DNA of 64,000 nt from an uncultured Gammaproteobacteria bacterium (GTDB lineage: Bacteria; Pseudomonadota; Gammaproteobacteria; DRLM01), in assembly GCA_963729605.1 (NCBI GenBank), contig CAVSNY010000006.1, positions 1-64,000 on the forward strand, written 5' to 3'. The translations under genes and the position numbers were made by a program. How positions within the stretch are numbered: the first letter of the stretch is position 1; each line of letters opens with the position of its first letter. The notes beneath the pieces were generated by a model that saw nothing but the letters and a program-made list of their open reading frames with translations, made no database searches and had not been told where the DNA came from. This document shows, in pieces, positions 1-64,000 of the stretch.

Positions 1-552
1 TTCGATTTGTACCCGCGTCACCCCCGGCGGCGCGCTGGGGGCGGGGGTTACCGTATCGTTCGCCGCCTGCTCAAGTTCGGCTGTGGCTTTTTGCACTTTC
101 TCGATGGCGCTTTCGGACGTACCTTTTTCGTTGCGCAGGGCTTGACGGATCTTCTGCGCCGCTTCCGGCAAGCTTTCTATGGTCGCGGCGGCCTCGTCGC
201 CGAGTGAATAGGCCAGAGAACTTAGCCCGCCCATGATCGCCATCAATAACACGGCGGCCCCGATCGCCCGCGGGATGCGCCATTTCTGCAATACATTGAC
301 GAGCGGGGAAAGTGCATAGCTGATTATCAAGCCGAGCATCAGCGGAATGAAAACCGCGCTGGCCCAATGCAGCATGAAAATAACCGCGATCAGCGTGAGC
401 ACCACGAGCGTGAGATTATACGGCTCTACCGGTATGCGGACAGCGGGGGGCTCAGGTATTGCCGCCCCCTGAGTAGCCTGGGATGCCCCGGCAGGATCAG
501 CGTCATCCTTCCTTTCAGGAAGCGCGGGGTCTGGAGCTGAAAGGGTGTTCAT
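1..552 (-). CDS. AI-2E family (PerM-like) transporter, 5' part, runs off window
   Basis: Not in ORF track. Own translation from ATG 552 is open to base 1: ...LVVLTLIAVIFMLHWASAVFIPLMLGLIISYALSPLVNVLQKWRIPRAIGAAVLL..., a typical AI-2E N-terminus. Confidence 0.8.
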   Translation of the reverse strand, partial: MNTLSAPDPALPERKDDADPAGASQATQGAAIPEPPAVRIPVEPYNLTLVVLTLIAVIFMLHWASAVFIPLMLGLIISYALSPLVNVLQKWRIPRAIGAAVLLMAIMGGLSSLAYSLGDEAAATIESLPEAAQKIRQALRNEKGTSESAIEKVQKATAELEQAANDTVTPAPSAPPGVTRVQIE

Positions 553-668
553 GGCGCCTGATCCTAAGCGGGGTAAACTGAGTTTCGAAAATATATCTCG
601 CCCAGATTTGCGTCAAGCTCGTCTTATCATGGCTCCATTCCAGTCAGGATAGATGGACGCCCGGCGCA

Positions 669-1298
669 TTACCTGTTCGGCTTGGCTTGTCGCAAACCAT
701 CCAAATAAATATCGACGAACAACGCGGCGTTTTTTTCCAGGGAAAAACCGGCGGGATCGAGCAGCCAGTTGTAGACCAGGCCGTCGATGAAACTAAACAA
801 ACCCATGGTGATGTCGTTGGGGTCGAGGTGGGAAGGCAATTGCCCGGCAGCCATCGCCGCGACGAATACCCGGCTTACGTCCTCGGCGCATTCGTTGCGG
901 GTTTGGAGATGGCGGAGTTTGATCGGCAGCATCTTATCGACGTATTCGCATTTATGGAAAAGAATGGTGAACACCGCGCGGGTATGATGGTCGTTGGCGG
1001 CTTGCTGGAGGACATGGATGGCGCGCAGACGAATCTGGCTGAGCGGATCATCGGGCGCGGTCAGCGGCGCGCGCATGCGCATCTCATTTAACGGCAGCAT
1101 GACGCGATCCAACAAGGCGTCGGTGAGATCGACTTTATTCTTGAAATGATGATAGAGCGCGCCACGGCTGACGCCGGCGGCGTCGGCCACTTCCTGAAGC
1201 GACGTATTGGTCACCCCCTTTTCGCTGAAAACCAGCTCGGCGGCATCCAGCAACTGAGCGCGGGTGACCAAGGCTTCTGCTTTAGTACGACGAACCAA
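669..1298 (-). CDS. TetR family repressor, AcrR/TtgR-like
   Basis: MVRRTKAEA..TR..LLDAA..VF..KG, HTH GVSRGALYHHFKNK; TTG start with GAGGTG RBS; downstream of RND operon. Confidence 0.92.
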   Translation of the reverse strand: MVRRTKAEALVTRAQLLDAAELVFSEKGVTNTSLQEVADAAGVSRGALYHHFKNKVDLTDALLDRVMLPLNEMRMRAPLTAPDDPLSQIRLRAIHVLQQAANDHHTRAVFTILFHKCEYVDKMLPIKLRHLQTRNECAEDVSRVFVAAMAAGQLPSHLDPNDITMGLFSFIDGLVYNWLLDPAGFSLEKNAALFVDIYLDGLRQAKPNR

Positions 1299-1451
1299 GA
1301 TACACCTCGATATTTAGGCGTCGCCCGCGCACCGCGGGTGACGTCAAATGTTTATAAATCACGTTTCGATAATTGGAACCCGGCATTGCAAGGCCCCTCG
1401 GATGTAACACGAGATCGGTGCCGCCCCGTTTGCGGAGTCTCGGTATCTTAT

Positions 1452-1589
1452 GGAACAGATTCCCCGCAGCACACGGCTGTGCCGTCATTTTTCAATGGCG
1501 TCAGCCCTTGAAAAATGGCGGCAAGCGAAAATCACCTGTTTCCCTTTCCCCCGTTCTGAAAATTCACAATGGAATTATTCAGCGCTTTC
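1452..1589. mobile_element. MITE-like dispersed repeat, copy A (inverted relative to 12958-13107)
   Basis: Reverse complement aligns over ~135 bp with 12958-13085; ends TTATTCAGCGCTTTC followed by TTAA; internal hairpin 1481-1522. Confidence 0.7.
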
Positions 1590-1671
1590 TTAAAATTATT
1601 AGAATTAAATCTTTCCGCCGAACGGGCGGACACGGTTAGGGTTTCCAGCCGCGCCGCGTGTAATCGGCGAC

Positions 1672-3111
1672 TCACCTTCGCACCAGCGGCGCCGCGGCGG
1701 GGGACCAGCCGCCGCCCAGCGCCTTCATCAAATCGACGCTGTAGGCCAACTGCGCCTGGCGGTTCTGCACCAGGGCCAATTCAGCGGCGTTCGCGCCGCG
1801 CTGCGCGTCCAGCACCTCGAGATAAGCGGAATAACCCGCCTTATAACGCAAGTCGGACAGGCGCAGCGCGTTCCGAGCCGCGTCGAGCTTGGCCTGCTGA
1901 TCGGCCACCGCGGCCTGGGTCTGTTGGAGATTGGTCAAGGCGTCGGCCACTTCCTGAAAGGCGGTCTCCACGCTCTTGCGATAGTCGGCCAGCGACTGGC
2001 GGTGGCGGGCCTCGGCCTGGCGGGTCCGCGCGGCATAACGGCCCGAATCGATGATCGGCATGGCCGCGTCGAGGCCGATCGACCAGATGCGGGCGCCCGA
2101 CTTCAACAAATCCCCGAACTCCGCGCTTTGAGCGCCGAAATCGCCGGTCAACGACAGGGTGGGAAATTGCTCGGCCTTGGTTCTACCGATCCGGGCGTTA
2201 GCCGCGATCAATTCCTGCTCCGCCAGTTGAATATCCGGACGGCGCTCGAGCAAGCTCGAGGGCAGACCCACCGGCGGGGTCGGCGGCAAGGACAGCGCGG
2301 CCAGATCTCCCGCCGCAATTTTTAAATCGAGATTACCGGTGAGCCTCCCCAATTGATGTTCGACCACCGCCCGCTGCCGCTGCAATTCGCGCAATTGCAG
2401 CGCCGCGTCGGCGCGCGCGCCCTGCGCCTGATTGAGTTCGAGTTCCGAGGCCAGCCCGCCCTCGGCGCGTTTCTGCATCACCGTCAGCGTATCGTCGCGC
2501 GAGGTCAGGGTTTGTTGAGTGACCGCGATCTGGGCGTCGAGCGCGCGCAGCGCGAAATAGGCCTGAGCCGTGGTGCCGGCCAAGGTCAGCGCGGTCACGT
2601 CGCGCGCGTAGCGGGTACCCCACACCTGGGCGCGCGCGGCCTCGGTGGCGCGTTTCAATTTGCCCCAGAAATCCAGTTCGAACGAGGCCGACAAGGCCAA
2701 GCGGTGCGAATTGGAAATGGGCGGCGTGCCCGCGGGCAACGTTTGGGCGTTTAAAGTGCTGCTGCGCGAACGGGCGCTGGAGGCGCCGAGTTGCACCTCG
2801 GGAAAGAGACTGGCGCCGGTTTCATCCAATAGCGCCTCGGCCTCTTCGATCTGCGCGAGCACACGCTCGATGTCGGTGTTGTTCCGCAGGGTCGCCGCCA
2901 CCAGCTCATTGAGGCGCGGATCGTTGTAAAGCGTCCACCAGTCGGCGGCCAGCGCGTCTTGGGCGGCCGCCTCGGCCTCGCTGGGAAAGGCGGCCGGCAA
3001 CTCGACGGCCGGCCGCTTGAAATCGGGACCGACGGCGCACGCGGCAAGCGTCGCCAGCATGGCAAAACCGGTCAGCCCCGCGCGAAACACGGACAGTACC
3101 TGCGAATTCAT
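1672..3111 (-). CDS. RND efflux outer membrane lipoprotein (OprM/NodT family)
   Basis: Likely start MNSQVL at 3111 (ATGA overlap with permease stop); lipobox LAAC-AVGP, WW..YNDP.LN.L, LL.RRPDI..AE, terminal ALGGGW. Confidence 0.93.
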   Translation of the reverse strand: MNSQVLSVFRAGLTGFAMLATLAACAVGPDFKRPAVELPAAFPSEAEAAAQDALAADWWTLYNDPRLNELVAATLRNNTDIERVLAQIEEAEALLDETGASLFPEVQLGASSARSRSSTLNAQTLPAGTPPISNSHRLALSASFELDFWGKLKRATEAARAQVWGTRYARDVTALTLAGTTAQAYFALRALDAQIAVTQQTLTSRDDTLTVMQKRAEGGLASELELNQAQGARADAALQLRELQRQRAVVEHQLGRLTGNLDLKIAAGDLAALSLPPTPPVGLPSSLLERRPDIQLAEQELIAANARIGRTKAEQFPTLSLTGDFGAQSAEFGDLLKSGARIWSIGLDAAMPIIDSGRYAARTRQAEARHRQSLADYRKSVETAFQEVADALTNLQQTQAAVADQQAKLDAARNALRLSDLRYKAGYSAYLEVLDAQRGANAAELALVQNRQAQLAYSVDLMKALGGGWSPAAAPLVRR

Positions 3112-6100
3112 GATTTGTCCTCCAACAGCGGGTCGCGATGTGGCGCGGCGGCATGTTGATGCGAGGGCCGCGGCTTGCGCGCCAGCAAGGTGAAAAACAA
3201 GGGCACGAAGATCGGCGCGATGAAAGTAGCGACGATCATGCCGCCAAACACGCCGGTACCCATCGATTGCCGCGCCGCCGCGCCGGCGCCGGTGGCGAGC
3301 ACCAGCGGCAGCACGCCGAACACGAAGGCCAGCGAGGTCATCACGATGGGCCGGAAACGCAGGCGCGCGGCCTCGATCGCCGCCTCGGCCGCGCTCTTGC
3401 CCTGCTCCATGCCTTGCATGGCGAATTCCGCGATCAGGATCGCGTTCTTGGCCGCCAGGCCGATCAGCACCACCAGCCCGATCTGGAAGTAGATGTCGTT
3501 TTCCAGACCGCGCAGAAAGGTGAAACCCAGCGCGCCCAGTAACGCGAATGGCACGGCGAGCACCACCGCCACCGGCACGCCCCAGCGTTCGTAGAGCGCC
3601 GACAAGATCAAATACACCATGATCAGCGCGAAACCGAAGGCGAATATCGAGGCGCTGCCGGTGCGTTTTTCCTGGAAGGCCTGGCCGGTCCACTCGATAT
3701 CGTAACCGGCGGGCAGCGATTGTTTGGCGGTCTGCTCGACGGCCTTGATCGCCTCGCCCGAACTGAAACCGGGCTTGGCGCCGCCGAGCACCTTGGCGGC
3801 GATGAAACCGTTATAACGCTCGATTTGTTCCGGACCGATGATCTCTTCGACCTGGATCAAGGCCTTCAGGGGGATCATGGTGCCGCTGGTCGCCGAACGC
3901 ACGTAGATATTGCCGAGGTCTTCGGGTTTGGCGCGGTACTGCGCATCGGCTTGAATGGTCACCCGGTAAGTGCGGCCCGACTTGTTGAAGTCGTTGACGT
4001 ACAGCGAACCCATCTGCGCCTGCAAAGCGGCGAAGACGTCGTTGACCGGAACGCCCAGCGCCAAGGATTTCTCGCGATCGACTTCGACCAGCAACTGGGG
4101 AACGGTCGGCCGATAGAGCGTGCGCAGTCCCTCCAAGGCCGGGTTTTGACCGAGGGCGGCGATGAAGTCGTTGGTCACTTGCGCCAGCCGTTGCGGATCG
4201 GGGTCGCTGCGCCCGCGCACGTAGACTTCGAAACCGCCGGTCGCGCCCAGGCCGCGGATGGCCGGCGGATTAAACGCGAAGGCGATGCCGTCTTCCAGCA
4301 TGAAACCCTTGCCGTTCACCTCCTCCACCAGCTGCTCGGCGGTCTGCTCGCGGTCATCCCAAGGATGGAGCGGCATGAAAATCGTCGCCGCGCTGCTCTT
4401 ATTCGCGCTGCTGATCAGATCGAAACCGTTGACGATGAAAATATTCTCTATCGCCTCGTTTTCGGTCATCATACCGCGCAGCTGTTCGGTGGTTTTCATG
4501 GTGCGCGCCAGGGTGGCGCCGTCGGGCAGCGCGACCCCGCTGATGATGTAGCCCTGGTCTTCCGGAGGCACGAAGCTGCCGGGGATCCGCCAGAACAAAA
4601 AGGCGACCAGGGCGAGAAAGACCGCGAATATCCCCAGCGCGGTGACGCGCCAGCTCAAGGCCAGTTTGACCGCCTGCAAAAAGCGTTCGGTCACCCACCC
4701 GAAGCCGCGATTGAAGGGATTGAATATGAACCTGCTCATGACGCCGCCGCTGCTGCGGTCGCGCGGCTTGAGAAACAAGGCGCACAAGGTCGGGGTCAGG
4801 GTCAACGCGACGAAGCCGGATAACACCACCGCGACCGCGACGGTCACCGCGAATTGTCGATAAAGCTGACCGGCGATGCCGCCGAGGAACGCCACCGGGA
4901 TGAACACCGCCACCAGCGCCAGCACGATGCCGATGACGGCGTTCTGCACCTCGCGCATCGCCTCCAGCGCCGCGTCGAACGGCTTCATCAAATGTTCGCG
5001 CATCAGACGTTCGACGTTTTCCAGTACGACGATGGCGTCGTCGACCACGATGCCCACCGCCAGCACCATCGCGAACAAGGTCAGGGTATTGATCGAGAAA
5101 CCGAACAGCCACAAACCGGCGAAGGTGCCGATCAGAGACACCGGTACCGCGATCATGGGAATCAAGGTCGCCCGCCAGGTCTGGAGGAAGAGGAAGACCA
5201 CCAGCAATACCAGGATCGCCGCCTCGATCAGCGTATGAATCACCGCCTCGATGGAGGCCGACACGAAGCGGGTGGTGTCGTAGGGAATGAGGTAATCCAC
5301 ATCCTCGGGGAAGCGGTCTTTTTTCAATTGCTCCATTGTCACCCGAACCGCCTCGGACATCTCGAGGGCGTTGGCGCCCGATTGCAAAAAGACCGCGATG
5401 GCGATGGCCGGCTGGCCGTTGACGGTGTTGGCTTGATCGTAACTTTGCGCGCCCAGTTCGATACGCGCCACGTCCTTGAGCCGCAACACGCCCTCCGGTC
5501 CGCCCGAACGCAGAATGATCTCGCCGAACTCCTCGGCCTCCAGCATCCGGCCGCGGGCGGTGACGGTGTAAACCAATTGTTGGCCGGCCGGCGCCGGATC
5601 GGCGCCGATTTTACCGGCGGCGTATTGGGCGTTCTGGGCGTTGATGGCGGCGGTGATATCGCCGGTGGTGAGACCGAGCCGGGCCATGCGGTCGGGCTGC
5701 AACCAGATGCGCATCGAATAGTCGCGCGCGCCGAAGACGATGACGTCCGCCGCGCCGGGAATCCGCTTCAGTTCATCGACGATATTCTGGGTCGCGTAAT
5801 TCGACAGGTAGAGCATGTCGTAGGTGCTCTTGGGCGAATTGAGCGCCACCACCAGCAGAAAGTTTTGCGAGCGCTTGGCGACCGTGACGCCGTTGCGCCT
5901 GACCTCGTCGGGCAGGCGCGGCGTGGCGAGCTGCACCCGGTTGTTGACGTTGAAGGTGGCCTTGTCGATATCGGTGCCGACCTCAAACGTCGCGGTAATG
6001 GTGATTTGGCCGTTGGAGGCCGAGGTCGAATTGAAATACAGAAGATTCTCGACGCCGGAGAGCTGTTCCTCGATCGGCGCGGCGACGGTCTTCGCCAAGG

Positions 6101-6266
6101 TCTCGGCGGAGGCGCCGGGATAACTCGCGGTGATCGTGACCGTCGGCGGTGAAATCTCGGGGTACTGGGCGATCGGCAGGATCGAGGCGGAAACCAGGCC
6201 GGCCAGAACCAGGATGATCGCCAGCACGCTCGCGAAGATGGGCCGTTCGATAAAAAATTTAGACAT
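3108..6266 (-). CDS. RND efflux permease (AcrB/MexB, HAE1 family)
   Basis: MSKFFIERPIFA, GIVVDDAIVV, AKNAILI, RFRPIVMTS; 1052 aa. Confidence 0.97.
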   Translation of the reverse strand: MSKFFIERPIFASVLAIILVLAGLVSASILPIAQYPEISPPTVTITASYPGASAETLAKTVAAPIEEQLSGVENLLYFNSTSASNGQITITATFEVGTDIDKATFNVNNRVQLATPRLPDEVRRNGVTVAKRSQNFLLVVALNSPKSTYDMLYLSNYATQNIVDELKRIPGAADVIVFGARDYSMRIWLQPDRMARLGLTTGDITAAINAQNAQYAAGKIGADPAPAGQQLVYTVTARGRMLEAEEFGEIILRSGGPEGVLRLKDVARIELGAQSYDQANTVNGQPAIAIAVFLQSGANALEMSEAVRVTMEQLKKDRFPEDVDYLIPYDTTRFVSASIEAVIHTLIEAAILVLLVVFLFLQTWRATLIPMIAVPVSLIGTFAGLWLFGFSINTLTLFAMVLAVGIVVDDAIVVLENVERLMREHLMKPFDAALEAMREVQNAVIGIVLALVAVFIPVAFLGGIAGQLYRQFAVTVAVAVVLSGFVALTLTPTLCALFLKPRDRSSGGVMSRFIFNPFNRGFGWVTERFLQAVKLALSWRVTALGIFAVFLALVAFLFWRIPGSFVPPEDQGYIISGVALPDGATLARTMKTTEQLRGMMTENEAIENIFIVNGFDLISSANKSSAATIFMPLHPWDDREQTAEQLVEEVNGKGFMLEDGIAFAFNPPAIRGLGATGGFEVYVRGRSDPDPQRLAQVTNDFIAALGQNPALEGLRTLYRPTVPQLLVEVDREKSLALGVPVNDVFAALQAQMGSLYVNDFNKSGRTYRVTIQADAQYRAKPEDLGNIYVRSATSGTMIPLKALIQVEEIIGPEQIERYNGFIAAKVLGGAKPGFSSGEAIKAVEQTAKQSLPAGYDIEWTGQAFQEKRTGSASIFAFGFALIMVYLILSALYERWGVPVAVVLAVPFALLGALGFTFLRGLENDIYFQIGLVVLIGLAAKNAILIAEFAMQGMEQGKSAAEAAIEAARLRFRPIVMTSLAFVFGVLPLVLATGAGAAARQSMGTGVFGGMIVATFIAPIFVPLFFTLLARKPRPSHQHAAAPHRDPLLEDKS

Positions 6267-6324
6267 GGAATTCTTTCCGCTCGGTTGCCGTGCCGTTGAA
6301 ATGCGAAGGACCGCTCATGACTGA

Positions 6325-7515
6325 TTACTTGGCGGCGGCTTGGCCGGGATCGTCGTTCCCGGCGGCGCCCGGCGCCATGGGCGCCACCGGCGCACCCGGC
6401 CGCAGCTTCATCAGATTATTGGTGATGACTTTGTCGCCGGGCGCCAGCCCCTGGGTGACGATCCAATCATGTCCCAGCCAGCCGGCGGTTTCGACGGGCT
6501 TAGGCTCGACGGTGTTGTCGGCGGACACCGTGAACAGCACTTTGCCCTGTTCGGTCTGCGACACCGCGGCTTGCGGCACTAGATAGGCCTCGCGGTCGCC
6601 GACCACGGCCTGGACGCGAACGAATTGGCCGGGCAATAAACGCAGGTTCGGATTGGCGAACTCGGCGCGCATCGCCACCGTGCCGATCTGGGAATCGATG
6701 GTCGAAGCGGTAAAATTCAGTTTGCCCACCCCGTCATAGGGCGAGCCATCGGGCAGGATCAATTTGACCTGGGTCTTGCCGGCCGCCTGGCGCAGTTTTC
6801 CCAGCTCGCTTTCGGAAAACGAGAACCTGACCCAGATCGGATCGACGGCCTGCATGGTGGTCAGCAGGCTCGCATCGCCGCTGGTGGCGATCAGATTGCC
6901 CTCCGAATATTGCGCGCGGCCGGTCACGCCCGAGATCGGCGCGGTCACTTTGGTGTAGGACAAATTCAATTCCGCGTTGCGCACCGCCGCTTCACTGGCG
7001 GTGACGGCCGCTTCGGCGCTTTTGAAGGTGGACGTGGCGTCGTCGAGTTCTTTTTGACTGACCGCCTTTTCCGTGACCAAGGGTTGCAGACGGCCGGCCT
7101 CGCGCTTGGCCTGTTCTAAATTGGCCTGGGCCTGTATCAAACCGGCGCGGGCTTGTTCGAGCGCTATCTCGAAGGGCGTGCGTTCGATGGTGAATAACAG
7201 GGCGCCCTCCTTCACCGTGGCGCCTTCCTGATAGTGGCGCTTCTCCAGAATGCCGGAGACCCGCGCATGGACCTGGACGTCTTTCGACCCTTCGACTTGG
7301 CCGACCGCCTCGATCAAGGTGGGCACCTTCTGAAGCTGGACCTCGACGACCGAGACCGGCAGAGGCGGCGGATTGGGCGGACCGCCCGCGGCCTCATCCT
7401 GCTTGCCGCAGGCGGCCAGACCGGCGATCAACGCCAGCGCGCCCAGGGTATGGAGGAAGGAGCGGGGACCGTGACTAAAACCGCCCCGATATTTCATTAA
7501 ATAAATTAAGGCCAT
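6325..7515 (-). CDS. RND periplasmic adaptor (AcrA/MexA-type lipoprotein); start may be 7497
   Basis: Lipobox LAAC, ARVSGIL, APISG, LLPGQFVR; first gene of operon. Confidence 0.93.
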   Translation of the reverse strand: MALIYLMKYRGGFSHGPRSFLHTLGALALIAGLAACGKQDEAAGGPPNPPPLPVSVVEVQLQKVPTLIEAVGQVEGSKDVQVHARVSGILEKRHYQEGATVKEGALLFTIERTPFEIALEQARAGLIQAQANLEQAKREAGRLQPLVTEKAVSQKELDDATSTFKSAEAAVTASEAAVRNAELNLSYTKVTAPISGVTGRAQYSEGNLIATSGDASLLTTMQAVDPIWVRFSFSESELGKLRQAAGKTQVKLILPDGSPYDGVGKLNFTASTIDSQIGTVAMRAEFANPNLRLLPGQFVRVQAVVGDREAYLVPQAAVSQTEQGKVLFTVSADNTVEPKPVETAGWLGHDWIVTQGLAPGDKVITNNLMKLRPGAPVAPMAPGAAGNDDPGQAAAK

Positions 7516-7561
7516 AAAAAGGGGTCCGATCGATGTAGGGATTGGGTAGGGAATTGGGGCA

Positions 7562-7589
7562 ATTATATACAGTCATGACTGTATGTAAA
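7562..7589 (-). promoter_or_regulatory. sigma70 promoter overlapped by a TetR/AcrR-type operator
   Basis: Minus strand TTTACA-N16-TATAAT; perfect 18-bp palindrome ATACAGTCATGACTGTAT (7567-7584) spans the spacer; TACATACA half-site as in the E. coli AcrR operator. Confidence 0.8.
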
Positions 7590-7813
7590 GCTCGAAGCAA
7601 GGTGTAATCGAAATTCATCATCCCGTCAACCATAGAACACTGTTGGGACGTGTAAAACGCGTGGGGCGCAAAGAGGCGAGATTTCCAAATTTCATCCTCT
7701 AATGAGGACAAACCTAGACGACGGCCCGCCGAATGAATGTGAACATAAAATTTAGCGGGACTCGCGCGCCACGCGGATCAACGCCGATGCGCGGCGGCGG
7801 GACAGCGGGCCGA

Positions 7814-10390
7814 TCAATAGCCGGCCGCGGACTCTCGCGGCGGCGGCGCGACGACCGTGGCCGTCGGGGCACCCGGTTCCTGGGCACGAAAGACTTCCCG
7901 CAAGGTACTGCGCAGTTCATCGTCCCGCCAGGGCTTGGACAGGAACTTGGAGATGAAACCGGTGTTGACCGCCTCGGTAACCGTTTTTAAATCCAGGTAC
8001 CCGCTCAGGATCAAGCGGGCGGTGTTCGGATGCAGTTGTTTGGCGCGGCGCAGAAATTCGGTACCGCTCATCGCCGGCATGCGCAGATCGCACAGCAGCA
8101 CGCCGATACGGCGGGTGGCCAGAATGGCGAAGGCCTCGTCGGGATCGGTGGTGGCGATGACCTCATAGTCTTCACCGCGCAACACCCGCTTCAACGCGGA
8201 GAGTATGCCGGGCTCATCGTCCAGGATGAGCAGACTGGGGCGCGCATCGCTGCCGAGCGACCGGACGGCGGAGACCGGAAAGCCGGTTCGCAACATATTC
8301 AGCAGGACATCCAATCTGACCGGCGGGCTGAAAAAATAACCCTGGATCACGCCGCAACCTTCCTTCAACAACATGCCCAACTGGCCTTCGGTCTCCACCC
8401 CTTCGGCGACCACGTCGAGCCGCAGGCTGGCGGCGAGCGCGATCACCGTGCGGGCGATGCAATGCGCCTCGGGGTTCTGCACCATGTCGCGCACGAAGGA
8501 GCGGTCGATCTTCAAGGTGTCCAAGGGAAAATACCGCAGATAACTCAGCGAAGAATAACCGGTCCCGAAATCATCGATGGCGAGGCGCAGGCCGAGCCGT
8601 TTCAAGGCGTGAAGTATTTCAAGGGTGACTTGCGCGTTTTCCGCCAAGCTGGATTCGGTAATCTCGAACTCGATATGCTCGGGAGGCACGCCCGAGGTCT
8701 TGAGAATCGCCGTCACCTCCTCGATGAATTGCGGGGCGGCGAGTTGTTTGACCGAGAGATTGACGGCCAAGGTGATCGGCCGTCCGGCTTGGTCGGCCAA
8801 GCGCCGGTATTGATTGCATGCCTCGCGAATCACCCAGAGTCCCACCGGAATGATCAGACCGGTTTCCTCCAAGATGGAAATAAACGAATTGGGCGCCACC
8901 ACCCCGACCTGCGGCCGCTGCCAGCGCAACAGTGCTTCGGCGCCGACGATCTTGCCGGTGGCCGCCTGCACCTTGGGTTGATATTCCAGAAAGAACTCGC
9001 CCTCTTCGAGGGCCTGACGCAAGGCGCGCTCCATATCACGGCGGCCTTGGGCGAGATGATCCAGCTCCGAACTGTACATCACCAGGCTCTCCGGCAATTT
9101 TTGGCATTGGCTATGCACCGCCAATTCGGCATTTCTGAGCAGCGTCACCGCATCGCTGCCGTGCGCAGGATACAGCGCGGCGCCGACCCGCACCTGCATG
9201 AAGATATTTTCAGCCTGATCAATCGAGATCGGCTGGGCCAGGGCCGCGCGCAAACGCGCCGCCACCGCCTCGACGTTGACCGCGCCGGCCGTGTCGCTGA
9301 TCAGCAAGCCGAATTCATGCCCGCTCATGCGCGCCGCGGTGCTCACCCCCAGCGCGGAGAGACTGTCGTTCTCGCGGATCATCTGGCTCAAACGCGCCGC
9401 GCATTCCTGTAAGACGCGATCACCGACGTGCCGGCCAAAGCTATCGCTGATTTCACCGAGTCCCCGCACCTCGAACACCAGCACCGCGAATTGAAAATGA
9501 TTGCGGTGCGCCGTGGCGACGGCCTGACGCAGACGATCTTCGAAGAGGCGGCGATTGGGCAAGCTGGTCAGCGGATCGTAATAGGCCAGATAGTCGATCT
9601 GGCGGGTGGCCTCGATGTATTCCAGACCCAGCGATACGTCGGCCGCCACCTCTTCCAGCAACCGCATGCCGTCCTCACTGAAAAAGTTGCGTTCGTCCGC
9701 ATACAAGGCCAGCACACCCACGATCCGGCCCTGCACCCGCAAGGGAAACGCAGCGGCCGAGTGAATATTCAACGCCGCGAAATCCGCGTTCCACATCGCC
9801 ATACGCGCATCGGTCGCGATGTCGTCGGCCAGTTGGTGCTTACCTTCGCGAAATACCCGGCCGACCAGACCCCGCCCTTCCGGCTGATCGTCCCGCCGGG
9901 TGAGATTGACCCGTTCGATGAAGTTTAGCCCCACGCCGGCGTGGGCGGCGCAATTCACGCCGTCGGTAGCGACGTCGAGCAAACCCACCCAGGCCATCCG
10001 GAACTCGCCGATGTCCACCGCGATGCGGCAGGCCTCATGGAGCAGTTCGGCGGGATCGCGAATCCGCAGGATCGCCCCGTTGTTGGCGCTCAACATACTG
10101 TGGATGCTATTCAGCCGCGTCAGGTGCGCGTCACGCTCGCCGAGCGCCTGGTTGGTTTCACCCAAAGCACACATATAACGCTTGACCAGCCAATAGAGCC
10201 AGCCGGCGGTAATGGTGACGAAGAACCAGCCCTTCACCATTTGTATCAAGATCAACAGTTCGACGTCGTCGACCAGTGATTTGAGCAATTGATCGGATCC
10301 CGCGATCCACAGCACGCTCAACACGAAATACCCGAAAACGATCTTCAGCGCGATGGTGGAACCGTCATTGGATGAGTTGCTGCTCGACAC
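7814..10390 (-). CDS. Membrane-anchored GAF-GGDEF(degenerate)-EAL-REC protein, probable c-di-GMP phosphodiesterase
   Basis: 2 N-terminal TM helices, GAF, YDPLTSLPNR with SGHEF in place of GGDEF, EAL and DDFGTGYSSL intact, C-terminal receiver (LDDE..DLRMP..KPW). Confidence 0.9.
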   Translation of the reverse strand: MSSSNSSNDGSTIALKIVFGYFVLSVLWIAGSDQLLKSLVDDVELLILIQMVKGWFFVTITAGWLYWLVKRYMCALGETNQALGERDAHLTRLNSIHSMLSANNGAILRIRDPAELLHEACRIAVDIGEFRMAWVGLLDVATDGVNCAAHAGVGLNFIERVNLTRRDDQPEGRGLVGRVFREGKHQLADDIATDARMAMWNADFAALNIHSAAAFPLRVQGRIVGVLALYADERNFFSEDGMRLLEEVAADVSLGLEYIEATRQIDYLAYYDPLTSLPNRRLFEDRLRQAVATAHRNHFQFAVLVFEVRGLGEISDSFGRHVGDRVLQECAARLSQMIRENDSLSALGVSTAARMSGHEFGLLISDTAGAVNVEAVAARLRAALAQPISIDQAENIFMQVRVGAALYPAHGSDAVTLLRNAELAVHSQCQKLPESLVMYSSELDHLAQGRRDMERALRQALEEGEFFLEYQPKVQAATGKIVGAEALLRWQRPQVGVVAPNSFISILEETGLIIPVGLWVIREACNQYRRLADQAGRPITLAVNLSVKQLAAPQFIEEVTAILKTSGVPPEHIEFEITESSLAENAQVTLEILHALKRLGLRLAIDDFGTGYSSLSYLRYFPLDTLKIDRSFVRDMVQNPEAHCIARTVIALAASLRLDVVAEGVETEGQLGMLLKEGCGVIQGYFFSPPVRLDVLLNMLRTGFPVSAVRSLGSDARPSLLILDDEPGILSALKRVLRGEDYEVIATTDPDEAFAILATRRIGVLLCDLRMPAMSGTEFLRRAKQLHPNTARLILSGYLDLKTVTEAVNTGFISKFLSKPWRDDELRSTLREVFRAQEPGAPTATVVAPPPRESAAGY

Positions 10391-10454
10391 GAATCATTCC
10401 CTAGTAAAAAACCAAGTTTCCTAAGGCTTAAAAACCCTTCTATCACATGGGCGT

Positions 10455-10481
10455 GTAGCGGCGGTTGGAATTAAATCTTGA
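10455..10481 (-). promoter_or_regulatory. Putative sigma28 (FliA) promoter
   Basis: Minus strand TCAAG-N14-GCCGCTAC, ~65 bp upstream of the EAL gene. Confidence 0.45.
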
Positions 10482-10565
10482 AGAGACCGCCGGGATTTGT
10501 GAAAACGATTGATATTTCACGGACCTGCATCGCGCCAAGCCGCGCCGGATCCCATGCCGGCCCGC

Positions 10566-12893
10566 TCAGCCGCCGAACAGCGGCTCGTAGTGATTATTGT
10601 TGATGAAGAGCAGATTGAGGACATGCACGGCGCCTCCATGAGGACCGCGGAATTGGTTGGCATCGAGAAAGGGCACGACCGAGCTGTCGGGCATGGTCAT
10701 GAAGACATTGACGTCGAACTGGACATGGGCGCCGTGGGTGGCATGGACGACGTTCTCCACCGCCCGCAGCACATGCGCGCCTTGCGCGCCGAGGATATCG
10801 AGCATCTGCCAGGCGTCGGTGCCGGTCGCTTCGCGCACCCGCTGAATCAACAAGGCCCGGTCTACGCCCAGCCCGAGATAATTGAGCTGCTGATGAATGG
10901 AATCGATCAGGCACACGAACTCGAAGGCGTCGGAGCCGCCGCGGACGAAACCGAGGTGGCCGAGGGCGGTATCGACGGCGACGGGATCGAGCCGTTTGCG
11001 CGGCGCTTGCGCCACACTTTTGCCGATCATCGCCAGTTGGTCGCGGCCGGTGCCTTTGAGTTTTTCGACCAGTTCGCCCGGATTGGATGCGCCGTATTGT
11101 TCGGCCAGTTTTTCGAGCGCCACCGAGTCCATGCCCTTGAGCATTTCCATCAGTCCCTTGCCCATGGAGGCGCCCAAATCGATGTCGATGCGCTTGCCGA
11201 GGAACTCTCCGAAAATCTTCAACAGTGAAGCACCCTGTCCGCCACGTTCGATATAACCCTGTAATGCCCTCTCCACCTTCAGCAAACGCGCCTGCCGCTC
11301 CCCGATGCCGACGCTGTCCTCGTCGCGGCGGCCGTCGATCAAATCGAAACCGAAATTGAGGCCCATGTCCGCAACCAGGTCGCCGACGATTTCCGCGGGT
11401 ACCTGCAGGCCGCCGTTATTGGCGTCCACCAGCGACTTCAGCGATTCAAGTATGGTTTCCTGCAGGCGCGAGATGATGTATTCCTTGTAATAGGGATTGG
11501 CTCGCACCTTTTCCGCCTGGGCGTAGATGTGATACGAGATTCGTTTGTTGACTTCGATCATGTCGACCAAGGCATCGCCCATGCCGAGATACTCTTCACC
11601 CATGACGCGTATTCCGTCGGCGGCGAAACCGATGATCTGATTGGTGGGACCGTCGCCGGCGAAGAGATTGTCCTCGTTGAGATACAACACCCGATAAATC
11701 GCCGGGAGGATGACGTCGAGGCTGGCGCCTTCCGAAAGCGAAACGCCCAGCAGGCCCGCCATCGCAGCGAAGTATTTTTTCTGCACGGCGAGCGGCGCGG
11801 ACTTGAGGCGCGCCGCTTCGATGACCAGGGCGCGCTTCAAGGTCGCGTTGCGCACCACATGGCGGATATTGTCACCGGACTGCGCGCCGAGTTTGGAACT
11901 GTAATCCTTGGGCCAGGCGGGACGCGACATGCGGCCGACCTCGAATTTTTTCAGCACCGGCGTGGGGCTGCCGCGGGTGGGACGAACACGGTCGCCCAGC
12001 CAGGGGAAAAAGGCCCGCAGAAATTCCCCGCCGTCGGCGAAGGCGCGCGGCGCTTCGCGATACTGGCGGATGAATTCCACCAGTTAGGATTTGATGCCGT
12101 AGAGTTTGTAGCCCTCTTTTTCCAAGGCCGGCGTGACGACTTCGTCGAAGAGCGTGTTGACCCGCCGGGAGGCATGCGTGTAGGCCTCGCCGCCGATGGT
12201 AATCCGGCGTTGCACGACCGCGCCGCCCGCATCACGAATGCGTTGCGTGACCCAAGGCACCGAAGAAACATTTCGCGGGGCCAGCAATTGAAACGGGCGC
12301 GCGCCCAAACGGGAGGCCGCCGCGCCCTTCGCGTCCGCCTCGTGTTCCAGTCCACGGTCATCGTTGATCGCGACGCCGTCAAACCGCGTCGTCGCCGGCA
12401 CGCGTCCCTGCTTTTGCTGCACCACATGCCAGGCCTCATGCGGCAGGTGACGCTCTTGGCCGGGTGCGACGTGAATCGCCGCGCCTTGAGTGTAGGCCGA
12501 GGCCTGCAACTGGGCGGGACGCGGCGAGTTGTAATGGACCTTGACGTCGTCCATCGCGACGCCGGACAGCGTTTCGACACCGGCTCGCAGCGCACCCGGC
12601 AGGTCGGCCGCATTGGACGCAACGGCCGCCGGTTGCCCGTGACGCGCTCGCGCGGCGAGATGCTCGTCGATACGGTTTTGCAATTGAGTGAGTCGCGACC
12701 CTTGCGGACCGCGCTCGCTCATGAGTTGCACTTGCCTCTGGCGGACGGCCTCGTCGCGCCGGTCGATGAATGAAGGCGGAGACGAACCCGCCGCACGGCG
12801 AGACTGTCCGGCGACGGACGTCCCGCGAGTCCGGCGCGGCGCGCCGGCCCGGGAATGATCTTCCATCCGCCGCGTTTCTTTGGAGGATTTCAT
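10566..12893 (-). pseudogene. DUF4157 domain toxin-like protein interrupted by one in-frame TAA (12084-12086)
   Basis: ORFs 12084-12893 and 10566-12080 share a frame (ATC AAA TCC TAA CTG GTG GAA). DUF4157 motifs VKVHYNS..PAQLQA.AYTQG..IH..HLPHEAWHVVQQ; AGGAG RBS. Confidence 0.8.
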
Positions 12894-12957
12894 GGATCCT
12901 GCTCCTTGCTGGCCTGTTATCCCGCATCCTTGCCGCGCACACTCAGCGCAATTTTAA

Positions 12958-13107
12958 GGAAGCTCTGAATAATTCCATCCTGGAATTTTCAGCGCACCGG
13001 AAAGCGAAAATGTGATTTTCGCCTCCCTTCATTTTCAATGGCTGACACCATTGAAAATGGCGGCACATCCGTGTGCCGCGGGAACCTCTGAATAGATCAG
13101 AGGTTCC
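12958..13107. mobile_element. MITE-like element, copy B, with IS5-group-like ends
   Basis: TTAA|GGAAGCTCTGAATAA ... TCAGAGGTTCC|TTGA; internal perfect 12-bp stem 13030-13059; terminal palindrome 13081-13107. Confidence 0.7.
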
Positions 13108-13170
13108 TTGAATGTCCCGCTGGTTGTTCAGGCGTGCCGGCGATACACCGCGCAGGTCGCGCCACATTTT

Positions 13171-14103
13171 TCACCCGACCAGCTCCGCGATCAGCGCCGC
13201 ATCCGCCGCGCCGGTGGCGGGCCGACCGCACGCGGTTTGATATTCCTTGATCAAACGCGCGCTGGTCCGGCCGAAAATCCCATCGGCCTTGACGCTCCAA
13301 CCCCGCTCGGAGAGGCCGATCTGAAGCAGGCGCACATCCAGGCCGCGCTGCATCGGCGCTTGCAGCGCCAAGGCGCGGGTGCCCGGTTGCGGGCCGTCGT
13401 AACAACCGGGTGGGGTGGCGCACAACGTGGCCGTGGAGATTTCCTTGCCGCGCACCACCAGCGGTAAATCCAGTCCCCAATACGCTTGCTCGATCAAACG
13501 CTGAAAGGCGTCCATGCGATACACCGTCGCGCGCAGATCGGCGCGGGGATGGCCGGCCAACCAGGCGCGGCGGGTCGCGACATAGGCGGTGATCCACGGC
13601 CGTTCACCGGCGGCGGCGACATCGCCCACCTCGCGGGTGACGCGCCCCGCCAGCGCCTTCCACGAACCGTGCACGAAGCTGTCGTACACCACCGCCACGC
13701 CCAGAGGGCTGCCGATGCCCAGGCGTTCGGCGGTGCGGGCGGCCGGCTGCCAATAGACCTCGTCGAAGAAGGCATCCTGGGTGTCGCGCATCACCGGGTC
13801 GTCGGCGCTGGCGCGCAGGATATTGTGCAGTTTGAGATCGCTATCCAAGGTTTCTTTACGCGCCGCGCAATCCGGCAGGCAGACGCCGATCCGTTCACCG
13901 AAACGCGCGCCGGCGTTCGCGCAATATCGCTGCAGCAGGCCGTGCAGATTGCCCGAGCCCAGCGTGGTCTGCGAGCGGCCGAAGGTGAGCCGGCCGGTGT
14001 CGCCCGCGATCAGGGTGACTTGGCTGTAATCGCCGAGCACCTCGCCGGTCTCGAAAATATTGACGATGGCCTCGGCGGTTTTCTTTTGGGTGGCGGTCAG
14101 CAT
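13171..14103 (-). CDS. Chitosanase/lysozyme-like (GH46-like) hydrolase with C-terminal peptidoglycan-binding domain
   Basis: IVNIFETG..GDY..V..GDTGRLTFGRSQTT, Q..FFDEVYW.PA, YDSFVHG; C-terminal G.DVR.LQ..L..ADGIFG..S. Confidence 0.8.
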   Translation of the reverse strand: MLTATQKKTAEAIVNIFETGEVLGDYSQVTLIAGDTGRLTFGRSQTTLGSGNLHGLLQRYCANAGARFGERIGVCLPDCAARKETLDSDLKLHNILRASADDPVMRDTQDAFFDEVYWQPAARTAERLGIGSPLGVAVVYDSFVHGSWKALAGRVTREVGDVAAAGERPWITAYVATRRAWLAGHPRADLRATVYRMDAFQRLIEQAYWGLDLPLVVRGKEISTATLCATPPGCYDGPQPGTRALALQAPMQRGLDVRLLQIGLSERGWSVKADGIFGRTSARLIKEYQTACGRPATGAADAALIAELVG

Positions 14104-14173
14104 ATCGGTCGTCCGGTTCGTTCAACAGGCAATTCGGCGGATGACGCTGCGGCCATCCGCCACCGCGAGCGGC

Positions 14174-16057
14174 TCAGTTCATCCGGCCGTCGCGCCGCAA
14201 GGCCTCGCTCAACAATTTGAAATACAGCGCGGCGCCGTGATCACCCACCGTCTCCTTGAGCCGCGCGCGCAATTCGTCGGGATCGAGTTCGAGTTTGTCG
14301 AGGAGTTTGTACCAGACCGGCGGATCGAGCACCAGCCGGCCCAATTCGTCGATATAGAGCACCGTGCCGGCGTGGGCATAACCCATGGCCGCCAGGGGCG
14401 AGAGCGGCACCACGTCGCGATTATTGACGATGCGCACGAAACGCGCGCCGAGCCCTGTTTCCAACTCGCGGGCGAAACTTGCGTCGCCGCACCGCGGCTG
14501 CCCGCACACGTAAAGGCCGCCGATCCGCAACCCGGCGAGCGGATTACCGGCCGGCGCGGCCTGGGACTCCACCAGCAAACGGTGGCCGGCCAGCACCGCG
14601 AGCGCGCCGCCGAGGCTATGACCGGTCAGCCATACCGAGCGATTAGGATGGTGCTGTTCGATCAGCTGGCGCAGGGGCGGCCACACCGCGTTCAGCGCTT
14701 GATGGAATCCCGAATGGACTTGCAGGGCCGGCATCCACGCAGAGTCTTCGAGTTTGCACTGGAGGTCGGTGAGGATGTCGCCGGCCTGGAGCGGCTCGGT
14801 GCCGCGGAAGGCCACCACGAGGATCCGCTCCGACCAGGCGACGAAGAGTTGGGTATCGATCCTGCCGCTCGACACCGAAATGAATTGCGTTTGCAGACCC
14901 CAGGCCCGGCAGCGCTGACTGATCTCGCTTTCGGAACGATAGGCGAGTTCGGCGAAACGCGCCATCCAAAAGGCGTTGACCGGTTCGTAGCGGCGCGCCT
15001 CGGGCAGGAAGCCGGCGAAGTCGTCGAGATCGATCGCCTTCGCGGCAACCACCGGCGCGGGCAGGCCGGCGGGGGTAACCGCGCCCGGCGCCGCCGGCGC
15101 CTGGCCCTCGCCGGCCTGGGCCTCCCCGCTGGTGGCCGGCCGCAGCGAACCGCGCACCCGCATGACCTTCTGCAACATGTCGAACCAGAACGGCGCGCCC
15201 AGCGAGAGCGCGACGGCCGTCAAGGCCCAGCCGATCATCGCCCACCACCAACCCCAACCCGCCGGCACACGGTCTTGCCAACCCAATAAGGGCGTGAGCT
15301 GCACCGCCTCGCGTTTCGCGGTAGCCAGCCACGCGCAATCGGCCGGGCCGGCTGCCGGCGCGCCATCTTGGGATGCAGTCGCCGCCTTGTTCATTTCATC
15401 AGCGCCGAGACAGCCGCGCAATTCCGGGTCCGCGAGCGCCCGCTCGACGCCCTTGACGTATTGCTGGCTCAGCGCCGGGTCCGCGGTCAACACCGAAAAG
15501 ATGTGCAAGGTATCGGCGTTGGTGGCCAGGGTGACGACCAGGCCCACGACCAGCAAACGCCAGGAGAGTTTTCTGCGGAACCAGCCGACCGCCCGTTCCT
15601 GGGTGTCGCGAAACCAGAGCGCGATCAGTTGCTGCAAACGCTGCGTATCGCCGCCCGCCTCGCGCAGAAAATCCGTGAGCGTGGCGGTGGCCGTCGCGGC
15701 CCCGTACTCTTCACCTTTGATCGCCATGGCCACCGCGATCTGATGCGGCGAGTGCCGCAACTCGGCGTAACGCCGGCCGGTCATGACATCGAGCAGCACC
15801 TCGGCGAACAGTTTATCGCGGATATAAGAAGGATCCCGGTCATTTTTATCCTGCAGGGCCAGGATGCGCGGGTGTTGATAAAAGGCCGCGAGGAGGGCTT
15901 CGCTGCACAACAAGCGGCCAAGGGCCGCGCGCAGATTTCGCCCGCGCAAGCCATACCATTCGTTCCAGGCCTCCACCAGGGCGGTGACGATCAGGCTGAG
16001 TACGAGATAAACGAACATCAAGCCGATCAGCGCGTCCAGCATACCCAACGGCGACAT
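14174..16057 (-). CDS. Membrane-domain / class 3 lipase fusion protein
   Basis: N-terminal multi-TM domain ending ALSLGAPFWFD; C-terminal VVAFRGTE, VHSGF, TGHSLGGA, GQPRCGD, NNRDVVP, DH. Confidence 0.85.
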   Translation of the reverse strand: MSPLGMLDALIGLMFVYLVLSLIVTALVEAWNEWYGLRGRNLRAALGRLLCSEALLAAFYQHPRILALQDKNDRDPSYIRDKLFAEVLLDVMTGRRYAELRHSPHQIAVAMAIKGEEYGAATATATLTDFLREAGGDTQRLQQLIALWFRDTQERAVGWFRRKLSWRLLVVGLVVTLATNADTLHIFSVLTADPALSQQYVKGVERALADPELRGCLGADEMNKAATASQDGAPAAGPADCAWLATAKREAVQLTPLLGWQDRVPAGWGWWWAMIGWALTAVALSLGAPFWFDMLQKVMRVRGSLRPATSGEAQAGEGQAPAAPGAVTPAGLPAPVVAAKAIDLDDFAGFLPEARRYEPVNAFWMARFAELAYRSESEISQRCRAWGLQTQFISVSSGRIDTQLFVAWSERILVVAFRGTEPLQAGDILTDLQCKLEDSAWMPALQVHSGFHQALNAVWPPLRQLIEQHHPNRSVWLTGHSLGGALAVLAGHRLLVESQAAPAGNPLAGLRIGGLYVCGQPRCGDASFARELETGLGARFVRIVNNRDVVPLSPLAAMGYAHAGTVLYIDELGRLVLDPPVWYKLLDKLELDPDELRARLKETVGDHGAALYFKLLSEALRRDGRMN

Positions 16058-16400
16058 CCTTGACCCCCTCCCCCATTCGATCGCGCGGCCTTTTAATCAC
16101 CCGTCGAGCCTGGCCCTGTTTTCTCAAGGCCGGTACCCCCGGCGCGCCGGCCGCCTGCTTACGCCCTCAAGCCCGGCTAATGTAACTCAAGCGGTGATTT
16201 TTTCAATCGACAAGGCGCCGCGCCAACGGCGTCGCGGAAAAATCCACCGCGCGGCGTCGACAACCCAGTAATCCACTCGGCTATTGGAAAGCCAAGGCCA
16301 CGCGACACCGGTATTCGTCGAGGGCGGGCGTCCTTCTCGCACGTTATGACGCGCCGACGGACTCCGTGATCAGAGGGCCCGGCCGACTCGGCACCGCCGC

Positions 16401-16973
16401 TCACTCGCCGCCGGTCTCCTCCGCCGCGACCGGCCACTTGGCGAGGCGTTCGATGGTCAGACCGGCGGGCCTGGGCACACCGACATTCCAATGCACGGGG
16501 TAGTCGGAGACATCGCCCAAGCGGCGATAACCCCGCCGCTCGTAAAAGGCCACCAGCTCATGCCGCTGGCTGATCACCGTCATCACCAGCCGTTGCGCCC
16601 CCATGGCCCGCCAGGCATGCCGCTCGGCCTCCGCCAAGAGCCGTTTGCCGATACCTTGGCCTTGCAAAGCCGGCTCGACCGCAAACATGCCGAGTTGGAC
16701 ATCCGTCCCGTCTTTTTCCAAACGCATGCAGGCGACGATCCGGCCACCACCGGTGGCCACCATGAATACCGTATCTGTATGGACCAGCAGATCACTCAAC
16801 TCCACCAGGCTGGTGCGCGGACCCGCCACCCAATCGGCTTCGTCGGTCCAGCCTTGCCCGCCCGCGACGCCGCGATAGGACAGATTGACCAGATCGCAGA
16901 TGGCCGCCGCATCGCCGGCCGTGGCCACGCGGAACGAAAGGGAGAAGACGTTCTCAGTGGGTCCGTCGAGCAT
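16401..16973 (-). CDS. GNAT family N-acetyltransferase (start uncertain, up to 17018)
   Basis: GMFAVEPALQGQGIGKRLL acetyl-CoA motif; FYERRGY. Confidence 0.9.
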   Translation of the reverse strand: MLDGPTENVFSLSFRVATAGDAAAICDLVNLSYRGVAGGQGWTDEADWVAGPRTSLVELSDLLVHTDTVFMVATGGGRIVACMRLEKDGTDVQLGMFAVEPALQGQGIGKRLLAEAERHAWRAMGAQRLVMTVISQRHELVAFYERRGYRRLGDVSDYPVHWNVGVPRPAGLTIERLAKWPVAAEETGGE

Positions 16974-17124
16974 CGGCGAAGAGGGCTTATTGGATGAATG
17001 GCAAAGATAAAATATCACGATCGCATCGACACCATGGCCGTCCGGCCCCTCGCGCTTCGCGGCGGGCCCGCTAAAAACATCAACCTCAGTACAGGAATAA
17101 GTCGACGCCTGATAAATGATTTTT

Positions 17125-17151
17125 TAAGTATCGAGGCCGCATTACCGATAT
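17125..17151 (+). promoter_or_regulatory. Possible sigma28 promoter
   Basis: TAAG-N15-ACCGATAT ~100 bp upstream of the MHYT gene. Confidence 0.35.
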
Positions 17152-17254
17152 TGAATGTTATGTGCGCAAACGCCTTCCCACCCTTTTCTCACGACCTGTC
17201 GTACGGCGGGCGGGACATGGCCATGACCTTCGTCTTCACCTCGGAAATTGAAAA

Positions 17255-19342
17255 ATGACGGGCACCTATTCGTTCGGATTGGTGGCGCTTTCATTGCTGG
17301 TGGCGATCCTGGCCTCGTACACGGCGCTCGATCTCGCCAAACGCATCGGTCGGATTCAGGCCTCGGGTCATCGTCACTTCTGGCTGGTCGGCGGGGCCTT
17401 GGCGATGGGGGTCGGCATTTGGGCGATGCACTTCATCGGCATGCTGGCCTTCCACATGCCGATCAAGATGGGATATGACCTGTGGACCACGCTGTTGTCC
17501 TTGGCGATAGCGGTGGTGGTGTCCTGGTTCGCCCTCTATTTGACGACCATGAAAAAACTGTCGTTGACTCATTTATTGGCCGGCGGGGTCTTGATGGGGA
17601 TGGGGATCGCGGCCATGCACTACACCGGCATGGCGGCGATGGCCATCCATCCCGTCATGAGTCACGATCCGTGGCTGTTCACCGCGTCGGTGCTGATCGC
17701 CATCACCGCGTCGATCGTCGCGCTGTGGATGACCTTCTCGCTGCGCGCCGACGGGCGGCAATACGCCTTCACGCGCAAGATCGCGGCCGCCGCGGTGATG
17801 GGTTTCGCGATCACCGGCATGCATTACACGGGGATGGCCGCGGCCAGATTCGCGCCGGAAAGCGTCAGCCTGGCGGCCCAAGTTGACGGCACCTGGCTTA
17901 TCATCACCGTCTCGGTCATCTCATTGAGCATTTTGACCATCGCGATCATCCTGTCGATGCTGGATGCGCGGTTCGATTCACAGAACAGCAAATTCACCCA
18001 ATCGCTGCAAGCCGCCAACGACAAACTGCTGCACTTCGCCACTCACGATGCCTTGACCGATCTGCCCAACCGGTTAGTGTTGGCCGAGCGTATCGAGCGG
18101 GCGATCCACCTCGCGCGGCGCAACGACCGGCCGTTCGCGGTGATCTACATCGACCTCGACGGTTTTAAAATGATCAACGACTCGCTAGGTCATCTGGTCG
18201 GCGATGCCCTGCTCAAATCCGTGACGCAGCGCCTGCTGAGCATACTGCGCAAGGAAGACACCCTCACCCGCGTCGGCGGCGATGAATTCGTCCTATTGGT
18301 CGAAAATCTCGTTCAACCGGAAAATTGTTTGCATATCTGCGAACAAATCCAGGCCGCGATGCGCCTCCCGCTGGAGGCCGGCAAAACTCAATTACACATC
18401 ACCGCCAGTATCGGCGTCGCGATCTTCCCCCAAGACGGCGATTCGGTCGAATCCCTGCTGCACAACGCCGACGCCGCCATGTATGAAGTGAAACGCAGCG
18501 GCCGCAACGCCTACCGTTATTTCGAGCCGGCCATGAACACCAATGCCTTGCGCACCTTGCGCATTCAAGCCGATTTACATAAGGCCCTCGATACTCAAGA
18601 ACTCGAATTGTATTATCAACCCAAATTCATCGGCGACAGCATCGAACTCAACGGAGCGGAGGCGTTGCTGAGATGGAAACATAAAGAATTGGGAGACATC
18701 AGCCCCAGCGAATTCATTCCCATTGCCGAACGTTCGGGGCTGATTCTCGAGATCGGCGAATGGGTGATCCGGCAAGTCTGCCGGCAACAGGTCGAATGGA
18801 TCAAGGCCGGCATCGAACCGATAAAAATCGCCGTCAATCTCTCGGCGAAACATCTCCGGCAACGTCATTTAGGCACGTTGATTCTGGCCATCGTTCAAGA
18901 ATATCAACTCGACCCCGGACTGCTGATGCTGGAAATCACCGAGAGCGCGGTCATGGAGGATGCCGAAGAAAATGTCGCGACTATAAATCAGTTGCAGCGC
19001 GTCGGCTTCGATGTCGCCATCGACGATTTCGGAACCGGTTATTCCAGTCTCAGTTATCTGCAGAAATTCCAGGTACGCCAGATCAAGATCGACCAATTCT
19101 TCGTCGCCGGCCTGGATAAAAATCATGCCGAAGGATTCGCGATCGTTTCCGCCATCATCGGCCTGGCCCGCGCCTTGAAAATGGAAGTGGTCGCGGAAGG
19201 CGTGGAGGCCGACTCCCAACTGCAAAAACTCATGCGCCTCTCTTGTGATCAGTTTCAGGGTTACCTGCTCGGCAAACCCATGCCGGCGGCGGAATTCACT
19301 TCCTTACTGCGCCGACGCGGGATGAAACGGCTGTCGGGTTAA
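17255..19342 (+). CDS. MHYT-GGDEF-EAL diguanylate cyclase/phosphodiesterase
   Basis: MHFI/MHYT/MHYT repeats; RKED I-site plus intact GGDEF; EAL and DDFGTGYSSL. Confidence 0.95.
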   Translation: MTGTYSFGLVALSLLVAILASYTALDLAKRIGRIQASGHRHFWLVGGALAMGVGIWAMHFIGMLAFHMPIKMGYDLWTTLLSLAIAVVVSWFALYLTTMKKLSLTHLLAGGVLMGMGIAAMHYTGMAAMAIHPVMSHDPWLFTASVLIAITASIVALWMTFSLRADGRQYAFTRKIAAAAVMGFAITGMHYTGMAAARFAPESVSLAAQVDGTWLIITVSVISLSILTIAIILSMLDARFDSQNSKFTQSLQAANDKLLHFATHDALTDLPNRLVLAERIERAIHLARRNDRPFAVIYIDLDGFKMINDSLGHLVGDALLKSVTQRLLSILRKEDTLTRVGGDEFVLLVENLVQPENCLHICEQIQAAMRLPLEAGKTQLHITASIGVAIFPQDGDSVESLLHNADAAMYEVKRSGRNAYRYFEPAMNTNALRTLRIQADLHKALDTQELELYYQPKFIGDSIELNGAEALLRWKHKELGDISPSEFIPIAERSGLILEIGEWVIRQVCRQQVEWIKAGIEPIKIAVNLSAKHLRQRHLGTLILAIVQEYQLDPGLLMLEITESAVMEDAEENVATINQLQRVGFDVAIDDFGTGYSSLSYLQKFQVRQIKIDQFFVAGLDKNHAEGFAIVSAIIGLARALKMEVVAEGVEADSQLQKLMRLSCDQFQGYLLGKPMPAAEFTSLLRRRGMKRLSG

Positions 19343-19463
19343 AACGCAACGTGACGGGCGAATCAAAGGCGATGGTGATAAACCACCTTCATCTTTAACT
19401 TTATCTGCGGTACGCTGGCCGTAGAATTGATTCATCCCCATCACCGACGCGGCGGATAATTTC

Positions 19464-19685
19464 ATGAGTTTATTGATGGCGTTTATGTTCCTGCTGGCGG
19501 GCGTGATGTGCATCAACCGACCGGCACGCATCGTAGCCTGGCTGGCGAGCGCGTTGAAAAATCCGGGAAACCCCGAGGGACCCGTCTGGCTGCAGGGCCG
19601 CGGGATTATTTACTTCATCCGGGTCATGGGGTTTTTGTCGCTGATTAATGCGGTGATGTATATATATCTGTCTCAACAGGCCTGA
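19464..19685 (+). CDS. Small hypothetical membrane protein
   Basis: 73 aa with two hydrophobic segments; fills an intergenic gap. Confidence 0.5.
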   Translation: MSLLMAFMFLLAGVMCINRPARIVAWLASALKNPGNPEGPVWLQGRGIIYFIRVMGFLSLINAVMYIYLSQQA

Positions 19686-19707
19686 TTTTCCATACCGCGG
19701 CGCTCCA

Positions 19708-19875
19708 GCGGTTATCGACCACCAGTTTCACCTTCTGGCCGGCGGGTATCGTAAGTTCCGTGGGCTCGAATCAATGATTGAGGATCACGATTTCGTAGCC
19801 TTCACTGTCCGCGAAAACCTGCGGCGTCACGCCAAAGGTGAGCACACCGGCGAAAATGATACGGATAGAACGCAT
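19708..19875 (-). pseudogene. Truncated cupredoxin-domain protein (EfeO/FtrB-like iron-uptake type)
   Basis: Signal peptide, then EIVILNH*FEPTELTIPAGQKVKLVVDNR; TGA where R is expected; similarity lost after DNR. Confidence 0.65.
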
Positions 19876-19910
19876 GAGCTGTGGACAGATAAACAGCGCG
19901 AAGAGATAGT

Positions 19911-19929
19911 AATAATTACGATTATTATC
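19911..19929. promoter_or_regulatory. Putative Fur box
   Basis: AATAATTACGATTATTATC matches 14/19 of GATAATGATAATCATTATC; ~35 bp upstream of the cupredoxin remnant. Confidence 0.55.
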
Positions 19930-20191
19930 TATATTCGTCAACCTGTTAGCTAAACATCCCCGCTCAGCGATCCCGGCCATCCCCGCTGTGAGTTAAATCT
20001 GCCACATCACCGTAATCTGAAAACCGTGCGGCGAGTTTGGTGAACCGCGCATCGACATTTTGTTTATACTACCGGCGCAACGGCCGGCGGACGATCCGTT
20101 GGGATAAGTTCGCGCAACAACCGCGACTTGCGGGAACGGCGGATCATCTGACGGCGGTCCCTTTTTCTCGACACACCGTAATCGAACCCGA

Positions 20192-20268
20192 GCCCCGGTA
20201 GCTCAGCTGGATAGAGCATCCCCCTCCTAAGGGGAAGGTCGTGCGTTCAAATCGCGCCCGGGGCACCA
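20192..20268 (+). tRNA. tRNA-Arg (CCT)
   Basis: GCCCCGG/CCGGGGC acceptor stem, D arm, TCCCC-CTCCTAA-GGGGA anticodon arm, GTTCAAAT T loop, encoded CCA. Confidence 0.97.
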
Positions 20269-20515
20269 TTTCTTACAATAAATTGCATGACACTCGCGTG
20301 GCTTGGGATAGTGCCAGAGCGGCCAGCCTGCGTAGTAAGGCCATTTTCACTATCGCCATTTACATAGCCCACCAATCAACGTTGTCGTTTCCTTCCGGTG
20401 CAATACAGCTATCGCCTATTGACACCCTACCGGTGCGCTCTCTCATCCAGCGACCACAGCAGAGCGGTACTCATGTGCACAGCCCCGCGCGGCGCTTGTC
20501 AAGATCAGGTTTTAC

Positions 20516-21418
20516 TCACCGTTTCCTTGTCGAGGCGTAGGCACGCGGCTTGATATTGCGGCAACGTGCGTCGAGCTGATGGGCGATACGTTGTTGCAAT
20601 GGCTCGCTCAACGAAGCACGGCCGATGGCACGCAGTGTTGCGCCGGGATTCTTGCCGTTGAAAACCGCCACGCCGCCCGGCGCAGTGCGTTTGATGTACC
20701 AGCCCGGCAAGGCCACCACGGGTTGTGCGCTCACCGGCTCGCCGACCGCCGAACTCAGCCACTCGCTCAGCCAGCGGGCTTGCCGTTGCGCTTGTTCCAG
20801 CGGCGCGCGCTCGCACCAGCCTGGAAACTGAAGCGTCTTGGCATCGTAATCGACTTGCCATTCCTTCTTGTTGTCGTGCTTCATCGGCTTGGCGCGGCCC
20901 TTGGTTTCGATCGCAAACACCCCGCCTTCCCCGATCACCACGTGGTCGATGTTGAAGCCTTCCGCCGGCAGGTCGTGATAGACACGGTAGCCATCGCGCA
21001 GGAGCTGATTGAGTTCCTGGCCGACTGCTAGTTCGGCATCAAGGCCGAGTCGATACGATTGGAGGGAGGACATCTTCTGAGTGATTTTCAACGTAAGGTA
21101 GGCGACGGCACCAATACCGGCCAGCAAATAAAGCCCCATTATCCCGACACCGAAACGAGACCCCGTGCTCAGTTGTTCCAAATACATCGCGTAGAGCAAA
21201 AGCGGTATTCCGGGCAGTGCCATGAGATAGCCGAAGGCATCCAGCCGCATGTCGTCAATGGTATCGCGCAAAGATTCTCCCGGACTGCGCAACAAGTCTC
21301 GCGTCAACGGCGTGTGTTTGCGCACTTGCGTCAGTCGTTTCCGCCAAAGTATGATCGCGGTAACGCTGACTAACAGACTGCCCAAATAGATCGCCATCGG
21401 TATCAAGACCATACGCAT
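20516..21418 (-). CDS. NERD (nuclease-related domain) membrane protein
   Basis: 3 TM segments, then G.DAE..V..L..GYRVYHDL..NIDHVVIG..GVFAIETK (PD-(D/E)xK). Confidence 0.85.
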   Translation of the reverse strand: MRMVLIPMAIYLGSLLVSVTAIILWRKRLTQVRKHTPLTRDLLRSPGESLRDTIDDMRLDAFGYLMALPGIPLLLYAMYLEQLSTGSRFGVGIMGLYLLAGIGAVAYLTLKITQKMSSLQSYRLGLDAELAVGQELNQLLRDGYRVYHDLPAEGFNIDHVVIGEGGVFAIETKGRAKPMKHDNKKEWQVDYDAKTLQFPGWCERAPLEQAQRQARWLSEWLSSAVGEPVSAQPVVALPGWYIKRTAPGGVAVFNGKNPGATLRAIGRASLSEPLQQRIAHQLDARCRNIKPRAYASTRKR

Positions 21419-21674
21419 CAACCTCTTTCAATAACGCACTTTTCAGCATGAGCCTAACCGCCCGCCCGACCTCTAGACAGGAGCCGGTTATCATGACGAT
21501 GACGCCCATTTCGTCTCATGCCTACATATCACTCGTCGGGATCCGACATCAGTCTCGCATGCATGCGATATAAGAAGAAACTATGGCCATATCGAAAGCT
21601 CAACTTCTCCTCTGCCGCACGCCCTGCGACATCCTCGACTTTACCCCTCGTTCCTCAGCCTTTATCCTGCGCCC

Positions 21675-24600
21675 ATGAATGTCATCGCATCCGCCAGCGC
21701 ACCCGCGGCCAGTGCCACGGTGATGGCCTCGGCCGGCACCGGCAAGACTTGGCTGCTGGTGACCCGCGTCGTGCGTTTGTTATTGGACGGCGCCGCCCCC
21801 GACGCCATCCTGGCCGTCACCTTCACCCGCAAAGCCGCGGCGGAGATGGCGGCGCGGCTCACCCAACGCCTCGCCGAACTGGCCCGCCTCGACGTCCACG
21901 GCCGCCATGCCGCGCTCGCCGCCATGGGTATCGCGCCGAACGACGAATTGCTGCGCAACGCCGCCGATCTCTACGAACGGCAACTGCGTCACACCCGCCA
22001 GGTACGCTTCACCACCTTTCACGCCTTCTGCCAAGATTTGCTGCGGCGTTTTCCGCTGGAGGCGCAAGTGCCGGCGGGTTTCGAGGTGCTGGATGGCCCC
22101 GGTCTGCTCGAACAACAGGCCTGGGACGCCTTGCTCAACGAGGCCACCGCCGCGCCGGACGCCGCCACCGGGCAGGCCCTCGCCCTGTTGTTCGACCGAT
22201 GCAACGGTCTGCACAACGCCCGCGCCGCGCTGCGGCAATTCATCAACTACCGCAGCGACTGGTGGGCCTACACCCGCGAGCAAAACGCGCCCGTCGAGTG
22301 GGCTTTGCGGCAACTCGCCGCCGCGCTGGAAGTGGACCCGACGAGTGATCCGCTCGCCGGCGCCCTATCATCACGTGCTCAACAGGAACTGCGCGAAGTC
22401 GCCGCGCTGCTCGGACGCCACGGCACCGACACCTCCGTTGCCCAAGCCCGCGCCATAGTCGACGCCCTTGACGGCGCGGGTGACGGCAACGCGCGGTTGA
22501 CCTTGCTCAAACGCGCCTTCCTCACCCAAAAAGACACACCGCTGGTCCGCAAAGCCGGCAAGGCCCTCGCCGACAAACTCGGCGCGGCGGGACAAGATCG
22601 TCTGCTGGAATTACATACGCTGTGGGCCGAACGGCTGCTGGTAATTCAAGATCAAGTGCGCCGCCGCGCAACGTTCTTGCTCACCCACGCCTGGCTCAAC
22701 GCCGGCACGCGCCTGCTCGATCACTTCCAGCGCATCAAGGCCGAACAACGCATGCTCGATTTCGCCGACCTCGAGTGGAAGGCCTATCGTCTGCTCAATC
22801 ACGGCGATCACGCGGAGTGGGTGCAATACAAACTCGATCAGCGCATCGAACATATTTTGGTCGATGAATTTCAAGACACCAATCCCACCCAGTGGCATTT
22901 GCTATATCCGCTGTTGCAGGAGCTGGCGGCCGGCGGGCAGGAACGCGCGCGCAGCGTGTTTCTGGTGGGCGATACCAAACAATCGATCTACCGCTTCCGC
23001 CGCGCCGATCCCAATTTATTTCCCGCCGCGCAATACTGGTTGGCGGAACATCTGCGCGCCGATACTCATGGCCTCGCCGCCTCCTGGCGTTCGGCGCCGG
23101 CGGTCATCGATTTCGTCAATCAGGTTTTTGAAAGCGGTCCGCTGGGCGCCGCGCTGGCCGAGTTTCCCCGCCACGGCACTCATCGCACGGAATTGTGGGG
23201 GCGTGTCGAAATCTTGCCCTTGGTCATCCCCGCGGACGAAACCCCGCCCGCAGCGGCGACGGAACTGCGCAATCCTTTGCGACAACCGCGCGTGATTCAT
23301 CAAGACCGGCGCCATCTTCAAGAAGGCAATGCGATCGCCGCGCGCATTCAAGGTCTGATAAACGATTGCGTCGCCGTGGGTGAGGCGAGCCAGGCGCGCC
23401 CGCTGCGTTACGACGACATCATGATCCTGGTGCGGCATCGCACGCATTTATCCGATTACGAACAGGCCTTACGCGCCGCCGGCATCCCTTATGCGAGCGC
23501 CAATCGCGGCACCTTGCTGCACTGCGCGGAGATTCAAGACCTGGTGAGCCTGCTCACCACGCTCATCGTGCCTTACGACAATCTCGCGCTCGCGCAGGTA
23601 TTGCGCTGCCCGCTGTTCGATTGCAGCGACGAGGATTTAATCGCCCTGGCGCGCCACGAAACACATGTCAGCTGGTTCGAACGCCTGCGCGAACTCGGCC
23701 CGACCCTGGCGGCGGGTTCGCCGCTGGCCCGCGCCGCTCGCTGGCTGACACACTGGCAAAATCTCGCGGGCCAGCGCCCGGTGCACGATCTGCTGGATCG
23801 CGTCTACGTCGAAGGCAATGTGCCGGCCCGTTTTGAAGCGGCCTTTCCCGCACATCTGCGGCCGCGGGTGCGCGCCAACCTCACCCGCTTCATCGAACTG
23901 GCGCTGGAAGTGGATAGCGGCCGTTATCCCAGCCTGTCGTCTTTTCTCCACCGCCTGCGCAGCGTCGAAAGCGCCGACGACGACGCCCCCGACGAGGCGC
24001 CCATCGCCCACGCCCAAGGCGGCGTGCGCATCCTCACCATCCACGCGGCGAAGGGTTTGGAGGCGCCGGTGGTGTTCCTCGCCGACGCGGCCGGCGCGGG
24101 GCGCGCCCATCGCGCTTATCAAGCGTTAGTGCGCTGGCCCACCCTGGCCGCCGCACCCACCCATTTTTTACTCACCGGCAAAAGCGCCGAGTTGGACCGG
24201 ATCAGCGCGGCCTTGATCGACGAGCAGCAGACTGAAGAACGACGCGAACAGGCCAACCTGCTCTATGTCGCGCTGACGCGCGCCAAACAGCTCTTATTCA
24301 TCTCTGGCTGCCAGCCTCAACGCGGCGAGGAATTGGGCTGGTACGGACTCATCGCCGCGCAGCTGGGTGAGGTGACGCGCGTCTGCCAAGAAGGCTGGCA
24401 TCGGCAACAAGGCACGCCGCCGCTCGCCGCGCCGCTCGCGGCGCGAATAACACCGCTGGTCCCGGACATCGATCCCCGCTTGAACGCGCCGCTCGTCGCG
24501 CCGCCGCCGGATATCGAAATCGCCCCCAGCCGCCACGCCACCAGCGACGACGACAGCTACGACGGCGATGAGGACGGCCGCGAACGGGGCCGCGCCATTC

Positions 24601-25055
24601 ATCATTTTTTGGAACTGTTATGCGGCGAGCCGCGCCACACGCCGCAGGATGCGCGCGCGCGCGTCGCCGCCGAATTGAATTTAAATTCCAACGATCCGCG
24701 GCTTGATGCCTGGTGGAATGAAGCGGCGCGAGTCTATGGCGATGCGGACCTGCGTCCCTGGTTCGACCCCACGCACTACGATGCGGCCTACAATGAAGTG
24801 CCCATTCAATATCAACAGGGTGACGCGGTGATTTACGGCGTGATCGACCGGCTGGTGGTGCATGGCGACCGCTGCGCGGTGATCGATTACAAAACCCATC
24901 GCGGCGCCGCCGACGCACCGCATGATTACGCAGCGCTTTTTCGCGAACAATTGCATTTGTACGCGCAAGGCGTGGCGCGGCTGTGGCCGGAAAAAACCAT
25001 TGACGCCTATCTGCTGTTCACCGCCAGCGGCCGTATGGAGCGACTCGATAGATAA
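21675..25055 (+). CDS. addA: UvrD/AddA-type helicase with C-terminal RecB-like nuclease
   Basis: ASAGTGKT, TFTRKAA, VDEFQD, VGD.KQSIY.FR, TIH.AKGLE, YVALTRA; C-terminal GVIDRL..IDYKT..QL.LY. Confidence 0.88.
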   Translation: MNVIASASAPAASATVMASAGTGKTWLLVTRVVRLLLDGAAPDAILAVTFTRKAAAEMAARLTQRLAELARLDVHGRHAALAAMGIAPNDELLRNAADLYERQLRHTRQVRFTTFHAFCQDLLRRFPLEAQVPAGFEVLDGPGLLEQQAWDALLNEATAAPDAATGQALALLFDRCNGLHNARAALRQFINYRSDWWAYTREQNAPVEWALRQLAAALEVDPTSDPLAGALSSRAQQELREVAALLGRHGTDTSVAQARAIVDALDGAGDGNARLTLLKRAFLTQKDTPLVRKAGKALADKLGAAGQDRLLELHTLWAERLLVIQDQVRRRATFLLTHAWLNAGTRLLDHFQRIKAEQRMLDFADLEWKAYRLLNHGDHAEWVQYKLDQRIEHILVDEFQDTNPTQWHLLYPLLQELAAGGQERARSVFLVGDTKQSIYRFRRADPNLFPAAQYWLAEHLRADTHGLAASWRSAPAVIDFVNQVFESGPLGAALAEFPRHGTHRTELWGRVEILPLVIPADETPPAAATELRNPLRQPRVIHQDRRHLQEGNAIAARIQGLINDCVAVGEASQARPLRYDDIMILVRHRTHLSDYEQALRAAGIPYASANRGTLLHCAEIQDLVSLLTTLIVPYDNLALAQVLRCPLFDCSDEDLIALARHETHVSWFERLRELGPTLAAGSPLARAARWLTHWQNLAGQRPVHDLLDRVYVEGNVPARFEAAFPAHLRPRVRANLTRFIELALEVDSGRYPSLSSFLHRLRSVESADDDAPDEAPIAHAQGGVRILTIHAAKGLEAPVVFLADAAGAGRAHRAYQALVRWPTLAAAPTHFLLTGKSAELDRISAALIDEQQTEERREQANLLYVALTRAKQLLFISGCQPQRGEELGWYGLIAAQLGEVTRVCQEGWHRQQGTPPLAAPLAARITPLVPDIDPRLNAPLVAPPPDIEIAPSRHATSDDDSYDGDEDGRERGRAIHHFLELLCGEPRHTPQDARARVAAELNLNSNDPRLDAWWNEAARVYGDADLRPWFDPTHYDAAYNEVPIQYQQGDAVIYGVIDRLVVHGDRCAVIDYKTHRGAADAPHDYAALFREQLHLYAQGVARLWPEKTIDAYLLFTASGRMERLDR

Positions 25056-25156
25056 TCCTCGGCGGGAGGAAAACAATTAACCACGGACAATACAGAGAAG
25101 ATAAATGCTACATATCTTTATCGAAGTCGCTCATAGGTGAACCCAATGCCGCAACA

Positions 25157-25202
25157 TTCAAACGGGCAAGGGTCGCAAGTTCGAACCTTGCACCGCCCAC
25201 CA
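25157..25202 (+). other. Degenerate 3' half of a tRNA (Val-like), probable att-site scar
   Basis: GGGTCGCAAG-TTCGAAC-CTTGC-ACCGCCC-ACCA gives a T arm, acceptor 3' strand and CCA; no 5' half upstream. Confidence 0.75.
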
Positions 25203-25299
25203 AAAAATCATTTTGGTTAAGAACCACGACATTCCCGGAATGGGTTCCATACTGATTATTTGTCACAGAGCCGTCAAACTCATTCGCGAACGCACTGAG

Positions 25300-25652
25300 T
25301 GTAAACGCGCTGCCGGTGTTGTACAGCGGGTCGATGAACACGCACTTCACCTTGCCCGTAAACTCCGCCTCCAGCGCCTCCAGCGCCTTCAACGCCTTCA
25401 ACGCCTTCAACGCCTTCAACGCCTTCAACGCCTTCAACGCCTTCAACGCCTTCAACGCCTTCAACGCCTTCAACGCCTTCAACGTCAACAGGTTATTCCC
25501 AGAGATCAGCTAGTTGTCGAAAATGTCGCTCTCCGTCACCCGCTGCTTCGCGTGATACTACCTCTCCCGATCCTCCAACAAAATCGCGGCTCCAACTTTG
25601 GCCGCGCATCCTTACCGATCCAGGTGAGTTCGAGCTTTTGTTTCTTAGTCAT
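25300..25652 (-). pseudogene. Type III restriction-modification Mod (DNA methyltransferase), N-terminal remnant
   Basis: MTKKQKLELTWIGK..RPKLEPR, frameshift, two TAG stops, GNNLL.LKAL..EFTGKVKCVFIDPLYNTGSAFT (DPPY changed to DPLY), then truncated. Confidence 0.85.
25366..25482. repeat. 9-bp tandem repeat: (CGCCTCCAG)x2 + (CGCCTTCAA)x11
   Basis: Counted directly; encodes (LKA)11(LEA)2 on the minus strand inside the mod remnant. Confidence 0.97.
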
Positions 25653-25666
25653 CTGATGCCTTTGTT

Positions 25667-28048
25667 TCAAACACCGAGACGAGCGCGGACATGCGCCTGC
25701 TCTCGGATTCGTGCCTGTATCTGTGCATACAATTGAACTTCCTGATTCTCGCGGTCACTGACCGTGACAACCAAGGCATAATCCTCTGATTCCTTGCACA
25801 GGGGTGTCCCCCAGTCCTTGTCTTGACGGGTGACCACAACGAACCATTTGACATCTGGTGACAATTGCCGGAACTCCCATATGGACGATTGGACGGTGCC
25901 TTTTTCACGCTCTTGTGATGTAATTTTGCGGTTAGCCTGGGACGCGTCGGGAATAGTCTTTTCCACATCCTTCTTCAACGCTTGATTGAAATGGCGCTGT
26001 ACTTCCACCAATGAACTCCCCTTAACTAATCGGTAGCTGATTTTTGTAGCGACATAGTCCACGCGCGTTGTTCTGACTGGTGGGCAATAAGCCAAGGTGA
26101 CCCGTAGTTGTCGCGTCGCGCGGTTACTTCGCAAGAAAGATTCTGGCAGCGGTAGTTCATAGAACTGGTGCGAGTCGTTCAGTATGGTGTCCTCCGCCAG
26201 AAGCACCACTTCATAATCCGTCGAGCAAAACAGGGTGTCGGCGTTCACTTTGCCGTAGCCGACCACGTCGTGTATATGGTCATGCAGCTTCTCCGCAAAT
26301 GGCGCTCGGCAAGCATCCGGGACATCGGCATGATTAACTAGCACGGCCCTGAGCAGATTCGCTGATGCATTGGGGTAGAGGTTCAGCAGGCGGCCGGCAA
26401 GATGGGAGATATAAGGCGCAGAGAAACTTGTGCCCGAGATATCCTTGAACAGAGTGGATCCGAGAAAATGATGATTGAGGGTCAATACCCCGAGGCGTTT
26501 ATCTATTTTATGCCACTGTTCGCCTTCGCGCCTCATGGGCGAAGCAAGATTTCCGCCATGGGCCATCAGGTCCGGCTTGAAAGCCCCTCTTAAAGAGGGA
26601 CCGTGCCGCGTGAACGGCGACGGCTGATCTTCCGTAGCGGGAGATAATTCATTTACTTCGCGGTCGCCATGGCGTTGTTCATTTGCTGTAGCGTTGTGAT
26701 TTGCCAACGCACCCACCGTCAATACATTCAATGCAGGGGCTGGATCGATGATGCGTGACTCGTCGGCAAGAAGATACTCTGGGTATTCAGATCGCCAGTC
26801 GGTCCTGGGTAAGTTTTCGGTGCCACGAAAGTTACCTGCTGACACTACAAACAATACGTTGTACTCGCGGGCCAGACGATCAAGCGTATAGGCCATGCCC
26901 TGAATGTGTCGTCCGGTATATGGGGCGCACTCATTTCCGAGCGAGATATTGAATATCCGGCAACCTTGCTCCCCAGCAAAGTAGGCAACCGCTCTTTCCA
27001 GAGACTGTTCAATGGTCTTGATATCGAATACTGCCTCGTCGTCGGCATCAGGTGCTTTCGTCATGACCTTACCGCTGTACAGCCAGACTTCCGGTTGCCA
27101 GCGGTTCGCGGCAAGGCACTCCTCCAGATTTCCATAAAGTACGATACCCGCTACGGCGGTGCCGTGACCGACATCGTCTTCCGGACCTTGCCCATCGATA
27201 TAACTTGCTGCTTCGCCAAAGGCTGGTCTCAACAAGGGATGATTGCTGTTAACGCCACTATCAAGGACACAAATCCTCGATGCACCCGGTCTCGGGGCAG
27301 GAATCTCGCCTGAATGCAGGTCTACGGCAACATCCAATTGCTGGTAGGCGATGCCACTCCGCGGGGGCATATCCACCTGCCGAACATAAATATGTTCAAG
27401 TAACAGATTGGCCTGGGCCTGATTTACTTCTACACGGTATAAGACCAGACTATCGCGGCTTATCCGATCCACTCGGCGGATCGTTTGCGCAGATAACCAT
27501 TGTTCGAAATTCTGAATTATTTGTAACCGCTCAGGGCTATGCTCGAAACCGTGCGGCCACAACTCCACATCCAGAAAGAACGGTTCTGTTACCGGCAGCC
27601 TGAATTGTTTTAGCGCCCAGCTTTCACGATCTTCCCTGCTCCAATTGCCCACGCCTTCCAGTGCGAGCAGTATCTGACGGTAAGACAATTCATCGTCCTG
27701 AGCCGCACCAAGTTTTGACAGATGGTCAGCAAATTCGGCTAACCCCTGTTCCGACGCAAAAACCACGCAAATCGTCTTGTCTTCCTGACTTATAAATTCA
27801 ACGCCGTGTTTTTTGATGTTTCTGAAATCGAGGTTACCGGAATAGTTGAGCTTGAGAATAACTCGGCCGTCTTCCGCGCCAGGCTGGGCGCGAGCCTTTT
27901 CTGTGGCTGCGGCTAAAGCCTCTCCGAGATACTGCCCGTGTGAGCGTGGGTTGCCCCTGATTACAGGTGGAATATTGCGATCAATCCTTCGCCGGTCATT
28001 GATGAGCCGCTCTTTCTCGATGCGCAGGTGTTCATAGACGCCTGTCAT
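25667..28048 (-). CDS. ietS: S8 subtilisin-like serine protease, IetS-type
   Basis: Triad VLDSG / GHGT / SGTSFS, VVSAGN, KPDL; directly downstream of an AAA ATPase. Confidence 0.85.
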   Translation of the reverse strand: MTGVYEHLRIEKERLINDRRRIDRNIPPVIRGNPRSHGQYLGEALAAATEKARAQPGAEDGRVILKLNYSGNLDFRNIKKHGVEFISQEDKTICVVFASEQGLAEFADHLSKLGAAQDDELSYRQILLALEGVGNWSREDRESWALKQFRLPVTEPFFLDVELWPHGFEHSPERLQIIQNFEQWLSAQTIRRVDRISRDSLVLYRVEVNQAQANLLLEHIYVRQVDMPPRSGIAYQQLDVAVDLHSGEIPAPRPGASRICVLDSGVNSNHPLLRPAFGEAASYIDGQGPEDDVGHGTAVAGIVLYGNLEECLAANRWQPEVWLYSGKVMTKAPDADDEAVFDIKTIEQSLERAVAYFAGEQGCRIFNISLGNECAPYTGRHIQGMAYTLDRLAREYNVLFVVSAGNFRGTENLPRTDWRSEYPEYLLADESRIIDPAPALNVLTVGALANHNATANEQRHGDREVNELSPATEDQPSPFTRHGPSLRGAFKPDLMAHGGNLASPMRREGEQWHKIDKRLGVLTLNHHFLGSTLFKDISGTSFSAPYISHLAGRLLNLYPNASANLLRAVLVNHADVPDACRAPFAEKLHDHIHDVVGYGKVNADTLFCSTDYEVVLLAEDTILNDSHQFYELPLPESFLRSNRATRQLRVTLAYCPPVRTTRVDYVATKISYRLVKGSSLVEVQRHFNQALKKDVEKTIPDASQANRKITSQEREKGTVQSSIWEFRQLSPDVKWFVVVTRQDKDWGTPLCKESEDYALVVTVSDRENQEVQLYAQIQARIREQAHVRARLGV

Positions 28049-28066
28049 TGACTTTCCCCTCGCACC

Positions 28067-29050
28067 TTAGTTAGCGGGTCGTAATTCCCTTTCTCGAGCC
28101 TGAGCTAAATCTTTCAGTCCAAGAAATTGCTGATTTCGGAGGATCATGCGTTTGATGGCGCGACGGACAATCCGCTCAATGTCGGCAGGACTCAGTTCTT
28201 GGAATAACTCAAGGACATCGGGCAAATCCAATTCAAACTGACGGCGAACACCGCGCAGTTTCAATTGAAGAACTTTGGTCAACAATTCGGCTGAAGGAAG
28301 CGGAAACTCCAAGGTATCATCGAACCGCCGCCACACTGCGCTGTCCAGAATTTGTTCATGATTGGTGGCCGCGATGATGAGACTTTTGCCCTGATAGGCA
28401 TCCATCATCTGTAAAACAGCATTAACCACGCGCCGAAGCTCGCCGTGCTCCGCATTATCCGCGCGCTCCTTACCTAGAGCATCGAACTCGTCAAATAAGG
28501 CTACAAGCGGGTACTGGGCGATGAAGTTGAAGACCTTGCGGAGATTTGCCGCTGTCTCGCCGAGGTAGGAGGAAACAAGCGCATCAAGCCGAACAATAGC
28601 AAGCGGCAAGTCCAATTCGCAGGCGATGACTTCTGCCGCCAAAGTCTTCCCGCAACCCGGCGGACCAAAGAAGAGCACTTTAGAGGAGGCCTGCAAGCCA
28701 TAGGTATGAAGTACATCCTGGCGTCTATGCTCTTCCAACAACTCATCGATCGCAGCCTGCCCCGCCCGTGAAGTGACCAATTCTTCCAAGGTACGCTGTG
28801 GTTGCCGAACATCTAAGAGGGGTAAGCCACGCTCCTTATCCGTAGGTATAGCAGGCATCAGGCGCGATAGCGCGCTTGATGAGAGGGGCTTAGCGTGCCC
28901 ATATAAAATCTGCTCCAGGTCATTGGCGAGTAGATGATGTTGCTTCTGCCTTTCTTCCCGGATGATGGCCTCGGACGCTTGGCGAAAGGCAGACGTATCT
29001 CCGGCTGCTCCGGCTTTTACTAACTGTCTCAGTATCTTTCCGCTGGCCAT
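28067..29050 (-). CDS. ietA: AAA+ ATPase, IetA-type
   Basis: GPPGCGKT, SSYLGET..NL, FDEFD, GELRRVVN, ATNH..LD.AVWRRFD. Confidence 0.88.
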   Translation of the reverse strand: MASGKILRQLVKAGAAGDTSAFRQASEAIIREERQKQHHLLANDLEQILYGHAKPLSSSALSRLMPAIPTDKERGLPLLDVRQPQRTLEELVTSRAGQAAIDELLEEHRRQDVLHTYGLQASSKVLFFGPPGCGKTLAAEVIACELDLPLAIVRLDALVSSYLGETAANLRKVFNFIAQYPLVALFDEFDALGKERADNAEHGELRRVVNAVLQMMDAYQGKSLIIAATNHEQILDSAVWRRFDDTLEFPLPSAELLTKVLQLKLRGVRRQFELDLPDVLELFQELSPADIERIVRRAIKRMILRNQQFLGLKDLAQARERELRPAN

Positions 29051-29064
29051 GATGCACCTCCCAA

Positions 29065-29256
29065 TTATTGTAATTTTACCCTATTGACCGGCTCATTAGG
29101 GAAGCCGTGAGACAACTCACGCCTAGCGTCGTAATTCAAACCGCTGCTGACGAAGCTGTCTTGATCCAACCCTTGAGTGTAAGCGATGACTTTTTCGGCA
29201 AAGCCGATCATGTCGTCGAGGTAGAATCGCCACTCGCGCGGTGCGGCATCAGACAT
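29065..29256 (-). pseudogene. Truncated HepT/DUF86 (HEPN) toxin
   Basis: REWRFYLDDMI.FAEKV..YT.GL...F....YDA, then unrelated tail; no RNxxxH active site. Confidence 0.8.
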
Positions 29257-29539
29257 GTACGGCCTCCTTTTCGATAAACGGACGCAGCTCCGGGCGCAGG
29301 GCTTTTTCCGTCACCAGATCGACCGGGCAGCCCAGCAAATCCTCCAGATAGAATTGCACGCCGAAATAGCGTTCCGAGGTGGCCGGGCCATCAAAGGCCA
29401 CCAGAATGTCGATGTCGCTGTCGCTACGCGCCGCATCGCGCACGGTGGAGCCAAACAAGGCCAGACGTGTGACCCCGTAACGAGCCGTTAGTGTCGGTTT
29501 GCTCTTGGCGAGCAGTTCAAGGGCGCGTGATCGCGTCAT
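29249..29539 (-). CDS. Minimal nucleotidyltransferase (MntA-type antitoxin)
   Basis: LFGS.VR..A..DSDIDILV..VDLVT. Confidence 0.92.
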   Translation of the reverse strand: MTRSRALELLAKSKPTLTARYGVTRLALFGSTVRDAARSDSDIDILVAFDGPATSERYFGVQFYLEDLLGCPVDLVTEKALRPELRPFIEKEAVHV

Positions 29540-29597
29540 CGTCTTCTCCTTATGGTTCTAGCGCCGGCGACCGCGGGAAAGATGCGGTGCTTGCAGT

Positions 29598-29870
29598 TCA
29601 TGGCAGCTCCCACTCGATAGTGTACAACGTGCGCTCTTGTACCTGTTGTTTCAGTTGCATCTCAAGCTGCGCGATCAGGTCGTTACGCTTCGCCTCCACT
29701 TCATCCTGCCGATCAAACAATTCCCGCCGCGGCTTGTTGCGTTTCTGCTCCAACTCCCGCTGCTGCTTCTGGCAATGGAGTTCTTCTTCCAGCGTCGGCG
29801 CGGTGCGCCGGACCTCTTTAATCTGGGGGTCGATATCCTTGATCTCCTATTCGAGGCTGACCTTGAGATC
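29598..29870 (-). pseudogene. C-terminal remnant of the SNF2-type helicase that usually precedes type III mod/res
   Basis: Own translation: DLKVSLE*EIKDIDPQIKEVRRTAPTLEE..QRELE.KR..RRELFDRQDEVEAKRNDLIAQLE.QL.QQV..RTLYTIEWELP. Confidence 0.7.
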
Positions 29871-30090
29871 GGTGGCTCACCACCGCGCCCGGATAGTAGC
29901 GCGCGAGGATGCGGTACAGGTGCCGGCGGATGATGCTCTCGGGCGAGTCTTTGAGATTGGTGGTGTAGAGCTTGGGGGCGATGCGGCGCAACCGTCCGGC
30001 CCGGACTTCGCGCGAAATGGCGACGGATTCTTTCGGCGTGGCGCTACCGTAGACGATCTCTTGCGCGGGCGGCTGTTGGATTTTTCGCAT
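29866..30090 (-). pseudogene. N-terminal remnant of a large Fic-family protein
   Basis: AISREVRAGRLRRIAPKLYTTNL.DSPE.II.R.L..IL...YPGAVVSHRS, joined abruptly to the SNF2 remnant. Confidence 0.6.
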
Positions 30091-30211
30091 TAACAGGCGG
30101 CCAGGTCCGGGAATTGTTAAGAATCTTAGAATAACCGGCGGCAAATGTTAATTTTTTTATAATAGAGTGCTCAATTGGGACGACCGCCCTCCTTCACCGA
30201 CCATTGTTAGA

Positions 30212-30991
30212 TCAGGTTATCTGTCGCACCCGTTCGAACAGACACACCGCCGCCGCGGCCGTCACATTGAGCGATTCCATTTTGCCGGGCAGCGGGATGT
30301 GGACCTGCTGCGTGGCACAGGCCGCAAGCTCCTCACTCAGTCCCGCCCCCTCATTGCCGAAGAGAAACGCCAGCGGCCCGCGCAGATCGAGTTCATAAAG
30401 TGATTGCGGTGCCTCTAGCCGCGTGGCGATCACCCGCGGCAACGTGGCGCAGAGCGCGGGTAAATCCTGCTGCTCATGAATGGCCAGCGCGAAATGGGCG
30501 CCCATCGCGGCGCGCATGGCCTTCGGCGACCAGGCCTCGCTGCATCCCTTGGACAGATAAACCGCATCGACACCGGCCGCCGCCGCCGTGCGCAATAGAC
30601 TGCCGAGATTGCCGGGGTCCTGGATATTTTCCAGCAGCACGGCGCAAATGGGCGGGCGCTCTTCATGCCGCGGAACCTGGTAGAGCGCGAGTATGCCCAC
30701 CGGCGTCTCCACCGGCGAGAGCGCATCGAACAACGTCGCACTGAGTTCGATGCCGGGCGTGTCGGCGAATCTGCGCAGACAGGCCTGAATTTCGCGGTCG
30801 CCGCCGCTGCCGTGACGCAGAATGAGCAACTCCACGCGGCCGCCGGCATCGGCCAACGCCTGCAACAAATGCACACCGTCCAGCAAGGTCTCACCGCGCT
30901 TGCGCCGCTCGCGGGGATTGTCCGCCAGCTTCTTCAGCTGTTTGTATTGGACGTTGTCGGCGGAGGTAATCTGTTTCAATGTGGGTCTCAT
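30212..30991 (-). CDS. TrmH/SpoU family RNA methyltransferase
   Basis: QDPGNLGSLLRTA, FGNEGAGL, ESLNV. Confidence 0.95.
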   Translation of the reverse strand: MRPTLKQITSADNVQYKQLKKLADNPRERRKRGETLLDGVHLLQALADAGGRVELLILRHGSGGDREIQACLRRFADTPGIELSATLFDALSPVETPVGILALYQVPRHEERPPICAVLLENIQDPGNLGSLLRTAAAAGVDAVYLSKGCSEAWSPKAMRAAMGAHFALAIHEQQDLPALCATLPRVIATRLEAPQSLYELDLRGPLAFLFGNEGAGLSEELAACATQQVHIPLPGKMESLNVTAAAAVCLFERVRQIT

Positions 30992-31024
30992 CTCAATGCC
31001 TGATCGCGCCTGATCTTAAAAAAA

Positions 31025-32641
31025 TCACGCCCCAAACTTCGCCGCCATGCTCAACGCTACCGCCTCCGCCACTTCGATGCCGTCCACCGCGGCGGAGAGG
31101 ATGCCGCCGGCATAACCGGCGCCTTCGCCGGCCGGATAAAGTCCGAGTGTGTTGATGCTCTGATAATCGTCGCGATTGCGTTTGATGCGCACCGGCGATG
31201 AGGTGCGGGTTTCGACGCCGGTGAGCACGGCGTCGTGCATGGCGAATCCTTTGATCTGCCGCTCGAAGGCGGGCAGCGCCTCGCGGATCGCCGCGATCGC
31301 GTAGTCGGGCAGCGCGCTGCTGAGATCGGTGAGATGCACGCCGGGCGTGTACGACGGCAGCACACTGCCCAACGCGGTTGACGGTCTGCCCTGCAAAAAT
31401 TCGCCGACCAGCTGCCCCGGCGCCTCGTAGTTACCGCCGCCCAACCTAAAGGCGCGCGACTCCAGTTCGCGTTGCAGCTCGATCCCAGCCAGCGGGTGCG
31501 CGCTGGGGAAATCCGCCGGCGTGATGCCGACCACGATGCCGCTGTTGGCGTTGCGTTCGTTCCGCGAATATTGGCTCATGCCGTTGGTGACGACGCGTCC
31601 CTCTTCCGAGGTGGCGGCCACCACCGTACCGCCGGGACACATGCAGAAGCTGTAGACGCTGCGGCCGTTCTTGCAATGGTGTACCAGTTTGTAGTCCGCC
31701 GCGCCGAGATCGGGATGACCGGCAAACCTGCCGAAACGGCACTGGTCGATGATTGACTGCGGGTGTTCGATACGAAAACCGATGGAGAAGGGTTTGGCCT
31801 CCACATAGACACCGCGGTCATGGAGCATTTGAAAAGTGTCGCGGGCGCTGTGGCCGATGGCGAGGATGACGTGATCGCACGCGATGCGTTCGCCGCCGGC
31901 CAGCACCACTCCGCGCACTTGGCCAGCGACGATGTCGATGTCGGTGACGCGGCTCTCGAAACGGAACTCGCCGCCGAGACCGATGATTTCTTCGCGGATC
32001 TTCTCCAGCATGCTCACCAAACGGAAGGTGCCGACATGGGGCTTGCTGACGTAGAGAATTTCTTCCGGCGCGCCGGCCTTCACGAATTCGCGCAAGATCT
32101 TCACGCCCAGATGACGCGGGTCCTGGATCTGGGTATGCAGTTTACCGTCGGAAAAGGTGCCGGCGCCGCCCTCGCCGAATTGCACGTTCGATTCCGGATC
32201 GAGCCGGTGATGGCGCCACAGCGCCCAGGTGTCCTTGGTGCGTTGCCGCACCTCCCTGCCCCGCTCCAGGATCAGCGGCTTGAAACCCATTTGCGCCAGC
32301 AGCAGCGCCGCCATGAAACCGCAGGGCCCTGTGCCGATGATCACCGGGCGTTTTTTAAGATTGACCGGCGCGTGCGCGACGAATTTATATTCGGTATCCG
32401 GCGTGGGTTTGATGTGCTGATCGCCGCCGCATCGCTTCAACAACCGCGCCTCGTCGGCCACCGCCACATCCAGCGAATAGACGAACACGATCTCCGTCTT
32501 CTTGCGCGCATCATAAGCGCGGCGGGCGATGTTATAGCCGAGTAATTCAGACGCGTCGATTTTCAGCCGTTGCAGGATCGCCGTGCGGATCGCATCCGCC
32601 GGGTGGCCGAGGGGGAGTCTGATTTCCGTGAGTCGTAACAT
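31025..32641 (-). CDS. NAD(P)/FAD-dependent oxidoreductase
   Basis: Start MLRLTEIRLPL; IIGTGPCG, GEGGAGTFSDGKL, FCMCPGG, GEGAGYAGGI. Confidence 0.92.
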   Translation of the reverse strand: MLRLTEIRLPLGHPADAIRTAILQRLKIDASELLGYNIARRAYDARKKTEIVFVYSLDVAVADEARLLKRCGGDQHIKPTPDTEYKFVAHAPVNLKKRPVIIGTGPCGFMAALLLAQMGFKPLILERGREVRQRTKDTWALWRHHRLDPESNVQFGEGGAGTFSDGKLHTQIQDPRHLGVKILREFVKAGAPEEILYVSKPHVGTFRLVSMLEKIREEIIGLGGEFRFESRVTDIDIVAGQVRGVVLAGGERIACDHVILAIGHSARDTFQMLHDRGVYVEAKPFSIGFRIEHPQSIIDQCRFGRFAGHPDLGAADYKLVHHCKNGRSVYSFCMCPGGTVVAATSEEGRVVTNGMSQYSRNERNANSGIVVGITPADFPSAHPLAGIELQRELESRAFRLGGGNYEAPGQLVGEFLQGRPSTALGSVLPSYTPGVHLTDLSSALPDYAIAAIREALPAFERQIKGFAMHDAVLTGVETRTSSPVRIKRNRDDYQSINTLGLYPAGEGAGYAGGILSAAVDGIEVAEAVALSMAAKFGA

Positions 32642-32739
32642 CGCAGGGTCCGTGGTCAGCCGTCGGGGCGGCGCCATTTTACCCGTTAACGCGGCAAGAG
32701 GAACGATTAGCCGGCGCCGGCGAAACAAGCTTGACGGCG

Positions 32740-32768
32740 TTCCCCTCTCCCGCGAGAGGAGAGGGGAA
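32740..32768. terminator. Intergenic hairpin (terminator or REP-like palindrome)
   Basis: TTCCCCTCTCC-CGCGAGA-GGAGAGGGGAA downstream of dsbC. Confidence 0.55.
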
Positions 32769-32810
32769 ACCATTCATCGCACTTTCGGCGGATTGGCCAA
32801 GTTTGAAAAC

Positions 32811-33557
32811 TCAACGCGCGGCGGTGGCGAGTTGATCGAGCACCTGGCTCAAACGCGCGGCGGGCATATAACCGGGCACCACGGTGCCGTCTTCCATTAC
32901 CATGGTCGGCGTGCCCGATACCCCGACCCGTTCCGCGGCGGCCAGGTGTTTTTGCACGGGATTGTCACAGGTCTTTTGTTCAACGGCTTGGCCGAGTTTG
33001 GCGCGGGTCATCGCCGCCCGGCGGTCTTTCGCGCACCACACGCTCACCATCTTGGAATAAGAAGGCGTGTCCACCCCCGAGCGCGGGAAGGCCAGATAAC
33101 GAACGGTGATGCCGGCCTTGTTGTAGTCGGCCATCTCGCCGTGCATCTTGCGGCAATAGCTGCAATCCGCGTCGGTGAAGATGGTGACCACATGTTTCTC
33201 CTGCTTGGGCGGCGCGGCGAAGATAATCATGTCCTTTTGGTTGAGGCCCTTGATCAGCTGCACCCGGCCCTGGGCGCGGCGCTCCTCCGAGAGATTGGCC
33301 TTGTTCGCCACGTCGATGAGGTCGCCCTGCACGGCGAAACGGCCGTCCTTGGTGACATACAAAACTTCCGGCCCGAAACTCACTTCATACAAACCCGGCA
33401 CCGGACTCTCGACGATGCGATCGGGCGCCGTGCCCGGTACCAGTTTCTGCATCGCCTTGGCGATGGTTTCGACATCGTCCGCCGCGGCCAGCCCCAACAT
33501 ACCCGCGGCCGCCAGCGCGCCCACGGTCCAGGAAATCAATTTGCTCTTCATCGTCAC
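32811..33557 (-). CDS. dsbC: Thiol:disulfide isomerase DsbC
   Basis: FTD.DCSYCRK.H, YLAFPR.G, GVSGTP; xerD-dsbC synteny. Confidence 0.93.
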   Translation of the reverse strand: MTMKSKLISWTVGALAAAGMLGLAAADDVETIAKAMQKLVPGTAPDRIVESPVPGLYEVSFGPEVLYVTKDGRFAVQGDLIDVANKANLSEERRAQGRVQLIKGLNQKDMIIFAAPPKQEKHVVTIFTDADCSYCRKMHGEMADYNKAGITVRYLAFPRSGVDTPSYSKMVSVWCAKDRRAAMTRAKLGQAVEQKTCDNPVQKHLAAAERVGVSGTPTMVMEDGTVVPGYMPAARLSQVLDQLATAAR

Positions 33558-33620
33558 ATCGCTCGTTATAGAAAATCGGTCTTTGTTGGAGGCCCCGGCG
33601 GCGGCGAGGTTCCTTCCCGT

Positions 33621-34568
33621 TCAGCCTCGCGGGTGATGCTCGCCGTGCACCTGTTTCAAACGCTCGCGCGCCACGTGCGTATAAATCTGGGTGGTGGACA
33701 GATTGTGATGACCCAACAACATCTGCACCGCCCGCAAGTCCGCCCCGTGGTTGAGCAAATGGGTGGCGAAGGAATGGCGCAAGGTATGAGGCGACAGGCT
33801 GGCGCGCACCCCCACCCGCCGCGCATGGCGCTTGATCAAATACCAAAAGGCCTGGCGGGTCATAGCATCGCCGCGTTGTGTGACAAATAAGGCCTTGCTC
33901 TGCGCCCCGTGCAGCAACTCCGCCCGCGCCTCGCGTAAATAACGCTCCAGCCAGTTGGCGGCCTCTTCGCCCAGGGGCACCAGCCGCTCTTTGTCGCCCT
34001 TGCCCACCACCCGCACCACGCCCTGGCGGAGATTGAGCTGGGTCACTTCCACACCCACCAATTCGGAGACCCGCAATCCCGAGGCGTACAGCAATTCCAG
34101 CATGGCGCGGTCGCGCAGGCCCAAGGTCTGGTTGACGTCCGGCGCGCCGAGCAAGGCATCCACCTCCGCTTCGGTGAGCGCCTTGGGCAAAGACCGGCCC
34201 AGTTTGGGCGAATCAACGAGGGCGCTGGGATCGACGCTCAAACGCCGTTCGCGTACCTGATATTGATAAAAGCGCCGCAGACTCGACAATAAACGCGCGG
34301 TGGTGCGCGGCCGCGCGCCGCCGTATACCCGCTGCGCCAGATACTCCAACACGTCGTCGCGTCGCGCGTTGAACAGGTCGCGTCCCTGCCGGGCCAACCA
34401 CGCCGCCCAGCCTTTGAGATCGGCGCGATAGGCCGCCAAGGTGTTGCCGCTCAAACCCTGTTCCATCCACAGCGCGTCGAGAAAGGCCTCGATCACCGCC
34501 ATGTGATCGCCGGCCGGCGCGGCGCCGTTCTTAACGATTAGTTCCTCGCTCAGCGCCTCGGCGCTCAC
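33621..34568 (-). CDS. xerD: Tyrosine recombinase XerD
   Basis: RDRAMLELLYASGLRVSEL, HTLRHSFATH, LLGH..STTQIYTHV; GTG start overlaps ogt stop (alternative ATG 34502). Confidence 0.95.
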   Translation of the reverse strand: MSAEALSEELIVKNGAAPAGDHMAVIEAFLDALWMEQGLSGNTLAAYRADLKGWAAWLARQGRDLFNARRDDVLEYLAQRVYGGARPRTTARLLSSLRRFYQYQVRERRLSVDPSALVDSPKLGRSLPKALTEAEVDALLGAPDVNQTLGLRDRAMLELLYASGLRVSELVGVEVTQLNLRQGVVRVVGKGDKERLVPLGEEAANWLERYLREARAELLHGAQSKALFVTQRGDAMTRQAFWYLIKRHARRVGVRASLSPHTLRHSFATHLLNHGADLRAVQMLLGHHNLSTTQIYTHVARERLKQVHGEHHPRG

Positions 34569-35101
34569 GGCATGGCCCGCTCGTGTTGCAACAGCCAGTG
34601 TTTGAGGGCCAGCGCCGGGCCTTCGACGCGGCCCATGAAACCGCCGGCGCCGCCGGCCGCCACCACCCGATGGCAGGGCACGAACAGCGGGATGGGATTG
34701 GCGCGGCAGGCGCCGCCCACCGCCCGCGGGCCGCTGCCGAGCCGTTCGGCCAGTACACCGTATCGGCGGGTCTCCCCGGCCGGGATGGCACGCAGCGCGA
34801 CCCACACGCGTTTTTGAAACGGCGTGCCCGCCAGCTCCAGGGGTAGATCGAGGGGCCGCCGAGGATCGGCGAAATAGGCCCGCAACTGCGCCGCGGCGCG
34901 CCTGCCCAAGGCGGTGCGCGGCGCCCGGTCGGGCGCGCCGTCGTCGATGAAGCTCACATCGCACAAGGCCCCGTTCTCCTCGCGCAAGCCTATCTTCACG
35001 CCGGGCACCGGGCTCGCGAGGATGACGTCGTAGTAATCGAGCGGCGACGGCGCGGAAGTGACCCGCGGACCGGGAGTCAATCTGATTGGCGCGCGGTTCA
35101 T
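34565..35101 (-). CDS. ogt: Methylated-DNA--protein-cysteine methyltransferase
   Basis: GTPFQ.RVW..L..IP.G, RAVG.A...NP, PCHRV. Confidence 0.93.
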   Translation of the reverse strand: MNRAPIRLTPGPRVTSAPSPLDYYDVILASPVPGVKIGLREENGALCDVSFIDDGAPDRAPRTALGRRAAAQLRAYFADPRRPLDLPLELAGTPFQKRVWVALRAIPAGETRRYGVLAERLGSGPRAVGGACRANPIPLFVPCHRVVAAGGAGGFMGRVEGPALALKHWLLQHERAMP

Positions 35102-36837
35102 GGCCTACCCTCCAGTTGATCCAAGGCCCGCAGCGCATAGGCGCGGCGGGCGGGATCAGTATCGGCCCCCAGCAGGCCGGCGTACAAACGGCGGGCGTCG
35201 GCGCGCAGCCCGGCCTTGGCCAGCACCGCGGCGGCATGATAACGGCCGAGCTGGCCCCAATCATCCGTCGCGCCGGTTTCGCCGGCGAGATAGGCCGTTC
35301 GCAGATAGCTGAGGGCGGCCCGCTGATAGTCGCCCAAGGCCTCGTAGGCCTGGCCCGCCCAGAATTGCAGCTCGCGCTGCGTCTCCATTTCCGGGGTGGC
35401 GGCGGCCAGGCCGTGCAACATATCCAGCGCGGCCTGAGAATGCCCCAAGCCCTGCACCACCCCCGCCGCGCGCATCACTTCCCGCCGTTGCGCCGGGGTA
35501 AAACTCGCGACCTGCCCCATCAACTCCTTCAGCACGCTGATCCCCAATTCGTCGCTGCCGGTAGCGAGCAACACCCGCGCCCGCGCCACTTGCCAAGCCA
35601 GCGTTTCCGTAGCCGCCGCGGGTACCGGCAAATCGCCGACCAAAGAGGTGGCGGCGGGTGAATCACCTTCGTCGAAAGCCACGGCCGCCAGACTGTAACG
35701 CACCCCGGGCGGGATGGTTTCCAAGCTCGGAAACCGTGCGGAGCGGAGATAAAGGCTCCGCAACAAGGCGCCGCGGCTTGGGTGGTTTTCAAACGAATCG
35801 ACCACCTGCCGATGCGCGGCGGCGGCGAGGGGGTGGGCCGGGTCATGCCAGGCCAGCAACGCCAACAAGGCCCGCGCCTCCACGGGTTTGACGTCGCGCA
35901 GACGCTGCTCGATCTCGAACCAGGGCGGATAATCATCGGTGCTCAACTGCGCGCGTTGTGCCAGGACCATGCCGTAATTGAGATAGGCGTCCCACAAAAT
36001 GTCGGCATTGACCAACAGCTCGTCGCCCGCCCCGCCGTGACCGAGGGCGAGCGCGCGTTCCAAGGCATCGATACGCGTCGCGTCGTCGGCGCCGAGACGC
36101 GCCGCCTCGGCCGCCACCGCCCACAATTTTCGCCGCGCGGCCGGTTGGCCGCCGTCGGCCAGCGCCAGGGCGCGGGCCTGCGCGGCGACGCGGTCGGGTG
36201 AATCGCGTTGGCTGCGCAATTCCGCGAGCAGCGCCAGGGCGCGGCTCTCCAAATCAGTCTTTTCGGCAAGCAGATCGGCCGCCTCGGCGGCACGCCCCTC
36301 GGCGAGCCACCCCCGCGCGATGAGCCGGGTCTCTTCCTCATCGGGCTGGGCCGTGTCTTGCTGATAACGTTGCAGCGCGACGGCCGCGTCCTCGCTGCGT
36401 TGTTCGGCGAGATAACTCTCGATGATCAGGCGCCGCCACTCGGCGAGCTGAGCGGCGCTGAGACTTTCTTCCGGGGCCCAGATCAAGCGAGCCAGGCGTT
36501 CCCGCGCGGCGGCGGGATTTCCCAAAGCCAGCTCGGCCTCGGCGGCGCGGGTCTGCGCCCATTTGCGCACGTCGTCGGCGGTGTCGGGCGGGAGCGCCTC
36601 CGCCCGCTTCACCACGTCTTCCCATTCCTCCAGGGCTAAATGCAAGGCGATGCGCTGCTTTTCCCAACGCGCCCAGCCGGCGGCGTCGCCGTCGGTCTCG
36701 GTTTGATAACGGTCGATGAGGGTTTGCGCGAGTTGCGGCGCGCCGTGGCGGATCAGCGTGGTGATGTCGTCATCGCCGCCGTCGGCGTGCGCGAGATTGC
36801 CGGCCAGGCCCGCCAGCAACAGGGCCAGCGCCCGCAT
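35098..36837 (-). CDS. Exported helical-repeat (TPR-like) hypothetical protein
   Basis: Signal peptide MRALALLLAGLAGNLAHA; Ala/Leu-rich helices; C-terminal FWAGQAYEALGDYQRAA..Y. Confidence 0.75.
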   Translation of the reverse strand: MRALALLLAGLAGNLAHADGGDDDITTLIRHGAPQLAQTLIDRYQTETDGDAAGWARWEKQRIALHLALEEWEDVVKRAEALPPDTADDVRKWAQTRAAEAELALGNPAAARERLARLIWAPEESLSAAQLAEWRRLIIESYLAEQRSEDAAVALQRYQQDTAQPDEEETRLIARGWLAEGRAAEAADLLAEKTDLESRALALLAELRSQRDSPDRVAAQARALALADGGQPAARRKLWAVAAEAARLGADDATRIDALERALALGHGGAGDELLVNADILWDAYLNYGMVLAQRAQLSTDDYPPWFEIEQRLRDVKPVEARALLALLAWHDPAHPLAAAAHRQVVDSFENHPSRGALLRSLYLRSARFPSLETIPPGVRYSLAAVAFDEGDSPAATSLVGDLPVPAAATETLAWQVARARVLLATGSDELGISVLKELMGQVASFTPAQRREVMRAAGVVQGLGHSQAALDMLHGLAAATPEMETQRELQFWAGQAYEALGDYQRAALSYLRTAYLAGETGATDDWGQLGRYHAAAVLAKAGLRADARRLYAGLLGADTDPARRAYALRALDQLEGRP

Positions 36838-36940
36838 GATAGATCGCGGATTTAAACGCGGGAAAAATAGCAACGGACCGCGGAAGCGGAGAAGTCCGTT
36901 CCACAGTCCGTTGCGCGCAGCGGGCATGGCTGCGTAGAAG

Positions 36941-37285
36941 TTACAGTTTTTCTTTGATGCGGGCGGATTTGCCTTGGCGGCCGCGCAAGTAGTAGAGCTT
37001 GGCGCGGCAGACGTCGCCGCGGCGGACCACTTTGATGCCGGCCACCACCGGGCTGTGGGTTTGGAATACGCGTTCCACGCCTTCGCCGTGGGAGATCTTG
37101 CGCACGGTGAAGGAGGAGTTGAGGCCGCGGTTGCGCTTGGCGATGACCACGCCTTCGAAGGCCTGCAGACGTTCGCGATTGCCTTCCTTGACCTTCACTT
37201 GCACTTCCACGGTGTCGCCGGGACCGAAGGCCGGGATCTCCGTCTTCATTTGTTCGGCTTCAAGCTGCTGGATGATGTTGCTCAT
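36941..37285 (-). CDS. rplS: 50S ribosomal protein L19
   Basis: [24 protein letters not shown]. Confidence 0.98.
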
Positions 37286-37336
37286 ACACTAGTACCCCAA
37301 AAAAATAACTATGTTTTCACCGAAACGAACGTCCGC

Positions 37337-38074
37337 TCATATACCGCGTTCGCGTTTAAATTCTGCCAACAGGGTTTGTTGCTCCCCGGTCAGCGGTAAA
37401 CCTTGCAGCAGGTCCGGGCGTTCCAGCCAGGTGCGGCCCAGCGCCTGTTTCAAGCGCCAGCGGCGGATCGCCTCATGGTCGCCCTGCACCAACACCGCCG
37501 GCACCGTCGCGCCGTCGATCTCTTCCGGGCGGGTGTAGTGGGGATGATCCAGCAACCCCGCCATGAAGGAGTCCTGTTCGGCGGACTGCTCATGGCCCAG
37601 CACCCCGGGCAATACGCGGATCACCGCGTCCATCATCACCATCGCCGCCAACTCGCCGCCGCTCAGCACGTAATCGCCGATCGACCATTCCTCATCCACT
37701 TCGCCGTCGATCACCCGCTGATCGATGCCTTCATAACGGCCCGCCACCAAAATCACGCCGGGCCGTTGAGCAAACTCCATCACCGCCGCCTGATCCAAGC
37801 GCCGCCCTTGCGGGCTGAGGTAGATCACCCGGCTGGCCGGCGCCTCGGCCCGCGCCGCTCGGATGGCGTCGCGCAGCGGCTTGACCAGCATCACCATGCC
37901 GGGACCGCCGCCGTAAGGCCGGTCGTCCACCGTGCGGTGGCGATCCGTGGTGTAATCCCGCGGATTCCACAGCGCGAGATTCACTATTCCCCGCTGCACC
38001 GCCCGGCCGGTGACCCCGTGACGGGTCGCGATCTCGAACAGTTCCGGAAACAGGCTGATGACGTCGAAACGCAC
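37337..38074 (-). CDS. trmD: tRNA (guanine37-N1)-methyltransferase
   Basis: [29 protein letters not shown]. Confidence 0.98.
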
Positions 38075-38077
38075 CGC

Positions 38078-38587
38078 TTAAAACTCCGGGTCCCACTCGA
38101 CCCGCATCACACCCTGCCCGAGATCCACCTCGGTGACGACCTGGCCCCGCACATAAGGGATCAACCGTTCCCGTTCGCCCTTCACCACCAGCACATCGTT
38201 GGCGCCGGTCTCCAGCAAGTGGTCCACCACCCCCAGCTCCACGCCGTCTTGGGTGAGGACCCGCAAGCCTTGCAAATCGCTCCAATAAAACTCGTCGGGC
38301 GCCAAGGCCGCCAGCGTCGAGCGCGGGACGCCGATCTCGCAGCCGGTGAGGGCCTGCACCGCGTCGCGGTCATCGTAGTCCGCCAGACGGGCCACGATGG
38401 TTTTACCGTGGGGCCGCCCCTCGGCCAAGGCCAGGGGACGCCATTCGCCCGCCATGTGCACCCACCATTGGCGATGGGTCAGTATTTCTTCGCGCGGCTC
38501 GGTATAGGAATACACCTTGACCCAGCCGCGTACGCCATAAGGCCCGCCGATCCGGCCGATCACCACCCGCTGGGCCTCTACCGCCAT
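38078..38587 (-). CDS. rimM: Ribosome maturation factor RimM
   Basis: G.I..PYGVRGWVKV, EFYW.DL.G, ETGANDV. Confidence 0.97.
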   Translation of the reverse strand: MAVEAQRVVIGRIGGPYGVRGWVKVYSYTEPREEILTHRQWWVHMAGEWRPLALAEGRPHGKTIVARLADYDDRDAVQALTGCEIGVPRSTLAALAPDEFYWSDLQGLRVLTQDGVELGVVDHLLETGANDVLVVKGERERLIPYVRGQVVTEVDLGQGVMRVEWDPEF

Positions 38588-38619
38588 AGCCCCTCGCTCG
38601 GATGAGACACGGACCGGGA

Positions 38620-38865
38620 TCAGGGCTTGGGCTGGCTCTTCAATAATTGATCGACGCGGTCGGAGGGTTGGGCGCCTTTCGACAACCAGTAGCCGACCCG
38701 CTCGGCGTTGACTTCCAACTTGGTCTCGGCGCCCTGGGCGACCGGGTTGAAGAAGCCGACGCGTTCGATGAAACGGCCACCCCGCGCGCTGCGGCTATTG
38801 GTCACCACGATGTGGTAAAAAGGCCGTTTTTTCGCGCCACTTCGAGCCAAACGAATGCTTACCAT
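38620..38865 (-). CDS. rpsP: 30S ribosomal protein S16
   Basis: [18 protein letters not shown]. Confidence 0.98.
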
Positions 38866-38988
38866 GTCTGTACCTGTCCCCTAAAATTCATGTGCCGCAT
38901 CCCTCGCCGGGCAAGGTAGCGGTAAAAGCGCGTTATTTTACGCAATTTTCCCGAAATGGGAAGGGGCAATCTCGGCGCGGGCCACGCC

Positions 38989-40347
38989 TCAAAAAGGCAG
39001 ACGGCCCGGCAGGCGGCCGCCCAAGCCCCGCAACATCTTGCTCAAGCCGCCTTTTGACATCTTTTTCATCATGCGCTGCATCTGGTCGAATTGCTTGAGC
39101 AGGCGGTTGACGTCCTGCACCTGGGTGCCGGACCCGGCGGCGATCCGCCGTTTGCGCGAGCCTTTAATCAAATCGGGAGTGCGCCGCTCCAGCGGAGTCA
39201 TCGAACCAATGATGGCTTCCATGCGCAGCATCTCCTTGTCATTGACCTGCTGCTTCACCGCGTCGGGCACGTTGCCCATGCCGGGCAGTTTGTCCATCAG
39301 GGCGCCGAGGCCGCCCATCTGCCGCATCTGCTGCATCTGCTCGCGGAAATCCTCCAGGTCGAAACCTTTGCCTTTTTTCAGCTTATTGGCCAGTTGCTCG
39401 GCCTTGCCCCGGTCGAGGTTGCGCTCCGCCTCCTCCACCAGGGACAACACGTCGCCCATGCCCAAAATCCGCGAGGCGAGCCGGTCGGGATGAAAGGGTT
39501 CGAGGGCCCCGGTCTTCTCGCCCATGCCGAGAAACTTGATGGGTTTGCCGGTGACGTGGCGCACCGACAAGGCCGCGCCGCCGCGGGCGTCGCCGTCGGC
39601 CTTGGTCAGCACCACGCCGGTGAGGGGCAGCGCCTCGCTGAAGGCCTTGGCGGTGTTCACCGCGTCCTGGCCGGTCATGCCGTCCACCACGAACAGGGTT
39701 TCGACGGGGCGCAGCGCCGCATGCAGGCGCTTGATCTCGTCCATCATCTCCGTGTCCACATGCAGGCGGCCGGCGGTGTCGATGATCACCACGTCGATGA
39801 ATTGTTTGCGCGCCGACTCCACCGCCGCCAGCGCGATGGCCACCGGGTCCTGGTCCGGCGTGCTGGGGAAAAACACCGCGCCCACTTCCCCGGCCAGGGT
39901 TTGTAATTGATCGATGGCGGCGGGACGGTAAATATCGCAGCTCGCCACCAGCACGGTCTTTTTGCGGCGATCCTTCAAAAAGCGCGAGAGTTTGGCCACC
40001 GTCGTGGTTTTACCGGACCCCTGCAAGCCCGCCATCAGCACCACCGCCGGCGGGGTGACATTGAGCTGCAAGTCTTCGTTGGCCTGACCCATCAGGGCCA
40101 CCAACTCGTCGCGCACCACGCCGATCAGGGCCTGGCCGGGCGTCAGGCTTTCCAAGACATCCTTGCCCACGGCGCGGGCGCGCACGTGTTCGATGAAATC
40201 GCGGACCACCGGCAAGGCGACGTCGGCCTCGAGCAGGGCCATACGCACGTCGCGCAAGGCCTCTTTAATATTGTCCTCGGTGAGTCGCCCTTGGCCGCGC
40301 AGCGTCTTTAAGGTGCGGCTCAGCCTTTCGGTCAGGCTTTCAAACAT
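38989..40347 (-). CDS. ffh: Signal recognition particle protein
   Basis: GLQGSGKTT, DTAGR, TK.DGDARGGAA, Met-rich M domain. Confidence 0.98.
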   Translation of the reverse strand: MFESLTERLSRTLKTLRGQGRLTEDNIKEALRDVRMALLEADVALPVVRDFIEHVRARAVGKDVLESLTPGQALIGVVRDELVALMGQANEDLQLNVTPPAVVLMAGLQGSGKTTTVAKLSRFLKDRRKKTVLVASCDIYRPAAIDQLQTLAGEVGAVFFPSTPDQDPVAIALAAVESARKQFIDVVIIDTAGRLHVDTEMMDEIKRLHAALRPVETLFVVDGMTGQDAVNTAKAFSEALPLTGVVLTKADGDARGGAALSVRHVTGKPIKFLGMGEKTGALEPFHPDRLASRILGMGDVLSLVEEAERNLDRGKAEQLANKLKKGKGFDLEDFREQMQQMRQMGGLGALMDKLPGMGNVPDAVKQQVNDKEMLRMEAIIGSMTPLERRTPDLIKGSRKRRIAAGSGTQVQDVNRLLKQFDQMQRMMKKMSKGGLSKMLRGLGGRLPGRLPF

Positions 40348-40408
40348 GAGATCCCCTAGTCGCGCCCGTCCCGGCGAGCGGCGCGCCGATTACATTGATG
40401 GAGGGGGA

Positions 40409-41173
40409 TTATAACGTGATGATGTCGCCGCTGTTCAAGCGGTGAATACGGCGTCCGGCCAGGGCGGCCTGACATTCGGTGAAAATCGTGTCCTCTTCGC
40501 CCGGCTTGTTGTGAGTAATGTAGATCTCCGGCTGGTGGCGGAGCTTCTTGATGTCGTCGGCCAGCAGGCTGGGACAGTAATGTTTGGCCATGCGGCTGAT
40601 GGCGAGATCGGCGTTGGCGAAGGCCGTTTCCACTATTAATACATCCAAGCGGTCGTGGCCGTTCAAGCCCGCCCAGAAACTGTCGTTGGTAAAGGTGTCG
40701 CCGCTGAAGGCCAGCGCCCCGCCGGCGCAGGTCACCCGATAACCCACCGCGGGTACGGCATGGGCGACCCGGATCATCTCCCAACTCCGCCCCGCCAAGG
40801 TCACCACCTCGCCGGGGGACATGGGCGCGTATTTCATTACCGGCTGCTGGGGGGTAGGTAATTTATTAAAGTCGGGCCAGATCACCCAATTGAAGATATG
40901 CTGCTGCAGGGCCTGCAAGGTCTCGGGCAGGCCATGTACGATCAGCGGTTCCTGGCGTTCTTCGAAGATGCTGTCGAGCATGAGGGGAATGAAGGCGATG
41001 TGGTCGAGATGGGAATGGGTGAGAAAAATATGGCGTATCTTCGCCATCTCGATGAGATTCAAATCGCCTACGCCGCTGCCGGCGTCGATGAGGATGTCGT
41101 CATCCACCAGCAACGAAGTGGTGCGCAATCCGTGGCCGACGCCGCCGCTGCATCCCAGAACCCGAATTTGCAT
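40409..41173 (-). CDS. Metallo-beta-lactamase-fold, class II-like cyclic nucleotide phosphodiesterase
   Basis: RVLGCSGG, THSHLDHI, FN.VIWPDF, HAVPAVGY, FSGDT. Confidence 0.8.
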   Translation of the reverse strand: MQIRVLGCSGGVGHGLRTTSLLVDDDILIDAGSGVGDLNLIEMAKIRHIFLTHSHLDHIAFIPLMLDSIFEERQEPLIVHGLPETLQALQQHIFNWVIWPDFNKLPTPQQPVMKYAPMSPGEVVTLAGRSWEMIRVAHAVPAVGYRVTCAGGALAFSGDTFTNDSFWAGLNGHDRLDVLIVETAFANADLAISRMAKHYCPSLLADDIKKLRHQPEIYITHNKPGEEDTIFTECQAALAGRRIHRLNSGDIITL

Positions 41174-41326
41174 AGATCTCCTTAGCGACATCCTTATTTT
41201 CGCCCGCCCGACTATAACATGGGCCCATTGGCGGACGATGGCCTGATCAAGCGCTTACGGATTACCCCTTCTCTCGTCTGGCGAGGTATGCCATCATTCG
41301 CGCTGTTGCGTGACACTCATCAGTCC

Positions 41327-42133
41327 ATGACCACACTCTATATCGCCATCCCGGCCATGATTCTTTACTTCGCCGCGGGCATCAAACTCGGCCTGCGGCT
41401 CTCCAAAGGGACCCAAAACCCCGGCGCCAAACGACCTCTGTTGGCCCTCGGTTTGGTGGCTGCGGCCCTGCACGCCGCCATCCTGTACCAAAATCTCTTT
41501 TTGGTTAGCGGACTGAACCTGGGATTTTTTAATGCCTTATCGCTGCTATCGTGGCTGATCGCCCTCCTGGTGTTGCTGGCCGCCCTCACCCAGCCCCTGG
41601 AAAATCTCGGCATCGCGGTATTACCGCTCGCCGCGATCGCCCTGCTGCTGGAACAGATCTTCCCCTCGGCGCACCTGGTCAGCGGCGAAGCCGCCATCGC
41701 CTTGCGCCTGCATATCGCCATTTCCATCTTCGCCTACAGCCTGTTCAGCATCGCCGCCGTTCAGGCCATTTTGCTGGCCATTCAAGACCGCCATCTGCAC
41801 GGTAAACGCCCCGGCGGCTACATCCGCGCCCTGCCGCCGCTGGAAACCATGGAAACCCTGTTATTCCAATTGATCGGCATCGGCTTCATTCTGCAGAGCC
41901 TGTCGCTGCTGACCGGCATCTTGTATTTGGAGGACATGTTCGCCCAGCATCTGGTCCACAAGACGGTGTTCTCCATCATTGCCTGGGTGATTTTCGCGAT
42001 TTTGCTGCTGGGCCGCTGGCGTTCGGGCTGGCGCGGACGCGTCGCCATCCGCTGGACCCTGGGCGGATTCACCGCGTTGCTGCTCGCTTATCTCGGCAGC
42101 AAGTGGGTCTTGGAAATCGTGCTCAACCGTTGA
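41327..42133 (+). CDS. Cytochrome c assembly family inner membrane protein (YpjD-like)
   Basis: LPPL.TME.LLF, HKTV.S, GWRG, LAY.GSK; usual ffh-ypjD-yfjD synteny. Confidence 0.9.
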   Translation: MTTLYIAIPAMILYFAAGIKLGLRLSKGTQNPGAKRPLLALGLVAAALHAAILYQNLFLVSGLNLGFFNALSLLSWLIALLVLLAALTQPLENLGIAVLPLAAIALLLEQIFPSAHLVSGEAAIALRLHIAISIFAYSLFSIAAVQAILLAIQDRHLHGKRPGGYIRALPPLETMETLLFQLIGIGFILQSLSLLTGILYLEDMFAQHLVHKTVFSIIAWVIFAILLLGRWRSGWRGRVAIRWTLGGFTALLLAYLGSKWVLEIVLNR

Positions 42134-42222
42134 TGAACGCGTGGACGGCGGGCACAGCGGTTCGGGTCGGCCTCCCCAGCGGACAGCGGACTTTTTTATC
42201 ACGGAAACTGCGCTGACAGACC

Positions 42223-43503
42223 ATGGAAGATATTCCGCTAAGCGTCCTGTTCACCGCGCTGATCGTGATGATGATGCTCTCGGCCTTCTTTTCCGCGTCG
42301 GAAACGGCCATGATGAGCATCAATCGTTACCGTCTGCGCCATCTCGCCAAATCCAAACATCGCGGCGCCATGCTGACCAGCGCCCTCTTGGCGCGCCCCG
42401 ACCGGCTCATCGGCCTCATCCTGCTGGGCAACAACTTCGTCAACATCGCCGCCTCGGCCTTGGCGACCTTGATCGGCCTGCGCCTGATGGGAGAACCCGG
42501 TATCGCGGTAGCCACCGGCCTGCTCACCATCCTCATCCTGATCTTCGGCGAAGTCACGCCGAAGACCCTGGCCGTGTTGCATCCGGAGCGCATCGCGCTG
42601 CCGGTAGCTTATATCCTTACCCCGCTATTAAGGCTGCTGTATCCCATCGTCTGGCTCACCAACGGCATCGCCAATTCGCTGCTGAAGGTGTTCGGCGTAT
42701 CGCCCAAGGAGCCGGCCATGAACCAGCTCAGCCGCGACGAACTGCGCAGCGTGGTCAATGAAGCGGGGGCGCTCATCCCGCGCCGCCATCAACGCATGCT
42801 GCTCAGCATCCTCGATCTGGAAAATGTCACGGTCGAAGACATCATGGTCCCGCGCAACGAGATCATCGGCATCGATATCGACGGCGATCTCGACGATGCC
42901 ATGCGCCTGCTCACCACCAGCCAGCATACCCGGCTGCCGGTCTACCGCGAGAACATCGACAACGTGGTGGGCATCATCCATCTGCGCAACGCCCTGCATC
43001 TGGTGGCCCAAGGCAAACTCACCCGGGAAGCCTTGAATCAGATCGCCCGCGAAGCCTACTTCGTACCGGAAGGCACGCCCCTCAATACCCAACTCTTGAA
43101 TTTCCAGCGGCAAAAACGCCGCATCGGCCTGGTGGTCGACGAATACGGCGACATCCTCGGCCTGGTGACGCTTGAGGATATCCTCGAAGAAATCGTCGGC
43201 GAATTCACCTCCGACGCCGCGGCCACCGTGCGCGAAGTCCACCCGCAGGATGACGGCAGTTTTCTGATCGACGGCAGCGCCAATATCCGCGAATTGAATA
43301 GGCTGATGGAATGGCAGTTGCCGACCGACGGTCCGAAAACCTTCAACGGCCTCATCATCGAACACTTGGAATCGATCCCCGAAACGGGCACCAGCATCAT
43401 GATCGCGGGCTACCCCATCGAGGTCGTCCAAACCAGCGCCAGCACGATCAAGACCGCGAAAATTTATCCCGCGTTACGCCGCGTCACATCGGAAGAGCAA
43501 TAG
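42223..43503 (+). CDS. HlyC/CorC (CNNM-CBS) transporter, YfjD-like
   Basis: SAFFS.SETA, LGNN.VNI, FGE.TPKT, VVDEYG...G.VT.ED.LEEIVG. Confidence 0.95.
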   Translation: MEDIPLSVLFTALIVMMMLSAFFSASETAMMSINRYRLRHLAKSKHRGAMLTSALLARPDRLIGLILLGNNFVNIAASALATLIGLRLMGEPGIAVATGLLTILILIFGEVTPKTLAVLHPERIALPVAYILTPLLRLLYPIVWLTNGIANSLLKVFGVSPKEPAMNQLSRDELRSVVNEAGALIPRRHQRMLLSILDLENVTVEDIMVPRNEIIGIDIDGDLDDAMRLLTTSQHTRLPVYRENIDNVVGIIHLRNALHLVAQGKLTREALNQIAREAYFVPEGTPLNTQLLNFQRQKRRIGLVVDEYGDILGLVTLEDILEEIVGEFTSDAAATVREVHPQDDGSFLIDGSANIRELNRLMEWQLPTDGPKTFNGLIIEHLESIPETGTSIMIAGYPIEVVQTSASTIKTAKIYPALRRVTSEEQ

Positions 43504-43523
43504 ACCTTAACGGCCGACGCGGA

Positions 43524-44672
43524 TCAACCGGCGGCGCGGAGTACCTTGTCCTTGACGTTTTTCTTCTTGGCAGGCTTGGCCACGGCATCGACCGTCTTTT
43601 TTTCCTTCGGCTCTTTTTCACCCTTCTTGGCCGCGGCCCCGGCTTTCTTCACGTCGTGGGCGTTGACGAAACGATTGCGCCCCGTGTGTTTGGCCTCATA
43701 CAAGGCCTCGTCCGCCGCGACGATCAACATCGACGGTAAAATCCCCTCGCGCGGAATAATGCTCGCCACCCCCATGCTGATGGTGACATAGTCCGCCGCC
43801 GATGAATGCGCGTGGTGAATGCCGAGCTTCTCCACGGCTTGGCGGATTTTCTCGGCGACGATCTCGGCGCCGTCGGGATCGGTATCGGGCAGAATGATCG
43901 CGAATTCTTCGCCGCCGTAACGCGCCGCCAAATCGCCGGGGCGATTGGTGCCCTGATCGATGGCTTGCGCCACGCGCCGCAGCACGTCGTCGCCGCCCTG
44001 GTGTCCGTAGTTATCGTTATAGGTTTTGAAGTGGTCGATATCTATCAGTATGAGCGACACCACCTTGTTACCGCGCGCCGCGCGCATCCATTCTTGATCC
44101 AGATATTCATCGAAACGGCGGCGATTGGCGATGCCGGTCAAGCCGTCGAGGCTGGTCAATCTCTGCAATTCCTTATTGGTCTTCTCCAGTTCGATCTGCA
44201 TATCGTGCAAGGCCCGATAGGCCTCGTCGCGCTGCAACTGGGCCAGATAACTGCGGGTATGGGCGCGCACCCGGGCGATCAATTCGATCTTGTCGGGGAT
44301 TTTGACCAGATAATCGCTGGCCTGCAGCTCGAAGGCCTCGCTTTTGATCTTGGGGTCTTCCTTGGAAGACATCACGATGATCGGGATATTTTTGGTCTCG
44401 GGATTGGCGCGGAAGAAACGCAACAACATCATGCCGTCGATGTCGGGCATGACCAAATCCTGCAGGATCACGGTGGGCTGGAATTCCACCGCCTCGGCGA
44501 TGGCCCGCGCCGGATCGGTGCAGTAGTGATATTCGAGGTTTTCCTCGGTCACCAGCATGCGCCGGATCGCCTCGGCGACGATAGGCTGATCGTCCACCAA
44601 CAGTACCCGGGTCATGGTGAACGACGCCTCGTTGGGGGCATCGTCATTCTGGATGATTTTATCCTTGCTCAT
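43524..44672 (-). CDS. wspR: REC-GGEEF diguanylate cyclase, WspR-like
   Basis: LLVDDQ..AEA.RR, PTVILQDLVMP, RPGD I-site plus RYGGEEF. Confidence 0.92.
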   Translation of the reverse strand: MSKDKIIQNDDAPNEASFTMTRVLLVDDQPIVAEAIRRMLVTEENLEYHYCTDPARAIAEAVEFQPTVILQDLVMPDIDGMMLLRFFRANPETKNIPIIVMSSKEDPKIKSEAFELQASDYLVKIPDKIELIARVRAHTRSYLAQLQRDEAYRALHDMQIELEKTNKELQRLTSLDGLTGIANRRRFDEYLDQEWMRAARGNKVVSLILIDIDHFKTYNDNYGHQGGDDVLRRVAQAIDQGTNRPGDLAARYGGEEFAIILPDTDPDGAEIVAEKIRQAVEKLGIHHAHSSAADYVTISMGVASIIPREGILPSMLIVAADEALYEAKHTGRNRFVNAHDVKKAGAAAKKGEKEPKEKKTVDAVAKPAKKKNVKDKVLRAAG

Positions 44673-45715
44673 AATATGACGCCTCTTTTCCCTTTATCGG
44701 CGGTGCCTGGGAAAACCTTCAACAACGCCTGGGCGATATCGCCCACCGGCAACACTTCCACCGCCGCCTTGAGCTGCACGGCCGTTTTAGGCATGCCGTA
44801 CACCGCGCAGGTCGATTCGTGTTCCGCGATAGTATGATGTCCCCGCTCGCGCAGCCGCAGCAGCCCCATGCCACCGTCGCGCCCCATACCGGTCAGCAGG
44901 ACCCCGACCACTCCGCCCCGCCAATAGTTGGCGACACTTTCAAAAAACACATCCACCGACGGTCGATACACCAAGTCGCGCGGCACCGCGGTATACGTGA
45001 GGCGCAACATATCGGTCAAGACCAGATGATCGTTGGTCCCCGCCAACAGCACGGTGCCGACCGCGGGCCGGTCGCCATCGCGAGCCAGGCGCACCGGGAG
45101 CGCGCATTGCGCGTTCAACCATTCGGCCAATTCACCCGCGAATTGCGCATCGACGTGTTGGATGATCACGACCGCGCCGGGAAAATCGGCGGGCAGTCGC
45201 GACAATATCGTCGCCAAGGCCTTGGGACCGCCGGTAGACGAACCGATGGCGAGCAGTTTTATTCCACTCGATGCGCCGACCACCTTTTCACCGACCGAAC
45301 CGTATGAACGGCGGACCGTGGTAGTCCTGGTCAATTTTTCAATGGTCGATATCTTGGCCAGCAAACCCGCCGCACCCTGCTCGCCTTCCTGGGCGAGTAT
45401 CGGGGTGCGCACCGCATCCAAGGCACCGGCGCCCATGGCCTCGAACACCAGGGACGCGTTGCCGCCGACCGAACTGGTCACCACCAAAATCGGGCACGGG
45501 GTATTGATCATGATTTGCCGGGTGGTTTCCGCGCCGTTCATCACCGGCATGATCAAATCCATCAAGATCAAATCCGGCCGATCCTCGGCGCAACGCTTGA
45601 CCGCCTCAGCGCCGTCGCGCGCGACCCAGGCGACTTGATGCTGACCGGCGCTGTTCACCACCCGCCGCAAACTCTCCACCGCAAGCGTCATGTCGTTGAC
45701 AATGGCTATCCTCAC
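44669..45715 (-). CDS. wspF: CheB-type methylesterase, WspF
   Basis: MRIAIVND, GSSTGGP, QHVD..F, LTGMGRDG. Confidence 0.93.
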   Translation of the reverse strand: MRIAIVNDMTLAVESLRRVVNSAGQHQVAWVARDGAEAVKRCAEDRPDLILMDLIMPVMNGAETTRQIMINTPCPILVVTSSVGGNASLVFEAMGAGALDAVRTPILAQEGEQGAAGLLAKISTIEKLTRTTTVRRSYGSVGEKVVGASSGIKLLAIGSSTGGPKALATILSRLPADFPGAVVIIQHVDAQFAGELAEWLNAQCALPVRLARDGDRPAVGTVLLAGTNDHLVLTDMLRLTYTAVPRDLVYRPSVDVFFESVANYWRGGVVGVLLTGMGRDGGMGLLRLRERGHHTIAEHESTCAVYGMPKTAVQLKAAVEVLPVGDIAQALLKVFPGTADKGKRGVIL

Positions 45716-48669
45716 GCCGCTACACCTATCAAATCGATTACTGCTTCCCTGAGCGTTTCATCGTGAAAACTGCCCTTGGTCAGGTAATAATTGGCGCCTG
45801 CCTCCAGGCCGCGATAACGGTCCTCTTCGCGATCCTTGTAAGAAACGATCATCACCGGCATATCTCTATATTTGTCGTCCTGACGGATCATTCTCACCAA
45901 CTCAATACCGTCCATCCGCGGCATATCGATATCGCTGATCACCAGATCGTAGTTCCCTTCGCGCAAGGCATTCCAGCCGTCCATGCCGTCCACCGCCACG
46001 TCCACCAAATAACCCGACGCGGTCAGCAATTTGCGCTCTACCTCGCGCACCGTGATCGAATCGTCGACGACCAGAATCCGCTTCTTCTTGACCTGTTCGT
46101 CTTTCTGTTGAGGATCGCCGACCCGGTTGAGACGGCCGACGGTTACGATCTTTTCTATCGAGCGCAACATGTCATCGACATCGACCACCAGCAACGGCGC
46201 GCCGTTCTCCATCAAGGCGGCCGAACTGATATCTTTAATTTTCCCCAATTGCGGCGGCAGGACATGCACGACCAAATCCCGTTCGCCGAGAAACTTATCC
46301 ACCACCAGCCCATAGGAATTCTTGCGTTCGCCCAGCACCACGACCGGCAATTCGTCGCGTTGCGAGTTCACTTCATTAAAACCGAAGACCTGGTACGCCG
46401 ACACCAGGCCGACGTGATGGTCTTCAACGCTGATGTATTGATGGCCTTCGACCTCGCGCAGCGATTGTTTGGGAACATGCATGATCCGTTCGATGCGCGC
46501 CAGGGGAAAGGCATAAGGTTCATCGGCGATTTCCACCAATAGTGCCGGCAACACCGACAGCGTCAAGGGCAATTGCAATTGGAAACGGGTACCGCTGCCC
46601 AATTGCGAGGTGGCGCGCACCATGCCACGCATTTCCTGAACCACATCGTGGACCACGTCCAAGCCGACTCCGCGACCGGATATTTCCGTCACTTCATCCT
46701 TGGTACTGAAACTCGGCAGGAATAAAAATTCCATCAGCTCCGCTTCACTGAGGTTGGCCGACATCTCCTCGGTGACCAGTTTGCGCTCGACCACTTTTTT
46801 GCGGAGCCGCTCGGTATCCACACCGCGCCCATCGTCTTCCACCACCACCGAAAGCATGCCCGATTGATGATAGGCCGAGAGCCGAATGGTGCCGCGCGCC
46901 GGTTTGCCGGCCGCTTCGCGCTGCTCGGCCGGCTCAATCCCGTGATCCATGGAATTGCGCAGCAGGTGGTTGAGCGGCGCCTCGATCTTCTCGAGGATGT
47001 CGCGATCGACCATGGTCGCCTGGCCGTCGATCTGCAATTGCACTTGTTTTCCGAGCTGGCGGGCCAGATCGCGGATCATGCGCGGGAAACCCTGCACGCC
47101 GTCGCCGAACGGCCGCATCCGGCTGGTTACCACTTCGCGGCGCAAACGGCTCGATAAATTCACGGCGCGGCGGTCATACGACTCCAATTCCGCCAAACGG
47201 TCCGCCAAAATTTGCCGGCACTCCGCCGCCCTGCCTTGTGCGTCCCGCAACATCCGCCTTAATTTATCGCGATCCAGATTTTCATCGAGCTGCTCACGCA
47301 AGCCGTCGAGCAAGGTAACGATTTCAGCCTGGCGGCGTTTCAGCCGCAACATACTTTCCGCGTAAGGCCGCAACCAACGCGCCTCCACCATGGATTCGCC
47401 GGCCAAGCCCATCAAACGATTAAGCTGTTCGGCGCTGATGCGCAGCACCCGATCGGCGGCAAGCGCGGCGACGTTCTTTTCCTTTTCCTTTTCCTTTTTA
47501 ATGGGCTCGATCGGGGCTTGTTTGGATTTAATCTCCTGGATTTTTTGGGCGGCGGGCGCCTCCATCTCGTCACGGTTATCGTCCAGGGTTTTTTCCGTGG
47601 GTAATTCCGAATCCATCACCTGTTTAACGGAGGGGCGGTGTCCCGCCAATACAGCCGACAAGGCTTCCAGCAATTGATTATAGGTCTCCTGCTGCATTTC
47701 GCTGAGCGCGGAATCAGGGTGCTCGGTAAGCTGGCCGATGGCGCACAACATATCGTTCGATTTAAGCAGCACATCGATGTCATCGGGCGATAAACGCAGC
47801 TTTCCACTTTGCGCGGCGACCAGACAATCTTCCATGCGATGGGCGAGGCCCACCGCCAAATTGACACCGACCAACCGCGCCGCGCCTTTAATGGAATGGG
47901 CGGCGCGCATCAAGGGTTCAATTCGCTCCGGGGAAATTGGATCTTCTTCCAATTGCAATAAACCGTCGGTCAAGACCTGGCCTTGTTGATCCACTTCGAG
48001 ACGGAACAACTCCATCATGGAAGGATCGGTCAGACTGCCGACCGAATATATCTCGGCCGGCAAGGCCGCGGGGTGCTCTTCACTGGACGGGGCCGTCGTT
48101 TTACGCGAGGCGGTTTTCTTAACACCCTTCTTCGCCGGCTGGCGGCCCTCCGCTAAAATTTTTTCATCGGCACCGGGTTGGTTAGGCGAATTCATACCGC
48201 CGGATTTCTCCGGCGGCGGGGTGCCCACCGGCTTTTCTTTTGATTTTTTGTCAACCGCGATTACTTCTTCCAGCGCTTTTTCCAGATTCGATAACTCGGT
48301 TTGCCGTATCTGCGGCAACTCCACCGTTTCGTCATGAGTAAGATCGGAAATCAGCGTCAACATATCGACGCCTTTCAAAAGCAAGTCGATATCATCGGCG
48401 GTCAGAGACAGTTTTCCGCCCTGCGCGGCAACCAGACAATCTTCCATCTTATGCGCCAAACCGACCGCATATGACAAACCCACCAAACGCGCCGCGCCTT
48501 TAATCGAGTGCGCCGCTCGCATCAAAGGCTCTATTTTTTCAGAGGATCCCGGATCTTCCTCCAAGCGCAAAAGACCTTCGGTCAATACCGCGGCGTGCTG
48601 TTCAACCTCCAGGCGGAATAACTCGAGCATCGATGCGTCGGCAAGATTCTTCGGCTCTTTTTTGCTCAT
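45712..48669 (-). CDS. wspE: Hybrid CheA-REC kinase, WspE-like, with two HPt domains
   Basis: Two copies of MRAAHSIKGAARLVG; HATPase SGRGVGLD; CheW domain; C-terminal LVVDDS.TVRE. Confidence 0.93.
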   Translation of the reverse strand: MSKKEPKNLADASMLELFRLEVEQHAAVLTEGLLRLEEDPGSSEKIEPLMRAAHSIKGAARLVGLSYAVGLAHKMEDCLVAAQGGKLSLTADDIDLLLKGVDMLTLISDLTHDETVELPQIRQTELSNLEKALEEVIAVDKKSKEKPVGTPPPEKSGGMNSPNQPGADEKILAEGRQPAKKGVKKTASRKTTAPSSEEHPAALPAEIYSVGSLTDPSMMELFRLEVDQQGQVLTDGLLQLEEDPISPERIEPLMRAAHSIKGAARLVGVNLAVGLAHRMEDCLVAAQSGKLRLSPDDIDVLLKSNDMLCAIGQLTEHPDSALSEMQQETYNQLLEALSAVLAGHRPSVKQVMDSELPTEKTLDDNRDEMEAPAAQKIQEIKSKQAPIEPIKKEKEKEKNVAALAADRVLRISAEQLNRLMGLAGESMVEARWLRPYAESMLRLKRRQAEIVTLLDGLREQLDENLDRDKLRRMLRDAQGRAAECRQILADRLAELESYDRRAVNLSSRLRREVVTSRMRPFGDGVQGFPRMIRDLARQLGKQVQLQIDGQATMVDRDILEKIEAPLNHLLRNSMDHGIEPAEQREAAGKPARGTIRLSAYHQSGMLSVVVEDDGRGVDTERLRKKVVERKLVTEEMSANLSEAELMEFLFLPSFSTKDEVTEISGRGVGLDVVHDVVQEMRGMVRATSQLGSGTRFQLQLPLTLSVLPALLVEIADEPYAFPLARIERIMHVPKQSLREVEGHQYISVEDHHVGLVSAYQVFGFNEVNSQRDELPVVVLGERKNSYGLVVDKFLGERDLVVHVLPPQLGKIKDISSAALMENGAPLLVVDVDDMLRSIEKIVTVGRLNRVGDPQQKDEQVKKKRILVVDDSITVREVERKLLTASGYLVDVAVDGMDGWNALREGNYDLVISDIDMPRMDGIELVRMIRQDDKYRDMPVMIVSYKDREEDRYRGLEAGANYYLTKGSFHDETLREAVIDLIGVAA

Positions 48670-49370
48670 GTCATCACCCTCTTGAGGGCGGAGAATAATA
48701 ATTTCTCATCCAGGCAACCGACATGCTTATCTCCGAGATCCAACATGCCTTTCATGTAGTTTGTCGCGCTGTGTTCCGCGGTCGCAGGCACATTCTGCAA
48801 ATCAATAGAACCGTAACGATAGATACCTTTCACCTCGCTGACGGGAAACACGTATCTATTTTCCTTATCCGAGAACACCACCAAACGCGCATAAATCCCC
48901 TGCGTGGCATCGTCGCTGGAAACGGCCCTTTTATCCACGCCCAGCAAACGGCCCAGTGAAACGCACAGCTGTAATTCGCCGCGAATATTGACCAGTCCTT
49001 TGAGGACGCTGCTCTTGGCATGGGGGACGCGATGGACTACGCGCATATCCACCACCTCCTGGAACAGGCGGGCCGGCAGCGCCAGCCACTCTTCGGCGAT
49101 CCGGAACACGACGACCGATAGCGAGTTTTGATCTTTTTTCTTTTTGATCTGCTTAAGCTGCTCGGTCCAGGTTTTTATATATTCCGGATCCGCCGCCCTA
49201 TCCAGGAGCAAACGGCCGCTGCTCGAATAGACCTTGCAATTGGCGCAGTGAATGACTTTATCCAACTCGGGACAACGCGGTTTTTCATTGCCCCACACGC
49301 CGATCCGATTCCAACAATCGTTGATGACGATACCGTCCGCCGGCTTGACGTTTTCCTTGACATTACTCAT
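48666..49370 (-). CDS. wspD: CheW-type adaptor, WspD
   Basis: DCWNRIGVWG...CPEL...HC.NC.VY N-terminus plus CheW domain. Confidence 0.92.
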   Translation of the reverse strand: MSNVKENVKPADGIVINDCWNRIGVWGNEKPRCPELDKVIHCANCKVYSSSGRLLLDRAADPEYIKTWTEQLKQIKKKKDQNSLSVVVFRIAEEWLALPARLFQEVVDMRVVHRVPHAKSSVLKGLVNIRGELQLCVSLGRLLGVDKRAVSSDDATQGIYARLVVFSDKENRYVFPVSEVKGIYRYGSIDLQNVPATAEHSATNYMKGMLDLGDKHVGCLDEKLLFSALKRVMT

Positions 49371-49418
49371 GGTCCATTCCTCTATGCATCGCCGCATCTC
49401 TCACGTCATGATTCATCA

Positions 49419-50741
49419 CTATTTATCTTTTTCCATGACGCGAGACGCCCGCGAACGATAAACGGCGGCCGCGGCCCAATTTCCCAGCAATTCAGCCTGC
49501 GTGGCAAGGTGCACCAAGGCCTGGTAGTGGCGAGGATCCAAGTACACCGCTTTGCGAAACAATTCGCCGGCGGAAGAATCTTTTCCCTCCGCCTGTCTAA
49601 TCAAACCCAGTAAATAATAACCCTCCGCGGAAACACTGTTTCTGGCCAAGAACTTTTCACAAAACTCCGCCGCCTCCGTCAATTCGCCTTTATCCGCCAG
49701 CCTTCTCACTTCCTTCAAATCCGCATCGTCATCGTTATGGCTCGGCGATAATCTACCGGGGAAATGGCCCGGCGGCCTGGCGTTGTGGGCCGATCCCGCT
49801 TCCAGCGCCGATGTCTCGCCGGAAAAAACCTTTTTTTCCACGACATGGTTATTAGTCGGTTTTTGCTGAAGCGGCTTGGCGGAGGATTCGCGTTTTTTCA
49901 GCGGAGCACCGGCCGTGTCCGCCGACGGGACGGCTTCGTGATCGGCCGGCGATCTTTTACGGAAGGCGAAGGTTCCCGATTGCTTCATGGATAAGAAGAG
50001 GTCGTTAGGCAGCCTGGCACCCTCGGCATGACCGACGAATAACAAGCCATTTTTCGCCAGCACCCGATGCAATTTATCCACGGCCTCTTCTTGTTGGTCG
50101 CGCCTGAAATAAATCAGGACATTCCTGCAAAAAATCACATCGTACAGCTCCGAACTCGGCAGATATTTCGGGTTCAATAAATTCTCGTGCTGTAAATTAA
50201 CCATCTTTTTAATGGCATCGTTCAGCACGTAACCTTCCTCGGTCTTATTGAAATACCGGGAGCGGTAATTGCCTTCATCGCCCCTAAAAGAATTCGGACC
50301 GTAAACCGCGCGCCGCGCCCGATTAAGCGCGCGAACGCTGATGTCTACCGCATCGACCCGCACCGTCTCGGCGCTGAACCCCATGTCTTTTAACGCCATG
50401 GCAATCGAATAAGGTTCCTCGCCGGTCGCGCAAGGGATGCTTAATATTCTCAACACTTTTTCACGGGACGGAGGAAACCATTCGCGGCGCACCACTTCGG
50501 TCAACAAGCGAAAGGGATCCCGATCCCTGAAAAACCAGGTTTCCGGTACCGTGACGGCGTCGATCAATTCTTGGAGCTCAACCGGATCTTTTTTGACCTT
50601 GGCGAAATAATCCTCGGCCCGCTCCACGCCCACTTCATCCATGCGCTGGCGAACGATCCTCTGCACGGTGTTGTTGCCGATGGACTCGCTGTCGAGGCCC
50701 ATCGCTTCCAACAGAAGATTTTCTATAGCGCTGATATTCAT
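49419..50741 (-). CDS. wspC: CheR methyltransferase with TPR, WspC
   Basis: VPETWFFRD, PCATGEEPYSIAM, FCRNVLIYF, RKAVYLDP.H. Confidence 0.93.
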   Translation of the reverse strand: MNISAIENLLLEAMGLDSESIGNNTVQRIVRQRMDEVGVERAEDYFAKVKKDPVELQELIDAVTVPETWFFRDRDPFRLLTEVVRREWFPPSREKVLRILSIPCATGEEPYSIAMALKDMGFSAETVRVDAVDISVRALNRARRAVYGPNSFRGDEGNYRSRYFNKTEEGYVLNDAIKKMVNLQHENLLNPKYLPSSELYDVIFCRNVLIYFRRDQQEEAVDKLHRVLAKNGLLFVGHAEGARLPNDLFLSMKQSGTFAFRKRSPADHEAVPSADTAGAPLKKRESSAKPLQQKPTNNHVVEKKVFSGETSALEAGSAHNARPPGHFPGRLSPSHNDDDADLKEVRRLADKGELTEAAEFCEKFLARNSVSAEGYYLLGLIRQAEGKDSSAGELFRKAVYLDPRHYQALVHLATQAELLGNWAAAAVYRSRASRVMEKDK

Positions 50742-51220
50742 CGCCCGGCCTCGGCCTGTATTTTTTCGTCTTCCAAGGGACTGAATAAGCTATCCCGCAA
50801 GTCGGCTGGCAAGAGTTTATCGAGGCGGATGCACTGAACCATGCCTTTTTCATCCATGGCCAATTCGCCGAGAAATTCGGCGCTCTGCGCCCCACGTCCC
50901 GAAGAGATGAAAGAGGATCGAGCGAATTTCGCGGTTTCCGTCACATGTTCGGCCAGCAGGCCCAGCATGTGCTGGCCGCCGCCGCCGTAGGGATAGTCAA
51001 CCACGATGATGCGGGTGCTGAGATGACGCCGCACCGTGTCGCCGCTGATCATTTTCGAGACATCGATGACCGGAACCGCCACACTGCGGTAATTGAACAA
51101 TCCCGCCACGTAATCGGGCGTTTTCGGCAGGCGTTTTAGATTAACGTGCGGTATGACTTCGATGACGTGCCTGACGTCCAACCCGAAGCGATCTTCCCCG
51201 ACGGTGAAGAGAAGCAACAT
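50738..51220 (-). CDS. wspB: CheW-type adaptor, WspB
   Basis: F.VG..RF.LD, VAGLFNYR...VPVID. Confidence 0.9.
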   Translation of the reverse strand: MLLLFTVGEDRFGLDVRHVIEVIPHVNLKRLPKTPDYVAGLFNYRSVAVPVIDVSKMISGDTVRRHLSTRIIVVDYPYGGGGQHMLGLLAEHVTETAKFARSSFISSGRGAQSAEFLGELAMDEKGMVQCIRLDKLLPADLRDSLFSPLEDEKIQAEAGR

Positions 51221-51244
51221 GATATTTACCTCGCAGCGGCGACA

Positions 51245-53302
51245 TTAAGCACTCGCGAACCACGACCCGGATTCATGCGTGCGTTTCTGCACCTTGAAGC
51301 GCGACACCCCGGTTTGCAGGCCATGGGCGGCGTCGTTGAGGCGCTCGATGGCGGAATTGGATTGCCGTATGGAATCCACCGTCTGTTGCGCGGCTTCGTT
51401 GAGCTGGATCATCGCCTGCTTGATCTGATCGGCGCCTTGCGACTGCGATTGCATGCCCTCATGCACGCTTTCAAAACGCGGCGTGAGGGCTTGCACTTGC
51501 TCGATGATTTGTACGAGTTGAGTACCGACCGACTCCACTTCCGCGACGCTGCGCCGCACCTCCTCCGAGAATTTCTCCACGCTCATCACCCCCGCGGTGA
51601 CCGCCGATTGCATCTCCTTCACCATCTGCTCGATGTCCCAGGTGGCCACCGCGGTCTGATCGGCCAAACGGCGAATCTCGGTGGCGACCACCGCGAAGCC
51701 TTGGCCATATTCGCCGGCTTTTTCAGCCTCGATCGCGGCATTGAGAGAAAGCAAGTTGGTCTGATCGGCCACCTTGGTGATGGTGGTGACCACGGTATTA
51801 ATGTTGCTGGCCTTTTCGTTGAGCACTTCGAGTTTGGAGGCGATCGAGGCGGATGCCTCCACCACTTGGTGCATGGTCGATTCCATCTTGTCGAGGCCCG
51901 CCTGGCCGTGACTGGCGGCGGTCGCGGTGGTTTCCGCCACCCGCGCCACTTCCTCCATGGTCCTGACCAGCTCTTTCGACGTGGCGGAAATTTCGGTGGA
52001 CGTCGCGACGATCTCGTTGACCGTGGCGGCCTGTTCGGCGGCGGTCGCCTCCTGTTGTTTGGCGGTGGCGGCGATTTCAGTGGCCGATGAAGTCACTTGG
52101 ATACCCGACTGCTGGACTTGATTGACCAGCCCGCCCAGGTTGTCGACCATTTTTTGTACACCGTTCGCCAATTTGCCGATGGTGTCTTCGCCGCGGATTT
52201 CCAAACGTCCCGTCAAATCGCCCTCCGCGGCACGGATCACCACGCCGAGTATGGTGTCCACCTTTTGCTGAAGATCATCCATCGCCCGGCGCCTGTCTTC
52301 AATCAGTTCGCGCAAATTGTCGATCATCTTCTGCAAGCCCTTGCCAAGCTTGCCGATCGCATCTTCGCCGGAAAAAGGGACCTTACTGGTCAAATCGCCC
52401 GACGCGGTTTTGTCCACCGCATCCAAAAGGATGTTGACCTTGTTCGCCAACTCCTCCGCAATCTGCCGTTCGCGTTCCTGGTGTTCGCGCTCCCGTTGAG
52501 TCGATGAATCGACATTATCCGCCATGGAGTTGAAGGCCATGGCGAGTTTGCCCAGCTCATCGTTGTTGTGGACCACCGCCCGCACACTGTTATTGCCGCT
52601 CGTGCGCGCGTTCAAGGTATCCATCAAGTTTTGCAGCGGGCGGGATATCCAGCCGCGGAACAGAAGATTGACGACCAACAAGCCGCCCATCAGCAACACT
52701 ACATTCGCGAGCGCGCCGACCCACAATTCCTTTTCAACGCCGGCGTCCATATCGGCTAAGGAATAGGTCAAACGGATAGCGCCGTTCACCGACCCCGAGG
52801 GGACTTGATGACATTGCAGGCAATTAACGCCGCGCGTATCGGCGGTGGCTCGAAAGGGCGTCATGACGGTGACCGTGCGCCCCTTTTCGTTCTTGCCCAC
52901 CACCAAGATGTCTTCCCCCATCAAGGCCCTTTGATCGAGATCGTCCATGGGCTGCTCTTCGGGGAAACCGACGCCGAATTGTGCTTTTACCGGTAAACCC
53001 CGAACGACTCTCGCCTCGAGGACATTGGTACGGCGCAGCATTTTTTCGCGCAGGATATTTCTCTGGTCCATAGTGCCGGTCAGCATCATGGTATTGAGGC
53101 TGTCGAAATACAATGTCGAGGTGTCTTTGATTTGCGTTTCCGCCAACAGAAGAATGGCTTCTTTTTGGCGGATACCGGAATAAATCGTCACGGAGCCAAC
53201 GACCAGTATGAAGATCATGGCCACGGTGAAATTGATTTTTGCGCGCACGGATAAACGATTGGCGAAGGGAAGCCGATTAACGATGGTTTGCATGGTATGC
53301 AT
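51245..53302 (-). CDS. wspA: Methyl-accepting chemotaxis protein (WspA position) with periplasmic CxxCH
   Basis: 2 TM helices, periplasmic CLQCH, HAMP repeats, [40 protein letters not shown]. Confidence 0.88.
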
Positions 53303-53458
53303 CCTTTTTCATTGCACCACCGAACAATCTGGTGAATGTAATGGCCTGACTAATATGTCATTTTAATAACGCCCCTTTTAGAATGGCCATCGAATCACTT
53401 CGCCGTTCCTTGCGGGACCTGACTGCAAACGGGCACACCTCACGTGAACCCATTGCTA

Positions 53459-53485
53459 TCAACGGCTAAGGGCATTAAAACTTTA
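53459..53485 (-). promoter_or_regulatory. sigma28 (FliA)-type promoter for the wsp operon
   Basis: Minus strand TAAAGTTT-N11-GCCGTTGA versus consensus TAAAGTTT-N11-GCCGATAA. Confidence 0.65.
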
Positions 53486-53851
53486 ACCAGCGCCGCACAC
53501 ATTCCCTGCCGGACCCCTTTACCGACAAAACCAACCTTCGCCGCCAAAATTTGGCGACGAAATTGACCGTCACAGGAAAGAAACACCATATTTTTATTGA
53601 CGTTACGGAGAAACCCTGTTAAAAATCCACCTTGCGCGGGAATATGACTATTAAAAATTTTTAGCTTTTATAAACACGCGCTCGGTTGGTACTTGGGTAG
53701 GGACATCGATTCCACAAATGACAGTGGTGCTCACATATTTCAGCACCGTTCGCGACCCTGACTTAGGGGCGCGGGTCTGGTTTCCCATTTCTCGGCAATT
53801 GTTCATCATAAATTTATATTGGTGCGGCAACGCATCGTCGGAGTGGCAAGG

Positions 53852-56404
53852 ATGGCCGCCATGAATGGGCTCAATAAAGACGTTATTGAGTTTCCCAAAC
53901 CCAAACCGCGCGCGCCGGAGCCGCGGCGACAAGCCCGCATTCTCATCGTCAACGACCAAGACGATATTCTTCACCTGTTATCGAAAATCCTGACCAAAGA
54001 AGGTCATTTTCAGATCAGCGAGGCCCGCGACGGCGGTGAAGCGATCCGCCGGCTCCGCGGAGAACCGATAGATCTGCTGATCACCGATATTCATATGCCC
54101 CGGTTGGATGGCTGGCGGCTGGCCCGCATGGTGCGTTCCGGTCTATTCAACTGTCCCGCCACCACGCCGATCATCGTGGCCTCGGCCACCTTCAGCGAAC
54201 GCATCGCCGAAACCACCGCCCGCGAATTCGAGGTCAATCGTTTCTTATCCCTGCCGCTGGCAGACCGCGGTGAATTGGTGCGTTCCGTAGAGACCCTCCT
54301 CGCCGACTCCAACCCCATGCTTAAAAAGCCTCGACTGCTGATCATCGAGGACGACCCGGATACCACGATACTTGCGGAACGGATGTTGCGCGGCCGCTTC
54401 GACATCGAAACGGTGGGGGACGGTGACGCGGGTCTGGCGTCGTGGCGTAAACAGCACCATGACCTGGTGTTGCTGGACGTCATGCTGCCCAAGATGGCGG
54501 GGCCGGAAGTGCTGCGCACGATACTGGCGGAAGACCCGCAGCAGACCATCATTATCATGACCGCCGACAGCAGCGCCGAACGTTGTGAATCGCTGATGCT
54601 GGAGGGCGCGGTCGATTTCGTGTCCAAACCATTTCACGCCAACCAATTGCGCCAAATTTGTGAAATCGCGGTACGGCGGGCCGACTGCCTGGTCAGCAAT
54701 CATCAGTTCTCGGAGCGCACCCGCGCCCTCAAGACCGCGCAAAGCCACTACCACAAAATCGTCGACGCCCATCAGCGCTTGCTGGACAATCTCAGCTCGG
54801 TGGTATTTGAACTCGACCCCGACGGCCGGCTGCGTTTTCTCAACCGTGCCTGGGAACAGCTCAGTCATTTCAAAACCCACGAGAGCATCGGCCGGTTTCT
54901 TTACGACTTTCTGGCGCCACTGGACCGCGGCCAATGCCGCAGCGTCATCCGCGCCTTGGCGCAAGGCCGTAAACAGCACCACGAACAGGAAGTCCGCCTG
55001 CTCAGTAAACGCGGTGAGACGGTGTGGACCGAAATCACCCTCAACGTCAAACCGCATCCGGACACGGGTATCGAAGCGATTTTCGGCCACCTTACCGACA
55101 TTACCGAGCGCAAATTGGCCATGGCCCAATTGGAGCATCTGGCCATCCACGATTCGCTGACCGGCTTATACAACCGCCGCTACTTCGAAATCGGTCTGGA
55201 ACATATGGCCGCCAGCAGCGCCCGCTCCGCGGGCTCCCACGCGCTGCTCTACATCGACCTCGACCACTTCCAAATAGTCAACGACGCGATAGGCCATCGC
55301 GAAGGCGACATGGTGCTCAAGGAAATCGCCACTTTATTATCCTCCCGCACCCGGGAGGCCGACTTGCTATGTCGGATCGGCGGCGATGAATTCGCGATCC
55401 TGCTCACCCACGCCGATGCCGAGCAAGCCACGGCCGCCGCCTACGGCCTCGTCGAAGTCATCAACAATTTCCGTTACCGCCACGAGGGGCTCGAAATCGC
55501 CTTGGGATGCAGCATCGGCATCAGCCTGATCGACGGCGGTCAACCGTCGGGCGCGGTCCATCTCATGCAAGCGGACAAGGCCAGTTTCTCGGCGAAAAAC
55601 CGCGGCCGCAATCTGGTCCATATCTACAATCCGGCCGACAAGGACAGCGACGAATTACGGCAGAGCATCGACTGGGCCCACCGGGTCCGGCAGGCCATCA
55701 ACGAGGATCGTTTGGAACTCTATGTCCAACCCATCCTCGAACTCGCCACCGGCAAGATCAATCATTACGAGGCGCTGTTGCGCCTGCGCACCCGCGAACC
55801 CGTCGACATCATCACGCCGGGCATTTTTATCCCCGCCGTGGAAAAGGCCGGGCAAATCCACATGCTCGACCGCTGGGTCATCAAACGCGCCATTCAAATG
55901 TTGTCCACTCAAAACCGGTTGTCCCAACTGGCGATCAACCTCTCCGGCCACGCCTTCGCCGATCCCGATCTACTCGGCTTCGTCCAAAACGAGTTGGATA
56001 GCCAGCGAGTGGACCCCAAGCGGATCATCTTCGAGATCACCGAAACCGCGAGCGTGGCCAATATCAATGAAACCCAGCGCATGATCAACCAGCTACAGAG
56101 CCTGGGTTGCCGCTTCGCCCTCGACGATTTCGGCACGGGCTTCTGTTCGTTCCATTACCTGCGGCATCTCCCTACCGACTTTCTGAAATTAGACGGTTCG
56201 TACATCAAAAACATCGCCGATAACGACCTCGACTTCGCCATGGTGCGTTCCATGAACGACATCGCCCACATCCTCGGCAAAAAAACCATTGCGGAATGTG
56301 TCGAAACACCGGCCGTCCTGCATCGTCTGCGAGAAATCGGCGTGGACTACGTTCAAGGACACGGCATAGGGCATGCCTTACCCCTGGAGTTTTACTCCGC
56401 TTAA
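53852..56404 (+). CDS. REC-REC-PAS-GGDEF-EAL protein (start 53852 or 53861)
   Basis: Two receiver domains (TDIHMP, LDVMLP), PAS/PAC, READ I-site plus RIGGDEF, YEALLR, LDDFGTG. Confidence 0.93.
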   Translation: MAAMNGLNKDVIEFPKPKPRAPEPRRQARILIVNDQDDILHLLSKILTKEGHFQISEARDGGEAIRRLRGEPIDLLITDIHMPRLDGWRLARMVRSGLFNCPATTPIIVASATFSERIAETTAREFEVNRFLSLPLADRGELVRSVETLLADSNPMLKKPRLLIIEDDPDTTILAERMLRGRFDIETVGDGDAGLASWRKQHHDLVLLDVMLPKMAGPEVLRTILAEDPQQTIIIMTADSSAERCESLMLEGAVDFVSKPFHANQLRQICEIAVRRADCLVSNHQFSERTRALKTAQSHYHKIVDAHQRLLDNLSSVVFELDPDGRLRFLNRAWEQLSHFKTHESIGRFLYDFLAPLDRGQCRSVIRALAQGRKQHHEQEVRLLSKRGETVWTEITLNVKPHPDTGIEAIFGHLTDITERKLAMAQLEHLAIHDSLTGLYNRRYFEIGLEHMAASSARSAGSHALLYIDLDHFQIVNDAIGHREGDMVLKEIATLLSSRTREADLLCRIGGDEFAILLTHADAEQATAAAYGLVEVINNFRYRHEGLEIALGCSIGISLIDGGQPSGAVHLMQADKASFSAKNRGRNLVHIYNPADKDSDELRQSIDWAHRVRQAINEDRLELYVQPILELATGKINHYEALLRLRTREPVDIITPGIFIPAVEKAGQIHMLDRWVIKRAIQMLSTQNRLSQLAINLSGHAFADPDLLGFVQNELDSQRVDPKRIIFEITETASVANINETQRMINQLQSLGCRFALDDFGTGFCSFHYLRHLPTDFLKLDGSYIKNIADNDLDFAMVRSMNDIAHILGKKTIAECVETPAVLHRLREIGVDYVQGHGIGHALPLEFYSA

Positions 56405-56541
56405 AATCGTCGCGCCCGCTCATCCTGCGTGCAACGATAAACGGCGGACCGATCGACAATTCGCAATATTCACTCGATACAATTTGTTGCAAGCAATCCG
56501 ACAGTCTATTATTGTGTGTATCTGTATCCGGGAGAACGTTG

Positions 56542-58506
56542 ATGTCGTCTATCACCCCTAGCGATGCTCTTAATAAGAATAACGAATATCATGACACCTC
56601 CCGAGCACAGCCTTTCAGTGCCGCGGACCTGATACTTTATTACCTGGAACAACTCGACATCGATTTCGTGTTCGGCATCCCCGGCGGGAGCATCGAGCCT
56701 TTATATAATGCCTTGGCCCGCAGCCAACGCCGCGGTGGGCCCCGCCCGGTCGTGGCCCGCCACGAAACCGGCGCGGCCTTCATGGCCGACGGCTACGCCC
56801 GCGAGACCGGTAAGCTCGGCGTGTGTTGCGCCACCACCGGCCCCGGCGCCACCAATATGCTCACCGGCGTGGCCTCCGCCTACCAAGACCAAATCCCCCT
56901 TCTGGCGATCACCGCCCAAACGCCGCTTCGCACCTTTGGCCGCGGCGCGGTGCAAGAATCCAGCTGCACCGGCATCAACACCGTGGCCATGTATGAACAC
57001 TGTACCCGCTACAACACCCTGGTCTCGCACGTCGATCAGTTGGAGCGCAAATTGATCAGCGCCATCACCATCGCCATGCAGCCGCCTTGCGGTCCGGTGC
57101 ATTTGAGCATTCCGCTGGACGTACTCCGCGAACCGGTGAACATCCAACCCGGCCATAATCTCAAATCCCTGCTTTATCCCTCCTTTGCCGTGGATGACGA
57201 AGCAGTCGATCAGCTGCAGAATACCTTGCGCACGTCCCGCAATGCCGTATTCGTGTTGGGCGCCGGCGCGGGCAAGGCGGTGGGTACCATTCTTGAAATC
57301 GCCGTACTGCTCAATGCGCATGTCATTACCACTCCTCACGGCAAAGGCCTGATCAGCGCTTATCATCCCCAATACCGGGGCGTATATGGGCTGGCGGGCC
57401 ATCCCACCGCGCACGGTCTGCTCAAGGATCCCAGCGTGGACGTCGTGCTGGCGATCGGCACCGACCTGGACGAACAGGCGACCAACAGTTGGGACCACAG
57501 CGCCCTGATGGGTAAAAAAGTGGTGTTCATCGACTCCACGCCTCAGCATTTCTCCCGTTCGCCCATGGCGCGTCAACACATCAGCGGCAATCTGCGCAGC
57601 CTGTTCGAAAGACTGATCGGCCGTTTATACAGCAACCGCAAAGATCAGCAGGACGTGTTCTGGCAATTTTCCGAACATAATCGGCCGCGCAATTTTCCGG
57701 TCGTGCAATTCGACCGCCGCGCCAGCGACCGCCGCCACCTCACGCCTCGGCCGCATTTTTCGGAAGGCGTCACTCCGCTGCGCACCAAGGAAAACCGCCA
57801 AACGCTGGACCGGCGCCGCGACCTCGCCATCCCGCAGACCGCGCGCCGCTTCGCGTTAAAAGACGAGGACAAATATATCTCCAACGCCGTCCCCATCAAA
57901 CCGCAACGGCTGATGTACGATTTATCCCGGCTCTTCCCACCCACCACCCGTTTTCTCGCCGATATCGGCAATAGTTTCCTGTGGGTCATCCATTATCTGC
58001 ACCCCTACGACCGCCGAATCATCGGTGACCGCGCCCTCGCCTCCGGCCTGATCCGGCTGGGCATGGGCTTCGCTTCCATGGGTTGGGCCATCAGCGCCGC
58101 GGTGGGCACCGCGGTCGCCTGTCGCGGCAATCCGGTAGTCTGCATCGCCGGCGATGGCGCCGTGCTGATGAGCGGCCAGGAATTGAACACCGCGGTGCAG
58201 GAAAAACTGCCTATCATTTACGTCATCCTCAATGATGCCGCCTTCGGCACCGTCAAACATGGCCAACAAATGGCCGGCGCGGAACCCATCGCCTTTGAAT
58301 TGCCTCCCATCGATTTTGTCGCCTACGCCAAATCCATGGGGGCGGACGGTTACCGCATCGATTCGCCCGAGGACATGGCGGCTCTCGACATCGCCGCGCT
58401 CTGCAACCGCGCCGGCCCCACCGTACTCGATGTCCACATCGATCCGCATGAACGGCCGCCCTTGGAACAACGTATCAAAATGCTCAATGTCGATGCCAAC
58501 GCATAG
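56542..58506 (+). CDS. ThDP-dependent enzyme, acetolactate-synthase-like family (probably not IlvB/IlvI)
   Basis: FGIPGG, ARHETGA.FMADGYAR, TTGPGATN, ThDP motif GDG..LMSGQE..LND; GGAG RBS before ATG 56542. Confidence 0.9.
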   Translation: MSSITPSDALNKNNEYHDTSRAQPFSAADLILYYLEQLDIDFVFGIPGGSIEPLYNALARSQRRGGPRPVVARHETGAAFMADGYARETGKLGVCCATTGPGATNMLTGVASAYQDQIPLLAITAQTPLRTFGRGAVQESSCTGINTVAMYEHCTRYNTLVSHVDQLERKLISAITIAMQPPCGPVHLSIPLDVLREPVNIQPGHNLKSLLYPSFAVDDEAVDQLQNTLRTSRNAVFVLGAGAGKAVGTILEIAVLLNAHVITTPHGKGLISAYHPQYRGVYGLAGHPTAHGLLKDPSVDVVLAIGTDLDEQATNSWDHSALMGKKVVFIDSTPQHFSRSPMARQHISGNLRSLFERLIGRLYSNRKDQQDVFWQFSEHNRPRNFPVVQFDRRASDRRHLTPRPHFSEGVTPLRTKENRQTLDRRRDLAIPQTARRFALKDEDKYISNAVPIKPQRLMYDLSRLFPPTTRFLADIGNSFLWVIHYLHPYDRRIIGDRALASGLIRLGMGFASMGWAISAAVGTAVACRGNPVVCIAGDGAVLMSGQELNTAVQEKLPIIYVILNDAAFGTVKHGQQMAGAEPIAFELPPIDFVAYAKSMGADGYRIDSPEDMAALDIAALCNRAGPTVLDVHIDPHERPPLEQRIKMLNVDANA

Positions 58507-58527
58507 TCCAAGCAGCGGATCGAGGTC

Positions 58528-59349
58528 ATGACAGACAAAAGCGATAAATTCAACACCCGGATTTGGGACGAAGTGCCCGAGGCCGACAACCCTTTCGCCG
58601 CCGCCGCCAGTTTTTGTCATGGTTATAATGTGTACGGCGACCTGCTCGGCAAAGCCGGTTGGATAGAATACCTCTATCTCTTGTTTCTCGGTGAACCTCC
58701 CTCACGACAGCAAGCCACGTTATTGGAAGGTATTGCCGTCGCCCTCGCCAATCCCGGCATACGGGATCATAGCGTTCATGCCGCAATGAACGGCGGGGTT
58801 GGCGGCTCCACCAGCGCCGCCTGTTTGATGGCGGCCCTCGCGGTCGGCGCGGGACAACTCGGCGGCGCACACGAAGTGTATCGGGCGATGGAATACTGGC
58901 ACAGCGGCGGCCTCGATTCCGCCGCCTGGGAAACCCTGCTGCGCAATCCACCGCAGGAAGAGCGGATCGATATCTGGCTGCCCATGGAACATCCCCCCGG
59001 GTTCGATCCTCACGGCGCCAGTTGCAGCACACCGGTCCGCCAAACCTTGGCCTACCTCAGCGGGTGTAGCCCCGGTCCGCATTTGGCTTGGCTGCAAGAA
59101 CAGCGGGAGAGACTCGAAAAAATCGCCGATGCCCCCCTTGCGATGAGCGGGGTGGCGGCCGCTACCTTCATGGATCTCTCCCTCAGCGCGGACCAAGGGG
59201 AGATGCTTTATTTACTGCTGCGTCTGCCCGGCGCCGCCGTTCACGCGTTAGAACAGAAGGAATATGGCTGGCGACGATTTCCGTTTTTTGCTGGCGCCAT
59301 AAAAATGAACAACAACCCTGACACGCGAAGCTCGGCTGCGATTTTGTAG
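58528..59349 (+). CDS. Citrate synthase / citryl-CoA lyase-fold protein 1 (divergent)
   Basis: GY.VY.DL.GK, YL.L.GE.P, GGA, PGF, LRLPG...HA.EQ; canonical His/Asp replaced. Confidence 0.75.
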   Translation: MTDKSDKFNTRIWDEVPEADNPFAAAASFCHGYNVYGDLLGKAGWIEYLYLLFLGEPPSRQQATLLEGIAVALANPGIRDHSVHAAMNGGVGGSTSAACLMAALAVGAGQLGGAHEVYRAMEYWHSGGLDSAAWETLLRNPPQEERIDIWLPMEHPPGFDPHGASCSTPVRQTLAYLSGCSPGPHLAWLQEQRERLEKIADAPLAMSGVAAATFMDLSLSADQGEMLYLLLRLPGAAVHALEQKEYGWRRFPFFAGAIKMNNNPDTRSSAAIL

Positions 59350-59361
59350 GAGTATACGACA

Positions 59362-60198
59362 TTGCGTTCGCCATCCGCCCTGCTCAGCAATGAAAACAAC
59401 TGGCACACGACCGCCGGTTCGGCATTACCAGGACAACCCGTCATATATCGAGACAAAGATCTTTTTAAGGACCTCAAGGATTCCCGCTGGCTGCAGTTAT
59501 TAATGTATGGAATAACCGGCCGCTCTTTTGACGAGAAACAAATCAAGCTCCTTGAAGGCATCTGGGTTATATGCACGAGTTATCCCGAGGCCCGCTTATG
59601 GAATAACCGGATCGCGGCCCTGGCCGGCACCGTTAGGACCACGGGTTCTTTAGGTATTGCAGCCGCGATTGCCGCCTCCGAGGCAAGTATCTATGGCCAA
59701 AGACCGGCAATTAAAAGCATAGAATTCTTAATTCGCACCCAAGAAAACCTCGACAAGGGACATAATTTAAAAACCTTGATCACCCATGAGCTAAAAACGC
59801 AGCGTGTAATCCCTGGGTACGGACGCCCACTCATTGGTACCGATGAACGGATTCCCGTAATGATGTCTCTCGCCGAAGAGCTTGGCTATGCGAACGGGTC
59901 CTATGTGAAGCTCGCCTTTGACATAGAAAAGACTTTGCTTGATGGACGTTGGAGGCTTCACATGAACGCGGCGAGTTTGATCGCGGCCTTAGTGGCCGAC
60001 CAAGGCATCAAAGCACGAGAACATTACCTTTATATGATCCAATGTTTCACAGCAGGTATGCTTCCTTGTTATGTCGAAAGTGCGTCCCACCCTGAGGGTA
60101 CTTTTTTGCCAATCCGATGTAGCGGCATCAATTATATCGGGCCACAAAGACGGGCATGGACGAGCGCGGGCACTCAACACAATGCGTCAAAAATGTAA
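59362..60198 (+). CDS. Citrate synthase / citryl-CoA lyase-fold protein 2 (divergent)
   Basis: YR.KDL, TGR, IPGYGRP, DER, MN, C-terminal Y.GP..R; TTG start after AGGAG. Confidence 0.75.
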   Translation: MRSPSALLSNENNWHTTAGSALPGQPVIYRDKDLFKDLKDSRWLQLLMYGITGRSFDEKQIKLLEGIWVICTSYPEARLWNNRIAALAGTVRTTGSLGIAAAIAASEASIYGQRPAIKSIEFLIRTQENLDKGHNLKTLITHELKTQRVIPGYGRPLIGTDERIPVMMSLAEELGYANGSYVKLAFDIEKTLLDGRWRLHMNAASLIAALVADQGIKAREHYLYMIQCFTAGMLPCYVESASHPEGTFLPIRCSGINYIGPQRRAWTSAGTQHNASKM

Positions 60199-60200
60199 TT

Positions 60201-62279
60201 ATGAAAAATAGCACTTATAGAACTCCCGTGATTCTCAGCTTCATTTTTAATGCTTTCGGGACCGCCGCTGTAGCAGTAGAAGATGATTTTTCACTCATGT
60301 ATGGCGATACGGAGTTCGTCACCATCGCGACAGGGGTACAACAAACCATAGCCCACGCCCCCGCCGTAGCCTCGGTCATTTCAGCAGAAAGTATTAAGGA
60401 AATCGGCGCCAGAGATCTTGACGAAATCCTGGAAACCATTCCGGGACTACACGTAGCAAGATCAAATCGTTTATATAACCCTGTATACACGATACGGGGA
60501 ATATATTCCGAAACGAATCCACAGATCCTGATTCTTATCAACGGCATCCCCATCACCAACATCTTTGCCGGCGACCGCAGTCAAGTTTGGGGAGGGATGC
60601 CGGTCAATAATATCGCCCGCATTGAAATCATCCGCGGCCCGGGCTCGGCGGTTTATGGCGCGGACGCCTTTTCAGGCGTCATCAACATCATCACCAAAGA
60701 CGCGAATAATATCGATGGCACCGAAATCGGTGCGCGGGTCGGTTCGTTTGATACAAAAGAGACTTGGCTACAATACGGCGGCGAACACAACGGTTTAAGC
60801 ACCGCCTTCTCTTTTGAATATGGAGTGACCGACGGCCAGCGGGAAACTGTTCAAGCCGACGCTCAAACCGGCCTGGATGGCTTATTCGCAACGAGCGCCT
60901 CGCTGGCCCCCGGCCCAGTGAACTTGGGACGAAAATATTTGGATACCCGCGTTGACTTAAGCATCACCGCTTGGCGGCTGCGCCTGGGTTATCAAGGTCG
61001 GCGCGATGTGGAAACCGGGGCTGGCGTGGCGCAAGCGCTCGATCCCGTCGGCGACAATCAAAGCGATCGGTTCAACGCGGACCTCACCTACCGCTTTACG
61101 CGCGTGGAGAATTGGGACACCAGCATCGAACTGAGTTATTTCGACACCAGCGCCCGTTCCGAGCTGGTGTTGTTTCCACCCGGCGCCTTCGGCGGGGCGT
61201 TTCCGGAAGGGCTGATCGGCAATCCGAACGTCTATGAGCGGCATACCCGCTTTGGGATATCCAGCTTTTATACGGGCTGGGAGAAACACCGGATTCGTTT
61301 GGGCGCCGGTTACAATTTCAGCGATCTATACAAAGTTACAGAAAGCAGAAATTATTTTTTCGCGCCGGGCGGCATCCCCGTCCCCCTGGGTAGCGTCGTT
61401 GACGTTAGCGATTCAGCCGCCTTTGTGCGAGAGGAAGACCGCAAAATAACCTATCTATTCGTTCAAGATGAATGGATGTTCGCGCGGGATTGGAGTCTCA
61501 CCGCCGGAATAAGATACGACAATTATTCGGACTTCGGCGACACCATCAATCCGCGTGCGGCCATCGTCTGGCAAACGTCCTTCGACCTCACTAGCAAATT
61601 TTTGTACGGCCGCGCCTTTCGTGCGCCCTCGTTTGCCGAACTTTACAACATCAACAATCCTGTCGCGCTGGGCAACGCCAATCTCGAGCCGGAAACCATC
61701 GACACCATAGAACTCGCCTTCGATTATCAAATATCCGGCAAGGCGCGCACCGGATTAAATCTCTTTTATTACCAGATGCGAGACATCATTCGCCCCATCA
61801 ATGACCCCGCCCCCGCCACTACCGTAACGGCGCAAAACAGTGGACGCCAGTCCGGTTACGGGCTGGAATGGGAAGTGAACTGGAGTATCACCAACACTGT
61901 ACGTCTCATCGGCAATTATGCGCTGCAACGTTCGGAAGACGACAACACCGGCTCGGATTCCGGCAACGCGCCGCATCATAAAATTTATACCCGCGTCAAC
62001 TGGCGCCCGTTAAACAACTGGAATATCAGCCCGCAGATCACCTGGGTTGGCGAACGCCAGCGGGTCTCCGCCGACTCGCGGCCTCCGGTGGACGACTACC
62101 TCACCATCGATCTAACCGTTCGCCGCACCCAGGATATTAATAAGTTCGCGCTGGCCGGTTCGATCCGTAATCTGCTGGATGAAGATGGATACGAACCCAG
62201 CCTTAGCCCTGGTCAAATTCCCAATGATCTGCCCATGGCGGGACGAAATTTCTATGTCGAGGCACAATATTTTTTCTAA
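60201..62279 (+). CDS. TonB-dependent outer membrane receptor
   Basis: Signal peptide, plug motifs (APA..SVI, IRG, RIEIIRGPGSAVYGADAFSGVINIIT), FRAPS..ELY, GRNFY, C-terminal F. Confidence 0.95.
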   Translation: MKNSTYRTPVILSFIFNAFGTAAVAVEDDFSLMYGDTEFVTIATGVQQTIAHAPAVASVISAESIKEIGARDLDEILETIPGLHVARSNRLYNPVYTIRGIYSETNPQILILINGIPITNIFAGDRSQVWGGMPVNNIARIEIIRGPGSAVYGADAFSGVINIITKDANNIDGTEIGARVGSFDTKETWLQYGGEHNGLSTAFSFEYGVTDGQRETVQADAQTGLDGLFATSASLAPGPVNLGRKYLDTRVDLSITAWRLRLGYQGRRDVETGAGVAQALDPVGDNQSDRFNADLTYRFTRVENWDTSIELSYFDTSARSELVLFPPGAFGGAFPEGLIGNPNVYERHTRFGISSFYTGWEKHRIRLGAGYNFSDLYKVTESRNYFFAPGGIPVPLGSVVDVSDSAAFVREEDRKITYLFVQDEWMFARDWSLTAGIRYDNYSDFGDTINPRAAIVWQTSFDLTSKFLYGRAFRAPSFAELYNINNPVALGNANLEPETIDTIELAFDYQISGKARTGLNLFYYQMRDIIRPINDPAPATTVTAQNSGRQSGYGLEWEVNWSITNTVRLIGNYALQRSEDDNTGSDSGNAPHHKIYTRVNWRPLNNWNISPQITWVGERQRVSADSRPPVDDYLTIDLTVRRTQDINKFALAGSIRNLLDEDGYEPSLSPGQIPNDLPMAGRNFYVEAQYFF

Positions 62280-62314
62280 GCCGCGCAACACGGACTAAGA
62301 AACATTTTTCCGAT

Positions 62315-63949
62315 TCATATCCGGCCCGCTTGATTTCCATCCACCGCGCGCGGCAGTAAACCTCCCGTCAGCAAAATACCTTTTACTGGGAGAGGTATCC
62401 TCACTGAAAAAACCGACCCCTGTTGGGGCACGCTTTTTACCGTGATGGTCGCCCCCAACAGATGACACAGTCTTTGGGTGATGCTCAGGCCCAACCCGGT
62501 CCCGCCATACTCGCGGGTCGTACTCATATCCGCCTGGCGGAATTCTTCGAAAATATGGGCCTGCTGATCTTCAGACATACCGATTCCGGTGTCGGAGACC
62601 ACGATCACCAGCAATTCTTTGGCGATACTCACCGATATTTCGATGTGGCCGCACTTGGTAAATTTGCTGGCATTGCTCAACAAATTCAGTAAAATTTGCC
62701 GAAGCTTCTGCGCGTCGATCAATACCATATCCTGCTCGCCTTCAACCCGCACCGAAAGTTGATTGTCGTTTTTCTTGACGAGCACCCGCACCGTATCCAC
62801 CGCCTCGGCGACCAACTCCCGTATGTCGGTTGCCTCAAGCCAAACATCCATCCGACCGGCTTCGATTTTCGCAAGATCCAAGATGGTGTTGATCATCACC
62901 AGCAGATGATTGGCGGCGCTATGCACCCGCCGCAGGTCGGTCACCACCTCGTCATTGCCTTCAATTTCCATCTCTTCGATCACCATCTCCGAATAACCGA
63001 TGATGGCATTGAGCGGGGTGCGCAGCTCATGGCTCATGTTCGCCAAGAATTCCGATTTGTGCCGACTGGCCAGCAGCGCCTCGTCGCGTGCCTCCACCAA
63101 TTCGCGGGTGCGCGAAGACACCAAGGCTTCCAGATTATCGTTTTGCTCGCGCAACTGCCGATCCCGCTCTTCGAGCGCGGCGATCATTTTATTGAAGACG
63201 CGCGCGATGGTTCTAACCTCGGCGGGACCTTCAATCAACGCACGGGAATGACCTTCGCCTTCTCCGGTTTTGCGCATCACCACCGCAAGGGCCTGCAGGG
63301 GCGAGGTGGCGCGGTTGACGATGCTGCGCAACAGCAAAAGCAACACTGCGGCGAAGACCAACGCAACGATGATGTTGTTTATGAAAATAGTCGCTTGAGT
63401 CTTGCGCAACTCGGCCTTGCTGACCGCGACATGTACGAAACCCAATTGTTCGACCCGCGGATCTTGCAGGTGAAATTGTGACTCTATCCCTTCTCCGCCC
63501 TCCGGCCGGGAATACACCGGCGCGAGAAAATGCAGAGATGAGCCGGTTTCCTCCATCAAGGATGCTTTATTAGGGGGGTCGGTCGCCGTCATTACCTCCA
63601 GCGCAGGCGCCCAATCCACCGTTTCTCCCTGTTTCAGTAAAAGGCTATGCTCCATATTATAAATAGAGACGTAGCGGACATTGGGAAAGGCCAGCGTCGC
63701 TTTGGCGGAATCGGCGGCATTCTCCTGAGAGGAAAGCAACAGCGCCAACACGCTTTGCGTCGCGAAATTATCGGTGATTTGCACGCCCTCCCGCACCAGC
63801 GATTCGCGCATATTCATGCTCTGCAAAACCGCGGTCGCCAGCGAGGCCAACAATGCCATGCAGGCGACACCCAGCGACACGGTGTATAAAAGTTGTTTGC
63901 GGAAACTCCACGACGGCGGCAATAGACGATCAAGGATATCCATGCTCAT
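62315..63949 (-). CDS. Membrane sensor histidine kinase (periplasmic domain, HAMP, HisKA, HATPase)
   Basis: [41 protein letters not shown]. Confidence 0.95.
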
Positions 63950-63952
63950 CTA

Positions 63953-64000
63953 TTATGGCGCCGGAAAAACAAGCGCGAACTCGCGCTGCTGTTCAATGGA
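63953..64000 (-). CDS. 3' end of an upstream gene (possibly a periplasmic binding-type protein)
   Basis: Open frame ...SIEQQREFALVFPAP* ending 3 nt before the kinase ATG; too short to assign. Confidence 0.4.
   Translation of the reverse strand, partial: SIEQQREFALVFPAP

Follow-up and report, generated by a model that had tools for sequence, protein, structure and literature searches.

NspS of Vibrio cholerae is a solute-binding protein (SBP) that controls a membrane GGDEF-EAL protein, MbaA, through the periplasmic domain of the latter, and its ligand is a polyamine. We know of neither a TonB receptor nor linked biosynthetic genes in that system. In the pyoverdine (FpvA/FpvR/PvdS) and enterobactin (PfeA/PfeS/PfeR) systems, a dedicated TonB receptor imports a secreted molecule, whose arrival gives rise to a signal. 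According to PMC8050422, the dependence of kinases and c-di-GMP enzymes on SBPs is an established principle, exemplified by LuxP/LuxQ (AI-2) and TorT/TorS. [quoted passage not shown]

In this report, we examine a gene module that is shared by many environmental Proteobacteria and for which our literature searches found no published description. We propose, with a probability of roughly 45%, that it constitutes a circuit in which a small molecule is made, re-imported and sensed, with c-di-GMP as the output. The module is like LuxP/LuxQ and TorT/TorS in that an SBP gene lies beside the gene of a membrane kinase whose periplasmic sensor domain is of the alpha/beta type and in that most module loci have a multi-step His-Asp-His-Asp relay. 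It differs in the type of SBP, which belongs to PF04392 (PMC8050422 mentions neither PF04392 nor TonB), in the dedicated TonB receptor upstream and in the fused or adjacent GGDEF-EAL output. From the pyoverdine and enterobactin systems it is set apart by its c-di-GMP output and by having no receptor signalling domain, sigma/anti-sigma pair, DNA-binding regulator or Fur-box signal. To our knowledge, the candidate synthase genes of the module are unrelated to LuxS.

Gene layout and recurrence of the module

The window, i.e. the whole stretch of 64,000 nucleotides that was analysed, contains the following features.

53852-56404, + strand: REC-REC-PAS-GGDEF-EAL response regulator; ATG at 53852, longest ORF beginning at TTG 53819
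56405-56541, + strand: intergenic region 5' of the ThDP gene, aligned among the window, L001 and L002
56542-58506, + strand: ThDP enzyme; ATG with GGGAGAA just 5'
58528-59349, + strand: citrate-synthase (CS)-like protein A (CSA), of citryl-CoA-lyase (CCL) fold
59362-60198, + strand: CS-like protein B (CSB), distantly paralogous to CSA
60201-62279, + strand: TonB-dependent receptor (TBDR), with Pfam plug and barrel domains
62315-63949, - strand: membrane sensor histidine kinase (Pfam HAMP, HisKA, HATPase_c)
63953-64000, - strand: last 15 codons and stop of a PF04392 periplasmic SBP, the remainder of which lies beyond the window

When the coordinates were rechecked, every position given in the initial annotation for the five co-oriented genes was recovered, as were the gaps of 137, 21, 12 and 2 nt between them. 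The kinase gene converges on the receptor gene across a 35-nt spacer. It had been described as tightly coupled to an upstream gene, and correctly so: the minus strand encodes SIEQQREFALVFPAP (63956-64000), followed by TAA (63955-63953), TAG and the kinase ATG at 63949, which leaves 3 nt between the upstream stop and the kinase start. In a close relative, a whole 316-aa SBP (L001:15432-16382(-); PF04392, 55.8 bits) begins with a signal-peptide-like N-terminus and ends in exactly SIEQQREFALVFPAP, and this match identifies the upstream gene. The absence of ilv and TCA genes nearby was likewise borne out, with no match to any ilv or TCA family among the window ORFs scanned; 14 of the 24 window ORFs had no match at E<=1e-40, a threshold that a canonical ilvB/C or gltA would reach. 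Within 56405-56541, the ~65 nt proximal to the ThDP gene show conservation when aligned with the closest relatives, L001 and L002, and the region may therefore be a promoter or operator. It matched no Rfam family at E<=1, and a simple promoter scan listed no site within it.

Related loci were sampled as the best 80 of at least 220 confirmed matches, so that the frequencies given here apply to the closer relatives, and 55 of the 80 have full flanks (at least 2.5 kb upstream and at least 9 kb downstream). Both citrate-synthase-fold genes and the ThDP gene (the trio) occur together in all 55. Counted singly, the ThDP enzyme is present in 55 of these full-flank loci, CSB in 55, the TBDR in 52 (as one orthogroup), the kinase in 44, the GGDEF-EAL protein in 43 and the SBP in 41, with all six in 39; the kinase and GGDEF-EAL proteins are from large families, and a few of those counted may be unrelated neighbours (e.g. 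the one at -8 kb in L030). Co-occurrence with receptor, kinase and GGDEF genes in other genomes, the absence of which had been named beforehand as a possible refutation, is thus strong. The median start offsets from CSA are +827, +1701, +3850 and +4775, with almost no intergenic space. Other gene families are each found in at most 16 of the 80 loci, and neither an inner-membrane transporter nor an exporter recurs among these best 80 of 220. The module includes no transcription factor, sigma/anti-sigma pair or DNA-binding regulator. The trio lacks a detected sensor in six of the 55 full-flank loci (L046, L054, L059, L060, L062 and L076), and the receptor is missing from three; therefore, the trio can exist alone. 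Overall, comparison of these loci supports the view of these genes as one functional unit.

The three candidate enzymes

The product of 56542-58506 is, by sequence, a ThDP-dependent carboligase of the acetolactate-synthase (ALS) fold, and it is nearest to the HKA synthases. All three ALS-type domains are present (Pfam TPP_enzyme_N/M/C), and E75, G537-D538-G539 and N564, which we take to be a functional catalytic Glu and GDG...N motif, are invariant across 30 orthologues. In most of 67 aligned sequences, gaps fall in an Arg-rich, variable insert (residues ~360-440), which is also disordered (pLDDT<50). The best sequence matches in the PDB are BbmA (295.5 bits) and CsmA (268.6 bits), compared with at most 212.5 bits for any ALS. 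By fold, the enzyme is closest to 8x3x, 8xod and 8x3z, titled “ThDP-dependent HKA synthase”, and the top six matches have TM-scores of 0.91-0.93. Matches of this type are BbmA, CsmA and CqsB3/NzsH (carbazole biosynthesis); those enzymes have a KASIII-like partner, whereas the module has a pair of CCL-fold proteins instead.

Identity as an AHAS/acetolactate synthase was considered and rejected. The enzyme scores below the cut-offs of all 25 NCBIfam families listed, including every ALS/AHAS/AlsS family among them (e.g. 290.8 vs. 538.35 for TIGR00118 and 273.2 vs. 510 for AlsS, NF006378), and the usual company of AHAS, i.e. the regulatory small subunit, ilvC and alsD, was neither matched in the window nor recurrent in the best 80 of 220 loci. 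A role in secondary metabolism, as initially put forward, fits these missed cut-offs, the proximity to HKA synthases and the tailoring genes of some modules. An SDR gene lies inside the trio or within 300 nt of it in seven loci; a PF00891 O-methyltransferase gene is adjacent in three loci and lies within the module in L007. In L060, genes for a KASIII (present in this locus only), a methyltransferase and an SDR are placed between CSA and CSB. Together with the HKA-synthase relatives, these tailoring genes suggest a biosynthetic flavour for the module.

In size (~270 aa) and fold, CSA and CSB are the same as the Hydrogenobacter thermophilus citryl-CoA lyase (6hxp) and the module of ATP-citrate lyase that has the CCL fold. 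They had been annotated as citrate-synthase-fold proteins, and that much holds: the all-alpha fold is supported for CSA by a fold search with a predicted model (mean pLDDT 66.8; best match 6hxp, E 4.7e-6) and for CSB by profile only. By sequence, too, 6hxp is the best match of both proteins, with profile E-values of 5.5e-10 for CSA and 1.1e-10 for CSB, and hhalign relates the two proteins to each other with a probability of 96%. What does not hold is assignment to ordinary citrate synthases or citryl-CoA lyases, whose catalytic positions are not kept. CSA has no Pfam match and obtains just 49.9 bits against the NCBIfam CCL cut-off of 245; CSB barely exceeds the threshold of PF00285 (28.0 vs. 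27 bits) and is likewise under the CCL cut-off (41.1 vs. 245).

The canonical catalytic His, His and Asp of citrate synthase are H274, H320 and D375 of the pig enzyme. The positions SAHGG, GYGH and NVDG of 6hxp read otherwise in both module proteins: in HMMER alignments that are weak there, with a register good to +/-1-2 residues, AHGG, GYGH and NVDG face QLGG, LPME and AMSG in CSA and IYGQ, GYG-R and MNAA in CSB. An alignment of 32 orthologues also reveals a conserved GYGRP...DER in CSB where GYGH...DPR would be expected. Both proteins thus appear to be without the canonical triad, all three positions having been lost in the alignments. Because the residues for known CS/CCL chemistry are missing, no reaction can be assigned to either protein. 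CSA is nevertheless highly conserved, with a mean column identity of 74% over 24 homologues. Its search returned 3348 proteins at E<=0.001 among 5094 candidates scored, and the profile search 103 representatives at E<=1e-30. Source databases name CSA homologues “citryl-CoA lyase” or “citrate synthase”. A search for longer proteins yielded eight matches, seven of them ThDP-CSA fusions and one a CSA-CSB fusion.

Receptor, sensor and c-di-GMP output

The receptor matches the Pfam families Plug and TonB_dep_Rec_b-barrel, with OMP_b-brl_3 also matched. Its N-terminus has a signal-like hydrophobic segment (residues 8-27) and the sequence EFVTIATG, which we liken to the TonB-box consensus, and the plug begins about 40 residues past the signal peptide. 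The Pfam scan found no N-terminal signalling extension; since no sigma factor recurs in the best 80 of 220 loci either, we rejected the idea of a FecA/FpvA-type transducer. The receptor is under the cut-off for all 25 NCBIfam receptor families listed, the nearest named ones among them being siderophore, haem and B12 receptors. Against the window receptor, 58 module receptors of at least 592 aa score 594-1479 bits, and the best solved receptor scores 96.5.

The kinase has two transmembrane helices (TM1, 19-45; TM2, 184-215) that bracket a periplasmic domain (~46-183) and are followed by HAMP, HisKA and HATPase domains; the H-box, SHELRTP, is at residue 306. Thirty-two orthologues could be aligned over the periplasmic domain, which reaches or closely approaches the sCache_4 cut-off in L015, L005, L065 and L079. 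In 41 of the 55 full-flank loci drawn from the best 80 of 220, an SBP homologue lies between the receptor and the sensor. The three enzymes have neither a signal peptide nor a transmembrane segment; the receptor and the SBP have signal-like N-termini. The kinase had been proposed to sense the molecule in the periplasm, and the compartment is retained; the route is corrected in that it would lead through the SBP, whose gene runs past the end of the window. Sensing is most likely through this periplasmic protein, with a YfiR-like protein in its stead in one clade.

That clade comprises six of the 80 loci (Hahella, Marinobacter and Oleiphilaceae), in which the usual sensor gives way to a CHASE8 kinase, with REC-GGDEF-EAL on a protein of its own; in five of the six, a YfiR-like DUF4154 gene stands in place of the SBP gene. 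All six keep the TBDR orthogroup of the module (603-708 bits). The same gene types are present in the NCBIfam set of TOL_0243 YfiR-like protein, TOL_0244 TonB receptor and YfiR-associated kinase domain (NF053591, NF053590 and NF053592), for which we found no published function. The Hahella YfiR-like protein (119.2 vs. 125) and kinase domain (193 vs. 194) fall just short of the respective cut-offs, whereas the receptor of this variant is far below (161.9 vs. 645). The window differs from the set in its PF04392 SBP and Cache-like kinase.

The window GGDEF-EAL protein contains two stretches of Response_reg followed by PAS, GGDEF and EAL (Pfam), and its motifs are intact: RxxD+GGDEF (501-514), EALLR (640), DDFGTG (758) and ECVE (815). 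The parts of a relay are intact as well, i.e. the H-box, the ATPase, the REC Asp acceptors (read by eye from the translation), GGDEF and EAL. Its gene is directly 5' of the ThDP gene in the split-type loci L001, L002 and L034. The link that had been drawn from the kinase to this protein gains backing from gene fusion: in 33 of the best 80 of 220 loci, the two putative partners are a single protein of ~1500 aa, with the order Cache-like, HAMP, HisKA, HATPase, REC, Hpt, REC, GGDEF, EAL. Another four of the 80 (Gallionellaceae-type and betaproteobacterial) have sCache_4, HAMP, PAS, GGDEF and EAL in one protein and no kinase, an arrangement that resembles NspS/MbaA. The window protein, which has just 31-34% identity to the GGDEF-EAL halves of the fusions, is the proposed c-di-GMP output of the module.

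Proposed circuit and competing explanations

In the circuit that we favour, the cytoplasmic half, composed of the trio (joined in some lineages by an SDR, an O-methyltransferase or a KASIII), would build the small molecule. CSA and CSB would form a pair, probably a heteromer, coupled physically to the ThDP enzyme, and would process an unstable tertiary-alcohol acid by chemistry other than the classical citrate-synthase mechanism. Once released, the molecule, free or metal-bound, would be pumped back to the periplasm by the TBDR, captured there by the SBP and presented to the Cache-like domain of the kinase, on which the SBP would dock. The kinase would then alter REC phosphorylation of the GGDEF-EAL protein, shifting the balance of c-di-GMP synthesis and breakdown. 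The whole would act in the manner of an autoinducer. That the pathway synthesises and does not degrade, which molecule it yields and exports, that this product is the ligand of receptor and SBP, and whether c-di-GMP rises or falls in response are all inferences.

The circuit draws support from the co-occurrence of its genes, the fusions of sensor to GGDEF-EAL and within the trio, the tailoring genes, the locations of the proteins and the precedent of SBP-dependent sensors. In addition, the non-recurrence of an inner-membrane transporter in the best 80 of 220 loci fits periplasmic sensing rather than nutrition, and the receptor orthogroup is constant while the type of sensor is swapped. Other features count against it. 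With no recurrent exporter, release of the product is unexplained, and the usual cargo of TonB receptors is large or metal-bound, unlike a small keto-acid derivative. The module has no transcription factor and so shows no evident loop of classical autoinduction. The loci in which the trio lacks a sensor or the receptor, the missing CS/CCL residues and the separately curated YfiR-like sets also weigh against the circuit.

A competing explanation, which we judge unlikely, is that the trio makes an alpha-hydroxy-carboxylate chelator whose metal-loaded form is imported by the TBDR, with the SBP and sensor reporting metal supply to c-di-GMP, in a manner similar to siderophore-responsive signalling. 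TonB receptors typically carry metal complexes, and the nearest named families of this one, siderophore, haem and B12 receptors, would suit such a role, although it is under the cut-off of every family listed. A citrate-synthase fold together with an alpha-hydroxy acid product brings citrate-type chelators to mind, and among the carriers are organisms with a high metal demand, namely iron oxidisers, methanotrophs and hydrocarbon degraders. However, the SBP is paired with a sensor and not with a transporter, and c-di-GMP is the only conserved output. Fur boxes upstream of 70 ThDP genes are distributed as in shuffled sequences, with no enrichment, and no ABC permease/ATPase, exporter, NRPS or NIS synthetase recurs in the best 80 of 220 loci; a siderophore locus was rejected on these grounds.

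Of similarly low probability is the possibility that receptor, SBP and sensor detect a foreign or environmental compound, the trio being a co-expressed pathway (e.g. a metabolic response) and not the source of the ligand. Because comparable sets of YfiR-like protein, kinase and TonB receptor are curated as families of their own, with the Hahella YfiR-like protein and kinase domain just under the cut-offs, as given above, the sensor modules may be generic and merely recruited here. The trio without a sensor in six of 55 full-flank loci and the non-recurrence of an exporter in the best 80 of 220 point the same way. Opposed to this are the operon-like gene order, the retention of one receptor orthogroup next to the trio (52 of 55 loci), also where the sensor type has been exchanged, and the fact that no inner-membrane importer recurs in the best 80 of 220 loci to bring such a compound to the cytoplasmic enzymes. 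Finally, chance placement of primary-metabolic genes, with the ThDP enzyme as acetolactate synthase and the CS-like proteins as citryl-CoA lyases, has the database names (“citryl-CoA lyase”, “citrate synthase”) and the three ALS-type domains in its favour but is very improbable given the missed ALS/AHAS/AlsS cut-offs among the 25 families listed, the CSA and CSB scores of 50 and 41 bits vs. 245 for CCL, their unconserved catalytic positions, the receptor synteny (52 of 55 loci) and the absence of matches to the ilv small subunit, ilvC and TCA genes in the window.

If the proposed make, re-import and sense circuit is real, it brings to bacterial cell-cell or environment sensing a new type of synthase and a new logic, in which energy-driven import across the outer membrane precedes detection and is linked without intermediary to c-di-GMP, which switches cells between motility and biofilm. 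It would also provide the first function for a large group of proteins that are named “citryl-CoA lyase” yet are without the catalytic residues. A broader reading, less likely than not, is that the module exemplifies a widespread, unrecognised form of extracellular signalling that joins an HKA synthase and new catalysis on the citryl-CoA-lyase fold to TonB “import to sense”, in which the molecule is detected only once it has been actively concentrated in the periplasm, SBP readout and c-di-GMP output with no transcription factor. Bacteria of dilute aquatic or sediment habitats could then perceive neighbours, or limits to diffusion, from very little signal. On this reading, the signal may be aromatic, as hinted by the Trp/Tyr-binding relatives, by name, of the PF04392 SBP, by the O-methyltransferase genes in some modules and by the known aryl-pyruvate HKA synthases.

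By record title, the carriers include Porticoccus, Cycloclasticus, Marinobacter, Oleiphilaceae, methanotrophs, iron/sulfur oxidisers, Collimonas, Hahella and Dechloromonas. We take the first four to be hydrocarbon degraders. Given these lifestyles, the module could bear on the formation of biofilms on oil, minerals or roots. Hahella, Collimonas and Dechloromonas hankyongensis are cultured carriers, and the hypothesis is therefore directly testable.

A conserved gene set and its layout

The initial annotation proposed five co-oriented genes converging on a sensor kinase. Reading the sequence, listing its ORFs and scanning them against families bore out its positions, orientation and spacing: in order, the five plus-strand genes are separated by 137, 21, 12 and 2 nt.

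Genes of the module in the window, with the basis of each assignment
53852-56404, plus strand: REC-REC-PAS-GGDEF-EAL protein (ORF list, family scans, sequence reads)
56542-58506, plus strand: ThDP enzyme (ORF list, family scans, sequence reads)
58528-59349, plus strand: CSA, citrate-synthase-like protein of about 275 aa (ORF list, family scans, sequence reads)
59362-60198, plus strand: CSB, citrate-synthase-like protein of about 275 aa (ORF list, family scans, sequence reads)
60201-62279, plus strand: TonB-dependent receptor (ORF list, family scans, sequence reads)
62315-63949, minus strand: HAMP-HisKA-HATPase kinase, converging on the receptor gene (ORF list, family scans, sequence reads)

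The gene preceding the kinase takes up the final 48 bases of the window, which on the minus strand encode SIEQQREFALVFPAP, followed by TAA, TAG and the ATG of the kinase. Locus L001, a near relative of the window (CSA identity 97%), encodes a 316-aa protein that ends in exactly the peptide SIEQQREFALVFPAP, begins with a signal-peptide-like segment and matches PF04392 (ABC_sub_bind). This identity argues that translation of the kinase is coupled to that of a periplasmic solute-binding protein (SBP); the tight coupling to an upstream gene claimed earlier thus holds, and that gene has an identity. Transporter genes are absent beside the SBP-kinase pair. A homologue of the SBP (44% identity) occurs in the cultured nitrifier Nitrosococcus oceani AFC27 (NOC27_882; P0341). 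A terminator-like hairpin at 63987-63972 (minus strand) lies inside the SBP coding end and hence was not read as a terminator.

In the window, L001 and L002, conservation is far higher over the ~65 nt immediately 5' of the ThDP start (56477-56541) than over the remaining spacer; these nucleotides may thus hold a promoter or operator for the enzyme-receptor operon. A k-mer search gave weak motifs only, probably owed to close relatives, and an Rfam scan of 53000-64000 returned no riboswitch or other RNA match at E<=1.

CSA is unusually well conserved (74% mean column identity, n=24 sequences). Its relatives number 3348 proteins at E<=0.001 among 5094 candidates scored, the best 120 being 63-97% identical, and a profile run against 1.84 billion representatives found 493 proteins at E<=1e-3, 276 at 1e-10 and 103 at 1e-30. 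A scan of species-representative genomes confirmed at least 220 loci, of which the best 80 were taken together with flanks of up to 10 kb either way and their 1024 called ORFs clustered. By this clustering, the recurring families in these best 80 are CSB (76), the ThDP enzyme (73), CSA (69), the receptor (60), a kinase-type sensor (47) and the SBP (41); no seventh family recurs in more than 16 of them. Because contig ends truncate many loci, we counted separately the 55 whose flanks reach at least 2.5 kb upstream and at least 9 kb downstream. Among these full-flank loci, again from the best 80 of at least 220, the ThDP enzyme and CSB are each present in 55, the receptor in 52, the SBP in 41, the kinase in 44 and a GGDEF-EAL protein in 43, the last two being large families in which some few counted matches may be unrelated neighbours. 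All six partner types stand together in 39 of the 55, so that the co-occurrence in other genomes by which the module was to be judged was indeed found.

Gammaproteobacterial carriers among the best 80 loci are many and include Porticoccaceae, Methylococcaceae, Hahella, Marinobacter, Oleiphilaceae, Cycloclasticus, Colwellia, Chromatiales and Thiotrichales; the betaproteobacterial ones include Collimonas, Dechloromonas and Gallionellaceae, and one locus each is labelled Dongiaceae, Geobacterales, Desulfuromonadaceae and Planctomycetota. No plasmid-borne copies were found by tblastn. Pairwise CSA identities correlate with those of CSB, the ThDP enzyme, the receptor, the kinase and the SBP (Spearman 0.54, 0.51, 0.68, 0.55 and 0.25), values that, lacking an unlinked control gene, are not evidence. 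One Porticoccus MAG holds two differing trio copies (L012 and L014) in separate CSA subclades, reflecting either a true duplication or a mixed bin.

The enzyme trio

The ThDP enzyme has three ALS-type domains with invariant cofactor motifs, and it scores under every curated acetolactate synthase (ALS), acetohydroxyacid synthase, AlsS, ScyA or related cut-off (25 families listed). Against solved relatives it reaches 295.5 bits with BbmA and 268.6 with CsmA, and at most 212.5 with any acetolactate synthase. [quoted passage not shown] No paper on BbmA was found in the open full-text literature; the function of CsmA is treated in PMC13307353. In carbazole biosynthesis, according to PMC7466098, the ThDP enzyme CqsB3 makes such an acid and passes it to a KASIII-like partner. 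Residues ~360-440 (57619-57861), which separate the C-terminal domain from the middle one, are a low-complexity, Arg-rich insert in which DRR-like words recur. The model shows this insert as disordered, most orthologues lack it or have a different one, and we therefore regard it as a variable linker.

CSA and CSB are distant paralogues (hhalign probability 96%), and a citryl-CoA lyase of 268 aa, 6hxp, is the only solved structure clearly related to them. Its stretches AHGG, GYGH and NVDG match the active-site His, His and Asp residues of citrate synthase. In alignments that are locally weak, these stretches become QLGG, LPME and AMSG in CSA and IYGQ, GYG-R and MNAA in CSB. Invariant instead are EHPPGFDPHG-SC and RLPGAAVHALEQ in CSA and GYGRP...DER in CSB. 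With the canonical stretches altered and other residues invariant, the two are probably proteins of the citryl-CoA lyase fold with different chemistry. Extended relatives resembling this lyase, double-length forms included, all fall below the curated citryl-CoA lyase cut-offs. The structure model of CSA is of moderate confidence (mean pLDDT 66.8); in the ESM Atlas, CSA led only to unnamed or citrate-synthase-like clusters and CSB to nothing usable.

Gene fusions join the three proteins. A search among longer proteins gave eight matches at E<=1e-20, seven being ThDP-CSA fusions (858-901 aa) and one a CSA-CSB fusion (549 aa); these make it very likely that the ThDP enzyme, CSA and CSB work jointly. 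A further 574-aa CSA-CSB 'fusion' in L010 proved to be an out-of-frame ORF artefact. In the related loci L005 (9174-9710) and L009 (9351-9902), an IS200-like Y1 transposase gene lies between the ThDP and CSA genes, so that tight coupling of the two is not obligatory there.

All three enzymes are free of a signal peptide or TM segment. Among the best 80 of at least 220 loci, an SDR gene lies inside or beside the trio in seven, and a PF00891 O-methyltransferase gene is adjacent in three and within the module in L007. L060 carries methyltransferase, KASIII and SDR genes between CSA and CSB, and L019 a glycosyltransferase gene inside or beside the trio. Such putative, lineage-specific tailoring genes fit better with small-molecule biosynthesis than with catabolism or central metabolism.

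A constant receptor, exchanged sensors and c-di-GMP

The 58 module receptors of at least 592 aa score 594-1479 bits against the window receptor, with those of the YfiR-type loci at 603-708. Outside the module, the window receptor reaches only 96.5 bits with the best solved receptor and 161.6 with the best NCBIfam family. These scores indicate that the module receptor is one orthogroup. As the same orthogroup extends to the YfiR-type loci, receptor and trio form a constant core, and as it accompanies differing sensors, the periplasmic reader has been exchanged at least once. A CSA tree from a quick search (68 of the 69 clustered CSA ORFs; L018 left out for length), which serves only to show how sensor types cluster, places six of eight YfiR-type rows in one clade and the three Cache-GGDEF-EAL rows in another (support 99). 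In L015, a second TonB-receptor gene immediately follows the sensor gene (19328-20777); it reads as two ORF fragments of ~220 bits each against the module receptor, and may be a paralogue.

Domain mapping of the best 80 of at least 220 loci, with examples checked against Pfam, distinguished five sensor types. In type (a), found in 33 of the 80, the receptor and SBP accompany a single ~1500-aa protein ordered periplasmic Cache-like, HAMP, HisKA, HATPase, REC, Hpt, REC, GGDEF, EAL; L025 has this protein split in two. Type (b), in four loci from Gallionellaceae and other Betaproteobacteria or Pseudomonadota, dispenses with the kinase: the SBP is followed by sCache_4, HAMP, PAS, GGDEF and EAL. In type (c), made up of the window, L001, L002 and L034, a short kinase accompanies the SBP, and the ThDP gene is immediately preceded by a separate gene for REC-REC-PAS-GGDEF-EAL. 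Three loci have a hybrid kinase without GGDEF-EAL (type d), and in two further loci a contig end truncates the sensor gene. Type (e), in six loci (Hahella, Marinobacter, Oleiphilaceae), has a CHASE8 kinase and a REC-GGDEF-EAL protein adjoining the receptor, with a YfiR-like DUF4154 gene detected in five of the six and a single REC gene in four; in Hahella, the scores of the YfiR-like protein and of the kinase domain fall slightly below the NCBIfam TOL_0243 and YfiR-associated-kinase cut-offs.

The window kinase has its H-box at residue 306 and two TM segments flanking a ~140-aa periplasmic domain, and the GGDEF-EAL protein retains RxxD and GGDEF, EALLR, DDFGTG and ECVE motifs; by these motifs both look competent for signalling. 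What speaks most strongly for a partnership of the window kinase with its GGDEF-EAL neighbour, and for c-di-GMP as the output, is the fusions of types (a) and (b). On this comparative evidence, both the module and its link to c-di-GMP are very probably real.

The window holds other signalling genes. A complete Wsp-like chemosensory operon (43524-53302, minus strand: MCP, CheW, CheR-TPR, CheW, CheA-REC, CheB, REC-GGDEF) is divergent from the GGDEF-EAL gene; such a cluster also adjoins the module in L001, L002 and L059, and L005, L006 and L009 show CheR- and MCP-like matches 5' of the ThDP gene. The window's GGDEF-domain genes number four, with additional GGDEF-EAL proteins at 7814-10390 (minus) and 17255-19342 (plus), the latter with an N-terminal NCBIfam 'T2SS_HK' match of 280 bits against a cut-off of 450.

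A proposed circuit and its alternatives

We propose that the cytoplasmic trio would make a small acid-derived molecule that is released and then concentrated in the periplasm by the dedicated receptor. There the SBP, or the YfiR-like protein in one clade, would bind it and modulate the sensor, which would set c-di-GMP through the REC-GGDEF-EAL enzyme. We put this whole chain at a probability of roughly 0.45. That the trio product is the ligand of receptor and SBP we infer from the constancy of trio and receptor, the operon-like packing and the lack of a recurrent inner-membrane importer. Several points count against the circuit. Neither an exporter nor a transcriptional feedback gene recurs in the best 80 of at least 220 loci; such sensor sets exist as families of their own; and, among the 55 full-flank loci of those 80, the trio occurs without a sensor in six and without the receptor in three.

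Another possibility is that the product is a metallophore, with which the use of a TonB receptor would be consistent. However, ThDP genes show no upstream Fur-box enrichment, and no transporter or synthetase of the siderophore-locus type recurs in the best 80 of at least 220 loci, so we consider this unlikely. It is likewise improbable that the sensor reads a compound from outside, since it is hard to explain why the same receptor would then stay with the trio despite the sensor swap. Chance placement of primary-metabolism genes is contradicted by family scores and synteny and can hardly be right.

The proposed circuit has relatives in known systems. Its kinase-less variant resembles NspS/MbaA, and its logic that of siderophore signalling following TonB import. 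It is also like LuxP/LuxQ and other SBP-dependent sensors (PMC8050422). In contrast to all three, the module has a PF04392 reader, a dedicated receptor without signalling extension, c-di-GMP as its direct output and an enzyme trio of its own. Full-text searches of the open literature found no published description of the gene set, and PMC7522526 proved to be a false lead.

Elsewhere in the window, an AcrR-like repressor gene and the genes of a tripartite RND efflux pump (outer channel, permease, adaptor; 669-7515, minus strand) lie ~49 kb from the module and are not conserved with it. A gene pair at 25667-29050 (minus strand) resembles the anti-phage peptidase IteS and ATPase IteA, with scores well under the curated cut-offs (141.7 against 900 and 263.3 against 510, respectively).
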